From an uncultured virus (IMG/VR IMGVR_UViG_3300035698_035306) (Duplodnaviria; Heunggongvirae; Uroviricota; Caudoviricetes): DNA of 64,000 nt. The DNA lies in the IMG/VR virus record IMGVR_UViG_3300035698_035306. One strand, written 5' to 3'. A model generated the notes under the pieces. It did no database searches. It was not told where the DNA came from and worked only from the letters and a program-made list of their open reading frames with translations. A program made the translations under genes and the position numbers. Positions 1 through 64,000 of this stretch are shown here, one piece after another (positions within the stretch are counted from its first letter, which is position 1; every line of letters starts with the position of its first letter).

Positions 1-384
1 AATGTATTGAGAATGAAGTTCATCAGCAATCTTTTGAGCTTCTTTCCATTTCTTTCTACATACCTGTATTGTCTCATGCTTAGGTTCTGTTATCTTGACT
101 GTGTCTGGGCCACTCAATACAATCTTATTCAAAAACCATAAGAATCTGTTATAACTAAAGAGAGAAGCTTTAAGTGCTACCTTGTTTATAGCTCTTTTTA
201 ATCTTCTTCTATCGCAAATACCTAAATCTGATATTTTACTTCTTAATAAATCTGTATCTTCAATGTTTACATCTCCTTTAAGTTTAAAGTTTGTATTTTC
301 TTTTAAGAAGCTATTGATAATGTCTAATGCTTCTACTGTTCCATTTGTTAATTCGTTTGAATTATGTCCTATTAATTTTTTCAT
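1..384 (-). CDS. hypothetical protein, runs off the window (MKKLIGHNSNELTNGTVEALD...)
   Basis: Translated by hand; open from ATG 384 to the window edge. Confidence 0.7.
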   Translation of the reverse strand, partial: MKKLIGHNSNELTNGTVEALDIINSFLKENTNFKLKGDVNIEDTDLLRSKISDLGICDRRRLKRAINKVALKASLFSYNRFLWFLNKIVLSGPDTVKITEPKHETIQVCRKKWKEAQKIADELHSQYI

Positions 385-475
385 GATATTTCTTGTTTTT
401 GTTTTTAAAATTTTTGTTCTGTTTTGATTTGTACATATTTAGCAGGAATAACTGCTTTTTGAAATTCATGTAAAA

Positions 476-511
476 TTAAGGCGCTCGTAATCTAATCTAA
501 GTGTTTTCCAT
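476..511 (-). promoter_or_regulatory. amber-containing micro-ORF MENT*IRLRAP*
   Basis: ATG GAA AAC ACT TAG ATT AGA TTA CGA GCG CCT TAA, directly after the Pth2-like stop. Confidence 0.5.
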
Positions 512-512
512 T

Positions 513-854
513 TTATTTTTTATTTTTTAACATTAAGGGTAAATTGCTTGTCATTTTTTTAGAAATATCCCCAGGTTCTAGAGCGATTGAAGTAATTTCA
601 TTCCCTATATCAGGTTCTCTAAATACTGAAACTTTTACCCCTTTAGTTTCGGCAGTTGAGATTAATTTTTCTAAATGTTCTTGATTTGTTGCAGACAAAT
701 TTGCGATGTATTCTGAATTGTAATACCAGTCTGCGGTGACTTCTGGAAAGTCGAATGTGAATTTGATGGCTGAGTGAATTGCTTGCACACTTTGATAGCC
801 TGCTGCCATATCAGCTCTTGTAATTACGTAAAGTTTGTGATTAATCTAAGTCAT
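513..854 (-). CDS. peptidyl-tRNA hydrolase type 2 (Pth2)-like protein with in-frame TAG at codon 3
   Basis: MT*INHKLYVITRADMAAGYQSVQAIH...FREPDIGNEITSIALEP; the Pth2-type N-terminal strand KLYVITRAD lies upstream of the ORF-track start at 809. Confidence 0.7.
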
Positions 855-915
855 AATAGTATTTGTTTTTAATTATAGTTAAATATAAGATTTTGTTTCG
901 CAACTAGAAAGTTTA

Positions 916-1356
916 TTATCTTTTTAATTTTGTTAGTGCACTTATTAAATCATCGATTGCATCCATAGAAAATATAAAATGTCCTTTCTTAGATTTATCC
1001 CTTTGTATCTCTACTGAGCTAGCACTTCTAATTACATCAAAATCACCTTTAGATTTATCTTTAACAATTACAGTATTACCTTCGTTTACATTTCCTTCAA
1101 GTATTTTACCACCATTCTTACTAACTAATCTATTAAGATTTTGTTTTTGTTTAGTAGTAGCTACTTCAAACCAGATGTCGCCATTCTTTTTCTTTGTAAT
1201 ACCAAATGTAGGATGAACTGCATAATTACTACCATGACTTGTAATATAGTCTAGTGCACTGATAGTCTCATCTTTGTCACCAAAATTTACTTTTACGTAT
1301 TCTTTCTTAGCTTCATCTAAATTATGAAATTCTTCAAAGGTTTTAATATTGTCCAT
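916..1356 (-). CDS. putative internal head protein (capsid-targeting-like N-terminus MDNIKTFEEFHNLDE)
   Basis: Shared N-terminal motif; TATATA upstream. Confidence 0.6.
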   Translation of the reverse strand: MDNIKTFEEFHNLDEAKKEYVKVNFGDKDETISALDYITSHGSNYAVHPTFGITKKKNGDIWFEVATTKQKQNLNRLVSKNGGKILEGNVNEGNTVIVKDKSKGDFDVIRSASSVEIQRDKSKKGHFIFSMDAIDDLISALTKLKR

Positions 1357-1392
1357 CGATATGCTTTTGTTTTTATTATATATCGACAATAG

Positions 1393-1464
1393 TGGCCTGT
1401 ATCGGATTCGAACCGATAACCACTGGTTTTAGAGACCAGCGTTCTACCATTGAACTAACAAGCC
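1393..1464 (-). tRNA. amber suppressor tRNA (anticodon CTA), Trp-like body
   Basis: Cloverleaf with CTGGT-CTCTAAA-ACCAG; D and anticodon arms nearly identical to tRNA-Trp at 30988. Confidence 0.9.
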
Positions 1465-1476
1465 AAAAAGCTCTAA

Positions 1477-2607
1477 TTACTTAGAGCAAATTTCATATAA
1501 GTGTTTGTCATTATAATCCATTAAGAAGCCTGTAACTGATTCTACTTTCTTATCTTTCAATGAGAAATATAAACCTGTGAAACCTTTAACATCATATAAT
1601 TCACATGCTTTGAAAACTTCCATAGCATATCTTTTGTTCTCTTCTTTGGTAATGTTCTTTGGTAATCTATCTTTAAGAACTTCCCATACTGATTCAAGTT
1701 TTATCTTGAATGCATTGAATGTAGTTCTGGCTTTAAGTATCTCAACTCTTCTTTCAGGAAACGATGCAATGAACTCGTCAACTTCGTTTGTCTTTATAAT
1801 AGTCATGATTTTGTACTCAGCCATTGATGACTTTAAGTGATGAGCTGCAACGTAAGCAGGGTTCTTGATTTTGTTTCTTTCTTTACCATCCCATACTACA
1901 TAACCTTCTTCAGAATACTTCATGTTCTCAAAAGTCTTTCTTAAAGTCGCATAGTCTGCTTTCAAAGGAAATGATTTAACTACAGTTACACCAAGATTTT
2001 TAGATGTAGCTACAATATGTCCATAATCCATTTCATCCATTGACTCTAATTCTCTTACACCTAATAAGGTTACGTCAGATGTTCCGTGAGGACATACAAC
2101 GATATTCCAAGGTGTAGTTAATTCAAATGCATAAGTATGACCTGGTATGATAAGTTCATTCTCACCTGTAAGTGAGAACTCTCCTACTTTACCTCTAATT
2201 GTCTTTAAGAATAATTCAGCAAAAGTAATTGCACCACCATTAACATCACCTTCAGCTTCTGCAGTACCTGTAGTACCAGCATACCATCTTTTAACAACCC
2301 AATCGTAGTATAATTGTATTAAAGTCCCATCAACTTTCTCAAATACTCTAGCTTTGTTCCAGTCTAACTTTGCAGCATGACCTTCTTCAGCATTAAAGAA
2401 CTTTCTGAATGCTAACGACATAACTTTCCATGTCTTATTTTCTAAGATAAGACCTCTGCAATCTCTAACTTCTTCATGTGAAAAATTAGACTCAATTTGG
2501 TCGTACTTGATAAGTACTTTGTGACCGTAATGTCTATGCTTTAATTTGAAGTCTGCAAGAGTTTTTTCTAAACCATGCTCATGTAAGTATTTTTGTATTG
2601 CTAACAT
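1477..2607 (-). CDS. T4 Rnl1-like RNA ligase
   Basis: CRGLIL, FRKFFN, EKVDGTL (motif I), FEL, EGYVV, KIKN nucleotidyltransferase motifs. Confidence 0.88.
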   Translation of the reverse strand: MLAIQKYLHEHGLEKTLADFKLKHRHYGHKVLIKYDQIESNFSHEEVRDCRGLILENKTWKVMSLAFRKFFNAEEGHAAKLDWNKARVFEKVDGTLIQLYYDWVVKRWYAGTTGTAEAEGDVNGGAITFAELFLKTIRGKVGEFSLTGENELIIPGHTYAFELTTPWNIVVCPHGTSDVTLLGVRELESMDEMDYGHIVATSKNLGVTVVKSFPLKADYATLRKTFENMKYSEEGYVVWDGKERNKIKNPAYVAAHHLKSSMAEYKIMTIIKTNEVDEFIASFPERRVEILKARTTFNAFKIKLESVWEVLKDRLPKNITKEENKRYAMEVFKACELYDVKGFTGLYFSLKDKKVESVTGFLMDYNDKHLYEICSK

Positions 2608-2670
2608 TTTTATTTGTTTTTAAATTACTATACTAAAGTATCAAAAATATTTGACACTCCAAAGTATTTG

Positions 2671-3306
2671 TTACTTTAATTCTGTAGTATCTAATAGAGT
2701 AACACCTTTATTCATTAACTCAAAGTTGTTTGCAGTTAAGTCTTCTGCTATTCCTCTACAAGCATCCAATATAACAAATGTATTAAAACCTGCTTCTACA
2801 GAATCTAGAGCTGTAAATTTGACACATACATCAGTAGCTAATCCACAGATGAAAGTTGCTTCAATACCTCGCTTATTTAAAAACTCTGCTAAACCAGTTG
2901 ATGTCTTCTTGTCATTTTCTAAGAAACCTGAGTAACTATCTACATTAGGATTTTCACCTTTCTTAAAAATAAAAAGCTTGTCAATGTTTAAATCCAATTC
3001 TGGGTGGAACTCTGAACCGTGGTCATCTTGCATACAATGGTCAGGCCATAATTTCTGTACTGAACCATTTGGTAATTTATGGTCTGTAAATAATTTCTCT
3101 GCACATTCATCTTTATCATCAAAATGAGTTGATGCAAAAGAAACGTGAACTTTAGGATGGTTATCTTTAGTTAGAATAACACAATCAAATTTGCTTTTAT
3201 CTATACTGTTGATAATAGGGATTATTGCCGAAGCATTTGGGACTGCAAGTGAACCATCGATAAAATCGAGCTGTGGGTCTACTATAATAAGTGCTTTTTT
3301 ATTCAT
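2671..3306 (-). CDS. pncA: nicotinamidase
   Basis: LIIVDPQLDF-GSLAV, H-SF, LWPDHC, DSYSGF, GLATDVCV. Confidence 0.95.
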   Translation of the reverse strand: MNKKALIIVDPQLDFIDGSLAVPNASAIIPIINSIDKSKFDCVILTKDNHPKVHVSFASTHFDDKDECAEKLFTDHKLPNGSVQKLWPDHCMQDDHGSEFHPELDLNIDKLFIFKKGENPNVDSYSGFLENDKKTSTGLAEFLNKRGIEATFICGLATDVCVKFTALDSVEAGFNTFVILDACRGIAEDLTANNFELMNKGVTLLDTTELK

Positions 3307-3307
3307 T

Positions 3308-4183
3308 TTAAATAATTTTAGTTCTAGGTGTATTATAAGGATTGTCTCGTTTAAACTGTGATGCTTTCACTCGGTCAGAGACAATTTTCTTCGTGTTTTT
3401 TGGATATCTTCCAGTAGTTAAGAACATGTTGATTAACTCATCAACTTCACTATAACCACTTCGAGTATCTTTGTGTTCAAGTTTCCAATCTGGTAGGATT
3501 TGGTCTAAATCAGTATTTGTAATACCAAGACCATCAGTTGCATTACATCTAACACATGCAATGAGTGCTTGTTGTTTATCTGTAAGCTCATCAGCATAAC
3601 CTGTATAAAGCTCATTGTTAATAAGCCAGTCAGTCATTTCATAAACTTCAGTCTTCCATAAACTTTGAATTGGGCCAAAATCTCCAACATCACCATGTAA
3701 TGTCCAGAAACCTAATTTATATTCAGTCCAATTATCAGTTGATAAAACTAAACCAGACATCTTACTTGCTAAATTATAAAGATACATCATTCTCATTCGA
3801 GCTTTAATGTTACCCATTCTAATTTTGTATGGTCGAGAATTAAAATCATCATCTTCAATGTCACCTTCATTGTCATCCATTGAACGAAGTAAGAAAAATT
3901 CTTCATCTAATTTAACTTCTGCAAAATCGTGGCAAAATTCTTGGCCGACCATTCTTGCTCTTTCAGTTTCTTCAGGTGAATTTGACGTAATACTAATATA
4001 ACGGCCGATTAATTTAACTCCTAATTCGTCACAGACTGGTCTGACGAGAGCTGCTACAATTGCACTATCTATGCCACCTGAGATACCAAGTACAAGACTT
4101 TTAAGAGGACTACCTGTAAGATAGTCTCTTAAGTCTTTTCGTATATTTTCTACTGCAGGTTCGTAATTTTTAATTAAATCCAT
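3308..4183 (-). CDS. nadE: NH3-dependent NAD+ synthetase
   Basis: LGISGGIDS PP-loop, GNIKARMRM, STDN-TE-LGFWTLHGD, LWKTEV. Confidence 0.93.
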   Translation of the reverse strand: MDLIKNYEPAVENIRKDLRDYLTGSPLKSLVLGISGGIDSAIVAALVRPVCDELGVKLIGRYISITSNSPEETERARMVGQEFCHDFAEVKLDEEFFLLRSMDDNEGDIEDDDFNSRPYKIRMGNIKARMRMMYLYNLASKMSGLVLSTDNWTEYKLGFWTLHGDVGDFGPIQSLWKTEVYEMTDWLINNELYTGYADELTDKQQALIACVRCNATDGLGITNTDLDQILPDWKLEHKDTRSGYSEVDELINMFLTTGRYPKNTKKIVSDRVKASQFKRDNPYNTPRTKII

Positions 4184-4219
4184 GTCTTTATGTTTTAATG
4201 TTTAGTCAAATATAACAAA

Positions 4220-4783
4220 TTATTTTGACACGCCAAAGTTTTCGAGAACAATTTTGATAAAATCTGAAATAACAGTCTCATGACCAAATGCAAAATCATA
4301 TTCACTTGCACCTACATCTGTAACGTCTAACCATTTAACTTCTGTTACTTCGTTTACGCCACAGTTGATATTAGATACTTCAGGTAAATCACCATCTACA
4401 TCTACACAACAGCCATATCTTAATGTGATATTTTCTCTGTTAGAAGTGTGAGGATTATCACTTACATACCAAGGTTGTCTAAGTCTTTCATACACAAGCT
4501 TTTCTCCATTTAAGAAAGTGTCCATGTTTAAGTTTGTTTCTTCATTAATTTCTCTGAAGATTGCACCTGTACCATTTTCATTCCAATCGATGTAACCACA
4601 AGGAACACACCATTTGAAAGGTTGGTCCATATCTTTACCTCTACGTTCTACAAGAACATAAACGTTACCCTTGTTTCGTACGATTACTACACCGAGTACT
4701 GCTACTGAACGAGAGAAATGTATCTTTCGTTCTCCAATATTTTCTTTTGTTATAAGTTCGTTTTCTTTGTTTGAAAATTCCAT
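4220..4783 (-). CDS. Nudix hydrolase (ADP-ribose pyrophosphatase-like)
   Basis: PCGYIDWNE...AIFREINEETNL Nudix box; AFGH C-terminal motif. Confidence 0.88.
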   Translation of the reverse strand: MEFSNKENELITKENIGERKIHFSRSVAVLGVVIVRNKGNVYVLVERRGKDMDQPFKWCVPCGYIDWNENGTGAIFREINEETNLNMDTFLNGEKLVYERLRQPWYVSDNPHTSNRENITLRYGCCVDVDGDLPEVSNINCGVNEVTEVKWLDVTDVGASEYDFAFGHETVISDFIKIVLENFGVSK

Positions 4784-5322
4784 TCTGCTGTATTTTTATA
4801 AAGTTCGTAAATTGCTGCGATAGCTTGTTTTGTTATTTTGCGTGTTCCTATACCTGCGAAATTAGTAGGTAACAATGGCATATTATCGATTACTGAGAAC
4901 ATGCTTACAGTATCGTTGTATCTGAACCACAGATTATGGTTGATGTCATATAAATATACTGGTTTCTTGCAGTCTATTGCCATCTGAACAGCCCATCCAG
5001 TACCACCATCTACCTGTGTAAAGTTATTTTTGATAGTTCCTATTGCAAATATATTATCTGAATATTTTATCTGTGCCCAATTTCGGCATAATAAATTCAT
5101 GTAATTTTTAGGATTACGCTTCAATTTTTTATTTGCAAGCATTACTTTCTCAAAGCCCTCATCTTTATCAGCTTGAGAAATTTCAATATTACCATGTGGT
5201 GTTTTCTGCATCCAATAGTAATGATTGACAGTTGCACCTAAACGTTCTGCAACCTTTCCCCAAGTGTAATCGGAACCAATTGCTCCTCCTGAATGGCAAG
5301 TATAATTTTTTAATAAACTCAT
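4750..5322 (-). CDS. SLOG-superfamily nucleotide-binding protein
   Basis: HSGGAIGSD, GGTGWA and AGIGTR motifs; located in the NAD operon. Confidence 0.65.
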   Translation of the reverse strand: MSLLKNYTCHSGGAIGSDYTWGKVAERLGATVNHYYWMQKTPHGNIEISQADKDEGFEKVMLANKKLKRNPKNYMNLLCRNWAQIKYSDNIFAIGTIKNNFTQVDGGTGWAVQMAIDCKKPVYLYDINHNLWFRYNDTVSMFSVIDNMPLLPTNFAGIGTRKITKQAIAAIYELYKNTAEWNFQTKKTNL

Positions 5323-5323
5323 T

Positions 5324-6496
5324 TTATAAAGGTTTGTAGTCTATCATACGTTTAACTATGTCAATAGTTTCAGCGTTTCCAGTATGCTTTCCAGGTATGT
5401 CAGAAAGTTTAATTACATTCTCTTTATTAATCTTAAATAGTTTAATTACCATGTTAAGTGCTTTAACTCCAGGGAAATCATTCGTGTAGTTTGTTCCTAT
5501 ACCAAATGAACAGCCAATTCGACCATCGACGTAGTCTTGAATTTCTAATGCTGTAGTTGGATTTAAACCATCAGAGAAAACAATTGTCTTTGATTTTGGG
5601 TCAATTCCAAGTGATTCGTAGTGTGCAATTATCTTATCAGTAAATACTTTTGCATCTCCTGAGTCGTGGCGTACACCATCAAACAACTTAGCGTATTTCA
5701 TATCGAAGTCATTTAAGAATGTGTCTAGACCAAATGTGTCTGTCAATGCTATACCTAAATTTCCTTTATATGTTTCAACCCAAAGTTCTAATGCATGTTT
5801 ATTAGCGTGAGCATAACCAAGTACAGCAGCTACTCCTGATACCCATTCGTGAGCGAATGTTCCAATTGCTTTTGTATTATGATTGATTGCCATTTCAACG
5901 TTTGAAGAACCAATGAATGATTTTCCACCGTAGTTTTTAGCTATTCCAACTACTCTATCGTGGTTGGTGTATGAATAACGTCTACGTGTACCGAAGTCAA
6001 CGTTGGCAAGGTTATGCATATTAAAGTTTGAGAATTTCTTTTGGTCAAGGCCTTCTATGTAACCGATAGATTCTTTTGGCTCAATACCGTTTATCTTAAA
6101 GAATATCTCAGATATCTCAGACATCAGAATAACTTCCCAAAGTATAGTTCTGTACCAGTAACCTTGTATAATTATCTTTAATTCACCTTCATCTTCTTCA
6201 ATGATTATAACTTCAGAAGGATTAAATTTATATCCTGCTAGAAAATCGAAGAACATATTAGGTAAGAATGGGCATTTCACTTGGAATGCTTCTCGCTCCT
6301 CTCTTGACAGTGTAATTTCCCCAAATGTGTCAATACGTTTTCTTAATTCGTCAGCAACTCCAGACATGTCACGTGTCTTATCTCTTAAAACAAACTCATA
6401 TCTAACCTTTGCATCAGGGAAGTGTTGCATTACTGCCCACATCATAGTGAATTTATAAAGGTCGTTGTCTAAGATACTTCTCTTTTTTAAGTTCAT
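5324..6496 (-). CDS. pncB: nicotinate phosphoribosyltransferase
   Basis: DNDLYKFTM, DFGTRRR, GTFAHEW, GVRHDSGD, FSDGL, FGIGT, KLSD-PGK. Confidence 0.96.
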   Translation of the reverse strand: MNLKKRSILDNDLYKFTMMWAVMQHFPDAKVRYEFVLRDKTRDMSGVADELRKRIDTFGEITLSREEREAFQVKCPFLPNMFFDFLAGYKFNPSEVIIIEEDEGELKIIIQGYWYRTILWEVILMSEISEIFFKINGIEPKESIGYIEGLDQKKFSNFNMHNLANVDFGTRRRYSYTNHDRVVGIAKNYGGKSFIGSSNVEMAINHNTKAIGTFAHEWVSGVAAVLGYAHANKHALELWVETYKGNLGIALTDTFGLDTFLNDFDMKYAKLFDGVRHDSGDAKVFTDKIIAHYESLGIDPKSKTIVFSDGLNPTTALEIQDYVDGRIGCSFGIGTNYTNDFPGVKALNMVIKLFKINKENVIKLSDIPGKHTGNAETIDIVKRMIDYKPL

Positions 6497-6500
6497 AATA

Positions 6501-6695
6501 CTATATTTTAGTAAGATTTTTTAATTGTTCAATGATAATTGGTAAATTCTTTAAAGCTCTTTCTTCAGATTCTCTTAAATGTGTTTCTGTATTTGGGTTT
6601 GGAACTCTACCTTTAATTTGAAAGTAAGTTGAGATAGGTTGCAGCTTATTTCTAATGTCTGCTACGATATCTTCTATTTCTTGTTTCTTGCTCAT
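6501..6695 (-). CDS. hypothetical protein
   Basis: ORF at the head of the NAD operon, behind a TACTTTAG promoter. Confidence 0.6.
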   Translation of the reverse strand: MSKKQEIEDIVADIRNKLQPISTYFQIKGRVPNPNTETHLRESEERALKNLPIIIEQLKNLTKI

Positions 6696-6723
6696 TGTTT
6701 AATTTTATAATACTAAAGTACAT

Positions 6724-6751
6724 AAAAAAACCGAAACTCCAAAGTTTCGGT
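6724..6751 (-). terminator. intrinsic terminator overlapping a promoter
   Basis: ACCGAAACT-hairpin-AGTTTCGGT followed by a T-run on the minus strand. Confidence 0.7.
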
Positions 6752-6779
6752 CAGATAAAACGTATTTTATCCTAGTTAA

Positions 6780-7013
6780 TTAAGAACATAAAAGCTGGTT
6801 ATTCCCATCGTTGTGGCTGCTATTGCTTTCTACTGGTCTGGTTAAACCTATCCCCTTTTGTGTTAAGAAAATTAAGTTACCACCTTTAGATAAAAATCCT
6901 TCATTAATAGCCGATTCAACTACATCTGAACCAAATTGAGAATAAACATTCTGAACAGTATTATTACCATTCTTTGTTAAACTTTGTATACTTACTGCTA
7001 ATGTGTAATCCAT
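6780..7013 (-). CDS. hypothetical protein (possible winged-helix)
   Basis: ORF from MDYTL; TATATA upstream. Confidence 0.55.
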   Translation of the reverse strand: MDYTLAVSIQSLTKNGNNTVQNVYSQFGSDVVESAINEGFLSKGGNLIFLTQKGIGLTRPVESNSSHNDGNNQLLCS

Positions 7014-7152
7014 GTGTATTGTTTTATTTTTATTATATATCGCCCAAAAAAGCAGCTGGGTTACTGAACTCCGATTGAGTTTCAAAATAAACCAGCTGCT
7101 TCTGTATATTAGTTAATAGGTTTGCTGAATGATTAAAAATGATTCTGTAAGC

Positions 7153-8820
7153 CTATTTCAGTTTCTTCTCAAGCTTGTTGAACTTGTCTAAAGCTTCCTT
7201 GTCTTTCTCATTATTCCACTTAAGGAAATAATCTACTAAAGTAGCAACATCTTTTACTGAATGTGTTTTTTCTTTAATAACCGTGAATACATCGTTAGCT
7301 TCGATACCAATTTCATCATCTTTCATTTCAAGACGAATCATCTGTGCATATTTCTTTTCTAATTTCTCAAGTTCTTTAACTACACCAGATAACCATTTTG
7401 AATCTTTAACAATCGGTTCATTCTTAGCATGAGGAATTGTCAAATAATAAGGTACTCTACTGGCTTCATTACAAAACTCTTCAAAGTTCATAAAATTTTC
7501 CATATTCTACTTTGCAAAATATTTTACTTTTCCACCTTCTCTTTTAGTCTCAATTTGCTTAGTATCATTCAAATACCTTAAGATGTTTTCATAGTTCTTA
7601 TAATGCATTGGGTCTTTATAGTTCTTAAGAACCCCCTTCTGTGTATTAATAAATCTATGTACGTCTGATTGTATAATACCAGGATTAGATTTTAAGTGTG
7701 CAACTAATGAGTCTGCAGCCTTTTGATTCTCTTGCCCAAGTTTGGGTGTTTTTGAAGATTCATTACAAAACTCTTCAAAGTTCATAAAATTTTCCATGTT
7801 GTATATCTTTATATTTTATTCGCAGTTAGCTATTTCACCATCTTTTACAGCTGACTTTAATTCTGCATCTGAAAAATCAATTTCAGTATCATCGAATTGA
7901 ATTGAACTTACGAATTGATGTGTTCCGCCTTTTTTACCTTTATATGTTAATGCACCCATCCAAGAGTTCATACCTAAATCAGCTACACAATAATCAGTAC
8001 CTGTCTTTAAATCTTTAACATTCTTTATGATACTACCTAATGATAAGTCATTGTCGTCAAGGTTATCTTCGTCAAATTCTTGCTTTTCTACTACAGTGCT
8101 TTCACTTACAGTACTTAAAGCCTTTTTGATACCTGCTTCAAATGCTTTAACTCTCATAACACCATTAAATTCCATTTCATCACGGAATATTCTATGTGAG
8201 CCATGACTTAAAACGTATTTAGTTGGACCATCACCTTCATCAGTAATAGCATCAAAATCTAAATCATAAATTTCACCATTTGCAGATACTTTAGTTTTAT
8301 AACCAATTGTCCATTTTCTACCGTTACGTTGCATAGCATCCATACCGTCATTTGTAATTGCATTACCATTTGTTTTTTCAAACTCAATGTCAAAACCAGC
8401 TTTAATAATCATCTTTGAAAGATTACCAACAAATCTGTTGTCTAATTTCTTTCCTTTAGAACCATGTAGCTTCTCTGCAATTGCTATAGGTATAATAGCT
8501 GCATCAAACATCTTCTGAATTTCTTCTACAGTAGCACCTAATTCTAATGCCTTCTTACCAAAGTCATCAAATGGTCCACGGTATTCTTTCCATTTATCAT
8601 CATATTTAAGTTCAGCTGCCTTAAGTTTTAAACCACTGACAAATCTTGCAATCGCCTTATCTTTATCTTTTAATTTGTTTGCAACATCTTCACCATCTTT
8701 ACCAGCTGTTACTAAATCAAGCATGCGTTGCCAGTCTTTAGTTGATATTTGACCAGGTTTGGCCTTTTTCTCATTTAAAGACTCTTGGAAATCTTCAAAT
8801 AACATTACATATTTTTCCAT
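7153..8820 (-). CDS. three putative internal head proteins (7153-7503, 7507-7797, 7816-8820)
   Basis: N-termini MENFMNFEEFCNE (twice, identical) and MEKYVMLFEDFQESLNE. Confidence 0.65.
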
Positions 8821-8941
8821 GTTTATGAATTATTTTTTACTTATTATATATTGATGGAATTTGAGGAGAGTTGTGAAGTCGAAATGATGCCACAAATAAA
8901 AAGGAACTGTAGAAGGTGGGACAATCTACAATTCCTATATA

Positions 8942-9463
8942 TTACTTAGCTAACATATCAGCTGCACAACTTGCAGCCCATGCTTCTGGTTTAGTTCTAC
9001 ACTTAAAGCCAAGTGATTTAATGTAACCGACTCCTGCGTCATGAGCTACATTACTTTGATGCCTGTCATTAGGGTTTAAATCAAGGTCAACAGTTATAAT
9101 TCTCTTACCAACTGCAGGTAGAATTTCAAGTGCAGTGTCTGCTGAATCTTGAACCTCTTTCCACATTCTTGGGAAAAGTGTATCTTTCCAGAACTTATCG
9201 TTCTTTGTGTTTGCTTTCGCTTTATCGTAATCTTCTTTCTTAGCTCTGATTTTCTTTTCAGAATATCTTTGAAAGATAATATGGCCGCCGTTTCCAGGAT
9301 GCACAAAGCAAATTACGGTTACGAATTTAGTATGTCTGCGATGATTTAAGCTATCACTACCTACATAAATGTCAACTTCAGGGTTTTCCCGAATGTAATC
9401 TTTTACGTATTGTTGAACATCGTCAATAATACGTCCACCGAATTGTTTAAATTGTTTCATCAT
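8942..9463 (-). CDS. RNase H-like YkuK/DUF458 family protein
   Basis: IYVGSDS, R-W-EV, DLDLN, KPEAWAASCAAD; start MMKQF with GGAGG RBS (ORF-track extension overlaps a tRNA). Confidence 0.8.
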   Translation of the reverse strand: MMKQFKQFGGRIIDDVQQYVKDYIRENPEVDIYVGSDSLNHRRHTKFVTVICFVHPGNGGHIIFQRYSEKKIRAKKEDYDKAKANTKNDKFWKDTLFPRMWKEVQDSADTALEILPAVGKRIITVDLDLNPNDRHQSNVAHDAGVGYIKSLGFKCRTKPEAWAASCAADMLAK

Positions 9464-9481
9464 TATTCCTCCATCTTTTTG

Positions 9482-9565
9482 TGACCATAGAGAGACTCGA
9501 ACTCTCAAGCTTTTTAGAGCGGCAGATTCTTAGTCTGCTGTGTTTGCCAATTTCACCATACGGCC
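9482..9565 (-). tRNA. tRNA-Leu(AAG)
   Basis: GCAGA-CTAAGAA-TCTGC, long variable arm. Confidence 0.85.
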
Positions 9566-9584
9566 ATGGTTGTTTATTTATTTG

Positions 9585-9660
9585 TACCCCTGGTCGGATT
9601 CGAACCGACACAATCTCCTGGGTCTAAACCAGGCGCCTTTACCATTTTAACCACAGGGGT
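9585..9660 (-). tRNA. tRNA-Leu(TAG)
   Basis: Cloverleaf, loop TTTAGAC. Confidence 0.9.
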
Positions 9661-9685
9661 AGTTATTGTATTGCATCTATTGTTG

Positions 9686-9759
9686 TATTCCTAGTGAGAT
9701 TCGAACTCACACTGAACGGGGCTTAAACCCGATGCCTCTGCCAGTTGGGCTACAGGAAC
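9686..9759 (-). tRNA. tRNA-Leu(TAA)
   Basis: Loop TTTAAGC. Confidence 0.88.
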
Positions 9760-9764
9760 ATGTT

Positions 9765-10079
9765 CTATTTATATCTTTCAAGAACTCTTGCTCTTTTTTC
9801 AGGAGACATTTTACAAAGAACGTTTTCTCCTGGTGGTCGTGAACTTCTTTCACCACCATAAGTAATTAAAAATTCGTATTCACCATTTTCTTCAAAATGT
9901 TTAGATTTAATCTTCTGCCAATATTCGTGACTTAATAAATGCACTTCAATTGTTTTGTGATATTCATTATAGGTTAGATTATATCTTTCACCTACAATAA
10001 CAAACTCAACAAGCTTCATATTATAACCTTGTTCTTCTATTTGCTTTAATACATTAGTTATTATATTTGTTGTTTCCAT
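9765..10079 (-). CDS. hypothetical protein within tRNA operon
   Basis: ORF track. Confidence 0.6.
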   Translation of the reverse strand: METTNIITNVLKQIEEQGYNMKLVEFVIVGERYNLTYNEYHKTIEVHLLSHEYWQKIKSKHFEENGEYEFLITYGGERSSRPPGENVLCKMSPEKRARVLERYK

Positions 10080-10222
10080 TATCTTTAGTATTTAGCTACC
10101 AGAGTAGCAATTTATATTACTTTTCAGTGATTTTAGCTACCAGGGTAGCTATGTTTATAATAGACCATATATGAGTCATTTCTGTAATATTTCAGTGAAA
10201 TTGCTCATATATGAGTCATTTG

Positions 10223-10308
10223 TAGCCCGAATCGGAATCGAACCGACACGTCCATTACTGAACACTGGATTTTAAGTCCAGCGCGTCTACCAGTTTCACC
10301 ACCGGGCC
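10223..10308 (-). tRNA. tRNA-Leu(TAA)
   Basis: Loop CTTAAAA, long variable arm. Confidence 0.92.
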
Positions 10309-10321
10309 GTCTTTATTATTG

Positions 10322-10396
10322 AGCAGTATAACAGATTCGAACTGTCACCTTCTGGGTGGAAGCCAGATATGCTTTGCCGTTAAACACCAATACTGC
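10322..10396 (-). tRNA. tRNA-Gly(TCC)
   Basis: Loop CTTCCAC. Confidence 0.88.
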
Positions 10397-10439
10397 AGTT
10401 GTCAAGGACAAAATGTCTTATAGAATGTCCTTGATACTG

Positions 10440-10512
10440 AGCGAAATGTGGGAATCGAACCCCGTCCTCTGGTTGGAAACCAGATGCTTTCAGCCATTAA
10501 GCTACATCTCGC
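10440..10512 (-). tRNA. tRNA-Gly(TCC)
   Basis: Loop TTTCCAA. Confidence 0.88.
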
Positions 10513-10584
10513 ATGGAGTTGCTAACTTCTAACAAATGAATAAATTCACTTTAAAGATGGGGAGTTAAAAGCCAACAACAGTTG

Positions 10585-10657
10585 AGCAGAATACCAGATT
10601 CGAACTGGCGTTTCCAGATTGGCAACCTGGTGCACTAACCAACTATGCTAATTCTGC
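10585..10657 (-). tRNA. tRNA-Gly(GCC)
   Basis: Loop TTGCCAA. Confidence 0.9.
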
Positions 10658-10662
10658 GTTTG

Positions 10663-10734
10663 CTCCTCGACAAGGGGTCGAACCTTGGACCTACTGGTTA
10701 ACAGCCAGTTGCTCTACCACTGAGCTATCGAGGA
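10663..10734 (-). tRNA. tRNA-Asn(GTT)
   Basis: Loop CTGTTAA. Confidence 0.93.
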
Positions 10735-10738
10735 ATGT

Positions 10739-10918
10739 TTACATTAACATGAACTTAAGCTTTAATTTAGCTTTGTCATATTTACTTTTAGTTTTTTCAA
10801 ACTCTTCATTTGATACATTGTTCTTATAATTCGAACTCTGTACTCTTTTCTTTAAAAATTCAACATATAATTTATGTTCTTCCAAAGAATTACGTTCCAC
10901 CTTTTTCTTTGTTTTCAT
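10739..10918 (-). CDS. small basic protein, 59 aa (MKTKKKVERNSLEEHKLYVEFLKKR...)
   Basis: Translated by hand; fills the gap between two tRNA-Asn genes. Confidence 0.6.
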   Translation of the reverse strand: MKTKKKVERNSLEEHKLYVEFLKKRVQSSNYKNNVSNEEFEKTKSKYDKAKLKLKFMLM

Positions 10919-10992
10919 GAGGGCCGGGAGAATTTCGAAATCTCGACATCTAGGTTAACGGCCTAGTGCTCTGCCTCTGAGCTACCAACCCA
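10919..10992 (-). tRNA. tRNA-Asn(GTT)
   Basis: Loop CCGTTAA. Confidence 0.82.
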
Positions 10993-10996
10993 TGTG

Positions 10997-11069
10997 AGCT
11001 TACGAACGGGGTCGAACCGATGACCGGCTCATTACAAGTGAGCTGCTCTACCAACTGAGCTACGCAAGC
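10997..11069 (-). tRNA. tRNA-Thr(TGT)
   Basis: Loop CTTGTAA. Confidence 0.92.
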
Positions 11070-11160
11070 ATTTTAAAAAGTGTAATAAGATGCACAAAAT
11101 ACATTAAATCCTGTCAGGTTTAATATAAATGAATCCCGTTGTGCATCATAATACACCTTG

Positions 11161-11233
11161 AGCTGTGAATGAGATTTGAACTCATGACCTTTTCCGTACC
11201 AGGGAAACGCTCTTCCAACTGAGCTATCAAAGC
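11161..11233 (-). tRNA. tRNA-Thr(GGT)
   Basis: Loop CTGGTAC. Confidence 0.9.
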
Positions 11234-11237
11234 AAGT

Positions 11238-11361
11238 ATACTACTAAAAGTTGTTTGTGACTGTGTTCAAGACAGTTGCCTAACCACTTGGCTATCTACG
11301 CTATTAGCGTGGAATTGGATTCGAACCAATGTTACTAGATTTTAGTTATTCTAAGTAGTAT
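11238..11361 (-). ncRNA. Y-RNA-like ncRNA: ACUUAGAA stem enclosing a circularly permuted tRNA (T arm, looped acceptor stem, D arm, anticodon arm)
   Basis: ATACTACTTAGAATAACTAAAA...ATTGGTTCGAATCCAAT TCCACGC-TAATA-GCGTAGA TAGCCAAGTGGTTAGGC ACTGT-CTTGAAC-ACAGT...TTTTAGTAGTAT. Confidence 0.75.
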
Positions 11362-11364
11362 TTG

Positions 11365-11436
11365 CCGGCAACGGGAGATTCGAACTCCAAACTTCGGCGT
11401 GACAGGCCGATATGTTACCATTACACTACGCTGCCG
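11365..11436 (-). tRNA. tRNA-Asp(GTC)
   Basis: Loop CTGTCAC. Confidence 0.9.
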
Positions 11437-11453
11437 TTGTAGTATATTATTAG

Positions 11454-11537
11454 AGCAGATAGTTGGATTCGAACCAACGTGGAATTACTTCAGCGGATTT
11501 GCAATCCGCCGCCTTCGACCTCTCGACCATATCTGCA
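11454..11537 (-). tRNA. tRNA-Cys(GCA) with long variable arm
   Basis: Loop TTGCAAA, U73. Confidence 0.85.
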
Positions 11538-11624
11538 TTTTAATAAAGCTGTCGGTTATCTTTTTTAAAAACTCAGCAGGAACCTTGTTTATAAAAAATC
11601 CTGATGATAACCTTTCAGCGTTAG

Positions 11625-11696
11625 TGGAGCTTACGGTAATCGAAACCGTGTCTTCTGGGTGCAAGCCAAATGTAATAGCCACTATACGAAAGCCCC
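11625..11696 (-). tRNA. tRNA-Ala(TGC)
   Basis: GGGGCTT acceptor with G3.U70, loop CTTGCAC. Confidence 0.9.
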
Positions 11697-11741
11697 GTTT
11701 TAGTTTTTTGATTGTCCAATAGAAACTAATAAACTATTTGG

Positions 11742-11810
11742 CGGTACCGAAGGGTATCGAACCCTCTCATCCAGCAGAGACAGTGCCGGCGCTTACCATC
11801 AGCCGATACC
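11742..11810 (-). tRNA. tRNA-Asp(GTC), atypical
   Basis: CCGGCA-CTGTCTC-TGCTGG; short D region. Confidence 0.65.
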
Positions 11811-11816
11811 AAATAG

Positions 11817-11898
11817 AGGAGGATAACGGAATCGAACCGTCTGCACGAATGCAGGCCTAGCGTTCAAAACTAGTTAAGCACCTGGCTTGCTATCCTCC
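11817..11898 (-). tRNA. tRNA-Ser(TGA)
   Basis: Loop TTTGAAC, long variable arm. Confidence 0.8.
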
Positions 11899-11911
11899 AT
11901 GGATAGTTTTG

Positions 11912-11996
11912 AGGAGAATACTGGAATTGAACCAGTGCAACGATTAAGTTGGACTCGGTTTAGCAAACCGGCACATTACCACTCTGTCAATTCTCC
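11912..11996 (-). tRNA. tRNA-Ser(GCT)
   Basis: Loop TTGCTAA, long variable arm. Confidence 0.88.
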
Positions 11997-12055
11997 ATAG
12001 ATACAATACGTCAAAGAACTATTTGTTCTAATTTTTTTTGCTTAGGTTTATTCCT

Positions 12056-12093
12056 AAAAAAAGTCTGGTTAAAAATTAATTTAGCCAGACTTT
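12056..12093 (-). terminator. attenuator terminator 1
   Basis: AAAGTCTGGCTAAA-loop-TTTAACCAGACT+T7. Confidence 0.85.
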
Positions 12094-12116
12094 AAAAATA
12101 TTGTTGAATTACTTCA

Positions 12117-12236
12117 TCATATTCGAATATCTGGCTTCACGTTCCCTGCATCAGCATTACAATCACTGCCTAAGGCTAGCGATAACGTCGATGTCAACGT
12201 GTTTAAGAGATTTGATATGTTAGTAATTGTCTTCAT
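12117..12236 (-). promoter_or_regulatory. leader peptide 1 MKTITNISNLLNTLTSTLSLALGSDCNADAGNVKPDIRI
   Basis: Codons 8-32 encode only S,N,L,T,A,G,D,C, the tRNAs downstream; AGCCAGA antiterminator. Confidence 0.85.
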
Positions 12237-12336
12237 TTGTTTGTTGTTTATATATTGTTGTTTGTTTGATGTTCTATACTAAAGTATCACAAAGTTTCGC
12301 AATAATTAAGTTTATTTCTGTTTTAATTACGTTTTT

Positions 12337-12594
12337 TTATTTAACGTATTGTTTAGCAGCACGATTAGCATCAGACAGTCTATCCCATGCGGTATGCAGT
12401 GCTCTTTCGAGTTCTCCTAAACCTATATATGAGATTTTAGATGAACTGTTTATTAAATCTTTGTGCATTTGTTCTGTTTCGGCTAGATATTTCTTCAGGA
12501 AATTAAGATGCTTTTCTACTTCCTTGTTACTTTTAATAAATTTCTTATCATCACCTTCATTTACAAACTCGTCAAATGTTTTAATATTTTCCAT
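12337..12594 (-). CDS. putative internal head protein (MENIKTFDEFVNE)
   Basis: N-terminal motif; TATATA upstream. Confidence 0.65.
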   Translation of the reverse strand: MENIKTFDEFVNEGDDKKFIKSNKEVEKHLNFLKKYLAETEQMHKDLINSSSKISYIGLGELERALHTAWDRLSDANRAAKQYVK

Positions 12595-12631
12595 AATCTA
12601 ATTACTTTTTATAACTAGATTATATATTGTG

Positions 12632-12704
12632 TTGGCCCTACCGGAATCGAACCGATGACCTTTTCGTTATGAGCGAACTGCTCTACCAACTGAGCTAAGG
12701 GCCA
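12632..12704 (-). tRNA. tRNA-Ile2(CAT), probable lysidine AUA reader
   Basis: GGCCCT acceptor, loop CTCATAA, elongator-type body. Confidence 0.75.
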
Positions 12705-12772
12705 ATGTCGCAATGTACTCCCCACATTAAAAGTTTATCTAAAGAGCTTTCCTTTAAATCTGGCATTGCGTG

Positions 12773-12844
12773 TAGCCCCAAGGAGAATCGAACTCCTATT
12801 TACAGGTTGAAAACCTGGCGTCCTAACCGTTAGACGATGGGGCC
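12773..12844 (-). tRNA. tRNA-Glu(TTC)
   Basis: Loop TTTTCAA. Confidence 0.9.
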
Positions 12845-12905
12845 ATGTATATTAACTAAGAAGGTTGGTTAAACCTTGAACCATAATGTCATAGTTAATA
12901 AATGG

Positions 12906-12979
12906 TTGGTCTGGAGGGGCTCGAACCCTCGACCCGATGATTAAGAGTCACCTACTCTGCCAACTGAGCTACAGACCAA
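12906..12979 (-). tRNA. tRNA-Lys(CTT)
   Basis: Loop CTCTTAA. Confidence 0.88.
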
Positions 12980-12989
12980 TGTATTATAG

Positions 12990-13062
12990 TAACCCATACG
13001 AGATTCGAACTCGTGACTTCAGATTGAAGGTCTGACGGCTTAACCAGCTTGCCGAATGGGCT
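12990..13062 (-). tRNA. tRNA-Glu(TTC)
   Basis: Loop CCTTCAA. Confidence 0.85.
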
Positions 13063-13067
13063 ATTTG

Positions 13068-13135
13068 TAACCATACAAGGAATCGAACCTCAATTTCTGC
13101 TGCAGACAGCGTCCTAACATTGGACGATATGATTA
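13068..13135 (-). ncRNA. Glu-like tRNA mimic with shortened anticodon arm
   Basis: Intact D and T arms; GCTGTCTGCAGC in place of a 7-nt anticodon loop. Confidence 0.55.
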
Positions 13136-13140
13136 AATAG

Positions 13141-13208
13141 AATTTCACTAATAGTTAACGTGTCAAATTAAAAGTTTGGTGTTTGTTTTTAGTTTTCTAA
13201 GTGAAATT
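13141..13208 (-). ncRNA. ACUUAGAA-stem ncRNA
   Basis: AATTTCACTTAGAAAACTAA...TTAGTGAAATT. Confidence 0.7.
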
Positions 13209-13212
13209 ATAG

Positions 13213-13299
13213 TAACCCCGCTGGGACTCGAACCCAGGACTCCTCGGTTAAAAGCCGAGTGCTCTACACCTTTCGGATATCCAACTGAGCTACGGAGTT
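13213..13299 (-). tRNA. tRNA-Lys(TTT) with a hairpin inserted in the D loop
   Basis: Loop CTTTTAA; D loop contains ATATCC-GAAA-GGTGT. Confidence 0.85.
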
Positions 13300-13337
13300 A
13301 TTATTAGTTATCAATATTTTAAAGAACTTGTTTTAGT

Positions 13338-13410
13338 AGCGCATACGAGAATCGAACTCGTGTTCCCACCGTGAAAGGGTGATGTCCTTAAACCACTAGA
13401 CGAATGCGCC
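13338..13410 (-). tRNA. tRNA-Glu(TTC)
   Basis: Loop CTTTCAC. Confidence 0.88.
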
Positions 13411-13416
13411 ATTTAG

Positions 13417-13489
13417 TTACTCATCTCAGGTTCGAACTGAGGACTCCCTGGTTAAAAGCCAGGTGCTCTACCAACTGAGCTAATGAGTA
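13417..13489 (-). tRNA. tRNA-Lys(TTT)
   Basis: Loop CTTTTAA. Confidence 0.9.
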
Positions 13490-13536
13490 ATCTATTTTAA
13501 AATCAAAATTTTAATGAACATGTAAGGTATAAACCT

Positions 13537-13572
13537 AAAAAAAGCCTGAAGAGTAATTCTTCAGGCTTGTTA
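13537..13572 (-). terminator. attenuator terminator 2
   Basis: TAACAAGCCTGAAGA-ATTAC-TCTTCAGGC+T7. Confidence 0.88.
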
Positions 13573-13593
13573 AATATTGTTTGACGCTAGATG

Positions 13594-13683
13594 TTAATCT
13601 GCGTGTTTATCTAACAAGCCTGCAGGTTCCTTCTCCTTTTTTATAGAAGTTGTTATTGCTGATATGTTAGTTAAGTTTCTCAT
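13594..13683 (-). promoter_or_regulatory. leader peptide 2 MRNLTNISAITTSIKKEKEPAGLLDKHAD
   Basis: ATA AAA AAG GAG AAG GAA control codons; CAGGCTTGTTA antiterminator. Confidence 0.88.
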
Positions 13684-13780
13684 TGTGTTTATTATTATCG
13701 TTGTTTATATATTGTTGTTTGTTTGATTGTTCTATACTAAAGTAAGCATTTGTTTCGCAATACCAAAGTTTATTTCTGAT

Positions 13781-14629
13781 TTAAATCAGTTTTTTTAATT
13801 TGTCTTTTAATTTATCAACCTCTAGCTTTAATCTAGCTGCAGATGCTTTTTTACCATCTCGTAAATCTTTCCACCTTTGTATAGATGTTTTCTCAGATTC
13901 GATACGTTTTTTATTATAAGCTGATTCGTCGTAGTTATAATTCTTATCTGCACCTCTTGATACAATGACGTCCCATTCAGGGTAATCTAACCAACCTGAG
14001 AATTTATCAGGATTCTCGTTTTTCTTTTTAATCAATAAAGCTCTTATATCAGGATTCTTCATCTTCCTGTCTTCTGAGTACTCATCCTTTAATACCTTTA
14101 TGCGAGATTCTAATCTTATTATGTCTTGCTGAATCTTATCGCCTTTACTTAGTTTCTTAAGTCTAGCTTTTAAAACTGCCTGTACCGTACTATTACCAGT
14201 CTTAGGTAAAGATGTACTTGTTAGATATCTATAATGAGGTCTCTGTACTAACCCCATTGCAATTATCACTTGTGTTTGTATCTGATAGGTCTTACCATCT
14301 CTTTTTACACTTGCTGACATAGAAAGTGAACCTTTAGTATTTTTTCTAAAATCTACTTCAACTAATTTATCAGAAGATTGAGTATATTTCTCAATTGACT
14401 TTATTAAATCCAACGTCGCAACTAATCTAGTTTGCTGTTCATCAAATTTAGACCAAGATGAAGCTTCTCCTTTTAAAGCTTTTTCTTCAATCCAAGCTCT
14501 TGTTTTCGCGATAACATCAAGAATTACTGGTTCAGCTTCTAATAATATTTTACTTAAAAGAGGATTGCCTTTAAACTGGTTCTTCTCATTTAAAAACTCG
14601 CTATATGATTCTGCTATGAATTTTGTCAT
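13781..14629 (-). CDS. putative internal head protein (MTKFIAESYSEFLNE)
   Basis: N-terminal motif. Confidence 0.6.
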   Translation of the reverse strand: MTKFIAESYSEFLNEKNQFKGNPLLSKILLEAEPVILDVIAKTRAWIEEKALKGEASSWSKFDEQQTRLVATLDLIKSIEKYTQSSDKLVEVDFRKNTKGSLSMSASVKRDGKTYQIQTQVIIAMGLVQRPHYRYLTSTSLPKTGNSTVQAVLKARLKKLSKGDKIQQDIIRLESRIKVLKDEYSEDRKMKNPDIRALLIKKKNENPDKFSGWLDYPEWDVIVSRGADKNYNYDESAYNKKRIESEKTSIQRWKDLRDGKKASAARLKLEVDKLKDKLKKLI

Positions 14630-14773
14630 TTCTGCTGGAAAATAATTTTAAATATATATTGAAATATCTGGCCAGCCTAGCCCTCTCTAGAGTAGGCTTA
14701 CCGCTGGGAAGCTTAGATTTATTGTATTGGGGTTTGTCGCCTTTGTTTCAAAAATAGTCAAAAAAACTTTGAA

Positions 14774-15184
14774 TTAATCCCAATGTTTTCCATATAATCT
14801 GTCTATCTCTTTCTCTTGGAACTTGTTAACTTCTTCGTTTTTTATGATACGATTCTCTAAACCATTTATGAATAGAATAAGCTCCTTTTTTTCCTTTTCT
14901 TCTTTTTCCAAAAGTTTACTTAAATCTGAATCAAGTTCATTTTTCCAATCTGATGCTCGGTTATATCGTTTATCTGACCGTTGCATAAGTACTTCTATTT
15001 CAGCTTTCCTTTCCTTCTGTTCTATTTTGATATCCTTTGTATTATCAAAAATACTTTGGTAAGCTAAAGATGCACTTATTAAAATACCTCCGAAGAAGAT
15101 TAATATTGCGGCATACTCTTTTACGCGATGTACCCATTTGTCAATTCCTTTAAAACTCTTTTCGGTTTTATTATCATCCTCCAT
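14774..15184 (-). CDS. single-pass membrane coiled-coil protein
   Basis: TM segment AAILIFFGGILISASLAY followed by coiled coil. Confidence 0.65.
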   Translation of the reverse strand: MEDDNKTEKSFKGIDKWVHRVKEYAAILIFFGGILISASLAYQSIFDNTKDIKIEQKERKAEIEVLMQRSDKRYNRASDWKNELDSDLSKLLEKEEKEKKELILFINGLENRIIKNEEVNKFQEKEIDRLYGKHWD

Positions 15185-15209
15185 TTTTAGTTAGTACTTA
15201 TTTTAATTG

Positions 15210-15282
15210 TAACTCTGGTGAGACTCGAACTCACAACCTCCCGGTTCGTAGCCGGGTGCGCTATCCATTTGCGCCACAGAGC
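15210..15282 (-). tRNA. tRNA-Arg(ACG)
   Basis: Loop CTACGAA. Confidence 0.92.
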
Positions 15283-15302
15283 TGTATGTAGTATATATAA
15301 AA

Positions 15303-15613
15303 AATAGACGAGGTAATTAGGCTCCTGTTACGTTTTTCAACGTCAACAACATTTGTCTATTCTCCTCAACCCGACTATTATAGACCGTTGCTAAATCTAA
15401 GTCTGTTTGAGTTTCACTCCGGTAGTGAAAACGATTGATTATGGGTCTTTCGGGGTTACTGGTTTGTAAGGTGGTACTATTAACCCTTTTTCCTTTTGTC
15501 TTCCAGTTACCTGGTTTTGGTAACCTTACCTAACAGCTTTAACTATCAATCTCCTACCTGCACTTTAGTGGCCAAATTTCCTCTCCGTAGAGCGTTGTTG
15601 TCACTCGTCTATT
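15303..15613 (-). ncRNA. rnpB: RNase P RNA (compact)
   Basis: P1 AATAGACGAG/CTCGTCTATT; CR-I GAGGAAATTTGGC; P2 CAACAAC/GTTGTTG; CR-IV TAGACAAATG; CR-V AACAGGAGCCTAATTA. Confidence 0.8.
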
Positions 15614-16077
15614 TCTATTCCTCTATCCAATCTGTGTAAAATTCTTAAGGTTCTACCATTTGGATGGATATACTTATTATTATTTAAAAATTCTTTATTA
15701 TCTAATTGTAAAAATTCATTTGCATATGTTCCGATTGCACCACTTCTTGAAATACCAGCTGCACAATGTACAATTAACAAATTACATTTTTCTTTATCAA
15801 TACTTTCTAAGAACTTAATTAATTTCTTACCTTGCTCAAATGAAAAACCCTTAGCAGTATATGTTGCGGTTTCCAATTCAGCTTTCTCAATATCATCAAA
15901 ATCGAAATTCAAAACATTCACATGGTCTTCTTTAAACCAATGTTGGTAACCTTGTTCAAATGTTTCCACTACAGAAATTAAAGCTAACTTTGTTTTCTCT
16001 TCAATGTTACCATCATTAAGATTATGTTTCTTCATTGTTTCATCGAACTGCCTCTGTGGTACTATTAAAATCTTCAT
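15601..16077 (-). CDS. tyrosine/dual-specificity phosphatase-like protein
   Basis: F-DD acid loop and VHCAAGISRS P-loop. Confidence 0.85.
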   Translation of the reverse strand: MKILIVPQRQFDETMKKHNLNDGNIEEKTKLALISVVETFEQGYQHWFKEDHVNVLNFDFDDIEKAELETATYTAKGFSFEQGKKLIKFLESIDKEKCNLLIVHCAAGISRSGAIGTYANEFLQLDNKEFLNNNKYIHPNGRTLRILHRLDRGIEIDE

Positions 16078-16263
16078 CTATTCAAAGTTAATTTGTTTAT
16101 TCTCTCGTCTGTTGTAGGTCTTCTTAGACTTATGTGTCGCATGCATAGATATAAATCCATTACCGAACTCTAATTCTGCCTCTCTACTGCCTCTTCTGTT
16201 TGCTTTGATATAATCAATATCTGTCAGTGTAGGTTTCTTTATGTTCTTTTTGCGCTTTGCCAT
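16078..16263 (-). CDS. small basic protein, possible ArfA-like ribosome rescue factor
   Basis: KANRRGSREAELE...HKSKKTYNRR, loosely resembling the ArfA KGKGSY tail. Confidence 0.4.
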   Translation of the reverse strand: MAKRKKNIKKPTLTDIDYIKANRRGSREAELEFGNGFISMHATHKSKKTYNRRENKQINFE

Positions 16264-16331
16264 TATTTCTATTTATTATTAATTACAAGATAAAAGTAAC
16301 AAAAAATATTCAGAAGCCAAAGTATTAACCT

Positions 16332-16359
16332 AAAAAAAGCGGTCCGAAGACCGCTTTTT
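16332..16359 (-). terminator. intrinsic terminator after the TROVE-like gene
   Basis: AAAAGCGGTC-TTCG-GACCGCTTTTTTT. Confidence 0.85.
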
Positions 16360-16376
16360 GTATATAGTTATAATGA

Positions 16377-18305
16377 TTAAGCTATTACAGAGTAACGCTT
16401 GTCATCGTAAATACTCCAAAGTTCATCTTCTGGGTTTACACTTCCTGTCTTAATTCCGCGAAGAATTTGAGAAAGTACACCTTCACTGAAGCCGCTTACT
16501 AATAGAATATTTGGTATACCTTTAATTTGCTGTGCAAATGAATCAGGTAGTCTTTGAATACCCCAGAACACCATAAGTGGGTTCCATCCGATACTGTATG
16601 CAAGTTCAAGGGCCTCCTTTGGAGACTTACCTGTATTGTTTTCCATATCAGTAATGTAAAGTAATGCGTTTGGTAAATCTTCAACATGCATCTTATTGTC
16701 TTTCACTAATTTTACAAAGTGTTGGATTGAAGCGAACATATTTGTTGAACTAATATCACCTGGGTTTGAACGAGTTATGCTTTCAAAGTTCTCAGTAAAA
16801 GTTTTCTTTTCACTTAATATGTTATAAGCATTCACCTTCTTAGTATAAGCGTTAGCTGCAACATAAGAGTTTGGTGCTTCATTTACATATTTAGACTTAC
16901 CAATAATTTTGAAGTCTGAACTGAACCAGCCGAAAGTATTTCTAAATTCTTGAACTGGGTTTCTTGTACTGAACACAATTGCTAATGATGCTGCTACTTG
17001 CCAGCATGTTAAATGACTAAATTTATTATCAGCTACGCTTGAGTTACCCCAATAGCTTCTGGTAATACTTGAACTCATTGAACCACTACCATCAATGATT
17101 GGGAATACGTTCGCAACAAGGTCCATCTTTTCAATCATAGATTGGTAAGTGTTGTTAACCATTTGCTTAGTAGTATTTCCTTTAAGCATACTTGACATTA
17201 AATCTACAGTCTGTACTCCTGTTGACTTAACTTTGAATTGCTTCATTAATTTCTCCTTAGCTTCTACGTCATCGTTAGATGCAGCTTCTCTAAGTTGGTC
17301 GGCAATATTTTCTTGACCATTTTCCCATTCAATGAAGTAATTACCAAGTTCTCCCCATTTCTCTTTCGCAACTAACTTGTCATCATCTTTGAAACATACT
17401 GTCTTAGACACCATGAATCTTTGACCAGTTGTAAGTTTGTTAAGGAACTCAATGAAGTCAGACTTAGCCATAGTTAAAACTGACTTAGAACTGATAGCTT
17501 GTTCAGCTGTATCTTGTAGTTTTCTAAAGTTCTTGTATTGTTCAACAGACCAATCCATTCTCTTACAGAATCCTAAAATCCAAGTGTTAACTAATTTTTG
17601 CTTGTCAAGTGTAATAGTTTGCTTATCTCTTGGGTAAGAAACTACATCACCAGTCTTCACTGTAATCTTTTCTGTACCATTTTTAACAAGTACGCCATTA
17701 AGCTTTACCCAAGCTTTACCTTCAGGTAATGTCCATTTGAAAGAATCAACATCTTTTCTTGACTTAATCACTTTCTTAGTAGTTCTAGACTTGCCAGACA
17801 TGTACTTAGGTAAGTGCTTCGCAATAAGGTTTACATTCTTTCCTGCTAGAATTTGACTAGCTAAGTAGTCATATACTACAGCTTCATTAGGAAACAGAAC
17901 TTCTGTCTTAATAAGCTTACCAGTATTTCTATCAGTAGTGTTTTGATAAAACATAAGGTTGTCAAGAACTGTAAATTCTACGATAGCTCTAATGTTTCTT
18001 GCAAAACTTTCTGGCATTTTAGTACTCCACCATCTTAAGATACTTCTAAAAGTCTCTCTTTCTTGGGCACCACCCGTTGGTGATTTAATACCAAGTTCAT
18101 CAAGTAAGTTGTGTTGTCTACTGATGTCTCCAACGTGTAGCATCACTCTTTCAAGCATGTTTACCATTTCATTCTTATTACATTCCACAAATGACTTGTT
18201 AAGCATTGCGTGAATATCTCTATCATTACCACCTTTGGTGGTTCTAAGAGCTTGTAACACAGTTAATGTTACTGGAAATTCTTTTCTGTTTGTTTCGTTT
18301 TTCAT
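16377..18305 (-). CDS. DUF2828/TROVE(Ro60)-like helical + vWA domain protein
   Basis: GGAQERETFR (DUF2828-type GGxGERxxFR), AKHLPK, vWA MIDAS IDGSGSM, STN, ITDME, FW, VSGFS. Confidence 0.72.
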   Translation of the reverse strand: MKNETNRKEFPVTLTVLQALRTTKGGNDRDIHAMLNKSFVECNKNEMVNMLERVMLHVGDISRQHNLLDELGIKSPTGGAQERETFRSILRWWSTKMPESFARNIRAIVEFTVLDNLMFYQNTTDRNTGKLIKTEVLFPNEAVVYDYLASQILAGKNVNLIAKHLPKYMSGKSRTTKKVIKSRKDVDSFKWTLPEGKAWVKLNGVLVKNGTEKITVKTGDVVSYPRDKQTITLDKQKLVNTWILGFCKRMDWSVEQYKNFRKLQDTAEQAISSKSVLTMAKSDFIEFLNKLTTGQRFMVSKTVCFKDDDKLVAKEKWGELGNYFIEWENGQENIADQLREAASNDDVEAKEKLMKQFKVKSTGVQTVDLMSSMLKGNTTKQMVNNTYQSMIEKMDLVANVFPIIDGSGSMSSSITRSYWGNSSVADNKFSHLTCWQVAASLAIVFSTRNPVQEFRNTFGWFSSDFKIIGKSKYVNEAPNSYVAANAYTKKVNAYNILSEKKTFTENFESITRSNPGDISSTNMFASIQHFVKLVKDNKMHVEDLPNALLYITDMENNTGKSPKEALELAYSIGWNPLMVFWGIQRLPDSFAQQIKGIPNILLVSGFSEGVLSQILRGIKTGSVNPEDELWSIYDDKRYSVIA

Positions 18306-18320
18306 TGTCTTTAAATTTTA

Positions 18321-18429
18321 ATCTAACTAAAAAATTTTAATGCCGGGATTGAACCAGCGACCTTTTTGTGATTAGCAAAATGCTCTACCAACTGAGCGAA
18401 TTAAATTGTTTAGTTGTTCTAAGTTAGAT
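18321..18429 (-). ncRNA. Y-RNA-like ncRNA: ACUUAGAA stem extending a tRNA-like cloverleaf
   Basis: ATCTAACTTAGAACAACTAAA..GCTCAGTTGGTAGAGC..TTTTG-CTAATCA-CAAAA..GCTGGTTCAATCCCGGC..TTTAGTTAGAT. Confidence 0.75.
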
Positions 18430-18433
18430 ATTA

Positions 18434-18570
18434 GGTGGCGAGGGGTGGATTCTAACCACCGATATCAATCGTATGAAAATTGTGCATTAACTTTAAACTA
18501 ATGTTTATGTTTTCTAAGTGGTATACTTGTAAAACCACTATAAGTGTTTGTTTTACTGTGCTACCTCGCC
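18434..18570 (-). ncRNA. tRNA-like RNA (CAT loop) with the ACUUAGAA module inserted in the D loop
   Basis: GGCGAGG/CCTCGCC acceptor, GGTGG-TTAGAAT-CCACC T arm, insert TAGTGG..CCACTTAGAAAAC. Confidence 0.7.
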
Positions 18571-18634
18571 ATAATTAAAAATGAATTTCTATGCACCTTA
18601 CTGGTCTATGAACATTCTAACGGTCCCGTATATC

Positions 18635-19093
18635 TTAAAGTGTCTTCTGAAGTTCCTTAAGTTGCGCTTTCGCTTCAACTAGTTTTTCATCAGCTGACTT
18701 GTTTGCTTCAATGAAGCCTTCAAGTTCTTTCACTTTGTTTTTGTTGTTTCTGTACTCAGAAGTACTTCTTCTATATCTTAAAGCTGCTCTAAGGAAGATA
18801 TACATATCTAAGTGCGTGTACTTTACATTTTCATCAAGTTCTGTCTTAATAACAAATGATGTTGATGTGTCTCCTAAGAAGTCATCATTACAGGCAGTAT
18901 TAATTACTCTTGCAAGTTCAAGCATTTTAAGCTTAACTGACTTCTCTGAATATAATGAAGCTTTCATAAGGTCTGCCCATGTTGCTACATCACCTGAAGT
19001 AAATTTTCCCATTGTTACACCAACGCCGTGTTCCTTGAACTTTACGGTTACTTCTTTTTCTTTTTCTATTGTAATTGTGTTAAAATCGTACAT
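18635..19093 (-). CDS. hypothetical protein
   Basis: ORF track; in the Val/Ile-TROVE operon. Confidence 0.7.
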   Translation of the reverse strand: MYDFNTITIEKEKEVTVKFKEHGVGVTMGKFTSGDVATWADLMKASLYSEKSVKLKMLELARVINTACNDDFLGDTSTSFVIKTELDENVKYTHLDMYIFLRAALRYRRSTSEYRNNKNKVKELEGFIEANKSADEKLVEAKAQLKELQKTL

Positions 19094-19124
19094 AGTTTTT
19101 CTTTCTTTTTAAAGTTTTTAATTG

Positions 19125-19198
19125 TAGGAATACCTGGGCTCGAACCAGGGGCCTTCTCGGTATCAGCGAGATGCTCTAACCAACTGAGCTATACTCCT
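19125..19198 (-). tRNA. tRNA-Ile(GAT)
   Basis: Loop CTGATAC. Confidence 0.92.
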
Positions 19199-19207
19199 AA
19201 GTGTATA

Positions 19208-19411
19208 TTACACTTTCTTCATTTTCATTACCTGCACCGGCTTAGTACCATCAAATGCTACTTTGTAAACAAAGCCTTTGAAATTCACAGGTAAATCATC
19301 TGCTGTGTAACAATCGTTCCATACTGGACTGTTATTGATATTCTTGCCGAAGTTCTTATCTTCTACTTTAGAATATACTGATTCTGTTGTTAATTTTGCG
19401 TTCTTTCCCAT
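19208..19411 (-). CDS. hypothetical protein
   Basis: ORF track. Confidence 0.6.
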   Translation of the reverse strand: MGKNAKLTTESVYSKVEDKNFGKNINNSPVWNDCYTADDLPVNFKGFVYKVAFDGTKPVQVMKMKKV

Positions 19412-19436
19412 CTTTAATCTTTTTAAATTTGTTTGT

Positions 19437-19508
19437 AGTTCCTATCGGGATTGAACCGATGACCTCTTGCATGTAAGGCAAGCGCTACTTCCACTGAGCT
19501 AAGGAACT
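19437..19508 (-). tRNA. tRNA-Val(TAC)
   Basis: Loop CTTACAT. Confidence 0.92.
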
Positions 19509-19616
19509 ATGAATATCATGGCACAACCCGATGCAATTCATTTTGTAAGTACATTTCTGTACTGCGCACATATAGTAGTGATTCTTAAGTCTTCCTATAT
19601 GACATCTTCATGATAG

Positions 19617-19691
19617 TAGTCTCTAACGGATTCGAACCGTTGACTTCCTCGGTGTAAACGAGGTGCTCTGAACCAACTGAGCTAAGAGACT
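19617..19691 (-). tRNA. tRNA-Val(TAC)
   Basis: Loop TTTACAC. Confidence 0.92.
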
Positions 19692-19711
19692 ATTTGTAAT
19701 TGTATAAACCT

Positions 19712-19748
19712 AAAAAAATCCAATCGGCTATTTGCTGACTGGATTTTA
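19712..19748 (-). terminator. attenuator terminator 3
   Basis: AAAATCCAGTCAGC-AAATA-GCCGATTGGA+T7. Confidence 0.85.
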
Positions 19749-19797
19749 AAATTTCTTTGGGTTCTATATGTTGATAAAAAACTTTCTTAAATCCAAT

Positions 19798-19884
19798 CTA
19801 TGCGCAAATAATACTTTCCACTACGATGACAGCTACTGTTTCAGTAGAGCGTATAGGGACGATATTTTTTAAATTGCGTTGCAT
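19798..19884 (-). promoter_or_regulatory. leader peptide 3 MQRNLKNIVPIRSTETVAVIVVESIICA
   Basis: V/I-rich; GATTGGATTT antiterminator overlapping the stop codon. Confidence 0.85.
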
Positions 19885-19938
19885 TGAATTTGTCTGTTTT
19901 TTAGTGGACAACTTATATATCCGTGATAAAATAATAAA

Positions 19939-19993
19939 ATCTAACTAAAATGTTTTTTCCAATAAAAAGTATTTTTAGTGTTCTAAGTTAGAT
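19939..19993 (-). ncRNA. minimal ACUUAGAA-stem ncRNA
   Basis: ATCTAACTTAGAACACTAAAA...TTTTAGTTAGAT. Confidence 0.7.
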
Positions 19994-20040
19994 AGCTGAA
20001 TATCAAAATACCTTTCACAGTATATGATATTAAAATTAAA

Positions 20041-21010
20041 AACTTGAGACTACAGTTTTTATAGTATTGCTTTCGATGCCTGTACCAGTTCGATGCGACT
20101 CTCACTGTTGGGGACTTGTCCACTTTCCTGAAGGAAAGATACAATACCGACGCTTCCTTTTTTTAAGTGCTGGCTGTTGCACTGTCATAATGAGCGTACT
20201 CAACGTTTCTTCTCGGGTTAGACTTTTACATCTATGCATCGTCGCTAAACGATTACCTCTGTGTCTACATTAAACATTTCCACCTTGCGAGTTTCCATGT
20301 TCTTCATTGTACCGAAGTACTGAAGATTTAAGCGACTTTTACTCTCATTACCGAATGAGTCTTTGCATATAATTTTAAAGTAATGCCCGTTTGACGGGGC
20401 GACCTCTTGATTAATAGTCAAGTGCTCTTCTCTGAGCTAAATACAAAGTATTTCCATTGTTGAGCGCTCATTCAGAGCATCGTTTCCTTTTGAGAAACAA
20501 TATACACAACTCAACGTGCATTTCGGCTTGCGGCCTACTGTACGATATTTCACGTTTTCAGGTTTACTTTGGAGAAAAAACCTTTCTGCGTTTATAATTC
20601 TATATAGCCTTATGCTTGCGGCATCAGACAGTATAAATACTCCTTGTCAATTCGAATTTCGTTAAGTTGGCATAGTTAGTAATATAGTCGCCAAACTAAA
20701 TTAGAAATGCTCCTTACCTCAAGAGAGGGGCTTACATTTCATATCCTTACCAAAGGACTACTAACTCTTAACTTACATCTTTTCTCCAACTTTTGAGATT
20801 GAAGCTTACCGTTTGGTTCGGTAAATGATGAAGCTTGCTTGAATAAACCATTTCTGGCAGAGGGCTATGGAGCTCCTCTCTTTTACATCTTGCGATGTAT
20901 TATTAATTTCCAAATGACGAATCATTCAACGTAAAGAACAAGTCTAAACGTCTGGTCCGAAGACTAAGACTTTTACTCCGAAGAGTAAAACCGATTCAAG
21001 CATCGGTAAA
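20041..21010 (-). ncRNA. large structured ncRNA (~1 kb), GOLLD-like, with an embedded tRNA-like domain (~20380-20445)
   Basis: No credible ORF; higher GC; many UUCG/GCAA tetraloop hairpins on the minus strand; own promoter and boxA; lies among tRNA genes. Confidence 0.65.
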
Positions 21011-21112
21011 ATTTTTCTAATATTTTAAAGAACGTGTGTTATAATTTTCTAAGATAAAAGTACAACATTTTTTCGCAATAAAAAAGTTTATTTTGAAAAA
21101 GTTAAAAATTTA

Positions 21113-21201
21113 ATTCTACTAAATTTAAAATTTATGATACGCCAGCTGGCCACCGTAGTGGACAGAGCGTTTTTTAATTTTTTAGTGATTCTAAGTAGAA
21201 T
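21113..21201 (-). ncRNA. ACUUAGAA-stem ncRNA with a GC-rich apical domain
   Basis: ATTCTACTTAGAATCACTAAA...TTTAGTAGAAT. Confidence 0.7.
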
Positions 21202-21207
21202 ACTTTG

Positions 21208-21280
21208 TAGCGGGACTCGGACTCGAACCGAGGACCTCCAGGTTATGAGCCTGGCGAGCTGCCGCTGCTACCACCCCGCA
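21208..21280 (-). tRNA. tRNA-fMet(CAT)
   Basis: Initiator-type GTAGCAG..AGCTCG D arm, unpaired 1:72, loop CTCATAA. Confidence 0.85.
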
Positions 21281-21295
21281 ATATATTTTTATTTG

Positions 21296-21369
21296 TAGCG
21301 AGGGACGGACTTGAACCGCCGACCTCCAGGTTATGAGCCTGGCGAGCTACCAACTGCTACCACCTCGCA
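21296..21369 (-). tRNA. tRNA-fMet(CAT)
   Basis: Near-duplicate of the previous gene. Confidence 0.85.
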
Positions 21370-21555
21370 ATATATTTTGCGTAAAAATAATGTCGCTAGA
21401 ATCTAAATTCTACTACGTTTCGTTTAATACGTGTCGCTGATTATTTTTATTTTAATTTCAATAAGTAAAGAACTTCATTTGTGTCATTCTAGCTATATAT
21501 AGATGAATGTTTCAACTAAATACAGTTTATTCTGATTTAACAGAAAGTTTTATTA

Positions 21556-21744
21556 GTGCGCAATGATGGATTCGAACCACCGGCTTTTAGAAACGTTGTC
21601 GTCACGTTGTCTCCACAGTTACAATTAGTGCACATATTGATATCTGAGTCACCAGTTCGTAAGTTATACAGGGTAAGTACCATAGAAGATACATACAGCA
21701 TATAAGCAAACTTACCAGTCGCTATACCACTTAGCTAATCGCGC
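21556..21744 (-). ncRNA. tRNA-like RNA with a long insert replacing the anticodon arm
   Basis: GCGCGAT/ATTGCGC acceptor, GCTAAGTGGTATAGC D arm, GGTGGTTCGAATCCATC T arm. Confidence 0.65.
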
Positions 21745-21748
21745 ATTT

Positions 21749-21820
21749 GGTTATCCTGAGAGGACTTTAACCTCTGACCTGTCTTTCGACTGCTCTTGCG
21801 CAATTCTGAGCTACAGGATA
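21749..21820 (-). ncRNA. tRNA mimic with a GTC-GAAA-GAC mini-hairpin instead of the anticodon arm
   Basis: TATCCTG/CAGGATA acceptor; D and T arms present. Confidence 0.65.
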
Positions 21821-21906
21821 ATGTTTTTTCAATAATTTAAAGAACTATGTTATAAATTTCTAAGATAAAAGTACAACATTTAATCGCAATAAAAAAGTTT
21901 ATTTTG

Positions 21907-22043
21907 TGTTAAGTGAAAGAATCGAACTTTCATCACCGGGTTCACCTTGCTGGTTAATACCTATCTCAACTATTATTTAGATATGGACTCGAACCATAAA
22001 GCTAGCACCCAACTTGTAACCAGACATTTATAAACTAAATAAT
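21907..22043 (-). ncRNA. two degenerate tRNA-like RNAs (T arm + acceptor stem)
   Basis: GAAAGTTCGATTCTTTC and TATGGTTCGAGTCCATA T arms. Confidence 0.45.
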
Positions 22044-22047
22044 TTTG

Positions 22048-22312
22048 TAGTCGCTCGTAGTGTCGATCTACGATTCACTTACATTAAGAACCTTGCGAGT
22101 ATCTAAACGTGTAAGCTACACAATTAATAAACCATACTATCTAATACCTATCGCCAGAGCATATTTAGAGTTCTGCTCCTTTGAAACGGTAATCGAAACG
22201 ATACCTTTGCAAAGTCTAGGAACTACCTATATCTATACAGTTTAATTAATAACCACTATCACTATATTTCATTCTGACCTCTAAGCCGAAATGCTTTCCA
22301 GTTAAGCAACCA
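22048..22312 (-). ncRNA. ~265 nt RNA with tRNA-like termini (tmRNA-like architecture, non-canonical)
   Basis: GGTTGCT/AGCGACT acceptor; CGTAG-ATCGACA-CTACG T arm; boxA upstream. Confidence 0.5.
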
Positions 22313-22346
22313 TGTTTTTTCAATAATTTAAAGAACTTATTATTTG

Positions 22347-22418
22347 CGGAGAAGATTGGACTCGAACCAACGACGCACGGTGTTCAAACCGCTGCTCTAC
22401 CAACTGAGCTACCTCTCC
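22347..22418 (-). tRNA. atypical tRNA with a 6-nt anticodon loop (TTGAAC)
   Basis: Canonical D and T arms; GCGGT/ACCGT stem. Confidence 0.6.
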
Positions 22419-22768
22419 TGTCCCCTTAACATCTCATTAATTGTCAAAGCGTCGACTCAAATCTAATTAATCGCTGCAGCTACGAGCATTGGGGCATTTT
22501 TTCTAGGCAGTATGGTTAACTTTTACAATTTCGTGACACTAAGTCGAAACCGAAATGTTACCTATTATTCTGAATTGGCATGTATCGTTTTATACTCGAC
22601 CGTGGTACGCAATTAGCGCCTCACTAATATTGCCTTAAAGCAATCAACATCTACTAAATGTTATCAGAATTTCAATATTTTAAAGAACTTGTTGTTTTAA
22701 TGTTCGATACTAAAGTACCAAATATAATTGACAACCCAAAGTTTATTTGTAAAAAAACTTTATAAAAA

Positions 22769-23113
22769 CTAAAATTGTATATCAACCATACTGTTACCAC
22801 GTCTTGTTGTAGTTTCAATAATCTTATACCTTTTTGGTTTTGCCATCCACTGTTTCTTGTTTTTGGTAGCAAGTTTCCAAGAAGGATATTTGATATTCAT
22901 GTAAGTTTCACCTGGTGTCCCATCAGCATATCTTGCGATACTACCTTTGAACATTTCATGACCGCCATACCATTCGTTCCTTGAGTTGCAACCTTTGTTC
23001 CAACCACAGTAAGAGCAACCTCCATGTTTTTCTTTGTGAATTTTGTTATAGACTGATTTGTTTGTAGTCCATTCCCATTCATTTGATTTTGATACTCTAA
23101 TTAAATTTTTCAT
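22769..23113 (-). CDS. hypothetical Cys-containing basic protein
   Basis: TTNKSVY...CSYC...SWK; paralog-like to the next ORF. Confidence 0.7.
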   Translation of the reverse strand: MKNLIRVSKSNEWEWTTNKSVYNKIHKEKHGGCSYCGWNKGCNSRNEWYGGHEMFKGSIARYADGTPGETYMNIKYPSWKLATKNKKQWMAKPKRYKIIETTTRRGNSMVDIQF

Positions 23114-23159
23114 TTGCTTGTAAGTTATTTTAGTACTTACAAGGCGTCATATCTTTTTT

Positions 23160-23354
23160 TCATAATTTATATTGTTTTTTTCTAAATTCTTTCCAATTCC
23201 TTTTAACATTACGAGTGCCGTTACAATTATTCATTTTACATTGTCTTTGAGTATTGCTTCTTGGGCAGCCGTAGCAATCCCAATAATAATCAAAGTCATA
23301 GTTAAGAATTTTGTAAATTCTCTTGTCTGTTGTGTTTCTCGTTGTTTCTTTCAT
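23160..23354 (-). CDS. hypothetical Cys-containing basic protein
   Basis: TTDKRIYK...CYGC...RNWKEFRKKQYK. Confidence 0.65.
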   Translation of the reverse strand: MKETTRNTTDKRIYKILNYDFDYYWDCYGCPRSNTQRQCKMNNCNGTRNVKRNWKEFRKKQYKL

Positions 23355-23458
23355 GTTGTAGTTTATTTTTTAAGATAAACTAAATGAAAGATGTCGAGTA
23401 TTTTTTAAGGTTCATATATAAAAGTATTAATTAATTCCGCAACTAAAAAGTTGTTTGA

Positions 23459-23540
23459 GACCCAGGTGAGATTCGAACTCACATTTGAAAGCTTCCAATT
23501 ACCACCTTACTGTTTAGAAGACAGCGGGGACTACAAGGCC
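23459..23540 (-). tRNA. tRNA-Arg(TCT), atypical
   Basis: CTGT-CTTCTAA-ACAG; reduced D arm, long variable region. Confidence 0.6.
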
Positions 23541-23554
23541 ATTTTATTACGGGT

Positions 23555-23746
23555 TTATAATTCGTCCCAGATAGCTTGAATTTTCTTTCCGAGTTTGAAT
23601 TTCTTGACGTTATCTAAACACCAATTAATATAACCAGGATTTGTTTCCATTACTTCTAAGATAGTTTTACCTTTTTCTGGACCCCAATCAAATATTTGGT
23701 CTTCTTTTGTAAAACTCAATTGTCGCCAATCTTTATATTTTCCCAT
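23555..23746 (-). CDS. small protein (DUF3820/exodeoxyribonuclease X C-terminal-like)
   Basis: FDWGPEKGKTILEV...PGYINW. Confidence 0.55.
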   Translation of the reverse strand: MGKYKDWRQLSFTKEDQIFDWGPEKGKTILEVMETNPGYINWCLDNVKKFKLGKKIQAIWDEL

Positions 23747-23820
23747 AATACTTATTTATTTTTCTAATGTAAATCTATATATTTATTTCGCAATAAAAAA
23801 GAAATGCATTATTCAAATTG

Positions 23821-23895
23821 TCGGGGTAGCAGGATTCGAACCTGCGACCTCCTGCTCCCAAAGCAGGCGCGATGACCGGACTACGCTATACCCCG
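23821..23895 (-). tRNA. tRNA-Pro(TGG)
   Basis: Loop TTTGGGA. Confidence 0.93.
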
Positions 23896-23921
23896 ATTGT
23901 ATTATATATTCAAAGAACAGT

Positions 23922-23999
23922 TGATGGGTCAGAAGGACTTGCACCTTCACTAACTAGTATACCACCTCAACGGCAGTCGCGGCTTCTATGCCTGTCCCA
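23922..23999 (-). ncRNA. degenerate tRNA-like RNA
   Basis: TGGGACA/TGACCCA acceptor, GAAGG-TGCAAGT-CCTTC T arm. Confidence 0.4.
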
Positions 24000-24007
24000 A
24001 TGTTTTG

Positions 24008-24081
24008 TCGAATAGGTGAGATTCGAACTCACGAACCGATACGTCCAAGGTACCGTTGTATAGCCTCTGCATAACTACTCG
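24008..24081 (-). tRNA. tRNA-Pro(TGG)
   Basis: Loop CTTGGAC. Confidence 0.75.
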
Positions 24082-24088
24082 AAATTTG

Positions 24089-24164
24089 TCTGAGAGGTGA
24101 GATTCGAACTCACGAACACTTGCTTCCAAAGCAAGTCCGTATAACCAACTGCAGGAACTCCCAG
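24089..24164 (-). tRNA. tRNA-Pro(TGG)
   Basis: Loop TTTGGAA. Confidence 0.8.
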
Positions 24165-24344
24165 ATATTATTTAGTTTTTAATTTATCAACTTCGTTTCT
24201 CAATTCTACTATTTTTTGAAATAACGAAATTCTTAATTTTCTATTTTTACAAGCCTTAAATTCACTTATCATTTTCTTCAATGATTTTAGTTTTTGAATT
24301 AATATGAGATTTTTTCTTGTAAGCATATTAAATTGTTTATTTTG

Positions 24345-24416
24345 TGATTCTACCAGGACTCGAACCTGGACAAAGAGTTTAGAAGACTCTTGTGCTATCC
24401 ATTACACTATAGAACC
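24345..24416 (-). tRNA. tRNA-Arg(TCT)
   Basis: Loop CTTCTAA. Confidence 0.92.
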
Positions 24417-24543
24417 ATATACAACGTTTAGTCTGATAACCTTGCGAAGAGTTGTTGTATTTGCACGAATGCATACTACTTTTTCTAATAAGGCATGGTA
24501 ACATTATTAGATATGGAAGTCTTTACACATTGCTCCCGTTTTA

Positions 24544-24617
24544 GTGACGCAGACTGGAATCGAACCAGTGACACATGGATTTTCAGTCCATTGCTCTACC
24601 TTCTGAGCTACTGCGCC
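24544..24617 (-). tRNA. tRNA-Phe(GAA)
   Basis: Loop CTGAAAA. Confidence 0.92.
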
Positions 24618-24656
24618 ATCTAAATAATATTTATCAATACGTGAAAGAACAATTGT

Positions 24657-24738
24657 GGTACCGGGTAGAATCGAACTACCGACCTCTGGCGTTTCAAACC
24701 AGCACTCTATGCATATAGCTCCACTGAGTTACGGCACC
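24657..24738 (-). tRNA. tRNA-Phe(GAA) with enlarged D loop
   Basis: Loop TTGAAAC. Confidence 0.82.
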
Positions 24739-25404
24739 ATGATTTTCAATATCCCTTTTAAACCATATTTCTAATTTATGGCCTTTATCTCTTACTGCTT
24801 GCCATTTTAAATAATCTTTTTCTTGTACTCTTCCTTTTACTTCTAAATAATAAAAAGTACCATCATTTTCAAAAATCTTAAAATCTATTAAATACGAATG
24901 ATTCTTATTATCTAATCCAATATATGTAAATTTGTCATTTGTATATTCCCAATCTTTAATCTTTTTATTTTCTTTCCAATCATCTAAAATCAAACATGTA
25001 TTTAATTCATATGAACCTTGTACTTTTATATTTTTATATTTAATCCACTTTGTATAACCGCCTGTCTGTTTAATTCTACCTGATTTTATACCATTCTTTC
25101 TTGTTGTACTTATATTTTCTCTATGCTTAGCTGATAATTTATTATTTTTATTTCTATAACTTATATGACATGAGCCTGAACAGAATTTTTGTTTATTTCT
25201 TTTAGATGATTTTACATTAAATTCATCTTTACAATTCTTACAAATAAGAGTAACAAATTTTGTTGAAATTCCCATTCTTGTTAATCTTACTTTTGCTTTA
25301 AATTCTTTTGTTCGTATACCTCTACTATTAGCACACTTTAATGAACAAAATCTTCCACTTCCATAAGAACCATCATGTTCAATATTACACCTTTCACAAA
25401 TCAT
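24694..25404 (-). CDS. putative homing endonuclease: Zn-binding repeats + TnsA-like PD-(D/E)XK domain
   Basis: CxxC...FCSxxC twice; GSYE...YLIDF...LEVKG; very AT-rich; reads into tRNA-Phe. Confidence 0.75.
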   Translation of the reverse strand: MICERCNIEHDGSYGSGRFCSLKCANSRGIRTKEFKAKVRLTRMGISTKFVTLICKNCKDEFNVKSSKRNKQKFCSGSCHISYRNKNNKLSAKHRENISTTRKNGIKSGRIKQTGGYTKWIKYKNIKVQGSYELNTCLILDDWKENKKIKDWEYTNDKFTYIGLDNKNHSYLIDFKIFENDGTFYYLEVKGRVQEKDYLKWQAVRDKGHKLEIWFKRDIENHGAVTQWSYMHRVLV

Positions 25405-25470
25405 ATATATATGTTTTATTTATATATCGAACTTTTGCTTTTAGGGCTACGTATTTTAGTTTAACCACAT

Positions 25471-25506
25471 AAAAAAAGTCCAACTTCATAAATGAGGTTG
25501 GACTTC
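25471..25506 (-). terminator. attenuator terminator 4
   Basis: AAGTCCAACCTCAT-TT-ATGAAGTTGGAC+T7. Confidence 0.85.
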
Positions 25507-25530
25507 GTATTTAAAATTATTTATAACTTT

Positions 25531-25608
25531 CTAATACCCTATACTAACCTCCTGAGTGACTCTTGGTCTCGGAAAAAATCTAAATGATATGTTAGTAGTT
25601 GTGTTCAT
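25531..25608 (-). promoter_or_regulatory. leader peptide 4 MNTTTNISFRFFPRPRVTQEVSIGY
   Basis: TTT AGA TTT TTT CCG AGA CCA AGA control codons; GAGGTT antiterminator. Confidence 0.9.
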
Positions 25609-25695
25609 GTTAATGTTTATTATATATTGTCTATTATTAATTGTTCTATACTAAAGTAAGACAAAGTTTCGCTATTTGAAAGTATTTTTCTGTTT

Positions 25696-26148
25696 TTATT
25701 TGATATATTTTGAATCCACTGCAGGGATTGCAAACCAGCCAGTCTTTAGACCTGTATCAAATGTTAATCCATCTTCTATCATTTTTGCTGCGTCAATAGA
25801 TAATACTTTAATTTCTGTATCACCATCTTGTTCTATAGTAGATTTTTCTGCGTTCTTCGCAGTATCAGTTAAGAATACGTTTTCTTCATCTTGAGGAACT
25901 AAACCTTCTTTCTTTACAGCTTCTGCATCTTCTAATTTAATAGCATGATATAATACTGCAGGTACTTCTTCTGCTTCTTGTCCAGTTTTGGCTGCTTCAT
26001 CCATATCATCTTTGGCTTTCTTAGCTGCCATCGCGATTAATGCTGCATTCTCATCAGTTTCTTCGTCTTCTTTCTTTGCATCTTTTTTACATTCAGCTTC
26101 GTTTAAAACGAATTGTTCGAACGTCATTACATATCTCTTGTCATCCAT
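25696..26148 (-). CDS. Tpt1/KptA-like (ADP-ribosyltransferase fold) protein with capsid-targeting-like N-terminus
   Basis: LYHA...EGLVP...VFLT...VLSIDA...IP; N-terminus MTFEQFVLNE. Confidence 0.55.
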   Translation of the reverse strand: MDDKRYVMTFEQFVLNEAECKKDAKKEDEETDENAALIAMAAKKAKDDMDEAAKTGQEAEEVPAVLYHAIKLEDAEAVKKEGLVPQDEENVFLTDTAKNAEKSTIEQDGDTEIKVLSIDAAKMIEDGLTFDTGLKTGWFAIPAVDSKYIK

Positions 26149-26186
26149 TTTCGTAAGTTATTATTTTGATTATATATCAGAATAAC

Positions 26187-27161
26187 TTAAGTTAGTTCCA
26201 GGATTAACTTTACAGCCTTATCGAATCTCTCATCCCAGTTGCCAGATATGGTTTTGTAGTCAATACCTGCATCTTCTAGTTCTCTTATATGATAATCCTT
26301 TAATTTGTTTCTATCTTCTTCAGTCAGTCTAGAACCATCTTGAATGTGAGGTACATCGTTATCTAAGAATAAGTACAAATCATAGTTGTTATAATCATCT
26401 ACAAATTGAGGATATTTAAGTTCTTTATTAAATAGGAATTTCGAATAAGACTTCGTTATATTGATGTCAGTATCTACAATCATAATCTTATTAGAATAAT
26501 TATCATTGAAAAATACTCTCAGTGCATGTGCTTTTGCAATCTTTTCTAAGTCTTCATACTTAACATCATAAACGCCGTCTGTTAATTCTCGGCCCATTTC
26601 ACCGACATAATAGCCTGCGAAATGTTCTGTAAGTCTCTTAGCTAAAGTGGTTTTACCAGTCGATTCTGTCCCGACTACACAAATCTTCTTGTAATAATAT
26701 TTCTGAACTGGGTCAGGTATTTTATCCCAATTAATATACGGATTTTCTCTAATCATTGTAGCTGATACTGGAAGAGTAGTTCTTTCGATATCATAGTTAA
26801 TACATTCAATGCCCATAAAATCTGCAAGATACTGTCCGTATTCTTCAGATGATATGATAACATCTAAGTCGAAGTTGTAACTTAATATCTTATCAGCCCA
26901 TTTTTTTGTAGCTTCTTCATCAGGAACTGATGATGATGTTAGATTATTTTTATTGTAAGACATATAATTAATATGTACTTTAACATCATTTCCAAATACA
27001 TCATCTAGAAATTCAATTCTTGTCAGAGCATTTATATGTTCATCTTGTTCTGCACACAATAATAGAATTACTTGGTCACATTGTGTTTTTGCAAATTCAA
27101 CCATTGCAATATGCCCATTATGTAATGGCATAAATTTACCTAATACTAGTCCTCTTTTCAT
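26187..27161 (-). CDS. nadR: NadR-type NMN adenylyltransferase / nicotinamide riboside kinase
   Basis: GKFMPLHNGH, SATMIR, GTESTGKTT, DTD, QDGSR. Confidence 0.92.
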   Translation of the reverse strand: MKRGLVLGKFMPLHNGHIAMVEFAKTQCDQVILLLCAEQDEHINALTRIEFLDDVFGNDVKVHINYMSYNKNNLTSSSVPDEEATKKWADKILSYNFDLDVIISSEEYGQYLADFMGIECINYDIERTTLPVSATMIRENPYINWDKIPDPVQKYYYKKICVVGTESTGKTTLAKRLTEHFAGYYVGEMGRELTDGVYDVKYEDLEKIAKAHALRVFFNDNYSNKIMIVDTDINITKSYSKFLFNKELKYPQFVDDYNNYDLYLFLDNDVPHIQDGSRLTEEDRNKLKDYHIRELEDAGIDYKTISGNWDERFDKAVKLILELT

Positions 27162-27783
27162 TTTTCAAAAATTTAATCCATGTTATTAATCCTGATGTAG
27201 CTAACATTGAGAATAAGAAATATTCTACTGACATAAATAAAATACCCTTTAATATGTAGAGTACAATACAAACGATGTCAACTGATATCCATAAAACCCA
27301 AGTTTCAATTTTCTTTTGAGCCATTAAAACAACTGCTATTATACTTGCAGTAGTTGTAAATGCATCGAAATATGGGTAAGCAGCTGGCTGACTGAAGAAC
27401 TGTGGTAGCATCTCATGTATGTGTGACATATAACTTCCTATAAATATCGTCCCAGCTGTGACTAAAAATAGCACTAGAGTAATTTGATTCTTATCTAATC
27501 TACTTATAGTTTTCTTTGCATCTTTTTTACTCCAATTTATCCAACCGTATATTCCTATAATTATAAACCAGACTTGTAGAAACATGTCGGAATACAAATT
27601 TACTTGATAAAATAGAATTAAGAATGCAGCTGCATTAATAATACCAATTGGCCAAGTCAGAACATTAGCCCTGACACTGTACCAAACACATATCAGACCA
27701 GTAATAGTTCCGATAAGTTCTATTAAGCTGACCTGATATCCAAGTACTTCAAATAATACGTTATGAATACTTATAATGTCCAT
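27136..27783 (-). CDS. pnuC: PnuC nicotinamide riboside transporter
   Basis: WPIGI, YGWINW, DAFTT, KKIETWVLWISVD; multiple TM segments. Confidence 0.92.
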   Translation of the reverse strand: MDIISIHNVLFEVLGYQVSLIELIGTITGLICVWYSVRANVLTWPIGIINAAAFLILFYQVNLYSDMFLQVWFIIIGIYGWINWSKKDAKKTISRLDKNQITLVLFLVTAGTIFIGSYMSHIHEMLPQFFSQPAAYPYFDAFTTTASIIAVVLMAQKKIETWVLWISVDIVCIVLYILKGILFMSVEYFLFSMLATSGLITWIKFLKNEKRTSIR

Positions 27784-29789
27784 TTAAGTGATATGTAAAA
27801 GTTTGTTGGAGCTTGAACGAAATATCTTGCATCTCCATATACGTTTAAGTGACCATGAGAATAATATTTCTGATTAGTCAAATTATTTCCTCTTACTGTT
27901 ATGTCAAATTGGTGAAATTTATAACCAACAGCTGCATTGATTGTATAAAATTCTGGAAGTTCTAAATCATTACCAAAATCTAAATAAGACTTACTTTGAT
28001 ATCTTGCATTGAAACATAGATATAAATTCTTATATTTGTAATAGAAGTCTTGATTAACAATTATTGCTGGAGTTAGAATAGGTTCAAATTGTACACCATC
28101 TTCTGTAATACGATTCATCGAGAATGATGAGTTATTACGTACTCCAAATCTTTTAGTTAAATCATATTGAACATCTAATTCAATACCACTCTTAGTACTT
28201 TCAGCTACGTTACTATGTAATGCAATTCCATTTGGGCCGAATTGACCATTAAGTGCTATTTCATTCTCAAATTGCATATGATATAAGTTAGCAAATATAT
28301 GACCTTTCTTTGCAAAGTATCTATAACCAAGTTCGTGGTCGAGTACTTCTTCTGGTACGATGTTACTATAGATACCGTTACCTAAGCTATCACTCATTAA
28401 GTTATCTTCACCATAGAATATATCAGTACGTGATGGTTCTCGTGATGTAGTTCCTATACTGTAGTAGAAAGTATTCTTACCCATTTTGTATTGTAAACCT
28501 GCATGTGGTGTAATAAAGTCCCATTGCATTTTGTCCATTGTAGCATCACCTTCATATGAAAATTCAGCATGTCTATAACTAACATCTGCAAAAAATACTA
28601 AGCCTTTAATATCATAAGTTGCTTTAGCGAATCCACTGTATTCATTTTTAGTTCCAGTATTAGTATACAGTTCACCGATTTTAGCTTCTGAACCTAAGTG
28701 AGTTCTTTGAAACGTATTACCATGTATTCCTGTATAGAATTTAAAAGCTTTATTAGTATATGAATAATTTACAAAAGCTCCAACAAAGTTATGTACTAAG
28801 TTATAATTATAGACTGCACTGTCGATAGCACCTTCTGGTAATTCTAAGAAAGCATTCAAATCAAAATCATAATTTCCTTGAAGGTGATTATAATAGACTG
28901 TGCTTGAAAGTTTTGACTTATCAGATATAAAGTATGTATGTTGTAACTTAACTAAGCTCTGTAAGAAATTATCTTTCTCATTTTCGAAATTTGTATTATA
29001 TCGCGGGTTAGCTTTAAGTGAATCCATTGGACTTCCTAGCCATACCATATCATTTTTCTGATGTCCTATAAAACCTGTAAGCTTTAAAAGGTGTTTGTTC
29101 TTTACATATCCAGTACTGAATAGAACAGAACGTGAGTCATTTCCTGAATGTTCTTTATAACCATCAGTATGTATGTTTGAACCTCTTATATAGAACCCAA
29201 AGTTCTTTCTTTTACCGCTGTAATATTCTACATACTCTCGATGTGTATTATAAGAACCGTAGTCAATTCCAACTTGTAATGATGTATCTCCAAATAAGAG
29301 CGGGGATTGAAAGTTAATACTTCCTCCGTAACTTGCAACACCATTTGAAGATGTTCCAATACCTCTTTGTATTTGAATAGAACTTACTGAATTTATAAAA
29401 TCTGGATAGTTATTAAAGTAGACTCCCTGGTCTTCACCTTCATTAAGCGGAACGCCATCCCATGTCATGTTAATTCTGGTCTGGTCTATACCTCTTAAAC
29501 GGAAGTATGAATAACCTACCATATTCCCAGCATCTGAATAACTGTTTACACTTGGAGTTTGATTTAAAAGGAATGCAGGTTCCTGACCAACACTCTTTTC
29601 GTTTAACTCTTTAGCGTCAATATTCTTGTACGTGATTGGAGTACTCTTATTAGCTCGATAGAATGTTATTACGCATTCTTCTAATAACACGGCATCTGTT
29701 GAATCAGGAACCGCAGTAGTGTCTGTTTGCGCGAAACTCAACGTCGCTGCAAATAATAGACTAAATAATAGTAATGTGAATTTCTTCAT
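27771..29789 (-). CDS. TonB-dependent outer-membrane receptor
   Basis: Signal peptide; plug RLRGIDQTRIN...SIQIQRG...GGSINF; beta-barrel with NNLTNQKY and C-terminal W-T-L. Confidence 0.92.
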   Translation of the reverse strand: MKKFTLLLFSLLFAATLSFAQTDTTAVPDSTDAVLLEECVITFYRANKSTPITYKNIDAKELNEKSVGQEPAFLLNQTPSVNSYSDAGNMVGYSYFRLRGIDQTRINMTWDGVPLNEGEDQGVYFNNYPDFINSVSSIQIQRGIGTSSNGVASYGGSINFQSPLLFGDTSLQVGIDYGSYNTHREYVEYYSGKRKNFGFYIRGSNIHTDGYKEHSGNDSRSVLFSTGYVKNKHLLKLTGFIGHQKNDMVWLGSPMDSLKANPRYNTNFENEKDNFLQSLVKLQHTYFISDKSKLSSTVYYNHLQGNYDFDLNAFLELPEGAIDSAVYNYNLVHNFVGAFVNYSYTNKAFKFYTGIHGNTFQRTHLGSEAKIGELYTNTGTKNEYSGFAKATYDIKGLVFFADVSYRHAEFSYEGDATMDKMQWDFITPHAGLQYKMGKNTFYYSIGTTSREPSRTDIFYGEDNLMSDSLGNGIYSNIVPEEVLDHELGYRYFAKKGHIFANLYHMQFENEIALNGQFGPNGIALHSNVAESTKSGIELDVQYDLTKRFGVRNNSSFSMNRITEDGVQFEPILTPAIIVNQDFYYKYKNLYLCFNARYQSKSYLDFGNDLELPEFYTINAAVGYKFHQFDITVRGNNLTNQKYYSHGHLNVYGDARYFVQAPTNFYISLKWTL

Positions 29790-29860
29790 GCTTGATTTAT
29801 TTTAATTGTTTAAATGATTAGATGTAAACTTAAATATAAATCTCGCAACAAGAAAGGATT

Positions 29861-30937
29861 TTATGAATTTATCTGCCCAGAATCTGTAAACTCTTTATAA
29901 GACTCAGGGATTAATTTATTTTCATATGCACGAATTGGTCTTTCCGATGATTTTTCACAATCGTCTTCACAATAAGTGTCAAAAGCTTCTTGATTCATAA
30001 CCTTTGAACCATCTCTTGATTTGTCAAGTGATTCTTTAGTAATCTTACCCATTGATTTTAATTGTGTTAGAGCTTTATCGTAATCCCATTCGTAAACTAC
30101 TAATGAAATAATAAATTCTTTAAGGTGTGACATTGTAAAACCATCTGAATCTTTCACAAGTTTCTTAATATCTAAATCAAGTTTCTTAATGTCATCTTCA
30201 TTAATTTTAGCTTCGAAGTATAATTTTCTATCTTCTGCAGTTGGGTCAGTAACCTCATATTTCTGGTCAAATCTTGAAGGTCTGTTAACTATGTTTTCTT
30301 CAAGTCTTTCAGGATAGTTAGTTGTTGCTAAGTAACAAATATTGTTCATTTGTTTAATACCATCAAGTAAGTTTAAGATAACTGATTTATTCATTGAGTC
30401 TTGCATAAGACCATCTAAGTCTTCCATGATAACAAGTATCTTTCTATCAGGTTCTACTTCTCTTAAATTGTAAATAAGCTTCTCAAACATGTCAGCATAC
30501 TTAGGGAAATAAAGAACTACAACATTCTGCTCTTCTACTAATTGACTAACAAGTTTGTTTATAATAAAGGTCTTACCGTTACCAGGTCTTCCATACATAA
30601 GAATACCTCTCTTATGATTATAACCGTGACTTAAATAATGTTCACCTTTACCGTAAAAGTCTACAATATTTTCTACAATTTCTTGGTATGTTGGATTTGA
30701 TAATTCAATGATGTCATCTATATTAAGAAGGATTTTCTTAACGTAATAGCCTTGTTGATTAGCTTCTACAGTATAGACACCAGCTGTAAGTGTATTCTTA
30801 GTGAATGATGTTGGCATAAATGAGTTGGTACCAACTTTGGCCCATTGGACAAAATTTCTTGCTTCTTCTTCTAATTCTTGTCCACTCTTTTTAGTAGAGA
30901 TAGTTTCTCCGTATTCTTCGAATAATTTAAACTTCAT
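29861..30937 (-). CDS. AAA+ ATPase
   Basis: GRPGNGKT, MEDLD, LLDG, ATTNYPE, RPSRFD. Confidence 0.92.
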   Translation of the reverse strand: MKFKLFEEYGETISTKKSGQELEEEARNFVQWAKVGTNSFMPTSFTKNTLTAGVYTVEANQQGYYVKKILLNIDDIIELSNPTYQEIVENIVDFYGKGEHYLSHGYNHKRGILMYGRPGNGKTFIINKLVSQLVEEQNVVVLYFPKYADMFEKLIYNLREVEPDRKILVIMEDLDGLMQDSMNKSVILNLLDGIKQMNNICYLATTNYPERLEENIVNRPSRFDQKYEVTDPTAEDRKLYFEAKINEDDIKKLDLDIKKLVKDSDGFTMSHLKEFIISLVVYEWDYDKALTQLKSMGKITKESLDKSRDGSKVMNQEAFDTYCEDDCEKSSERPIRAYENKLIPESYKEFTDSGQINS

Positions 30938-30987
30938 GCCGTATACTTATTTTTATTATATATCAGCTTTATTTAGTTAACTCTTTG

Positions 30988-31061
30988 CACGCCTGGTAGG
31001 AATCGAACCTACAACCACTGGTTTTGGAGACCAGCATTCTACCTAATTGAACTACAGACGT
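30988..31061 (-). tRNA. tRNA-Trp(CCA)
   Basis: Loop CTCCAAA. Confidence 0.92.
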
Positions 31062-31079
31062 GTATAGTTTATATGTTAG

Positions 31080-31149
31080 CACGCCTGGCAGGAATCGAAC
31101 CCGCTTACCGAGGGGTTGGAATCCTGGTTGCTGCCGTTGCATCAGACGT
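31080..31149 (-). tRNA. tRNA-Trp(CCA), atypical
   Basis: Loop TTCCAAC. Confidence 0.65.
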
Positions 31150-31153
31150 ATGT

Positions 31154-31223
31154 TGGGACCTTAATAGGAATTGAACCTACGTTAAACCATCATTGCAGTG
31201 CGCATATCTGCTAATAAAGTCCA
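31154..31223 (-). ncRNA. degenerate tRNA-like RNA
   Basis: GGACTTT/AAGGTCC acceptor, TAGGTTCAATTCCTA T arm. Confidence 0.4.
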
Positions 31224-31226
31224 TTT

Positions 31227-31301
31227 GGGTGAAGGACGAGAATCGAACTCGCGACGACCAGAACCACAATCTGGCGCTCTACCTACTGAGCTACCTCCAC
31301 C
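31227..31301 (-). tRNA. tRNA-His(GTG)
   Basis: Loop TTGTGGT. Confidence 0.92.
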
Positions 31302-31308
31302 ATGTTAA

Positions 31309-31500
31309 TTATTCAAGTTCACTATCAATGAACTTCTTTACATCTTGTTTTTCTGAACGCTTTTCACTTCTGTATTCGCGTTTCAAATCTTCAAGATGTG
31401 CCTTTCTGTGACGGGTACTTTCAAAACTAAGATTTTTCATGTCACGTTTCTTATCTTTAATAGCTTCTCTTTTCTGTCTGTAATACTTATCGTTTTTCAT
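31309..31500 (-). CDS. small basic coiled-coil protein (MKNDKYY...)
   Basis: ORF between the two His tRNAs. Confidence 0.6.
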   Translation of the reverse strand: MKNDKYYRQKREAIKDKKRDMKNLSFESTRHRKAHLEDLKREYRSEKRSEKQDVKKFIDSELE

Positions 31501-31516
31501 TACAATTTTTATTTTG

Positions 31517-31603
31517 GGTGAAGGACGAGATTCGAACTCGCGACCTCTCGGTTCACAGCCGAGTGCTCTAAGCTTTCGCAAACCAACTGAGCTACAATCA
31601 CCA
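31517..31603 (-). tRNA. tRNA-His(GTG) with a GC-GAAA-GC hairpin in the D loop
   Basis: Loop CTGTGAA. Confidence 0.85.
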
Positions 31604-31615
31604 TGTTAGTTATTA

Positions 31616-31729
31616 GGTGGGGCAGGCACGATTTAACATGCTATCTTCAAATTTACGGTTTGTTGCTTAGTTTTTAAGTTTTCTAAGTGAAGTATATGAC
31701 GTCACTAATTTTTATTTAGCTTCTGCCCC
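31616..31729 (-). ncRNA. tRNA-like RNA (GTA loop) with the ACUUAGAA module in the D loop
   Basis: GGGGCAG/CTGCCCC acceptor; insert TTAGTGA..TCACTTAGAAAACT. Confidence 0.7.
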
Positions 31730-31734
31730 ATATG

Positions 31735-31817
31735 TGTGCCAGATTGGATTCGAACCAATGTACTCCGAAGAGACCGGATTTACAGTCCGGCGCCTTTAAC
31801 CGCTCAGCCACTGACAC
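31735..31817 (-). tRNA. tRNA-Tyr(GTA)
   Basis: Loop CTGTAAA, long variable arm. Confidence 0.93.
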
Positions 31818-31828
31818 ATATTTAATTG

Positions 31829-31897
31829 TGGGACGAGTAGGAATCGAACCTACCTGCTAGAGGGTTACAACCTCGGCTATCGCCTTGAGACCGTCCC
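31829..31897 (-). tRNA. tRNA-Tyr(GTA), atypical short form
   Basis: GAGG-TTGTAAC-CCTC. Confidence 0.6.
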
Positions 31898-31931
31898 AAT
31901 TAAATTTTTATTGCAAGAAAAGAAAGAACAT

Positions 31932-31973
31932 AAAAAAAGCCTAAAGAACATTTTGAGAATGTAGCTTTAGGCT
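31932..31973 (-). terminator. attenuator terminator 5
   Basis: AGCCTAAAG..ACATT-CTCAA-AATGT..CTTTAGGC+T7. Confidence 0.85.
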
Positions 31974-32010
31974 GTTATATTTGAAAGGAGGTGCTGTGAT
32001 TTATCTACCG

Positions 32011-32088
32011 TCAATTTAACATTATACTACACTCTTGGTTTTGATACCAATAATGATGAAGTGCGTTATGTATGTTTAAATTGTTCAT
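32011..32088 (-). promoter_or_regulatory. leader peptide 5 MNNLNIHNALHHYWYQNQECSIMLN
   Basis: CAT CAT TAT TGG TAT control codons; AGAGTGTAGT antiterminator. Confidence 0.9.
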
Positions 32089-32178
32089 TGTTTCTATTTG
32101 TTAAGATATTATATATCTATGTTTGTTTGTTATTCTATACTAAAGTAAGATAAAGTTTCGCAATTTGAAAGCTTTTTC

Positions 32179-32802
32179 TTAGAATCTTTTATTTTTCTTT
32201 CTATTTTTCTTATAATTTCTTCTTTCTCTACTACTATTTAAGATGTCTCTACGTTCATCATTTCTTACAAGATGTTCTCGGTTATATAATTCCGCTTTGA
32301 CCTGCTTACGTGTAACGTGAGTACCTTCTATGTACAAATCTTTATCTACTGTATGATACTCGTCATACTCGTAGTAATAATAAGAACGTGCTGAGCGTTG
32401 TAAGAATGCTAATAATCTTTTCGTATCAATCTTCTTTAAGACTTCAGGTATTTCTACCTTGCTCATATCTTGTTTTGTTCTTTGCCAAGCTTTAACGTTT
32501 TCGTAATACTTAAATCCAGTTGATACATCGCATGTACCGTCTTTATTTACTTTTCTTACAATTCCGCCAACTTGTTTAAAGCTACCATTTACTTTAACTC
32601 TAATGCTACAAGTTTCATCTATCTCAAATACATGAGGTTCGTATGTACTATAACATCGTGATGGGTGTTGTTTACGTTTAAGTGCAACATCTTTCTGTTG
32701 TCTTAATGACCAAAGTTTTTCCCAATGTTCGATTGATAAATGTTTCTCTGAGATATCTCTCTCATTATATAATTTTTCTAATGCTTCTGTTTCTATACTC
32801 AT
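32179..32802 (-). CDS. hypothetical protein with a basic C-terminal tail
   Basis: ORF track. Confidence 0.7.
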   Translation of the reverse strand: MSIETEALEKLYNERDISEKHLSIEHWEKLWSLRQQKDVALKRKQHPSRCYSTYEPHVFEIDETCSIRVKVNGSFKQVGGIVRKVNKDGTCDVSTGFKYYENVKAWQRTKQDMSKVEIPEVLKKIDTKRLLAFLQRSARSYYYYEYDEYHTVDKDLYIEGTHVTRKQVKAELYNREHLVRNDERRDILNSSRERRNYKKNRKKNKRF

Positions 32803-32968
32803 AATATTGCTTAATTTTTAATTTAACATTACTTGGCTAATATACCAAATGTTTTTGACTTACCAAAGTGTTTCTGTAAAAATCTATGCAACAATCATGA
32901 CGTTATTCCTTTTTAATTATTTTTATATTACTAATGTACTAATTTATCTCGCAATAAAAAAGTATTTG

Positions 32969-33038
32969 TCGCGTACATCAGGTTCGAACTGATTTATCGC
33001 AGGATATGAGCCCGTGACCTTTTCCTCTAAGCTACGCA
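32969..33038 (-). tRNA. tRNA-Met(CAT), elongator, atypical
   Basis: Loop CTCATAT. Confidence 0.65.
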
Positions 33039-33046
33039 ATATTTAG

Positions 33047-33119
33047 AAGCTCTACACAGAATCGAACTGTGGTCTTCTGGTTCAAAACCAGGTGTAATTA
33101 CCGTTATACGATAGAGCAA
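33047..33119 (-). tRNA. tRNA-Gln(TTG)
   Basis: Loop TTTTGAA. Confidence 0.85.
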
Positions 33120-33123
33120 TATG

Positions 33124-33194
33124 TTGTCTTACAAGGATTCGAACCTTGAACGCCTGGACCAAAACCAGATGTGTTACCATTACACCATAAGACA
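33124..33194 (-). tRNA. tRNA-Gln(TTG)
   Basis: Loop TTTTGGT. Confidence 0.9.
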
Positions 33195-33204
33195 ATGTTT
33201 TTTG

Positions 33205-33276
33205 TTGCTCTGCCAAGATTCGAACTTGGGCTACCTGATTCAAAGTCAGGTGTGTTAACCTCTACACTACAGAGCA
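33205..33276 (-). tRNA. tRNA-Gln(TTG)
   Basis: Loop CTTTGAA. Confidence 0.9.
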
Positions 33277-33293
33277 GTTTTTCGATTAAACCT

Positions 33294-33325
33294 AAAAAAA
33301 GGCTTAAGAAGTAAATCTTAAGCCA
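33294..33325 (-). terminator. attenuator terminator 6
   Basis: GGCTTAAGA-TTTACT-TCTTAAGCC+T7. Confidence 0.88.
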
Positions 33326-33352
33326 TCGTTTATGTAAAATATTTTATATCAA

Positions 33353-33424
33353 CTATGAACCTAAGAATTTCCCAACAGTTTGCTGTTGTTGCATTTGCAT
33401 AGTATATTGATAAGTTCTAGTCAT
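33353..33424 (-). promoter_or_regulatory. leader peptide 6 MTRTYQYTMQMQQQQTVGKFLGS
   Basis: ATG CAA ATG CAA CAA CAG CAA control codons; TCTTAGGTT antiterminator. Confidence 0.9.
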
Positions 33425-33444
33425 TGTTTCTATTTGTTTGAGTA

Positions 33445-33500
33445 TTATATATTGTTGTTTGTTTGATTGTTCTATACTAAAGTAAGATAAAGTTTCGCAA
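33445..33500 (-). promoter_or_regulatory. tandem promoter cassette TTGCGA-N-TACTTTAGTATAG followed by ATATA(T)A; also at ~12250-12303, 13706-13760, 25620-25672, 32110-32163
   Basis: Near-identical sequence upstream of five of the six leaders. Confidence 0.75.
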
Positions 33501-33755
33501 TTACAAAGCTTTTTCTTCTTCTATTTCACATAGAGTATGTAAAGCGCTTTCTAGGCTTACAACTACATCGTAAAGTTTTTTATTGGGTTTTATACTATAA
33601 TTCTTAATTAAATCTGTATAGACAGTATTTAACTTTTTATTCTTTGAACCGGCTATTAAATGCGGCTGTGGTTTTAAATTAAAATCAAATGTCTTCTTCT
33701 GCTTCATTTCTAACTTAGGTACCCAATCTGTGCTACCCGATACGTTATCATCCAT
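33501..33755 (-). CDS. hypothetical protein
   Basis: ORF track. Confidence 0.55.
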   Translation of the reverse strand: MDDNVSGSTDWVPKLEMKQKKTFDFNLKPQPHLIAGSKNKKLNTVYTDLIKNYSIKPNKKLYDVVVSLESALHTLCEIEEEKAL

Positions 33756-33776
33756 AAGTTTTTATCTTTTTATTAT

Positions 33777-34151
33777 TTATCCATGTTTTAGTTTTACCAT
33801 TGTCACATGTTTACATCTACCTTTAAATGTGAAACCTTTACATGAGCAGCTCCATTTACTATTCACTCTTACAACATCATATGCTTCACCTGTTCTGCTG
33901 CTCTCAACTGTCTCATACATATCTGGTAAATTAGTAGCAACCATTTCTGGTGTCCAAGTTCCTGCTAAATATGCGTCAATTTCTTCAGTAGTGCAACCTC
34001 TTCCAGGTGCAGGTTTCGGAACTTCCTTTTCCCAGTTTGCATAAACTTCTTCAAGCGTAATATCCATTGGTACCTCATGATAACCTGGAACTACGAATCG
34101 TTTTCCGTTTAATGTGCAAAGTCCTGGTGGCAAAAAGCTTTTGAATTTCAT
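33777..34151 (-). CDS. SWIM zinc-finger protein
   Basis: WSCSCKGF...CKH. Confidence 0.8.
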   Translation of the reverse strand: MKFKSFLPPGLCTLNGKRFVVPGYHEVPMDITLEEVYANWEKEVPKPAPGRGCTTEEIDAYLAGTWTPEMVATNLPDMYETVESSRTGEAYDVVRVNSKWSCSCKGFTFKGRCKHVTMVKLKHG

Positions 34152-34217
34152 ATGTCTATGTGTTAATTACAAGACTAAAGTAACAATATTTCCTCAGAAG
34201 CCAAAGCAATTCTCAGT

Positions 34218-35315
34218 TTATTTTGGCAAATATTTATGTGCTGTTTTTGGGTCAAGTATAAGTAGTTGTCTAATCGCAGTTGAACTAACGTGTGAATAAT
34301 CTATATCACATGGTAAATAAACAACTTTGTAGTCACTTTTCATATCAGTCATAAATCTCCCTTGATTTATCTCATAATCTAAATCTGCACCGTTTCTTAA
34401 ACCCTTAACTACTGTAACATCACAATGTTCACTCTCATAATCTGAGATAAAATCAGTTAACAATCCTTTGATATATACAACTTCATTATATCTAGTAGCT
34501 TGCATATTATTTAAAGATTCTAATGCTTGTTTAGTTGCATCAGCTTTATTTGGATTATGGCCAACTGCAATAATAACTTTATCAAAAATCTCTTCAGCTT
34601 GTTTCAAAATAGCTAAATGACCTTTATGGAAAGGATTAAATGAACCTGGGTAAACCACAACTCTAACTTTCCTACATTTTATAAAATCAATTAACTCATG
34701 TATATAATGATTGTCTGTTGGTCTAATCAGTATGAGCTTGTTTAGGACAGCTATTCTACCCTCTACATATTGAGCATAAGGAACATGTTGATACTCCTTA
34801 AAAATCTGGTTTTCATATTCTACAAGCTGTTCGATTGTAGCATCATAGATAGAACCTATATCAAATTTTCTAAAGATTCTAGATAATTCTGTAGTAGTTT
34901 CATCATTAATATTTGACTCATGAATTATCTTAGTTACATTTGATGTAATTTCAGTATGTAAGAATCCAGTTGTCTCATCAAAATAAAATGCAGACTTCTT
35001 TTCATTATCACTTTTCTTAGGGTCATATATGACGTCATGATAAAATGCAGCTAGTATTAATATAGCTACTTGTTCTTCAGTGAATGACATTACTTCTGTA
35101 ATGTTTTCAATTGACTTTATAATATAGTCAAGATGGTCGAGTGTGTGAAATACTCGATGAGGTTCCTGCCATCTTTTAATTACATCATTTGCTAATTCCT
35201 CAGCATGACGAATCTCTTGCCAGCAATGTATATGTAATAAATCTTTGAGCTGGTCTCTATAAACATCAACGGTGTTGTGTATTGAACCAGCAGCTTTAAT
35301 TGTATAACTTTTCAT
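34218..35315 (-). CDS. HD phosphohydrolase fused to a CoaD-like adenylyltransferase
   Basis: HRVFHTLDH, YHDVIYD...NE; YPGSFNPFHKGH, KGLRN--D-DYE, SSTAIR. Confidence 0.82.
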   Translation of the reverse strand: MKSYTIKAAGSIHNTVDVYRDQLKDLLHIHCWQEIRHAEELANDVIKRWQEPHRVFHTLDHLDYIIKSIENITEVMSFTEEQVAILILAAFYHDVIYDPKKSDNEKKSAFYFDETTGFLHTEITSNVTKIIHESNINDETTTELSRIFRKFDIGSIYDATIEQLVEYENQIFKEYQHVPYAQYVEGRIAVLNKLILIRPTDNHYIHELIDFIKCRKVRVVVYPGSFNPFHKGHLAILKQAEEIFDKVIIAVGHNPNKADATKQALESLNNMQATRYNEVVYIKGLLTDFISDYESEHCDVTVVKGLRNGADLDYEINQGRFMTDMKSDYKVVYLPCDIDYSHVSSTAIRQLLILDPKTAHKYLPK

Positions 35316-35797
35316 TAGATTATCTCGTAATTTTTAGCTTTCTTAATTATAGTAGCTAGAGCATTGAATGATTTTTCAAATTCTCTATTGTTATTTACAT
35401 CTAAGATTGTAATAGTTTCATCAATAACTTTTCTTACTAACCAAATTGTAGCAGGTTTAGTCCAACTGTAATTTTCGTAAGTCTTAATTATCTTACCATC
35501 TTTAATTTTTTTCTTCAAATTATTAATAGTACCTTGAAATGCTTTAACTTTCTTTTCTTCTTTCTCTTGTAACAGTTCAGCAACAACGTGCTCACCTGAA
35601 AGTTCAGCTGTAGCAGTGTAAATGACTAAGTTATGATTATGTCTACCTTTAGAATTTAAAGTGCTTACTGCTGCACCTTTCTGGGCCCATACGTTTTTAT
35701 TATACCCACCTACAAATTCACCAGAGTCAGTATTCTTTACTCTGTAAAATTCTTTTTTGTCAATTTTATTTCCTGTTGTTTCTTTATCGTTGTCCAT
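35315..35797 (-). CDS. hypothetical protein
   Basis: ORF track; TACTTTAG promoter upstream. Confidence 0.65.
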   Translation of the reverse strand: MDNDKETTGNKIDKKEFYRVKNTDSGEFVGGYNKNVWAQKGAAVSTLNSKGRHNHNLVIYTATAELSGEHVVAELLQEKEEKKVKAFQGTINNLKKKIKDGKIIKTYENYSWTKPATIWLVRKVIDETITILDVNNNREFEKSFNALATIIKKAKNYEII

Positions 35798-35908
35798 TAT
35801 ATTATTTTAATTACAATACTAAAGTACCAAATATCCATCAGAACCCAAAGTTTTTTTAAATGTTTACTAAAATTTGACTGATATATAATAAAAATAAGAA
35901 TAGTGTAA

Positions 35909-37216
35909 ATGAAAAAATACGTAAAAAATCTAAACGAATTTCTTAGCGAAGACTTAAATAAACACGACGTCGGTGATGTTCCTTTAAATGAAGCATTCCA
36001 AAGTGGTATATTATCTACTCTAGCTAAGCAGAGAGCAGTATTACAACAAATTCAAGCATTGTCTGGAAAAGGAATTGACCTTTTTAATATCCAAGATGCA
36101 ATGATAACTAGAGTACAAGGTAAAGAAGCTTGGAAATACAAACAAGATAATTTTATTAAATTCTGGTTCCAAGGCGATAAGTTCGCTATGACTACTGTAG
36201 GTAATAAAAGAATTGATAGATGGTTAAGTCCAACAAGAAGTAAATGGGCCAGAGAAGGTGCAAACGAATTTCAAAACTGGACAGGTAAAGATTTAAAGAA
36301 TCTTTCACATGCTTTAGTTATTGACTTAAATCAATTACCTAAAAAGAATGCAGTTAAGATTGCAAGAAAAGCTGCAAGTGCTGGAATGGTTGCTAGTAAT
36401 AGTGAAATTAAGAAAGCAAATCTCGAAAGATATCGTAAGACATTAGCAGACCAACAATTCTCTGATGGTAGTGAATTAGACCTTATCGTTAATGCAACGA
36501 AACATGTACAAAAACTTGTTGATACATTTTCTCCATTAGCTGTTGTTACAAATCCACCGTCAGACAGCTTCTATTATAGTTACGTAAAAGACTATGCTAA
36601 GAAATTATTAGAGTATATTAAAGCAATTGAAGAATCTTCATATGATATTGACAAAGTAATTAATAATGAATGGGGTAGAGCTATTCCAATTAAAGGTGAA
36701 CTTAAGAAAATTCTTCAAAGTGTTAAAGATTACAACTCACAATATATGAACCGTGAAAATGGTGCAGATAAAATCCTTAAATTAATCTCAGCAGAAGGGC
36801 GTTGGAGTGATTTTAAAACTTGGTTAATTGCAAACACTAAACCAGAATTTGCACAAGTTATTGAAGGTGTAGAAGATTTAAACGCTTGGGCTAATAAAAA
36901 TGTACCAAACATTATATCATCACTTAAATTTACATCAATTGTAGAACTTGAGATGTTTGCTGATATCATGTATAATATTGGTAGAGACTTTAGTGACCTT
37001 AATAGATTCTTATATGGACTTAACTTCATGCATGATAGATGGGTAGAAGCTGGAAGAACAGAAGCTACTGTAGAAGATGTAGTTGGTGAAACAACAGAAG
37101 AATATCCAATCGAAAGAGAGTTAACTAACTATAATGGAACTAAGAAGCTTATGTCTTCAACAGATATCCTTAAAAGAAAACTACAAGCACTTCAGAAGAT
37201 TACATACACATCGTAA
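35909..37216 (+). CDS. putative internal head protein (MKKYVKNLNEFLSE...LNEAFQS)
   Basis: N-terminal motif; ATATATAA upstream; EAFQS shared with the 44213 ORF. Confidence 0.65.
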   Translation: MKKYVKNLNEFLSEDLNKHDVGDVPLNEAFQSGILSTLAKQRAVLQQIQALSGKGIDLFNIQDAMITRVQGKEAWKYKQDNFIKFWFQGDKFAMTTVGNKRIDRWLSPTRSKWAREGANEFQNWTGKDLKNLSHALVIDLNQLPKKNAVKIARKAASAGMVASNSEIKKANLERYRKTLADQQFSDGSELDLIVNATKHVQKLVDTFSPLAVVTNPPSDSFYYSYVKDYAKKLLEYIKAIEESSYDIDKVINNEWGRAIPIKGELKKILQSVKDYNSQYMNRENGADKILKLISAEGRWSDFKTWLIANTKPEFAQVIEGVEDLNAWANKNVPNIISSLKFTSIVELEMFADIMYNIGRDFSDLNRFLYGLNFMHDRWVEAGRTEATVEDVVGETTEEYPIERELTNYNGTKKLMSSTDILKRKLQALQKITYTS

Positions 37217-37236
37217 TAATAAAAAGTACAGACCAT

Positions 37237-37263
37237 AAAAAAGGAGAGCAATTGCTCTCCTTT
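37237..37263. terminator. bidirectional terminator
   Basis: AAAAAAGGAGAGC-AATT-GCTCTCCTTT between convergent genes. Confidence 0.85.
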
Positions 37264-37278
37264 AGTGGGATTAAATCC

Positions 37279-37599
37279 CTATTTAATAAAAGGATTGTTC
37301 TGTTCTATAAGTGTCGTAAAATTCCTTTCTGTACTCTCACAGAGAGCCTGGAAATTTTCAACGTCACTAGATTCTAAATCGAACCATTCATTTCGCACGC
37401 GTTTTGTTGCAAAATGCCGATGAAGAAAACTCTCCACCTTTCTACCATGTTTGCTTTCGAAAACTTTTAATATTGTTAGCTCTCCCGGGTTTGACGTCGC
37501 TAATTCCTTTAATCGTTTTTCTGGTGCTCGTTTGGTATAACCGATTTTATAATTTATCTCTCCATTGAAATAACATTCAATTAAATAAATTCGATTCAT
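37279..37599 (-). CDS. T5orf172/MUG113-type GIY-YIG protein
   Basis: IYLI...YKIGYT...RLKEL...E--LH...EWF. Confidence 0.85.
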   Translation of the reverse strand: MNRIYLIECYFNGEINYKIGYTKRAPEKRLKELATSNPGELTILKVFESKHGRKVESFLHRHFATKRVRNEWFDLESSDVENFQALCESTERNFTTLIEQNNPFIK

Positions 37600-37728
37600 T
37601 GTTTATTGCTTTTAATATATATCTTCCTTTCAAGCTATAATCTTCACTAGTTGCGATATAAACATATATTATAGTATGTCATTAAACCCTAAAAAACCGG
37701 ACGATGAGCCCGGTTGTAATTAGTATTT

Positions 37729-38527
37729 TTATGAGAATTGATTGTATAGCCAATCTGCTGCGTCAATTGTATCGTAGTCTTCTCCAGATTTCTTGTTAAT
37801 CCAATCTAATGTCCCGTCATTGTTGTTAATGAAGTCCATCAGCATATCCATAGATTCTGATTCGTCATAGTCTTTCAATCTCATTGATTTAATTTCTTTC
37901 TTCAATGTTTTCATTGACCAGATACCCTTTTTACTAACTTTAATAGGATTTCCTTTTTTATCGAACTGACCTTCATGTTCAGTAGGGTCAACATTCGATA
38001 ATTGATATAAACCAAAATCTTTCGTCATAAGAGTTTCAGGCTTTGGCATACCATCTATAAATATCTTCAAACCATAATCAAAATCATATTCTAAAAATTG
38101 AATTAACTTAAATTTCTTCCAACTTGACCATGTGTCTTTTTTAAGCCAATATGATTTGCCCTTTTTTAATTGTTTTCTTGCTTCAACTTTATCCATTGCA
38201 AGGGAAAGAAATGGCTTTACTTTAGCTTCATTTAAACTTTCTTGAAAGTCTTCAAATAACATAACATGTTCTTTCATATTACTTAATTTTTTTAGTATTT
38301 ATTACAACTGTAGCTACAGGGAAATTACTCTTGTCAATAGCTTTTCCTATAGTATCATATAATGCAGCAAGTTCGTCTTCAGACGCAAATTTATGGCCAT
38401 TCTTTATTGTAATTCCAATTCTACCTTGCTTTGTTGTAAAACTAACATCATAGTCGTTCTTAGCTTCATTTACTTCAGCAGCTGATTCATCTGCATGAAA
38501 TTCTTCAAAGGTTTTAATATTTTCCAT
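37729..38527 (-). CDS. two putative internal head proteins (37729-38277, 38279-38527)
   Basis: MKEHVMLFEDFQESLNE; MENIKTFEEF...VNE. Confidence 0.65.
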
Positions 38528-38574
38528 TATTCTAGAGTTTTTATTTGTTTATATATCCCTAGAATGAAATGAAT

Positions 38575-39546
38575 TTAACCTTCGCCCACATCTTTCTGTT
38601 TGTAACCTTTAATTTGTAGGTTCCCATCAGAGTCTTTTAAAATGAACTTCTTTAATCTACTTATCATGAAGTCTACTTTGTCTTCCTCCCAAGGAATTTC
38701 AATATACTTAGGATTCTGTAAGTAACGTACAAATCTAGCAGATATTTCGTGGTAGTGTTTAAAGATGATAATATCACAGTCTATATAGACGACGTGGCCA
38801 GAGAACTCGTTATGGATATTTCTCATCATCATTGTAGTATGTTGATTTATCTTCTTAGCTACAAGCTCTCTAGACCTTAAGTAAGCTTTATCACTTCCTA
38901 ATACTCCATAAGCCATGTTCAACCAAATCTTAATAAAGGAATTAAGTTTCTGTAAATATTCAAAACCACTTTCGTGTGCCATTCGTTTTACTTCTTTGCG
39001 TGCATACATCATCATGTGATAAATCTTACCAAATTGAGGTAAGTTAAATTCAGGTTCTTCTTTATCAATAATATATTTTAATGAATTTGGGTATAATGAA
39101 TTAAATTCAATTCGAGTAGTGTTTGTCAACCAAATATCTTTGAAGCTCTCATTCAGTTTAATATAAGCACCCATCGAACTATTATCATCACCATAAGGTG
39201 GGTAGAACCCAGGAACTTTAACGCCTGGAGGAGCTAAATCAAAATCGTATGAATTGTTTTCTAAGATATTAAAGACCATTGTAAGTAAGTCCCAAACTGC
39301 TAATGGCATACGTGGTGCACCATTCTTATGAGTAGCCTCGTCAAGATAAAACCAATTTTGGTATTTGTCAAGCAAAGTATTTAAAATCGTAGGGTAATGT
39401 AACTCCTTTAAGTTATTATCTAAATCTTCTAGTTTGAGTTCTGAAACAATCTGAATAGCTGTTTCTTCTAATTTGTGAGTATACACATCACGTGATACAT
39501 CTTCGTGTGACAACGGGTGTTGTCCACTTAAGTTTACTGTTATCAT
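38575..39546 (-). CDS. short, degenerate family B DNA polymerase palm domain protein
   Basis: EFNSLYPN (motif A), KIWLNMAYG (motif B), YIDCD (motif C), IKG. Confidence 0.75.
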   Translation of the reverse strand: MITVNLSGQHPLSHEDVSRDVYTHKLEETAIQIVSELKLEDLDNNLKELHYPTILNTLLDKYQNWFYLDEATHKNGAPRMPLAVWDLLTMVFNILENNSYDFDLAPPGVKVPGFYPPYGDDNSSMGAYIKLNESFKDIWLTNTTRIEFNSLYPNSLKYIIDKEEPEFNLPQFGKIYHMMMYARKEVKRMAHESGFEYLQKLNSFIKIWLNMAYGVLGSDKAYLRSRELVAKKINQHTTMMMRNIHNEFSGHVVYIDCDIIIFKHYHEISARFVRYLQNPKYIEIPWEEDKVDFMISRLKKFILKDSDGNLQIKGYKQKDVGEG

Positions 39547-39629
39547 TTGAAATTATCTTTTTTAAGGTGTTGAAGTTATCTCCACCATTGTTAATACTTA
39601 AGTGTATTACATGATAATTTCAAATTGTT

Positions 39630-40336
39630 TCAGAATTTAGTTTGAGATTGAGGTGGAATTGTCGGTATATTAGTACTCTGGCCATCTTCTGCAGCTGCTT
39701 GTAAAGCTTTTGTTTTTTCCGCAAATCTTCTCCACTTTCTACTAATTCTACCCCAGATATAAAACATTGCAAAGTAAGCACTCCATAATATTGTTAATCC
39801 ACCTAACTGAGCAACATACCACATAGGTTCTGTCGCGTTTCCGTATAAAGCCATCAGCGCTGTTACAATTATGTAGACTCCAGTTGCTTTATACATATTT
39901 TTTAAAAAGTTTCTGCTTCTTTGGTTCATGCTGTTTCAAATTGTTTAGTAAATGAGTACCTTGCTTTGCCTTCTGCAATGCCTTCTAATATACATTCATT
40001 CTTACATGTAATATTATCTAAAAATAATTGACCATGTGAACGTTTAGTTTCTCCTAAGTGTTCATACTCAGTGTAGTATAAAACCATTACATACCAACCA
40101 TAATGCCAATGATGATGTACTGTGTCAATAGTAACTGTTCGTTTTTCCTCGTTATCAAATAACTTTGCACCTTCCCACTCATGTCCATATTGTCTGCCAC
40201 CATCTGGAAATAAATCTTCAAACAATGGATAAATTACTTCACCTGCAAGTTCATTCCTTGCTTTCCGAGCAGCTCGTATTCTCATGTATAAGTCGTGGTT
40301 GAAATTGGAACTGATAATATCTTTATCTTCTAACAT
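39630..40336 (-). CDS. two hypothetical proteins (39630-39929 membrane protein; 39926-40336)
   Basis: ORF track. Confidence 0.6.
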
Positions 40337-40439
40337 ATGATATGATTTAATGTAAGTCTAAAGTAACAAGAATAATTCAGGACCCAAAGTAAAACCCCAA
40401 AAAGCTCACCGAAGTGAGCTGTATGTTATTGAGAGCTAA

Positions 40440-43400
40440 TTACTTAGCCTTTATTTCTCTTATTGCTTTCGACATTTCTTTCTCCATTGCTACTTTGATA
40501 GCTGGTGATAAGAAGCTTCCTGCCTTGTCTAGTTCTTTCTGGGCATCAATTCTAAACTTTGCAATCAGTTTAATTAGTCCTGCTGCTGCTTTATCTGGGT
40601 CGCCGTGTTCATAGTCTTTATAACTTGGGCCTATATATTTCCTTAAATCAATGCTCTCATTGAGGTCATGAAATTCTTCGAATGTTTTTATATTTTCCAT
40701 AGCTTATAAGAATTTTCCAATTTTACTCTTACTCTCTAACTTTGCAATTTGTTCCCAAATTTTAACTTCTTCTTTCCACGCGCCATCTTCATCTTCAGCA
40801 TCTTTTAAATATTCAACAAGATTTGATAGATGGTCATTTACTCCATAATACGCGTCTTTGATTCCTGTTATGATTTCAGGATATGTATCATTCAAAGAAA
40901 GTATCTGTTCTTTATCAATACCTTCATTTACAAACTCATTAAAGTTCTTTACTATATTTCCCATGTTGGCTAATTTTATTTTATATATTCTTTTACTTTA
41001 CCTTTTAATACAAGTGTAGGTACTTTTTTCCAGTCCTTAATATCATTACTCATTACTGCTGAACCACCTTCTTTGTCATTGACAGCTAATGTTATATGAG
41101 GAATTTTATTTAATGTAGGATAACCTTCCACTTGAACAGCTATCGCTTTATCTGAGACACCTAACTTAATTACTTTAATATCTACTGTCTTGTTGATATC
41201 GTCTGCTCTATCAACTGCTTCTACTCCCTTAGCGAATGCTATCGTCATATGGTGAGCAATGGTCTTCCATTCTTCTGGAATTTTATCACCAAAAGCTGCT
41301 AACAACTTGCTTCTGCTTTTATCATCTAAGACAACTGCAGAATAATATATTTTCTTTGACTCATTTAAAAAGTCTGAATAGTTTTCGTGTATCATATTAT
41401 CTATGCCATTTATTAGCAGGACCATTATTAAAATTGTTAATCTCTTTCTCTTTCTCCCACTTCATAATAGTCTTTAAATCTTTTGGTAACTTCTTTAATG
41501 TTTCCATTGTACCATAACTAACACCTGGGATAGGACCATCTGACCATTTTGCAATCTCCTTTGTATCAAGATTTACATACATGTCATGGTATATCTCATT
41601 TTTAAATTTAGCAATAGAAGGTTTAAATTCAAATCTCCAGAAGATAATAATAGTATTGTCAAAATTCTTAGATGCTTTAATCTGAACAGTTTTATTTTTC
41701 TCAAAATAACTATTCAACCATTTACCTACAGCTTCAGTATCACTTTCATTAGGAATATCACTCTGAACTTTTTTCTTCTTAACTTTATCAGCTACATCTT
41801 TAACTGAATCTATGGAAGTAATAAATGCTTCCCATGATTTATACATCTTTGTAAATGTAGCCTTCTTAATATCAGTTGGTTTAATATCGGCTTTACCTTG
41901 CATGTTCAGTGCACGTTTATCAGTAATTGTATTTGTAATTATTTCTAACTTTCTTTTCTTTCCGCTTCCTTGCCATACGAAACGCATTTCTCTCCACTTG
42001 TCGGTTTTAGTATTCTTGTATACACAATAAACTAACTCATCGAAATAAAGGCCTTTAGCTTTTAAAGGTGTTGAAAAGAAAAAACCTTGATTCAGGCCTT
42101 TTAAACCCTTTATAAATTTGACATTTCCTTCAATTTCAGCTTTGATTTTTCGAAGGTCTAATTTTCCAACTTTAGGAATATCAAATTTCTTAGCTTCGTT
42201 AATACTAAGAAAATCGCTATATGCTTGTAGTTTAAATTCGTTCATTATTTTGATTTTTTTGCAAGTTCATCATGTACGTTCTCAAGTGTCTTTAAGAAAA
42301 TCTTCTCAGCTTTCTCAATATCTTTAACATAACCTACACTTTCTTTTTTATCAATTTCTGGGTCACTTCCCAGCATATATTTAATCTGTTGTAATTGTGC
42401 ACTGAATTTTTTCATGAATCCTTCTATCTTAATCATATCATTTTCGATAGTAACTTCTTCATTCAGGTCATGAAATTCTTCAAATGTTTTAATGTTATCC
42501 ATTATAATCCGTTTTCTTTAAGCCAGTTACTTACTGCCTGTATTGTTCTATTAAATATTACATTTCTATTATAATCTAATCCAAAAGCTTTAAAGTATTC
42601 TTTTGCATCATCATACGCATTGAAAGGTTCATCATTATTATTCTTATCTTCAATTCCTTTGATTACCTGTAAAGAGATATAAGCTGCTTCAGGACTATGC
42701 GAATTAAAGCTGTCATTGAAAAAACCATATAAAGAACCTCCTGCCAAATCTGAAAGTACTGGGCTCTTCTTTTTAATAGTGTTTGAATTAAATCTATCTT
42801 TACCAAAACTCAAATAAAATTGCATTAACAAAGCTTTATTGTCATCATACTTTATAAGCTTGTATTTCTTCAGTTCTTTGACTGTAGCTTTAATTTCCTT
42901 TGGTATCTTCAATTTCTTACCCGTTTCTGCTTCAGAATCTGCGATAGCTTTATCTATATCTGCATCAGTATACATCGATTCATTTATAAATTCATCAAAG
43001 TTTTCGAATATCTTATTCATTGAGATTAATTATTTCTTCTGAGAATTGAAAGCTTTCCATTGCCATTATAGAATTGAATGCTGTAGAAGCTTCGACGTTT
43101 CTTTTAAGAATTTCTTCTAAAGCTTTCTTATCATCTATACCGGTCATATCCATTATAGCTTTTAATACGTTTTTGTTTCCAGGCTTCTTGTACCACTTTT
43201 CTAATAAATCCATTATTGCTTCCGCAACCTTAGATTCATTCATAGACTCTGCAGCCATTATATTATCAAAAGCTTCGAACTCATCTTCACTGTCTTTAAG
43301 AATTTTTAATAAAGTCTTACCAGTAACTCCTGTTAATTCTTCAATTGCCTTTAAAGCTTTCTTATCACCAGGCTTCTTATACCATGTTTCTAAAAAGTCC

Positions 43401-46400
43401 ATTATTGCCTCAGCAACTTTAGATTCGTTCGTAGAACTGTTATCTGATTCCTTTACTTTAGCTTTCTTATGAAGGCCTTTTATAATTTCACCAACTTTCT
43501 TAAGTGGAGTTAATGTTCCTGCAGTAGTATCATCTTTATGTTCTTTCTGATACTTCATAGTCTGTTCTGCATCTGCTTCGTCTTTCTGTTCACCGAAACC
43601 GCCAGACATTTCAATTGCTGCTTGGCTTTTAATAGTTTTCCAATCTTTATTATTAGCTAACACCCAGATTGGACCATGAGGTTTATCATCATCATCTACA
43701 AATTTCTCACTAAATGTGAATTTATATAATACTCTTTTATCATCTTTGCCTTCATTGCAAAAATCTGTATAACTTTCGTGTATTTTATTCATCTGAATAT
43801 TTTATTTTACTTGTTTAACTAATGATTTAAGTCTCTTACTTAGAAGTTCATCAATACTCATTAACATATCGTCATCCTTATCTAAAGGTTTATTATCTTT
43901 CCATTCCTGGTATGCATTTACCATCTCATCCATTTCTTTAATGAATTTACCTAACTTACTCTTAGTATAATCTGCACCATAATATGATTCAGGGTTAACA
44001 TCTTCTCTATTTGTAACATCAGTAAATGGATTAACTACTCCAATTCCCTCATACTCGAATGATAAAGCTTCTTCAACTTTATGAAATTCTTCAAACGTTT
44101 TTATATTGTCCATTAGTTTTCTTTATTTTAATTTCTAGAAGCCTGCACAGTAGCGACAAAGCACAGACTTTAATAATGGTCGAAACCATAACGGTCCTTA
44201 ATCCGTATATCTTTATTCAGTTAAATCACTTACCTTCATATTAATGTGAATTGTAAGTTCGTTTCCTTTACCTGTTACAGAAGCTGCTCCTAAAATATCG
44301 TTCAGTTCTGCTACAATTACTTTCATTGATTTCTTAACTAATTTTTTACCTTTTGCACTATAACTTGCATTTACTGTAAAGCCTGCTTTCTTAGATGAAC
44401 CACCATAAGGTCTAACTTCCGTATAAGATGATAATGAATGTCGCTTTCTGTAGTCATATATTTCTAAAGCTTCTTCTTGTCTACCTAAGATTTTCTCAAT
44501 CACAGTTTTTAAAGCTTCTGTATATGGTTTTGCTGCAGCCCATCGTTTGTCAGAATCACTGAACATGTAAGACGCACCTAAATCTCTGGATTTATTATCC
44601 TTGATATATTTAACGATACCTTTAACTGTATCAACTCTACCAATTTTCTTCATGAATTTCTTAATTTCACCGGCATACTTCTTCTTAGTCTTCATTCCAC
44701 TTGCATCATAAAAAGAAATATCATATGATGGGAACCAATTTGATGTACTTGAACCATAAAGCATAGTACAATTTACCTGTGTGAATTTCTTCTTAGGGTC
44801 TGATATACAAGCACTTACGATACCTTCATGGTAGCCATTATCATTTGAATCATAATATCCACTCATTAATGAATTGTTGTTTTTATTAAAATCTAATCTA
44901 ATGTAGATATCATCACCACCATCAACACCAATTTTAATATCACCTGCTTTGAAATTTAACTTACTACCATTAAGTTCAAGTTTATTAACTTCATCTGTAA
45001 GTGTTTTTGCCATTGCAGCTATTTGTTTTCTGAATGAATTTGAATCAATTCTATCACCAGAACTTTCTGCAGCAATTGATTTGTATAATGTTAAAATACC
45101 AACATCACCTAATTTCATGCCTTTGTATAATTCAAGCTTCTCACCTTGTGTTAATGTAATAGCAGTCGGTACATAAGTTTTAGCTCCAGAAACTTTGCTT
45201 CTACTGCTTGCAGCATCATCATTAAATGCTCCGTATCTGAAAGTGTATGCTACCATACCGCCGACATTCATTTTAGCTAATAAACCAGCTAAGTCTTTTC
45301 GTTTAACACCTTTAACATTGTTAGCAATTACTTTAAATGGCTTCTTCTCATCATAATCACCTTTCTGAACTATAGCAACGATATTATCATTGATAGTGAA
45401 AATTGTAATTGTTTCAGAAGTAGCTCCTGTGTTGTTAGACATCCAACTACCGTTCTTATCAAAGTCTGCGATATCTTTCATTTTGTAGTTACCAATATAT
45501 TCACCTGCATTTCCAGTATTAGTCCACAGCTGGTGTTTCATTCCTCTATCTGTAATAGTATTCAGTGCGATGTTAGCACCATCTTTATCGGCTAACTTCT
45601 GTAACATTTGCTTTCCTTTATTATCAGACTTGCCAAAAATATCTTGTAACATCGAAGATTGAAAAGCTTCGAGTATTAAATTGTCTTGAAATGAATTAAA
45701 GCTTTCGAATATTTGATTCATATTTGTTCTTTATTTTAGTTATTGATTTATATATTGGGAATTATTTAAACAGCTTTAATATTTTGCAAATACTTGTACT
45801 AATTTTTGTCTTAATTCTTCATCAGTAATCGGCTGGTCGACAATCCAAGTACTTCCCTTTGAAACACTTTTTACCATCCAGAAACCTTTCTTATGGAACT
45901 TCAACATTGCAAATTCCTTATCAGGAGTACTAAACTGAAAATCAGGTGTCTTACTTTTACTTCCTCGTGAACCAGTACTTGCATGTACCTTACCACCAAG
46001 CTTCTTCAGCTTCTTCATATTATCATGTAAAACCATTAATGCTTTACTATCTAATACATCATTGATAGCTCCTGTTGCTGGCCATGCAATCTTAAGTTTC
46101 TTCATCTTACCTGGCATTTCACCTGCTTCAATCTTCTCAATAGTTTGATTATATTTTCCAATTGTTGTAGAGATTCTACCACCTACTTTAAAGAAGCTCA
46201 TGTTTTTACCACCACCTCGTTTATAACTAATTACCAAAGTAACTGAATAATTATCTTTACCATAACTACTCTTACTAATCTCAGCTACTTCACCTTGCAG
46301 TACTGCAGGATTCTTAGATTTAGAAGTAACATCATTTGTAGTAATTCTAATATTGTCACCCTTCTTGATTTCTTTCTTAATCTTATCAGGCTGAATTTCT

Positions 46401-49400
46401 TGACCTTCATTCAAGCTTTCTAAATCTTCTAAACTTTCTAAAAGTTCATTGTTCTTGAATTGTTCTAATGTTAAAATATATTTTTGTGTCTCCATTTAGT
46501 TTCCAGTTCTTTTTCTGATTTTCATTAATGCTGACTGTAAATCCTTTGAAATACCTTTTGCATCCATGTTAGTTAACTCATCAGCAGCATCTTTATAGAA
46601 TGTAACTGCCCATCCAAGAAGATTTTCCCACATGTCATTATCAGCATATTTCATAATCTCAATTGCATCGTCAGATTCATCTCTTGATTTTTCATTTGTC
46701 TTACCTTCTGTAACCTTTTCATTAGCTCTTGTTTGCATCAAGATATCAGCTACAGAATCTGAAGGTTCAGTATCTCCGTTTGGAATATAATGACGAAGAA
46801 TACCACCATCTGGGTCTACACCAATTTCAAATTCATCAAAGTCATTTTTATGATAATCATTTTCGCTTTTTAATTTCGACTTAATATAAATCACTGCACC
46901 ATCCCAATCATCAGGATAATCTGGCTTCTTCATTTTAATAGATGAAAAGTTCTTAGAACGTTTTAACGCCTTGAACATCTTATCTAATAATGCATTGTCT
47001 TTACTTGATTTCTCATTTATTACAGATTCATCAAATTTCCGTGCAACTAATAAATCGCTAAGGTTATCAAACCATTCACCTTTATCTTTCTTCTCACCTT
47101 CATCTTTTACGAAATACTTACCGTTTTTCTTCTGAACATATAACGTATCATAATGCCACTTGTTGTCTTCATACTCTTCAAAACCTACACTTCCTAATGT
47201 AGCTTCATCTTCAGTAGACATTTTATCAAACTTCTTAGCTTCATTGATACCATGAAATTCCTCAAATGTTTTTACTACTTTTTCCATATTCTATTTATTA
47301 TATTTTTTCTTTAAATCTTTATCATGTTTCAACCAAGCCTCAACTTTCTTTGTCAACTTAGTATCTTTATTCTTCTTTGCAAATGACTTCAACTTTGTTA
47401 TATTACTCATGTTTAAACCATATCCGAATTTACCAAGCATTCCTGCTTTACCACCACCGTGCCATCTATTACCGAAATAATATTCATCTGGCCAGTTAGC
47501 TTCAATATGACTTGTAATCTCCTCATCAAATGGCTTATAACTTATAGCGTCACCGTATGTTAATTCAGCTCCTTTAGCTTCGTTTAGATTTTCAAACAAT
47601 CCATTTATAATTGTATCAACCTTCTTCTTAGCTTTCTTATCTGATGTATAGTCATCTAAGCCGCTTAACAAAGCTTGATAAATTTTACTTCTTGTTCCTG
47701 CTTTAAATTGTTTTGCCTCAATCTTAACATCTCTGCCATCAGATAATGTCAATTCAATATAACTGGGATTCACATACTCAGAATATGTAGCATATCCTTT
47801 TGCAATAGAATTATCTAATCTTGTGAATGTCTTACCAGTAACTTGAACTTCTAATCCTTCTGATAAAAATTCTTTAAAACTTTCGTGTATTATCATATCA
47901 ATTCGCTTTTCTTTGTTTTATTTATTCTTGAAAAAATCAACTAAATATGATTTTAACTTGCTAATCTTATTTGCTGGCACATAATAATAATCATGATACA
48001 CTCCCATCTGAGTACTATTTTCCTCATCATACTTCTTACCTAAATTATCTTTTATATAACCACTGACAGTATCATACTCTGGCTTATCTAAACTTAACCA
48101 AGTTTCATTGAATGTGATATTATCAGTTAATCTCCAAACATCATATTGTACTGCACTGAATTGATTACTATCTGCTCTTCCAACAAATCCATTTCCATAA
48201 TCTAATAACTGACCTATTCTAAGCGCATCTGCTCTTATAATATAGTTCTTTCTTAAATACCACGGAAAATCTAACCAAGCACCCTTAGCGAACTTCAACT
48301 TATTTGTTGCAATCTTCTTAACCAATTCCAATGTCAATAAACTCTTATCACTCTTATATGCTTTTTTGAATTTAACACCCTTCTGAGGGTTAAATGATGT
48401 GTTCATGTAAAATACAGGAGCTTCATCTACTTGAGTTATCGCAACTAATGCAAACAAAGCTTGGTCTGCTTCAGGTATTCCATCAAAACTAAAATTACCA
48501 CCTGTCTCTGTAACTGAAACAGTAGCACCTTCCTTATTTGTATAAGTCAACTGACCAACTTTACTATCATAACCCAATGGTGTATACCCCTTAGAATTAA
48601 GTTCCTTCTTGTATTCCGTCATACCAGTATTATACTTAACCTTTTTGGCTTCATTTAATAAATATTTATTAAATTTTTCGAAATTTTCATATATTTTCAT
48701 ATTCCTCGTATTCTTTTTAGTACATCCGTCTCGCGGGTAGGGCCGGGACAGTTTTTTCGTTTTCGCAACCTGCTGGAGCAGCTGGTACTAAGCCTTCTTA
48801 TATTCCTTGTAAAAGGCAGAACTCTTAGCATCTTGCCACTTCGGTATATCTTCATACGCACTCACAATAGCTGTATAATAACCACTGTTCGTATCAATTC
48901 CATAATCTCCTGGATTGTCATAGTAATCTACAACATACTCATAAAATTCTTTAAAACCTAATTTCTCACCACTCAAATTCTTCAATTCTTTAGCCGCCGT
49001 CTTCGCATCAATCAATTCCTCAACATGGTCACTTGGATGCTTCTTCTCATTTACAAAGTCTTTATAACTTTCTGCAATTAATTTTGTCATATTATTTCTT
49101 TATTTTGTCTAATTTAATTATATCTAATACCTTCTTGTAAGGCGTAAAATACTTCTGCTCACTTCCAGTATGATTGTTTATAATCTTAATCTTCCACCCA
49201 AAATCACCAGTAGTTTTCTCAACCTCAACATGGTCATTCTTTCCATCAAACAATGTCCACTTTCCAATATTCTCCTTCACCCATTGCTCCAACTCCTTAA
49301 TCTTCGTCTTCGCATGAAAATAATATTGCTCATTGTGATTCAACTGTAATACAGTCAAAGGCTTAGAAGCCTCATTTATATGCTCCACCTCAATACTCTC

Positions 49401-50221
49401 ATCAATCTTAATATCTCTAAAATACTTATGATAAATCTCCTCAGCCATATGGTCAACTCTCTTACCTTCTTCCTCACCATCCTTTACAATAGCTATTATC
49501 ACCGCAGGAGTTTGAGCAAATACTTCCTCAATCTCTACCTTTATAATATCCATTCCCTTAAAATTCTTCTCACTTATTCCCTTCTCCTGCATGATTATAT
49601 CCATCACACTATTAGCAATTCTACCCTTAGTAGACGCAACATGATTAAATACATCTTCTATCGATGTGAACTTCTTAGTATCAAAAAATCCTTCATTCGT
49701 AAATTCACTATAACTCTCTGCTATCAATTTCATATCTAAATCTTATTTTAAGGATTTGGTTGGTTATTCTTTATCTCATCCGCTACCATAGAATCAATAA
49801 ACCTCTTCAATAACGTTATCGTCTTAGGTCCATATATTACTTCATCACCTGTACTGTACGCTTCAATCTGACCTGCAATATCTTTCAAACCATACTGAAT
49901 CAAATTCTCTGCATTACCACCACCTTTTTCTACCTGCTTTATAGCCTTATCAACATATGTACTCAAATCTGCAGCCTCATTAAGGTTTTCCATCAACGCT
50001 TCCATCGCATCATCCTCATCAGTCTTCATTAATATCTTATCTACCTCTTTAGCATCATGCTCAACAAATTTAGCAATCTCCTTAGCAGCCTTGGCTTTCC
50101 TTGAACTACTATCACTACTATAATACTTATCAATACCATCCTGTATAGCATCTGCAATCCCAGACTCATTCATAGATTCATTCAAACCATGAAACTCTTC
50201 AAACGTTTTTATAATTTCCAT
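40440..50221 (-). CDS. tandem array of 16 genes with capsid-targeting-like N-termini (putative internal head proteins)
   Basis: ORFs at 40440, 40704, 40976, 41397, 42245, 42502, 43013, 43802, 44213, 45776, 46496, 47291, 47918, 48788, 49092 and 49748 all begin with variants of M..(KT/ES)(F/Y)(E/S)(E/D)F..(L/V/I)NE. Confidence 0.75.
40976..41395 (-). CDS. 2H phosphoesterase with capsid-targeting-like N-terminus
   Basis: Two HxT motifs (HHMTIAF, PHITLA); YSAVVL. Confidence 0.8.
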   Translation of the reverse strand: MIHENYSDFLNESKKIYYSAVVLDDKSRSKLLAAFGDKIPEEWKTIAHHMTIAFAKGVEAVDRADDINKTVDIKVIKLGVSDKAIAVQVEGYPTLNKIPHITLAVNDKEGGSAVMSNDIKDWKKVPTLVLKGKVKEYIK

Positions 50222-50622
50222 TCTTTTACTTTATTTTTTATTGGTTTATATATCATCCTACGTATGCTACATTAATCTATACCCGGGAACCTGAAAAAGT
50301 TTATTATGGCGACATCCCCCATATATGACGTTATCAATAAATGATAACATCAAAGTAATGCAACAGCACTCTTAGGCTAATTTTTCGGGAAACGGGTTTT
50401 CTAACAACCAGTGACATCTCTCCATATAACTCTAATTATGAGAAAACGCAACGAGGGTAAATAGCAGCTCAGGACAGTGTGCCTCGGGTAGCAGCAGCGG
50501 TGAAAAACGAAGTAATAGTGAGATATAATATCATGATGTATGATGTATGGTAGTAATATATGTACTATTTACGCTGAGGGCCCGCGACCTGGCGTTCTAA
50601 CAAATAATATCATGGATGATGA

Positions 50623-50752
50623 GGTGACAAGGTGTCATACGTCTCTTTTGGGGGTTCGCCTGTGGTTATGGAGAGTGGTGGTGACAAGGTGTCATGGTTG
50701 TGTTTAGGGTTTTTGTAGTTGTTTACAAATGGAAATGGTGACAATGTGTCAT
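50623..50752. repeat. three GGTGACAAnGTGTCAT palindromic boxes at 57-bp spacing
   Basis: Copies at 50623, 50680 and 50737; inverted relative at 55028. Confidence 0.8.
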
Positions 50753-50993
50753 GGTAGGAGGGGACGTTACAATGCCAAGACTTAAGGCACATGAGTGTTA
50801 ACCTATTGGTCTTGGCTATTGAGGTGTAATTAATATAAAATGCACTCACCATATAAAGACGACTGAGCGGCTGTAGGACCACTTATATGGTATGCGAGTG
50901 ACTAACTAGTTCATCGCCGATTTTCCTTCTGGTGCTAGGTGATGTCGTTTCACCTCACTTATCGAATGAGTGTTCAATAAGAATTTGTATTGT

Positions 50994-51785
50994 TTAGTCT
51001 ACTTCGAAGGTCATGTCGCCGTCTTCGTCCATATCGGCCATGGCTACGTCTTTGGCGGTAACCTTTTTGGCTTTTGGAGTGGGTTTAACGGGTGTGTCAT
51101 TTTTGGCTTCTTCAATTTTGGTAGTGTCTGCTATGATGGCTTCTTCTATATCAGCTACTATGCGTTCTTTGGCTTTGCTGATATCGTATTCACCTTCTAC
51201 TAGTTTGATTCTGAATTTGGCTATTACGGTTGAGCCGTTCATTTCTTGAACTCTCATTGGGCGCATACGTTCTTCTTTTGCATGTGCTGTGATAGCTTCA
51301 GCTAATAGGGTAAGGTCAGATGCTTTGAAAATTACTCTTGTGCGTTTGCCGTTACCGAGGTTTTTTCTGAATATGACACGATATGATTTTTCTGTTGACA
51401 TTGATTTAATTTTAGTTTGTTATTGAGTAGTAAATATAAGCATTATTTTCGCAACTCCAAAGAGAAACTCCAATTAAATGGAGTTATCTGCTTTTGGGGG
51501 TGGTTGATATTAGATGCCTAATTCAGCAAGTTCTTTAGCGTTTGACTTTCTCCATTGAGCTTCTGCGTCTTTAACGTCTTGCATAGATGAAGCGATAGTG
51601 AATTGAGGTTTGGTAGCCATTAAAGCTTTGATTCTTTTTGCTTTGTTGATACGTGCAGTGTCTTTAGCGACGTTTGCTTCGATTTTAGCTATTTGTTGTG
51701 CAAGGGTTTCAACTTTCTGTGTTGACTTCATGTTGAATTTGATTTTGTTGAATGCACCTTCGTCTGTTTTTGGATATTTACTCAT
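50994..51785 (-). CDS. two hypothetical early proteins (50994-51401, 51510-51785)
   Basis: ORF track; own promoters. Confidence 0.65.
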
Positions 51786-52060
51786 GATATATGTTTTTAT
51801 ATGTTTAAAATTAATTACAAGTTAAAAGTAACACATTATTGTCAGAAGCCAAAGTATTAATAGAGTTATTTTGCGTTTTTATTCGTTTTATTCTTAGACT
51901 GTTTAAGATACAGTGTATTGCGGGAGACATATTAATCAACGTAAATAAAGAGCGAACTGACCAGACGGCAGGTATACCATTTAACTCACTGACCAACGCG
52001 GGTGTGTAGGCCATACGTGTTTAGTATTGCCTATTTTTATTGCGTTTTCTCTGAGCTATA

Positions 52061-52098
52061 CTTTGGGTTCTGCCCGATATTTGGTACTTTAGTATTAT
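52061..52098 (+). promoter_or_regulatory. early promoter family CTTTGGGTTCTGAGGAATTATTGTTACTTTAGTA(T/C)TAT; also at ~52687, 52853, 55468, 56581, 57314, 61978
   Basis: Repeated upstream of plus-strand genes; resembles the Bacteroidota -33 TTTG / -7 TAnnTTTG consensus. Confidence 0.75.
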
Positions 52099-52117
52099 AA
52101 CTTTAAAACTATACATC

Positions 52118-53356
52118 ATGGCTAAGCAATTTCATATCAGCAACACATTACTTTCATCACTATCTAGCTTAAACGTTAAATCTATCTTAGTAACAACCAA
52201 GTGTAAAGCTGGTTTTCTATCCAATCATATTGTTGAACTATCTGGTGCTGGTGTAGAAGTACAGATAAACAATATTTTCACCCAGTATATTGGTCAAGTG
52301 ATAAAAGGTCTTGATTTAATAACTGAAGTTGATGGTAAGCTTCACTCATTTAGTGTTGTTAACTTCTATCCAAACGGGAAAGTTGCTTCTATGTGTGGCG
52401 ACCTTCTTAAAACTCTTGAAGATAGAAGCATCAGACATGCTTTTAAGAACTCTGATGACATATTAAACTATAAACTACATGACCTTCCATTCAACCTTCC
52501 TAAGGTAGAAGCTACTTATAACAAATAAGCCGTTCAATCGGTGCACCGCTCGACATTGTAACTCACTGACAGTATCGAGCGGAGTAGGATTTGCTCCCGT
52601 GTGCACGCATTAACGCATGCATAGGTGTACATGCACATGCCACCTAGCCCCGCCCCCGCACGGAGCACCGTTTAGCCTGTCTATTGCTTTGGCTCCTGAA
52701 GAATTTTTGTTACTTTAGTACTATACATTAATAACAGCCCGCAATGCGCTCTGCATCGGCCGTCCCTTCACTCTTCGTGCAGGTAAGAGTAATCCACACC
52801 TGCTTATACCCCTGGAGTATTTCCGTTTTTATTTCGTTTTTCTCAGATTATACTTTGGCTTCTGAGGAATTATGCTTACTTTAGTACTATACATTTAACC
52901 ATAACACATTATATCATGACAGACATACAAAATTTCAGCGACCTTTATCCTTCATTAGTTCAACCTACACGTAGAGAGGAATTACTTTCTATGGTATCTG
53001 ATGTTTATAAAGATGCTCACGGCATTCGTCCAAGAGGTTTTAACTGGGATGCTTATAGTGATGATGAGCTTGATACTTTCGTTGATGAGTGTATCACTAC
53101 TGCTAATGAGAATGCAGATGCTGAAGCTATATGGGCTGAAGAACAAGTCATAGTATTTAAACAGCTTGTTGAAGATACTATCGCTCACGGTGCTGGTGAC
53201 CGTGCTACCGCACTACGTTGGTTATTTGAAGGTAGTGAATTAGATGCTTACGATATCGAGCACTTCGTTTGGCAACAAAATATACTATACACGGACTACG
53301 GCCGTTCTTTGAAAGAAGAATTAATCGGCCTTACGGCGTCTTTAAGAGCGGCTTAA
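52118..53356 (+). CDS. two hypothetical proteins (52118-52528, 52916-53356)
   Basis: ORF track; the second has the phage-type motif SDVYKDAHGIRPR. Confidence 0.7.
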
Positions 53357-53447
53357 TACCAGGCTCACACCGATTATTATCAGACTTTACTTTGGGTTGT
53401 CGACCCATTTTCTTATATTTACCTTATACAAATTTAAAATATACAAT

Positions 53448-54326
53448 ATGAACGCAATGAACGCAGTACTTACAGCATCCCTTCCATACAACAGAACCAA
53501 AATCCAAGAGAAACTTAACAAGCTTCACGTGGAACAAGTTGGCCTAACAGTATCTACATCTTATGATGATAAGAAACTGAAAGAGACCCAAGTATCAAAC
53601 AAGTATTACACGTTTGACTTCCCTACCTTTGCTCAAAACATCATGCCAGAAGTAGAAAATTACTTCACCCCTTCGAATTACCTATTACGTATGGTTGGTG
53701 GTCGTCAAGAACTTCGCCTTATCGGAGAAGAAATGAAAATCAACGGTGATACATTCTACCGTATGCTTTCTATCCTAAACTCAACTGATAAATCACGTGC
53801 ACTTCAAATGAATATGGGTCTTTTAAGACTTGTATGTACCAACGGAATGGTAGCAGGAGTACCAGGTGAATCAGTACAGATTAAAGGTAAGCATTACAAA
53901 GCTTCACTACCTGAAAAGATTGAAAACTTCACAGACGGCCTAGCCCGATTCAAATCAATCACTGAACAACAAAAAGGACTTATCTCAGACCTGCTTGGTA
54001 AACAAGTATCTTATAAAGCTCTTGCAAATGCACTAGTGAGAAATGAAGCCGATGAGGTTGTTGCCTCTAAAGTAAAGAAGCTTTCAAGACTTGCTGGTAA
54101 GTTACTAGCATCCGATACGGACAGACTACAGACGGTTACTGATGAACAACGTATGATTCTTATGCAACCTGAACACGTACTATACAATAAGAAGTCAGCT
54201 GACATGGAAATAGATGCTTACCGTCTTCTTAACTGTTATACCGAGATTTTCCGCTCAAATGATTCTGGTAAAATCGCAAGAGAAACTAATCGTATCCTTG
54301 GCCTTATCAACACTGTAACTGCATAA
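53448..54326 (+). CDS. DUF932/DUF945-family protein
   Basis: NSTDKS...GLLRLVCTNG...H. Confidence 0.75.
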   Translation: MNAMNAVLTASLPYNRTKIQEKLNKLHVEQVGLTVSTSYDDKKLKETQVSNKYYTFDFPTFAQNIMPEVENYFTPSNYLLRMVGGRQELRLIGEEMKINGDTFYRMLSILNSTDKSRALQMNMGLLRLVCTNGMVAGVPGESVQIKGKHYKASLPEKIENFTDGLARFKSITEQQKGLISDLLGKQVSYKALANALVRNEADEVVASKVKKLSRLAGKLLASDTDRLQTVTDEQRMILMQPEHVLYNKKSADMEIDAYRLLNCYTEIFRSNDSGKIARETNRILGLINTVTA

Positions 54327-54347
54327 TCACATTTAAAATATAAAACA

Positions 54348-55022
54348 ATGAAAATTTTCAAAACATTATTACTAATCCTATTAGCATCGATAACCATCCA
54401 TGCCCAAAACACAATAGAACAAATAGTCTATTCAAACCTAGACTCAGTCGATAACTTCCAAACCGAATCCTATGGTATAGCATCATCAGACCCCCAAAAC
54501 CCCGACTATACTCTCTACTTCACAGACTCATGTATGCTAGACGTTCAATCGCAGAACTACGTATACCACCTCACCGAACTCACTTACTCACCAATCAACG
54601 GCGGTGACGATGTCATAGTTCAACTATCAGGTGCACCAGACGCAACACATTACTTCGGCACTTTCATACCACTACTAGATTCTGTCCCATATATTCTAAC
54701 AAGATATACCATCAACGGCTATGACGAGCCCTGCCATAATGATAACTACCACGAAAGCATCCTCATCGGCAACATAGAACCTATCATCACCTCAACAAAC
54801 AACTTATCAACACAACTTCCCTCAATCTACCCGAACCCCTGTACCAACACACTCACCATCTCAAATATATTAGAACCTACCCTATACAACTCATCAGGCC
54901 AACTAATAATACCACCCTCATCAACACTCAACAATATCACAACCATCAACACCGAATATCTAACACCAGGACTATACATCATACACTCACCTAACAGCAC
55001 CCACAAAATTATCAAACTATAA
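54348..55022 (+). CDS. secreted protein with a T9SS type A sorting domain
   Basis: Signal peptide ...HAQ; IYPNP...LTIS...YNSSGQ...LTPGLYII...KIIKL. Confidence 0.8.
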   Translation: MKIFKTLLLILLASITIHAQNTIEQIVYSNLDSVDNFQTESYGIASSDPQNPDYTLYFTDSCMLDVQSQNYVYHLTELTYSPINGGDDVIVQLSGAPDATHYFGTFIPLLDSVPYILTRYTINGYDEPCHNDNYHESILIGNIEPIITSTNNLSTQLPSIYPNPCTNTLTISNILEPTLYNSSGQLIIPPSSTLNNITTINTEYLTPGLYIIHSPNSTHKIIKL

Positions 55023-55522
55023 CCACCATGACATAATGTCACCTCATCCGTGAACCAATTCACATTTGGAAACAATCCCGAGAACTATCAAGTTTTCAGG
55101 GTTTTTCTGGGGCTATCGGGGAAGTACGCCCGCTATGCCATATTGTCATACAACCTACCAGAACTTGGCATACACACCACCTTGACAAAATATCTCCGAC
55201 CCCCTATCAGATAACCCGTAACCACAGAATGCCATAATGACACCGCCTGAGCATAAGGCCCTGGCTGCAAATGACCAGTCACTGAACAGATTGCGTTTAA
55301 ATTGTCCCTCGGGTACCATTGCGGAGGGAACCTCTTACGCGTGCACGTGTGCGGTATGAATCTTTTCGTTATTCTCAGATAACTTATAGATACCTCAGGA
55401 ACGCCTCTCTTATGTATTGGAGGTGGGTTGCGAGGATTGTGTATAAAAGTGGATAGTTGTTAATATACTTTGGGTTCTGAGGAATTATTGTTATATTAGT
55501 ATTGAATTTAAAGATTAGAATT

Positions 55523-58500
55523 ATGAAGACTATTTATAAGATGATGACTATGCTTTTGGCTATAGGGTTGGGAGGTATGTTATATTGGAGTGATGATTGG
55601 ACGAGTATGGAGCCTATAATAGTACCTGATTGGTATAGATATGGATTGGGGTTGGTTGGTGTTATTGTGATAGTGTTGACGGTAGTTGTATATGGGAGGG
55701 AGAGGAGATAGATGAGGAGGTTGAATGAGTGGATATATTGTAGGAGTTATATGGGTAGCATGGGTTATAGAGATATAGTAAGGAAGATTAGGGTTAGGAA
55801 GGTTGTTGTGCGTGTTATTGGTATTGTTGTGTTGGTTGTTGTGGTTGTGTCTATTGGAATTTAGGGATATTTTGTTGTGCGAGCTGCTGCTGATTACAAG
55901 ATAATACAGCAGGACCATACGATGAATCGGCGCCCAGAATAGAGTAAGAATTGTTTAATTAAAAGAAGATGAAGAATAAGATAGTGATAGAAGAGAGTGA
56001 TTGGTGTACTTCAAAGTATAGGACTAAGGAGTGGGAACAATCTGTGTCAATAATAAAATGGGAGCATGATTTTGAGACAAAGAAATATACAATAGAATTT
56101 AAAGAGATATAAGATGGGTTACAAGTGGAAGTTTATAATTGGAGTTATTATATATGTACTGACTGATGTTGGTATATGTTTTCATATGTACGGTAATGGT
56201 ATTGCAAAGGAGTTGGATATGATGGATTTTCCTATCATGTGTGGCTTTGTGAGTTTGATATGGTTTGTCTTATTTGGGCTTATATGGTTATTGATTACGG
56301 AAGAGTCTGATAAGAATGAATTATTACATGGTTAAAAGAATTGATATGGGAATTATAGAATGGAATAGTATAGAAACGGATGAGTTGCCTTTATTGTTTA
56401 GGGATGTTATCTTTTGGCATAAGGAGAATGGCAAGATTATGATGGGGAAGACTACTATACAAGGAGTTATGGTGAATGGGAATGTATTTTCATGTTCTCA
56501 TTGGGTCTATGCACCAGAAGTACCTATCGTTTAGTTGCGGCAGAAAAGCTGCTTGGGCCCTCAGGAAAGTTGCGAATATACTTTGGGTTCTGAGGAAATA
56601 TTGTTACTTTAGTATTATACATTTAAAACAATTGAAATTATGATAGCATCAAGAGGAATGTCAATCGATCATATTGACAGAGAAAGATTTCGCACAAATA
56701 GAGTGGTTGCACCATTAGTTAAGAAGAGTCAATCAGTTGACGTTATAAACAAGAGTAAGAATCTCAAGATGAGAGTTACTAAGTGTAATTATAGAGGCCA
56801 CAATTATTGTGAAGCTACAGCAAATGGTAATACGTATTTGTTGAAGTATGGTGAGAATGGAAGTTGGAACGTACAAAATCAAATATAGAATTATGCAAGA
56901 ATTATTACCCGCAGTTATAATATTCGTGATTGGTTTAATCATGGCTATGCCTATTATCAAGGCTATTATTTATAAGAAAAGACATACTGACAAGAAAGGT
57001 TGGAATATGTGTGATACTTGTGGTAAAGCTGAACCGACAATGTATTGGGAAAATGTTGGTATGTTTAAAACTATTTGGCATTGTGATGAACATGCAGGTT
57101 TTAATGATAATTATGAGTGTGTACAGTATAGGTATTTTGAACGTAATGGTTTCGGAGTTATACAGAAGTATGATAAGAATAAGAGGGGTAAATGGAAGTG
57201 GAGTGATTTTGCTATTAGTAATAAGCCTGCTTTACAATTGAAGTTTTACAATGAAGAATATGCGCCTTTAAATGATGATAACATATCTGAATATTTAAGA
57301 AAATCATAATATACTTTGGGTTCTGAGGAATTATTGTTACTTTAGTACTATACAATTAATCAATATGGAAATAGACACAAATTACGGCGAGTACTTTATA
57401 AAAGAAACAGCCACAGGAATATCAGCAGAGAACATGTCATCAGGAGTATTATTATTCATTGATGGTAGATGGATGCCAAATCCAGACCATACAATGGACG
57501 TACAGACTACTATTGAAGCAGTAGAAGCTGAGTATGAATTTCAACATGATTTAAAAGCTTAGTATTATGACAGAAAAGAAAATGTTAGTTAAATATATCA
57601 AGACGTTGCATCCAGTTGGAAGTGAAATATATGTTACATCTGCATACAATCCATTTATAGTGAGAAAAGACAGTGTATTTGAGGCACATGTTTGGAAGTA
57701 TGATGACTATAATGATGAGATGAGACCACATGATAGAGAGAATTATGTGATTGATTTCTTAGTTCATAACCCCGGTAATGACACAAGGAGATATCATTTA
57801 GCAGGTTCTACATTAAGATGGGTACGTGAATTTGATGAGCGTCAAGCAGTAATAAAAAAACATGAAGATGTAGTTATCAAGAAAGATGTTGAATTGTTAT
57901 CTGCAAAGATAAGGAATAAATTGAGTCCTTATTGGAATTTGGTCGCATTGATTGAGGATTTTTCAACAGAAAAAGACCCTCTTAAGAAGGGAATGATAGC
58001 AGGTTTTATGGTTAAAGAGTCAAGGAACCTTAAGAAGGGCCAAGATATTTTATTAGAATTAGTAGACAAAATTGATAGGTAATATGATACAAACAACATT
58101 TAGTCAAGAGAAAAGCCCATTAAAAATACTACGTGACAGTAGAGGTAAAAGTATAGAAGTAGGTTTAAGAATTGCATATAATCGTTCTGGAGATATCGCA
58201 ATTGGTAAGATAGTAGGAGTTAAGAAGAATGAATGGAAAACTATTCGACCAGGTAGTGGTAATTCAAGTTGGTGGAATTTAAAGTTTGAGATGCTTGTTG
58301 AGCATGAAGATGGTACAATGTCTACTATTAAAAACCCAAATAGTTTCGTAATAATATAATTATGTCATCAGAGAATAAGAAAAAGAAGTTAAAGAATAGT
58401 CATTTCGTACCAAGTTGGTTAAAGAATAAGAAGACTAAATTGAAGAGATGTGGGTTTTATAATGCATCTCAAAGACAGGCTGAAAAGAAATTAGCTAAGG

Positions 58501-59386
58501 AAGATATACACGAGTAAGATAGTTAAACAAAAGAATATTAATTATGGCAGGCATAAAGAATTTAGAGACTTATAAAGTACAAGCATTGAAGACAAAGTGT
58601 AAGGTTATTGAGGCGACTATTAAGAAGACGTACATCACATATCCACATGAGCCAATGACTGAAGAAATGATTAAGGAAGAATGGTTCGGTAGATATATGA
58701 ATCAGTCACATGCATATAAAGATGGCAGTCATATTGGTAACGCAGATGAGTTGGTTGACTTAAAATTCTTGAAAGAGGGTGAAGAAGTTATCGATGAGAA
58801 GACTGAGTTATTGGATTGCATTCAAAACTTTTTGGGTTTCTTTGATACACCCATTGCAAAGATGAAGATGGAAAGTAAAGATTGTGAATTGGTAAGACAA
58901 ATAGGTCGTGATTTAATGACTAAATATGGGCGTAATTATAGAGGAGTTTAATATGGTAACATACGAAGATTTATTTTTCTACATAGCGATAACAGTAGCA
59001 GTTGTAGTATTCATTAATGTAGGTGTAAAAATAGGATTATTTAGAGATGCATGGAGTTGCGTCAAACATGATATATTTAGAATTAAAAGGTAATGGCAGA
59101 TATACGATTTGATTGGAAGAAGTTCAGAGATGATAAGCCTGAGATAGGTAGTCGTATTGTAGTACAGTATCTGAATTGGTATAATGGGTACATAGTACTT
59201 TGTTCTTATGTTGGTGTAAAAGATGGTAAACATCAATTGATTAATCTTAGTAAAACTGATTTGAGAGCAATAGACAATCATACTATCTCAACATATAGAA
59301 CATATGAAATTCCGAACATAGAAGAATATGATGGATATGACCCTCATTCTTTTGAGTGGGATTATTTTAATATAATTGAAAAATAA
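55523..59386 (+). CDS. cluster of small hypothetical early genes (55523, 56114, 56316, 56640, 56893, 57365, 57567, 58084, 58544, 59093), several membrane proteins
   Basis: Tightly packed plus-strand ORFs behind early promoters. Confidence 0.6.
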
Positions 59387-59631
59387 TGGATAAGGCTTGG
59401 TGGGTATACATTGTAAAGTGTGCAGATGGTAGTTTATATACAGGGATATCACCTGATGTAGATAAGAGAATCAGTAAACATAACAAAGGAAAAGGTGCTA
59501 AATATACTAAGACGAGGTTACCAGTTGTATTGAAGTATTCAAAAGAGTATGAGAATAGGAGTGTTGCAAGTAAAGAAGAATATAGAATCAAACAGTTATC
59601 AAGAAAACAGAAAGAATTATTAATAAAGTAG
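59386..59631 (+). CDS. GIY-YIG nuclease (YhbQ/UPF0213-like)
   Basis: WVYIVKCADGSLYTG...R...HNKGKGAKYT...E--IK. Confidence 0.92.
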   Translation: MDKAWWVYIVKCADGSLYTGISPDVDKRISKHNKGKGAKYTKTRLPVVLKYSKEYENRSVASKEEYRIKQLSRKQKELLIK

Positions 59632-59637
59632 AATAAA

Positions 59638-60222
59638 ATGGAGAAAGAGAACAGGACAATGGTACGAAGTTACCAAGATTTAAGAACAGTAGTAGGTATG
59701 ATTGGTATATTTTTACCATTCGCGTTATTAATTGGCAATTGGGGATTCGAACCTTCTATTAGTCAATATTACTACACTGTCATGAGGAATTTATTCGTTG
59801 GTGCACTTGTTGCCGTTAGTACATTTATGTTCTTCTATGTTGGATATGATAAGACAGATAATTGGCTATCAGGTATAGTCGGTGTATTTGCATTAGGAGT
59901 ACCATTCTTTCCGTGTGAGGGTTGGACAAGACCTTATCATTTGGCGAGCGCATTAATTTTATTTTCAATGTTAGGTGTATTTTCACTATTTAGATTTACT
60001 AAAGGTGACCCGAACATGACAACAAGAAAGAAACAAAGGAATGTTATTTATAAGATATGTGGATATACAATATTTGGCTCAATAACAGCTCTTATTATCT
60101 ACTTTTTATCAGGTTTAGATATACCTACATTAATATTTTGGTTAGAAGTTGCAATGTTAGAAGCATTTGGCATAGCATGGTTGACTAAAGGTGGTATAAT
60201 ACTAAAAGATAAAGTTAAGTAA
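59638..60222 (+). CDS. DUF998-like multi-pass membrane protein
   Basis: SISQYYYT, H--SA--LF, E--ML-AFG--WL-KG. Confidence 0.7.
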   Translation: MEKENRTMVRSYQDLRTVVGMIGIFLPFALLIGNWGFEPSISQYYYTVMRNLFVGALVAVSTFMFFYVGYDKTDNWLSGIVGVFALGVPFFPCEGWTRPYHLASALILFSMLGVFSLFRFTKGDPNMTTRKKQRNVIYKICGYTIFGSITALIIYFLSGLDIPTLIFWLEVAMLEAFGIAWLTKGGIILKDKVK

Positions 60223-60223
60223 T

Positions 60224-61350
60224 ATGAGACAAGAACAGTATGAAAGGATAAAAGAAAAGTACACTGATAAACTTGATTATGCACATATGCTTATGTGTGG
60301 TTTGAAAAGAAAGCTTGCTGACTATGAACGTAAGCCGTATACGAAAGCAGTATTAGCTGAGATTGATTATCATATACAAGAGTTCATTAAGCTGTCTGAG
60401 CTGAACGTGAACGTCATAGTAACTGAAGTAGATAGGTCACTCATTATAATGGGTGCAACATTAGAAGATGAATTAATTTGGCATACAATACAACAATGAA
60501 AGAGAATTTAGAAGAAAGAATTAACCGAAGAGTTAAAGAAGAAGGTCTGTACCGTAAGAAGATGGCATCACTGCCTGCAATGATAATTGGTGGCTTAGCA
60601 ATTTTAAGCTTAATCATAGGTATGTTTATATCAGATACTGACGTATTACCTGCGTGGGGTACATTCGTATACATTGGATTTATGTTTCTGATGGTGTTAT
60701 CTATATTGTGGCCAGGTATCCCGTTTGCAGACTATATGTTAAAACGTAAGAAAAAGAGAATACAAGACCAGGTTGGTAATTATGGTGGTAGAACTGCCGA
60801 ACAAGTATTAAAGAAGTCAGACAGGATTACATTTGGAATTGACTCAAATTAAATAAGATGGAAAACAGTAAAGAAAATATTTTAGTATGGCCTCATGTGA
60901 GATACATATGTTCAATTAAGAACTATAATCCTCATGTACAGTATAAGAAATTTATAGGTGAGAGTGATTATCTAACAACAGGTGGAGTTTATCAGTTCCG
61001 CTATATGTCATATTCACCAGATAAAGATACACCTCGAGTAGATGTATTGGTGACGACATCAGATGGATTTGCAGATAAGAATCCAATGATAAGGTATACA
61101 AAAAAGAACAAGAAAGATTGGGAAAATCAATAAGATTATGCAGAACGCTAAAGAAGTAAAGAAAGAAGTTAATAGAAGCTTAGGAGCATTAGTAAACTCA
61201 GGCTTAGTATCACGTAAGGAACATGCTGAATTACAAGAACGAGCTGACAAGTTAAATTTCAATTGTGTATTAGCAAGAGATATTAAAACTTGTTCTATTA
61301 ACATGTATACTTCTACAGGCTGTTCAGGTTGTGGTCACAGAAGAGATTAA
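60224..61350 (+). CDS. four small hypothetical proteins (60224, 60496, 60858, 61138)
   Basis: ORF track. Confidence 0.6.
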
Positions 61351-61351
61351 T

Positions 61352-61774
61352 ATGGATTTATATTTCGCATATGGCTCAAATTTAGATGAGCAGAGAATGA
61401 TAGACAGATTTGTTATCTATGACAAGATGATACCTGCAGTGTTGAATGATTATGAATTGAGATTTAATAAAGTGTCTGTTAAACAAGGCGCAGTAGCAAA
61501 TGTCATTCATAATAACGGACATGTAGTTGAAGGTGTCTTATATGAAGTGGCCAATATTGAAGCACTTGATAAATATGAGGGCTACCCAAAACACTATGAC
61601 CGAGTGAAGATGTTAGTATCAGGAAGAGAAGCTTGGGTATACGTTGCGCAGCCACAGTATATAGAAGAAGGCTTGAAACCAAAACAAGAGTATGTTAATA
61701 GATTATTGGCAGGTAGAAGATACTTATCAAAGTCGTATTACAATGAGCTTAAGAACATTAAATGTATAAACTAA
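61352..61774 (+). CDS. gamma-glutamylcyclotransferase (GGCT/AIG2-like)
   Basis: YFAYGSNL, VEGVLY, LDKYEG. Confidence 0.9.
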   Translation: MDLYFAYGSNLDEQRMIDRFVIYDKMIPAVLNDYELRFNKVSVKQGAVANVIHNNGHVVEGVLYEVANIEALDKYEGYPKHYDRVKMLVSGREAWVYVAQPQYIEEGLKPKQEYVNRLLAGRRYLSKSYYNELKNIKCIN

Positions 61775-62032
61775 AACAATTAAAATATGAGTCAGTATAG
61801 ACCAACAGAGTATCATGCAGGATTAAGATGGGATATGGAACAAGCAGGTAAAGTTATTATAACACCAGGCACACCATACCCAACAGTAGAATATCACGCA
61901 AGGGAAAGGCTTGAAAGTCACTATCAAGAAAAAAAGAAAGAAAGAAGACGTAAAGGCTGGGATTAACTCAGCTTTTACTTTGGGGTCTGAGCTATTATTA
62001 GTATTTTAGTCCTATAATTAAACAAAAACATT

Positions 62033-63841
62033 ATGAATTTAAGAGAACTATTAACAAAGATACATGAAGGTGAAGTAACTGTCGAGATGGACGGTCATAG
62101 ATGTAACCCATTCATTGATAGATTTCAAAAAGAAGTTGAGTCAGTTGAAAAACACAGAGCAGAATATCAAGCACTTGTAGATAAAGGTGTTAAAAAGACT
62201 AAAGGTGACCATCCTGTTGACCCTGCAAATATGGTTAAAATGTATGATTATGATTTTGAAGTAAGAACAGGCAACTATATAAGAAGTATGGAGATATACT
62301 GTTTCGATTGTGGTTCAAGAATGTACCCAATTTATATGGAAGAAGATAAGACTATTCGCTTTATCAACAGTGGTACTTTTTGGAATATTGCAGATGCATC
62401 TGGTAAGAAATATGACTTTGTTGCAACAGTTAAAGATGTACCTAAATGTTCAGCAAAAGAATTAAGAGATACAGGCGTATTAAGAACTGAAATTGAGTGC
62501 CCAAGTGGACATTTAATATTTAAGAACTTCTTCAGAGATAAGTATTTCTATGAAGATGATGATAAAGTTGAGTATGGCGGTTCAGATATTTGTTGTGTTG
62601 GTGGTCGTTATGATTTAATGAAGAACTTAGCAGAAAGGAATATTGGATATGGACAGATGGGTAATACATCCGTAAATGTCTATTCAAATGACAAAAATGA
62701 AGTTATCATTGGAAGTGAAGGTTGTTTCTTAGATAATGATGCCTATTATAAGTCACACCCAGAAAAATTAAAAGAAGATAGAAATTGGGATAAAGAGACT
62801 GAACAGTATAGAGCATTCGAGACTGCAACTAAAGACATGGAGCTTAAAGGAGATATCTGTTTAGACGTATGGAGATGGCAATGTGCTGATGTAGTTGTAT
62901 TAGCTACTAAGAATGAAAAATGGAAAGAAGAGATGGATGAAGGAACTGATGTTGTTGAATTACATCTTAAGCCAGGTACTTATGTCATAGAACACTATTA
63001 TGATTTCCCTGCAAATGGGGATTATCTACACTCAAAAATTTACAAGAAATAATGGCCGCATTTGAACTATTAGTTGACATGTTTGGTAGTCGAAAGGGTA
63101 CGATATGTAAGACTGATAATGATTATCTATATCTGCCTACATCAAGTGTTAAATATACACAAGGAAAGAAAGTCATATGGTGGAAGGTCAGAGTACCTGT
63201 TGACGTTGTTGACGATTTTAATGAATATTTTAAGAAGATATGATAGACAAAGATGAAATGATTGATGAAGTAAGAACATTGATAAAAGACGTAGAAAGTA
63301 TGTCTGAAGATGTAACTTGGTTCAATGCAGGAGAAGACATGCAGAGTATAGGTGATAAAGTTGACAGCTTTCTTATCTTACATGCAGCCAAACTGAGAGC
63401 TTTAATAGAAGAATAACTTTATAGTTGCGGACTTAATTTATATATTTGAATATGGCATACAGACGAGAAGAGAACCCAGGAACATGGGAAAAGATACAAC
63501 TTTGGTGGAAAGAACGTAAGCGAATAAAAGCTGAGAAGAAATTAGCTAAAGCAGCTGATATTTTAAAAGCTGAGAAGAAATTAGCTGAGTTAAAGAAAGC
63601 TGAAGATGAAGCATGGGAAAGAGGGTTTGAAATGAGAATGGAAAGACGAAGAAAATATCCTGAACTATATGCTCCGCCACCACCAAGACCAACTGTACCA
63701 CAAGCATCAGATGATGATGATTTCTTAATATCTGCAGCAATAGGAGCTGTTACTGATAGTGCTCTATTAGGTGGACTATTAGGTGGTAACATGGCAGGTG
63801 GACTATTAGGTGATGTATTAGATGGAGATTTATTTGATTAA
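62033..63841 (+). CDS. hypothetical proteins (62033-63052, 63052-63243, 63452-63841 with a Gly-zipper-like tail)
   Basis: ORF track. Confidence 0.65.
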
Positions 63842-64000
63842 ATATTATGGAAGAAATAACAATAAAATTCAGATTACGATTGAACAGTGAAAAAAGGGGT
63901 AAGTATAAGAAAGGTGATGAAGATGATTTCTACATCAAGCTTTTAGATGAACAGTGTGGCTTATGTAGGTTTCCTATTGATAAACATTGGGACATAGTTG

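Follow-up and report, generated by a model that had tools for sequence, protein, structure and literature searches.

A divergent GOLLD RNA with a decayed tRNA in its linker, from the tRNA array of a large salt-lake phage

The closest described system to the locus presented here is the GOLLD RNA of env-38, which has been solved as a 14-mer nanocage with the linker in its interior (Kretsch et al., Nature 2025, PMC12286853). According to that work, phage tRNA islands are the home of GOLLD RNAs and their linker sometimes contains a tRNA (Kretsch et al. 2025, PMC12286853, 10.1101/2024.12.08.627333). A GOLLD gene in a Mycobacterium tRNA cluster holds a pseudo-tRNA, the expression of which was not detected (PMC6582537). 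Since a linker tRNA, a location in tRNA islands and cage assembly have all been published before, the present locus opens no new question; what it contributes is a divergent GOLLD RNA encoded by a large phage of salt lakes.

The window, i.e. the whole stretch of 64,000 nucleotides of uncultured viral DNA that was analysed, carries a structured RNA gene of ~990 nt at about 21033..20041 (minus strand) that is devoid of any long ORF. A preliminary description, made from the sequence by eye, had called the interval 20041-21010 ORF-free, and indeed the largest ORF that overlaps it in any frame comprises 68 aa; the neighbouring genes encode 150-670 aa. The same description had placed the locus in a phage tRNA region, which fits with the ~45 tRNA genes (43 calls by ARAGORN, 46 by Rfam) that surround it between 1.4 and 33.3 kb, all on the same strand. 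tRNA-Met genes adjoin the locus, and the proteins encoded next to it match phage families. Our preferred reading, which we consider very probable, is that about 21033..20041 (-) specifies one GOLLD RNA of ~990 nt, consisting of a leader, a 5' domain, a decayed tRNA borne on a stalk and a 3' domain, and that this RNA is likely to form a cage.

The membership of the GOLLD family is a matter of observation. In a cmscan search of 19690-21210 with E-value reporting (E up to 10), the Rfam model RF02032 (GOLLD) matches 20515..20041 (-) with 129 bits and an E-value of 2.4e-35, over model positions 1-416 of 416 and without truncation. This part of the RNA holds the junction hairpin, the linker and the conserved 3' domain, and 8 of the 10 pairs of the pseudoknot marked by Rfam (the long-range pairing) are kept, as counted from the cmscan alignment. 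Nevertheless, the match lies 21 bits under the gathering score of RF02032 (129 against a curated score of 150 bits), so that Rfam's own annotation would skip it; at the gathering thresholds the whole window yields tRNAs only. The published survey of GOLLD used cmsearch at an E-value of 1e-5 (Kretsch et al. 2025, PMC12286853).

How the score is to be read follows from a calibration in which Rfam was run over 20 of the at least 117 viral GOLLD loci, the 117 being the matches listed for a pattern of three conserved GOLLD words. GOLLD matches were obtained for 18 of the 20 (L003 and L005 gave none), and 16 of these 18 score 167-225 bits. The remaining two, L010 (131 bits) and L061 (128.5 bits), are also under 150 and score about the same as the window; L041 and L055, with 181 bits each, are well above the cut-off. 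As three of the 19 scored matches (18 viral loci and the window) fall short of it, the 150-bit cut-off misses true GOLLD RNAs, and the window lies within the family, at its divergent margin, as an ordinary member. The earlier suggestion that the RNA might represent a new class finds no support.

Phage tRNA islands also harbour ROOL RNAs and introns, and with a cloverleaf present one might read the region as one of these (ROOL, group I or group II) or as a series of defunct tRNA genes. However, the comparison that had been proposed, namely Infernal against the Rfam models of GOLLD, ROOL and introns, leaves GOLLD as the only strong match: between 19690 and 21210 the ROOL and group I/II intron models give no match even at E-values up to 10, and there is one tRNA match inside the region. 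We attach practically no probability to this reading.

Directly upstream of the part covered by Rfam lies the GOLLD 5' domain (20516..20927, -), as delineated by nhmmer and profile matches and by covarying helices. With 21060..20516 as the query, nhmmer matched 10 viral loci directly upstream of their GOLLD 3' region (E < 1e-5), the top match of the window's 5' half being L010 (1e-13). A profile of 16 viral GOLLD 5' domains, constructed with the window excluded, has a single match in the 64 kb, at 20891..20516 (-), with an E-value of 8.8e-37 and 120.9 bits. Domains of this type were found in 41 of the 117 listed viral loci (42 of the 118 sequences searched, one of which is the window itself, while upstream DNA of 600 nt or more was available for 78 of the 118), and more than 250 profile positions are spanned by 31 of the matches. 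The proportion of 42 in 118 agrees with the lower conservation of the GOLLD 5' region relative to the rest that is stated in PMC12286853.

That lower conservation, together with the fact that the Rfam model ends at 20515, could also be taken to mean that two unrelated RNAs are juxtaposed, GOLLD being restricted to 20515..20041 and 21010..20516 encoding some other structured RNA. Such a partition is contradicted by the match of 20891..20516 to the profile of the upstream stretches of 16 other GOLLD loci (see above) and by the recurrence of the same 5'/3' geometry in other GOLLD loci; moreover, neither a promoter-like repeat nor a terminator-like site was observed where the two halves meet. It is therefore very improbable, and the domain layout as observed is that of a single GOLLD RNA.

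The preliminary description had found the region to be rich in hairpins with UUCG and GCAA loops. Four of each could be located on the minus strand, the former at about 20990-20971, 20970-20950, 20925-20908 and 20326-20301, the latter at about 20899-20886, 20625-20612, 20536-20525 and 20292-20282; in addition, a GAAA loop is found near 20075 (-). Relatives with which such a fold could be compared are distant. No sequence with more than 80% identity over the full length was found in IMG/VR or among GenBank phages, a blastn search of 19950-21210 against 50,697 GenBank phage records gave zero matches, and the best blastn matches to the window among the 117 loci listed have 68-79% identity over 72-229 nt. 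As a consequence, the covariation rests on distant relatives.

When the window and 16 viral loci (17 sequences in all) are aligned with MAFFT, RNAalifold yields a consensus of 135 pairs, 109 of which show a compensatory change. With a 188-pair consensus, the proportion of cells that pair is 89.0%, and sliding the 3' partners lowers it to 35.5-41.9%; the covariation score amounts to 0.617 versus about 0.11, and none of 500 shuffles reaches the observed value of any measure. Covariation in homologs, on which the preliminary description had made its reading depend, is thus observed, with double-sided changes in 149 of the 188 pairs across the 17 sequences. Combined with the 129-bit match to RF02032 and the homologous 5' domain, it bears out the earlier notion of a GOLLD-like RNA in which a tRNA-like domain is embedded. 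Of the 188 consensus pairs, 138 (73%) form in the window itself, compared with 76-79% in the three loci closest to it and 86-99% in 12 of the 16 other loci. This 73% is a lower bound, because several helices that seem to be missing from the window do form as clear hairpins and are shifted by one column in the alignment; part of the shortfall may reflect real divergence. All core helices and the long-range pairing do occur in the window.

Two loops deserve separate mention. The first, in the 5' domain, is GAAA in most loci, whereas the window and the three loci nearest to it have UGGU on a longer stem; if this loop corresponds to the conserved L11a of PMC12286853, a mapping that we make tentatively, then the subgroup departs from L11a. 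The second, UUAGCG, is kept in the window, and its central GC would correspond to L21a, the palindromic kissing loop of the same paper, again as a tentative mapping.

One could argue on these grounds that the window, L010, L041 and L055 constitute a divergent GOLLD subclass, with a leader of its own, altered loops, and an oligomer or a job that differs from that of the env-38-type RNAs. The 5' leader motif and first hairpin (see below) are common to the four, as is a longer stem capped by a UGGN loop at the position of GAAA in other loci; the four fit the consensus pairs least well (73-79%), and the window and L010 fall below the Rfam cut-off. Yet L041 and L055 lie well over that cut-off with their 181 bits, the window has all core helices as well as the long-range pairing, and the loop tentatively mapped to L21a is retained, so we consider a separate subclass unlikely. 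The same verdict of unlikely applies to its fuller form, in which the subclass has its own leader and a remodelled cap loop and, in the window, still holds a useless tRNA on its stalk. Were it true, then what selection maintains would be an object of tRNA shape inside the cage, serving as cargo, decoy or scaffold, instead of a tRNA gene, and the geometry of the cage might differ from that of the env-38 14-mer. In what follows we retain the reading of a single, divergent but ordinary, GOLLD RNA.

The internal cloverleaf noted by eye proved to be real. RF00005 matches 20446..20377 (-) with 33.5 bits (cut-off 29), as the sole tRNA match inside the RNA region, and the module (20377..20446, -) has CUAUUAA as its anticodon loop. 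It is positioned in the linker, and linker and insert together are bracketed by a 9-bp stalk (20352..20474, -; 20474-20466 paired with 20361-20352), of which 9 of 9 pairs form in the window, 95.4% of the cells pair in the 17 sequences, and four pairs show double changes. The position of the insert is one that is observed repeatedly. ARAGORN finds a tRNA at the same place in the linker in 36 of the 117 listed viral GOLLD loci (32 of 108 distinct sequences), and these tRNAs start 142-166 nt before CTCGCAAGG, with the tRNA-like module of the window starting 155 nt before it. The linker tRNAs of viral GOLLD loci carry many different anticodons. Among the 36, three have stop-codon anticodons (cta, tta and tca, in L034, L061 and L072), and three others have irregular anticodon loops.

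The decay of the module in the window is observed in several of its parts. Its acceptor stem has 4 of 7 pairs (as read from the alignment and the sequence), its D loop (AGAGAA) lacks GG, its T loop (GUCAAAC) lacks UUC, CCA is not encoded, and ARAGORN makes no tRNA call at 20446..20377. A canonical tRNA has a 7-bp acceptor stem, GG in the D loop, UUC in the T loop and a call by a tRNA finder, and the module departs from this pattern on each count. In terms of score, the linker tRNAs of 13 relatives reach 47-69 bits versus 33.5 in the window. The anticodon loop CUAUUAA aligns with CUGUUAA of the tRNA-Asn(GUU) of L010, which gives an anticodon AUU versus GUU, and judged from this alignment the module, a decayed tRNA, was probably once a tRNA-Asn.

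Could it nonetheless be a working tRNA, which RNase P and RNase Z excise so as to leave two half-GOLLD RNAs? Its score does exceed the Rfam cut-off, covariation across relatives is seen in both the anticodon arm and the T arm, many of those relatives hold a well-scoring tRNA at the same place, and the solved cage has its 5' and 3' regions as separate domains (PMC12286853). The defects in the acceptor stem, the loops and the CCA end, the rejection by ARAGORN, and a score that is 14-35 bits below those of the tRNAs embedded in the 13 relatives all go against it. An anticodon AUU with A34 is, furthermore, unusual in bacteria and counts against a working tRNA. The internal pseudo-tRNA of Mycobacterium, whose expression went undetected (PMC6582537), points the same way. 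All in all a functional tRNA has a small probability here. Devoid of a sound acceptor stem and of the D- and T-loop motifs that form the elbow, the decayed tRNA of the preferred reading likely stays tethered, and would be neither cut out nor charged.

At the 5' side, the RNA is preceded by a promoter-like repeat (21022..21095, -) that contains TTGTAC, a 16-nt spacer and TATAAC. This repeat is ~75 nt in length and has 90% identity to 21906..21835, upstream of the tRNA at 21820; it is one of a family with some 8-9 members spread over the tRNA region between 12.2 and 33.5 kb (e.g. 13705-13774, 21023-21092, 21848-21906 and 33445-33514), the shared core of which reads, on the minus strand, ATTGCGAAA, 7-8 nt, TACTTT. 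A simple sigma-70 scan listed 15 sites versus 9.6 expected and the TTGTAC/TATAAC pair was not among them, so that the promoter reading rests on the repeat. On that basis we infer that the repeat at 21022..21095 would act as a phage promoter for GOLLD.

This repeat is followed by a conserved leader motif, GTTCTTTAAAATATTAGAAAA (GTTCTTTAAAWTATTGAAAAA), at 21013..21033 (-), which probably marks the 5' end of the RNA. It stands out by its recurrence: five copies are present on the minus strand of the window versus 0.02 expected (13307-13327, 21013-21033, 21825-21845, 22316-22336 and 22668-22688), upstream of tRNAs and of GOLLD, and the motif is also found at the 5' edge of GOLLD in the viral loci L010 and L041. 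It may act as a leader or mark a start site, or it may be a signal for processing. Together these elements lead us to infer a 5' end near 21033-21030, ~20 nt upstream of the right-hand edge given in the preliminary description. The leader continues with a first hairpin, predicted by folding at 20990..21007 (-; ACCGAU-GCUUGA-AUCGGU), whose stem pairing is preserved in L041 by double changes (AGCUAU/AUAGCU) and which has a similar counterpart in L010. It is followed by a lineage-specific insertion of ~60 nt with two predicted UUCG-capped hairpins (20928..20989, -), which is not present at this place in L041, L055 or L010. The 151-nt leader alone folds no better than its shuffles (z -1.47).

At the 3' side, the GOLLD family model ends at 20041. 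Some distance beyond it, the minimum-energy fold of 20045..19695 (z -2.97) contains a terminator-like hairpin followed by U7 (19712..19745, -), which was not listed on the minus strand by a simple terminator scan and which is a possible end of the transcription unit, as judged from the predicted fold. The 330 nt between GOLLD and tRNA-Val (19712-19990, -) fold better than 100 of 100 shuffles (z -2.97), and no Rfam family matches 19712-19990; this stretch may be a small RNA of its own or a long 3' trailer.

Short contigs from sediment metatranscriptomes (two runs) match parts of 20130-20905 with 80-99% likeness, for example one of 158 nt over 20465-20619 with 2 differences. These RNA-library contigs are derived from relatives, are short and strandless, and may stem from DNA carry-over, so they cannot show ends or true transcription; their coverage of 19650-20097 and 20938-21200 is zero, and this absence says nothing about the transcript ends. 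They offer a weak hint that relatives of this GOLLD RNA are present in RNA pools.

The preliminary description had the RNA flanked by two ACUUAGAA RNAs. The underlying motifs do exist, as ACTTAGAA is found at 21189-21196 and at 19981-19988 (both -), the second copy lying 52 nt past the GOLLD 3' end, whereas their status as separate RNAs finds no support, in that cmscan of these flanks gave no RNA family with E < 0.3. In the window as a whole ACTTAGAA has 10 copies (8 on the minus strand) versus 4.9 by chance, and 3 of 100 shuffles reach 10, which makes the eight letters by themselves weakly significant. The extended form ACTTAGAA-NN-ACTAAAAA is located 7-12 nt past tRNA 3' ends (21189-21196, 13195-13202, 11349-11356 and 18417-18424, all -), and since the copy at 18424 is only 17 nt before the next tRNA, it argues for a 3'-end or processing signal and against a promoter.

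With respect to the phage and its setting, DNA of the locus is present in several salt-lake metagenome runs, and the DNA contigs of two other salt-lake runs are identical to the window wherever they cover it, so that they add no variation. In one DNA contig (run X2), 21260 is connected back to 21037 with an intervening stretch of 499 other nucleotides; the contig is a structural variant of the region 21037-21260, which contains tRNA-Met and the promoter repeat, in a related population. The genes around the tRNA array (26187-27161, 5324-6496, 1477-2607 and 16377-18305, all -) include a set for NAD salvage (NadR-like and nicotinamide phosphoribosyltransferase-like) and an RNA ligase, and a 642-aa protein near the array matches the PHROG family 'RNA-binding protein'. 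The NadR-like protein has 42% identity to one encoded by the 735-kb uncultured phage LR756501, which gives the best protein match; a search of that phage with RF02032 gave no match, a result of little weight as the search's own control was equally silent. Neither the 642-aa nor the NadR-like protein, used as queries, recovered a related phage contig from IMG/VR, and tblastn of the 642-aa protein against phages gave zero matches. A TonB-dependent receptor is encoded at 27771-29789 (-; Pfam Plug 1.4e-10, beta-barrel 3.3e-24), and its presence in a phage hints at a Gram-negative host.

Two members of the tRNA array are out of the ordinary. The tRNA at 1392-1464 (-) has the anticodon CUA, labelled 'Pyl' by ARAGORN, and is of the amber-suppressor type; when TAG is read as Gln a few ORFs lengthen, but 0 PHROG matches span a TAG, so that recoding is unsupported. 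For the tRNA at 22346-22418 (-) ARAGORN gives a two-base anticodon ('???', ga), and Rfam a score of 55.7 bits.

If the RNA behaves in the way that homology with env-38 would suggest, the following picture could be drawn. Transcription of the GOLLD RNA would be driven by its own phage promoter within the array of ~45 tRNAs of a large salt-lake phage. The RNA would then fold into separate 5' and 3' domains and, by homology, most likely assemble protein-free into a closed homomeric shell, in which the 5' domains would form the caps and the 3' domains the walls, with the linker and the tRNA-shaped piece pointing inward. The decayed tRNA would in that case remain tethered in the interior of the shell. 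The assembly of a cage is what we would expect from the solved relative, and the fate of the tRNA-like piece is what its decayed state suggests.

A comparison with the known systems sets the locus in perspective. With ROOL it shares the phage tRNA island and the character of a large RNA of ornate structure whose internal linker is disordered (PMC12286853), but the ROOL model gives no match at E-values up to 10, and both the sequence and the secondary structure of the window are those of GOLLD. The insert resembles a pseudo-tRNA, as does that of the Mycobacterium GOLLD RNA (PMC6582537). With the tRNA-bearing GOLLD linkers it has the location in common, the insert being at the identical place as in 36 of the 117 listed loci, yet it is more decayed than the tRNAs of the 13 scored relatives and reads AUU where the nearest relative has GUU; it is, as such, one more case of a retained but decayed linker tRNA, which suggests that the linker keeps the shape of a tRNA and not its function. 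The nearest relatives (L010, L041 and L055) are without the two UUCG hairpins of the window's leader, and the window has UGGU in place of the GAAA of most other loci. Finally, the locus corresponds to env-38 and GOLLD at large in its full-model 3' match, its homologous 5' domain, its variable linker, its length of more than 800 nt and its phage tRNA island, and differs in scoring 21 bits under the cut-off, in extending to ~990 nt and in having an extra 5' leader of ~100 nt.

What the first reader, a model, noticed from the sequence alone, without database searches (positions are those of the whole stretch)
31932..33424. Attenuators 5 (HHYWY) and 6 (MQMQQQQ)
L5 precedes Tyr x2, His x2 and Trp x2, and AGAGTGTAGT pairs with GCTACATTCT. 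L6 precedes Gln x3 and an elongator Met, and TCTTAGGTT pairs with GGCTTAAGA. The rare residues make chance unlikely. The L6 match also suggests the atypical Met(CAT) gene at 32969 is functional. The initiator tRNAs (21208, 21296) have no such leader, consistent with elongation-based sensing.
Basis: partly seen in the sequence, partly recalled or inferred. Interest (0 to 1): 0.8.

Follow-up and report, generated by a model that had tools for sequence, protein, structure and literature searches.

The report
Decoding-speed switches gating phage tRNA genes
An uncultured phage puts a tiny translated test gene and a switchable transcription stop in front of each tRNA gene cluster, written in the amino acids those tRNAs carry, so it probably makes each tRNA set only when ribosomes decode those codons slowly.

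Summary
On the minus strand two short ORFs, L5 (32088-32011, run HHYWY) and L6 (33424-33353, run MQMQQQQ), each follow the same promoter-like motif and A-rich 5' UTR. Each ends 28-37 nt before a strong intrinsic terminator that lies 17-34 nt before tRNA genes: Tyr x2, His x2 and Trp for L5, Gln x3 for L6.

They are two of six such units in the window. Together the six split all 20 amino acids among them without overlap. Three controls single out the true arrangement:
- Leader residues match their own tRNA set better than any of the 719 other pairings.
- Each ORF 3' zone pairs best with its own terminator arm, in 6 of 6 rows.
- Modelled antiterminator loss falls at the end of the regulatory run in 6 of 6 units.

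Cellulophaga phages phi4:1 and phi17:2 carry three unannotated units of the same design.

Weak points:
- The L5 pairing is not significant on its own.
- The second "Trp" and the "Met" genes score below tRNA thresholds.
- I found no RNA data and no diverged relatives.

Most likely this is ribosome-mediated attenuation of tRNA operons. Seven literature searches found no published account. Earlier notes of this scan report the same idea on other DNA.

The parts
33470..33500 (-). U6 promoter-like motif, shared by five units
   Evidence: 4 matches with up to 3 mismatches against 0 expected from shuffles. add a fifth at 13743. One search aligns the five units.
33425..33469 (-). U6 A/C-rich 5' UTR (45 nt) with no Shine-Dalgarno sequence
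   Evidence: The first ATG after the motif is the L6 start. The context resembles the A-rich starts of ordinary genes in the window.
33353..33424 (-). Leader ORF L6, 23 codons plus stop
   Evidence: Its Gln codons are 5 CAA and 1 CAG.
33380..33400 (-). L6 regulatory run MQMQQQQ (codons 9-15)
   Evidence: Q makes up 6 of 22 residues, P 2.3e-5.
33358..33367 (-). L6 antiterminator 5' strand, ending 5 nt before the end of the ORF
   Evidence: duplex -7.7 kcal/mol with the terminator 5' arm (shuffle P 0.01, genomic P 0.09). models its masking by the ribosome.
33294..33324 (-). L6 intrinsic terminator: 9-bp stem, 6-nt loop, 7 T
   Evidence: -13.4 kcal/mol. It starts 28 nt after the stop codon.
33046..33276 (-). 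Three tRNA-Gln(TTG) genes; the first starts 17 nt after the T tract
   Evidence: 72.8, 64.9 and 54.0 bits.
32970..33037 (-).
   Evidence: 18.4 bits against a threshold of 29. ARAGORN makes no call at -ps80; fold z-score -0.77.
32133..32163 (-). U5 promoter-like motif, identical to that of U6
   Evidence: 0 mismatches.
32011..32088 (-). Leader ORF L5, 25 codons plus stop
   Evidence: Codons CAT x3, TAT x2 and TGG x1 are all readable by the GTG, GTA and CCA anticodons downstream.
32044..32058 (-). L5 regulatory run HHYWY (codons 11-15)
   Evidence: 6 of 24 residues are in the set (P 0.011), with 5 in a row.
32025..32035 (-). L5 candidate antiterminator 5' strand
   Evidence: -8.5 kcal/mol with 31957-31966; not significant alone (P 0.15 and 0.40). 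It forms in the minimum-energy fold of the nascent RNA.
31932..31973 (-). L5 intrinsic terminator: extended hairpin plus 7 T
   Evidence: -14.3 kcal/mol. It starts 37 nt after the stop codon.
31734..31897 (-). Two tRNA-Tyr(GTA) genes; the first starts 34 nt after the T tract
   Evidence: One search gives 59.2 bits for 31735-31817; the other is called by ARAGORN only.
31517..31601 (-). tRNA-His(GTG) with a 13-nt D-loop insertion
   Evidence: 52.3 bits; alignment shown. ARAGORN misses it at the default setting.
31309..31500 (-). 63-aa ORF between the two His genes; no family found
   Evidence: no PHROG match.
31227..31300 (-). tRNA-His(GTG)
   Evidence: 63.5 bits.
31079..31222 (-).
   Evidence: 20.2 and 17.7 bits; called only at the relaxed ARAGORN setting.
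30987..31061 (-). tRNA-Trp(CCA)
   Evidence: 68.5 bits.
25471..25608 (-). Sister unit U4: leader with run FRFFPRPR, then terminator. Downstream lie an HNH ORF, Phe x2, Arg(TCT) and Pro x3.
19712..19884 (-). Sister unit U3: Ile/Val-rich leader, then terminator. Downstream lie Val x2 and Ile x2.
   Evidence: The low coordinate is approximate.
13537..13683 (-). Sister unit U2: leader with run KKEKE, then terminator. Downstream lie Lys x3, Glu x3 and Met.
12056..12236 (-). Sister unit U1: 25 consecutive leader residues from {S,A,C,D,T,N,G,L}, then terminator. Downstream lie 15 tRNAs of exactly those 8 amino acids.

Best explanation
L5 and L6 are ribosome-mediated (leader-peptide) transcription attenuators that gate tRNA operons of a phage with a Bacteroidota-type host.

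Proposed mechanism:
1. Transcription starts at a conserved promoter, and the A-rich 5' UTR loads a ribosome onto the leader ORF.
2. If the cell decodes His/Tyr/Trp codons (L5) or Gln codons (L6) quickly, the ribosome runs to the stop codon and covers the ORF's 3' segment. The terminator hairpin then forms and transcription ends before the tRNA genes.
3. If the cognate aminoacyl-tRNAs are scarce, the ribosome stalls in the regulatory run. The segment 10-13 nt downstream stays free and pairs with the terminator's 5' arm. The polymerase reads through and the tRNAs are made.
4. As the new tRNAs accumulate, stalling stops. Each tRNA set therefore limits its own synthesis.

Shown: the anatomy, the statistics and the modelled geometry. 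Inferred: translation of the leaders, the direction of the switch, and what limits decoding in an infected cell.
For: 1. Fixed architecture, seen six times: promoter, UTR, short ORF, terminator, tRNAs. The stop codon lies 25-28 nt before the terminator in 4 of 6 units (37 and 52 nt in the other two), although ORF length ranges from 23 to 39 codons.

2. The tRNAs start 17 nt (L6) and 34 nt (L5) after the T tract. That leaves no room for a separate promoter, so the tRNAs need read-through.

3. Leader residues match the unit's own tRNA set. Only 1 of 720 pairings of leaders and sets reaches the score of the true pairing. The runs are 25, 5, 4, 8, 5 and 4 residues long.

4. The six sets partition all 20 amino acids without overlap.

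5. Antiterminators. The best duplex between upstream RNA and the terminator's 5' arm lies in the ORF's 3' part or at its stop in 6 of 6 units. Shuffle P values are 0.012, 0.04, 0.016, 0.22, 0.15 and 0.01. Fisher combination gives about 9e-5 (my arithmetic). Each ORF 3' zone pairs best with its own terminator arm in 6 of 6 rows, and the true pairing is the best of 720.

6. Geometry. Assume a ribosome hides 15 nt 3' of its A site. The modelled sequestration of the terminator arm then holds while the A site is in or before the regulatory run, and collapses within about two codons of the run's end in 6 of 6 units. For L5 it is 0.58, falling to 0.26 at codon 16. For L6 it is 0.99, falling to 0.34 at codon 17.

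7. The five units that share the motif conserve promoter and UTR and diverge afterwards. They look like paralogues retuned to different tRNA sets.

8. Independent lineage. Cellulophaga phages phi4:1 and phi17:2 have three unannotated units with a different promoter and the same logic. The match extends to isoacceptors: a CGT codon precedes tRNA-Arg(ACG), and an AGA codon precedes tRNA-Arg(TCT).
Against: - There is no transcript, 3'-end or ribosome data for this phage (one search listed no RNA holder), so neither translation nor regulated read-through is shown.
- I found no diverged relatives of L5 or L6, so there is no covariation within these two units.
- The L5 antiterminator is weak (-8.5 against a -14.3 kcal/mol terminator). 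It is not significant alone, and another unit's ORF zone pairs with L5's arm slightly better (-9.1). For L6's arm too, the own-unit pairing is not the column minimum (-7.7 against -7.9).
- The leaders contain many unmatched residues. L5 has 6 Asn and 2 Gln; L6 has 4 Thr and 2 Tyr.
- U2's overall composition is not enriched (6 of 28 residues, P 0.51). Its tRNA-Met has no internal Met codon in the leader.
- The thermodynamic model ignores kinetics and uses an assumed ribosome footprint.
- A stall also reports amino-acid starvation, which extra tRNA would not cure.
Confidence: 0.75

Rival explanations
1. The terminators are constitutive, partly leaky stops that set a fixed low level of tRNA transcription or end an upstream small RNA. 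The short ORFs are not sensors, and their composition is coincidental or reflects shared ancestry.
For: The terminators are strong and more stable than the proposed antiterminators. The L5 and U4 pairings are not significant alone. No expression data exist.
Against: This does not explain several results:
- The leader composition follows the unit's own tRNA set (1 of 720).
- The stop codon keeps its distance to the terminator.
- Each ORF 3' zone matches its own terminator arm.
- The switch point falls at the end of the run in 6 of 6 units.
- The design recurs in phi4:1 with unrelated sequence.
Confidence: 0.1
2. The codon runs act at the RNA level without translation. For example, tRNAs could bind the leader RNA by their anticodons as in a T-box, or the terminated leader RNA could act as a decoy for tRNA-directed nucleases.
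For: The run of cognate codons is also a run of sites complementary to the anticodons of the downstream tRNAs. Terminated leaders would be abundant small RNAs.
Against: - The codons are in one frame with a start codon, which is the first ATG after the promoter, and with a positioned stop.
- At curated thresholds every one of the 46 Rfam matches in the window is to tRNA, so no T-box or other riboswitch family was found. None appears down to E 10 in 30900-33500 either.
- A T-box reads one tRNA with a large conserved fold, whereas these leaders list up to eight amino acids.
Confidence: 0.06
3. The attenuator is real, but it reports amino-acid starvation or general slowing of translation rather than tRNA abundance. 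It would then tie tRNA output to host physiology and would not be a feedback on the tRNAs themselves.
For: A ribosome senses aminoacyl-tRNA, not tRNA as such. Classic leaders respond to amino-acid supply (established knowledge of the trp and his attenuators; PMC1183508 abstract).
Against: Each leader lists exactly the amino acids of its own tRNA genes, and in phi4:1 the matching Arg isoacceptor. That specificity serves no purpose for a general starvation signal. Making tRNA does not relieve amino-acid shortage.
Confidence: 0.15

Closest known systems
Leader-peptide attenuators of enterobacterial amino-acid operons (trp, his, leu, thr, ilv, pheA)
   Same: Both have a promoter-proximal short ORF with a run of regulatory codons and an intrinsic terminator. 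Both have an alternative pairing that competes for the terminator's 5' arm, with ribosome position deciding the outcome. The thr and ilv leaders also sense several amino acids at once.
   Different: - Here the regulated genes are tRNAs, the very molecules that are sensed, not biosynthetic enzymes.
- The element belongs to a phage of a Bacteroidota-type host, and translation starts without a Shine-Dalgarno sequence.
- One leader (U1) lists up to eight amino acids.
- There is no sequence match to any Rfam leader family.
pheM leader of the pheST operon and His-codon leaders upstream of hisS in bacilli
   Same: A leader peptide controls a component of the translation apparatus for the same amino acid. 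The hisS case is described in PMC2965389 (passages read). The pheST case is recalled.
   Different: Those regulate aminoacyl-tRNA synthetase genes in cellular genomes, not tRNA genes, and each senses one amino acid.
T-box riboswitches
   Same: Both read out the state of a specific tRNA to control transcription termination.
   Different: A T-box binds uncharged tRNA directly with a large conserved RNA and needs no translation. No T-box match was found here, and the signal here is a translated codon run.
Unannotated leader units in the tRNA arrays of Cellulophaga phages phi4:1 and phi17:2 (KC821632.1, KC821609.1)
   Same: Three units each have a promoter, a short ORF listing the amino acids of the tRNAs that follow, a terminator and then the tRNAs.
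   Different: - The promoter (host-type TTTG...TAnnTTTG form, recalled consensus), the leader sequences and the grouping of amino acids are all unrelated.
- One unit is annotated as a hypothetical protein with an upstream TTG start.
- These phages have a culturable host.

Membership tests
Ribosome-mediated (leader-peptide) transcription attenuator | Short ORF close to the promoter with a usable start | tested here: met
   In the five units sharing the motif, the first ATG after the promoter motif opens the ORF, 35-46 nt downstream. The upstream context is A-rich. Translation itself cannot be tested here.
Ribosome-mediated (leader-peptide) transcription attenuator | Run of codons cognate to the regulated product | tested here: met
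   L5 has HHYWY before Tyr, His and Trp genes. L6 has 6 Gln codons before three Gln genes. The true leader/tRNA pairing is the best of 720.
Ribosome-mediated (leader-peptide) transcription attenuator | Intrinsic terminator between the leader ORF and the regulated genes, with no promoter in between | tested here: met
   The hairpins are -14.3 and -13.4 kcal/mol with 7 T. The first tRNA lies 34 and 17 nt after the T tract.
Ribosome-mediated (leader-peptide) transcription attenuator | Antiterminator pairing that competes with the terminator and is masked by a ribosome that has passed the run | tested here: inconclusive
   - L6: shuffle P 0.01, genomic P 0.09.
- L5: P 0.15 and 0.40.
- All six units together: Fisher about 9e-5, own-arm specificity in 6 of 6 rows, and the switch point at the end of the run in 6 of 6.

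The feature is met for the set and is not settled for L5 alone.
Ribosome-mediated (leader-peptide) transcription attenuator | Read-through that rises when the cognate aminoacyl-tRNA is scarce | not testable with these tools
   No RNA run holds the stretch.
Rfam amino-acid operon leader families (His, Trp, Leu and Thr leaders; names recalled) | Match to the family covariance model | tested here: not met
   All 46 matches at curated thresholds are to tRNA. No leader family appears among the 20 matches down to E 10 in 30900-33500.
T-box riboswitch | Match to the T-box model (specifier loop and conserved T-box sequence) | tested here: not met
   No T-box match.
   The elements score 18.4 and 20.2 bits against 29. 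ARAGORN makes no call for the Met-like element even at -ps80, and calls the Trp-like one only at -ps80.

The most novel reading that the evidence does not exclude
This phage carries a complete tRNA set for 20 amino acids, split into six operons. Each operon is switched by its own decoding-speed sensor. The phage would thus measure, amino acid by amino acid, how well the infected cell can translate, and top up only the tRNAs that are short. Shortage could arise when host tRNAs are mismatched to phage codons or are destroyed by tRNA-cleaving defences; the window also encodes an RNA ligase and a Tpt1-type enzyme. tRNA genes regulated by the decoding activity of their own products would be a regulatory logic not described for any tRNA gene.
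Probability: 0.6. Interest if true: 0.9.

Novelty: new variant of a known kind. Interest (0 to 1): 0.8.

Why it matters
Why phages carry tRNA genes is a long-standing question. The proposed answers are compensation for codon usage, and rescue after host tRNAs are degraded or cleaved by defence systems.

An attenuator written in the codons of the tRNAs it controls would mean that the phage makes each tRNA group on demand, in response to a measured decoding shortage. That turns the question into a testable one: vary one tRNA and read out terminator read-through.

It would also extend leader-peptide attenuation in three directions: to RNA genes, to viruses, and to hosts that lack Shine-Dalgarno-led initiation. 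The leaders could become a way to predict which odd tRNA-like genes are functional. The units in Cellulophaga phages phi4:1 and phi17:2 offer a culturable system for the experiments.

Tried and rejected
Searches for relatives of L5 and L6:
- No DNA relatives among 50,697 phage records. One search found tRNA matches only; one search found none.
- Nothing in viral contigs.
- The metagenome scan returned nine loci from six contigs. All are the same phage with identical leaders.
- The window has no held genome.
- Sequencing runs: no RNA holder listed. DNA contigs of four runs showed no variation in the leaders.

Survey through the neighbouring AAA ATPase:
- 80 viral loci were fetched.
- Only 13 tRNAs were found, in 11 of them.
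- 0 units of terminator plus leader were found, so the ATPase is not syntenic with tRNA arrays elsewhere.

Other phages examined, with no unit found:
- Flavobacterium phage immuto, L010.
- The 484-kb phage LR756508.1, two stretches L013 and L014, with 28 scattered tRNAs in the whole record. The one hit is a weak terminator with an unmatched ORF.
- crAss-like cr3_1 and LoVEphage, upstream regions read by eye. LoVEphage has a zinc-ribbon-like small ORF there instead.

Not done or uninformative:
- A duplex-energy statistic for the three phi4:1 units was not run. The script after one search was not accepted, and I dropped that step, so complementarity in phi4:1 is described from the printed sequence only.
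- Notes of this scan for this genome or for look-alike DNA: none.
- PHROGs gave no function for the ORFs inside or beside the units, except an HNH endonuclease in U4.
Full report
**What the window is.** All tRNA genes lie on the minus strand. ARAGORN finds 43, and Rfam finds 46 matches at its curated thresholds, all of them to the tRNA family. The protein genes point to a large phage of a Bacteroidota-type host:
- a type-9-secretion sorting domain and a TonB-dependent receptor;
- NAD salvage genes;
- an RNA ligase and a Tpt1-type enzyme.

The window has no close relative among 50,697 phage records or in the viral contig collection. A metagenome scan recovered only the same phage in pieces.

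**The observation.** Each of the two units has the same parts in the same order.

| Feature | L5 | L6 |
|---|---|---|
| ORF | 32088-32011, 25 codons | 33424-33353, 23 codons |
| Distance from the 31-nt promoter-like motif to the ORF | 44 nt, A/C-rich, no Shine-Dalgarno | 45 nt, A/C-rich, no Shine-Dalgarno |
| Regulatory run | HHYWY, codons 11-15 | MQMQQQQ, codons 9-15 |
| Terminator | 31973-31932, -14.3 kcal/mol, seven T | 33324-33294, -13.4 kcal/mol, seven T |
| Stop codon to terminator | 37 nt | 28 nt |
| T tract to first tRNA | 34 nt | 17 nt |

The gaps after the T tracts leave no room for another promoter, so the tRNAs can only be made by read-through.

**Downstream genes of L5**:
- two tRNA-Tyr(GTA);
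- a tRNA-His(GTG) with a 13-nt D-loop insertion (52.3 bits);
- a 63-aa ORF;
- a normal tRNA-His;
- two tRNA-like elements below threshold, one with a CCA anticodon loop (20.2 bits against 29);
- a solid tRNA-Trp.

**Downstream genes of L6:** three tRNA-Gln(TTG), then a degenerate element with a CAU anticodon loop. That element scores 18.4 bits against 29 and is not called by ARAGORN even at a relaxed setting.

**The two units belong to a set of six.** The motif with its UTR occurs five times, at leader starts 12236, 13683, 25608, 32088 and 33424. A sixth unit with another promoter starts at 19884.

| Unit | Leader feature | Downstream tRNA genes |
|---|---|---|
| U1 | 25 consecutive residues from {S,A,C,D,T,N,G,L} | 15 tRNAs of exactly those eight amino acids |
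| U2 | KKEKE | Lys x3, Glu x3, Met |
| U3 | Ile/Val-rich | Val x2, Ile x2 |
| U4 | FRFFPRPR | Phe x2, Arg(TCT), Pro x3 |
| U5 (L5) | HHYWY | Tyr x2, His x2, Trp |
| U6 (L6) | MQMQQQQ | Gln x3 |

Two ARAGORN identities had to be corrected from Rfam alignments. The "Ser(aga)" is a Lys(TTT), and an uncalled gene is a Phe(GAA); both have D-loop insertions. After that correction the six tRNA sets divide all 20 amino acids with no overlap.

**Is the match more than chance?** Background composition came from 10,934 residues of long ORFs in the window.
- L5 has 6 of 24 residues in {H,Y,W} against 0.081 expected (P 0.011).
- L6 has 6 of 22 Gln against 0.028 (P 2.3e-5). With Met counted, it has 8 of 22 against 0.055 (P 1.3e-5).
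- In a six-by-six matrix of leaders against tRNA sets, only 1 of 720 pairings, the true one, reaches the observed score.
- Not every unit is enriched overall. U2 has 6 of 28 residues in its set (P 0.51), and its signal lies in the five-residue run.
- At codon level, L6 uses CAA five times and CAG once. L5 uses CAT, TAT and TGG. All are readable by the downstream anticodons.

**The switch.** All six terminators are canonical, at -11.5 to -15.2 kcal/mol.

*Duplex test.* In 6 of 6 units, the best duplex between the upstream RNA and the terminator's 5' arm lies in the last third of the ORF or at its stop.
- Shuffle P values are 0.012, 0.04, 0.016, 0.22, 0.15 (L5) and 0.01 (L6).
- Against random genomic segments, L5 gives 0.40 and L6 gives 0.09.
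- L5's pairing is therefore not significant alone.
- Combined over the six, the shuffle values give about 9e-5 by Fisher's method (my arithmetic).

*Cross test.* Each ORF 3' zone pairs best with its own terminator arm in 6 of 6 rows, and the true pairing is the best of 720. By columns, however, L5's and L6's arms are each bound slightly better by another unit's zone.

*Ribosome-position model.* I modelled the nascent RNA up to the terminator loop, with 15 nt after the A site hidden and no pairing across the ribosome.
- L5: the terminator arm stays sequestered at 0.58 for A sites at codons 1-14, drops to 0.44 at codon 15, and is 0.25-0.32 beyond.
- L6: it is 0.98-0.99 up to codon 15, 0.74 at codon 16, 0.34 at codon 17, and 0.18-0.29 beyond.
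- In all six units the drop falls within about two codons of the end of the regulatory run.

This is the geometry expected of a leader-peptide attenuator. It is a thermodynamic model with an assumed footprint, not a measurement.

**Paralogy.** An alignment of the five motif-bearing units shows near-identical promoter and UTR and unrelated sequence afterwards. Despite ORFs of 23 to 39 codons, the stop codon keeps a distance of 25-28 nt to the terminator in four units. I read this as duplicated units retuned to different tRNA sets, with selection on where translation ends.

**An independent case.** Cellulophaga phage phi4:1 (KC821632.1) has three unannotated units in its tRNA array. Their promoter is different, a host-type TTTG...TAnnTTTG form whose consensus I recall.
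- A leader with Q, R, L, H, E and P precedes Pro, Glu, Gln, His, Leu x2 and Arg(ACG).
- A leader rich in T, K, G, I, V, D, A and R precedes Ala, Lys, Ile, Gly, Met, Asp, Thr, Val, Arg(TCT) and Met.
- A leader with N, Y, C, S, W and F precedes Tyr, Ser, Asn, Trp, Phe and a GCA-anticodon gene annotated as a pseudogene.
- The Arg codon is CGT in the first leader and AGA in the second, matching the Arg isoacceptor that follows each.

Phage phi17:2 has the same three units with one synonymous Gln change.

I could not complete a duplex statistic for these units, so their antiterminators are described by eye only. Four other phages I looked at show no such unit. A survey of 80 viral loci around homologues of the neighbouring ATPase found few tRNAs and no unit. 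The design is therefore not universal.

**Interpretation.** The most likely reading (0.75) is ribosome-mediated attenuation. Slow decoding of the run keeps the antiterminator strand free and lets the polymerase reach the tRNA genes. Fast decoding lets the ribosome cover that strand, and the terminator forms. Because the products are the sensed tRNAs, each unit would be a negative feedback on its own tRNA group.

The two initiator-like tRNA-Met genes (21207-21369) have a 1:72 mismatch, read. My scan found no terminator upstream of them. This fits a sensor that works in elongation, but it is a single case.

The claim that the Met-like element is functional is not supported by the detectors. It is also weakened by U2, whose solid tRNA-Met has no internal Met codon in its leader.

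**Comparison with what is known.**
- The mechanism resembles the trp, his, thr and ilv leaders, and the leader-controlled synthetase genes. The hisS case is in PMC2965389 (passages read); the pheST case is recalled.
- It does not match any Rfam leader or T-box family.
- Seven full-text searches found no account of tRNA genes under leader-peptide attenuation (listings and abstracts only, apart from PMC2965389). Papers outside that library were not searched.
- Earlier notes of this scan report the same idea in other genomes: 103 findings in at least 98 genomes hold the search words, and the eight shown all describe it. None concerns this genome. Those notes are not independent evidence.

**Verdict.** The attenuator reading is well supported for the set of six and for L6. 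It is supported mainly by context for L5. The side claims on the second Trp gene and on Met are not supported. The finding is a new variant of a known kind of control, applied to a class of genes for which I found no description of it.

Noticed in passing
window 31517-31601, 13213-13299, 24656-24738 (minus strand): Three tRNAs, His(GTG), Lys(TTT) and Phe(GAA), carry a 13-16-nt insertion in the D-loop that looks like a small extra hairpin. Each stands beside a normal copy of the same isoacceptor. ARAGORN misses or misnames them.
   Followed up: partly
window 18430-18600 (minus strand): Acceptor-stem and T-arm halves of a tRNA-like gene are separated by more than 100 nt. This could be an intron or an insertion. 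It lies inside unit U3, between the two Ile genes.
   Followed up: no
window 20000-22700 (minus strand): A second repeated promoter-like sequence (near 21900, 21090 and 19975) precedes long structured stretches and degenerate tRNA-like elements. One of these is a tRNA that ARAGORN reads with a two-base anticodon (22346-22418).
   Followed up: no
window 1392-1464 (minus strand): A tRNA with a CTA anticodon (74.7 bits), which is an amber-suppressor type, lies just downstream of the RNA ligase gene.
   Followed up: no
L001 3624-4031 and L003 1907-2314: On other contigs that carry the same promoter motif, ARAGORN calls a tmRNA-like gene with a tag peptide. It lies downstream of a small lipoprotein-like ORF.
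   Followed up: no
window 24694-25404 (minus strand): An HNH endonuclease ORF sits between the U4 terminator and its tRNAs, so it would be co-regulated with them. ORFs of unknown function also interrupt U1 (9765-10079), U3 (18635-19093) and U5 (31309-31500).
   Followed up: partly
window 1477-8820 and 25696-29789 (minus strand): A cluster of RNA-repair and NAD genes lies here: RNA ligase, Tpt1-type 2'-phosphotransferase, NadR-like protein, PnuC transporter, TonB-dependent receptor, NAPRTase, NAD synthase, Nudix and isochorismatase-family proteins.
   Followed up: partly
window about 21455-21490 (minus strand): A 9-codon ORF with two Met codons lies upstream of the pair of initiator-like tRNA-Met genes. 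It has no recognisable terminator.
   Followed up: no
L011 3366-3485 (KC821632.1 gp075) and L017 3639-3758: The annotated 'hypothetical protein' in the tRNA arrays of phi4:1 and phi17:2 is probably a leader ORF. Its annotated TTG start overlaps the promoter; a GTG further in fits better.
   Followed up: partly
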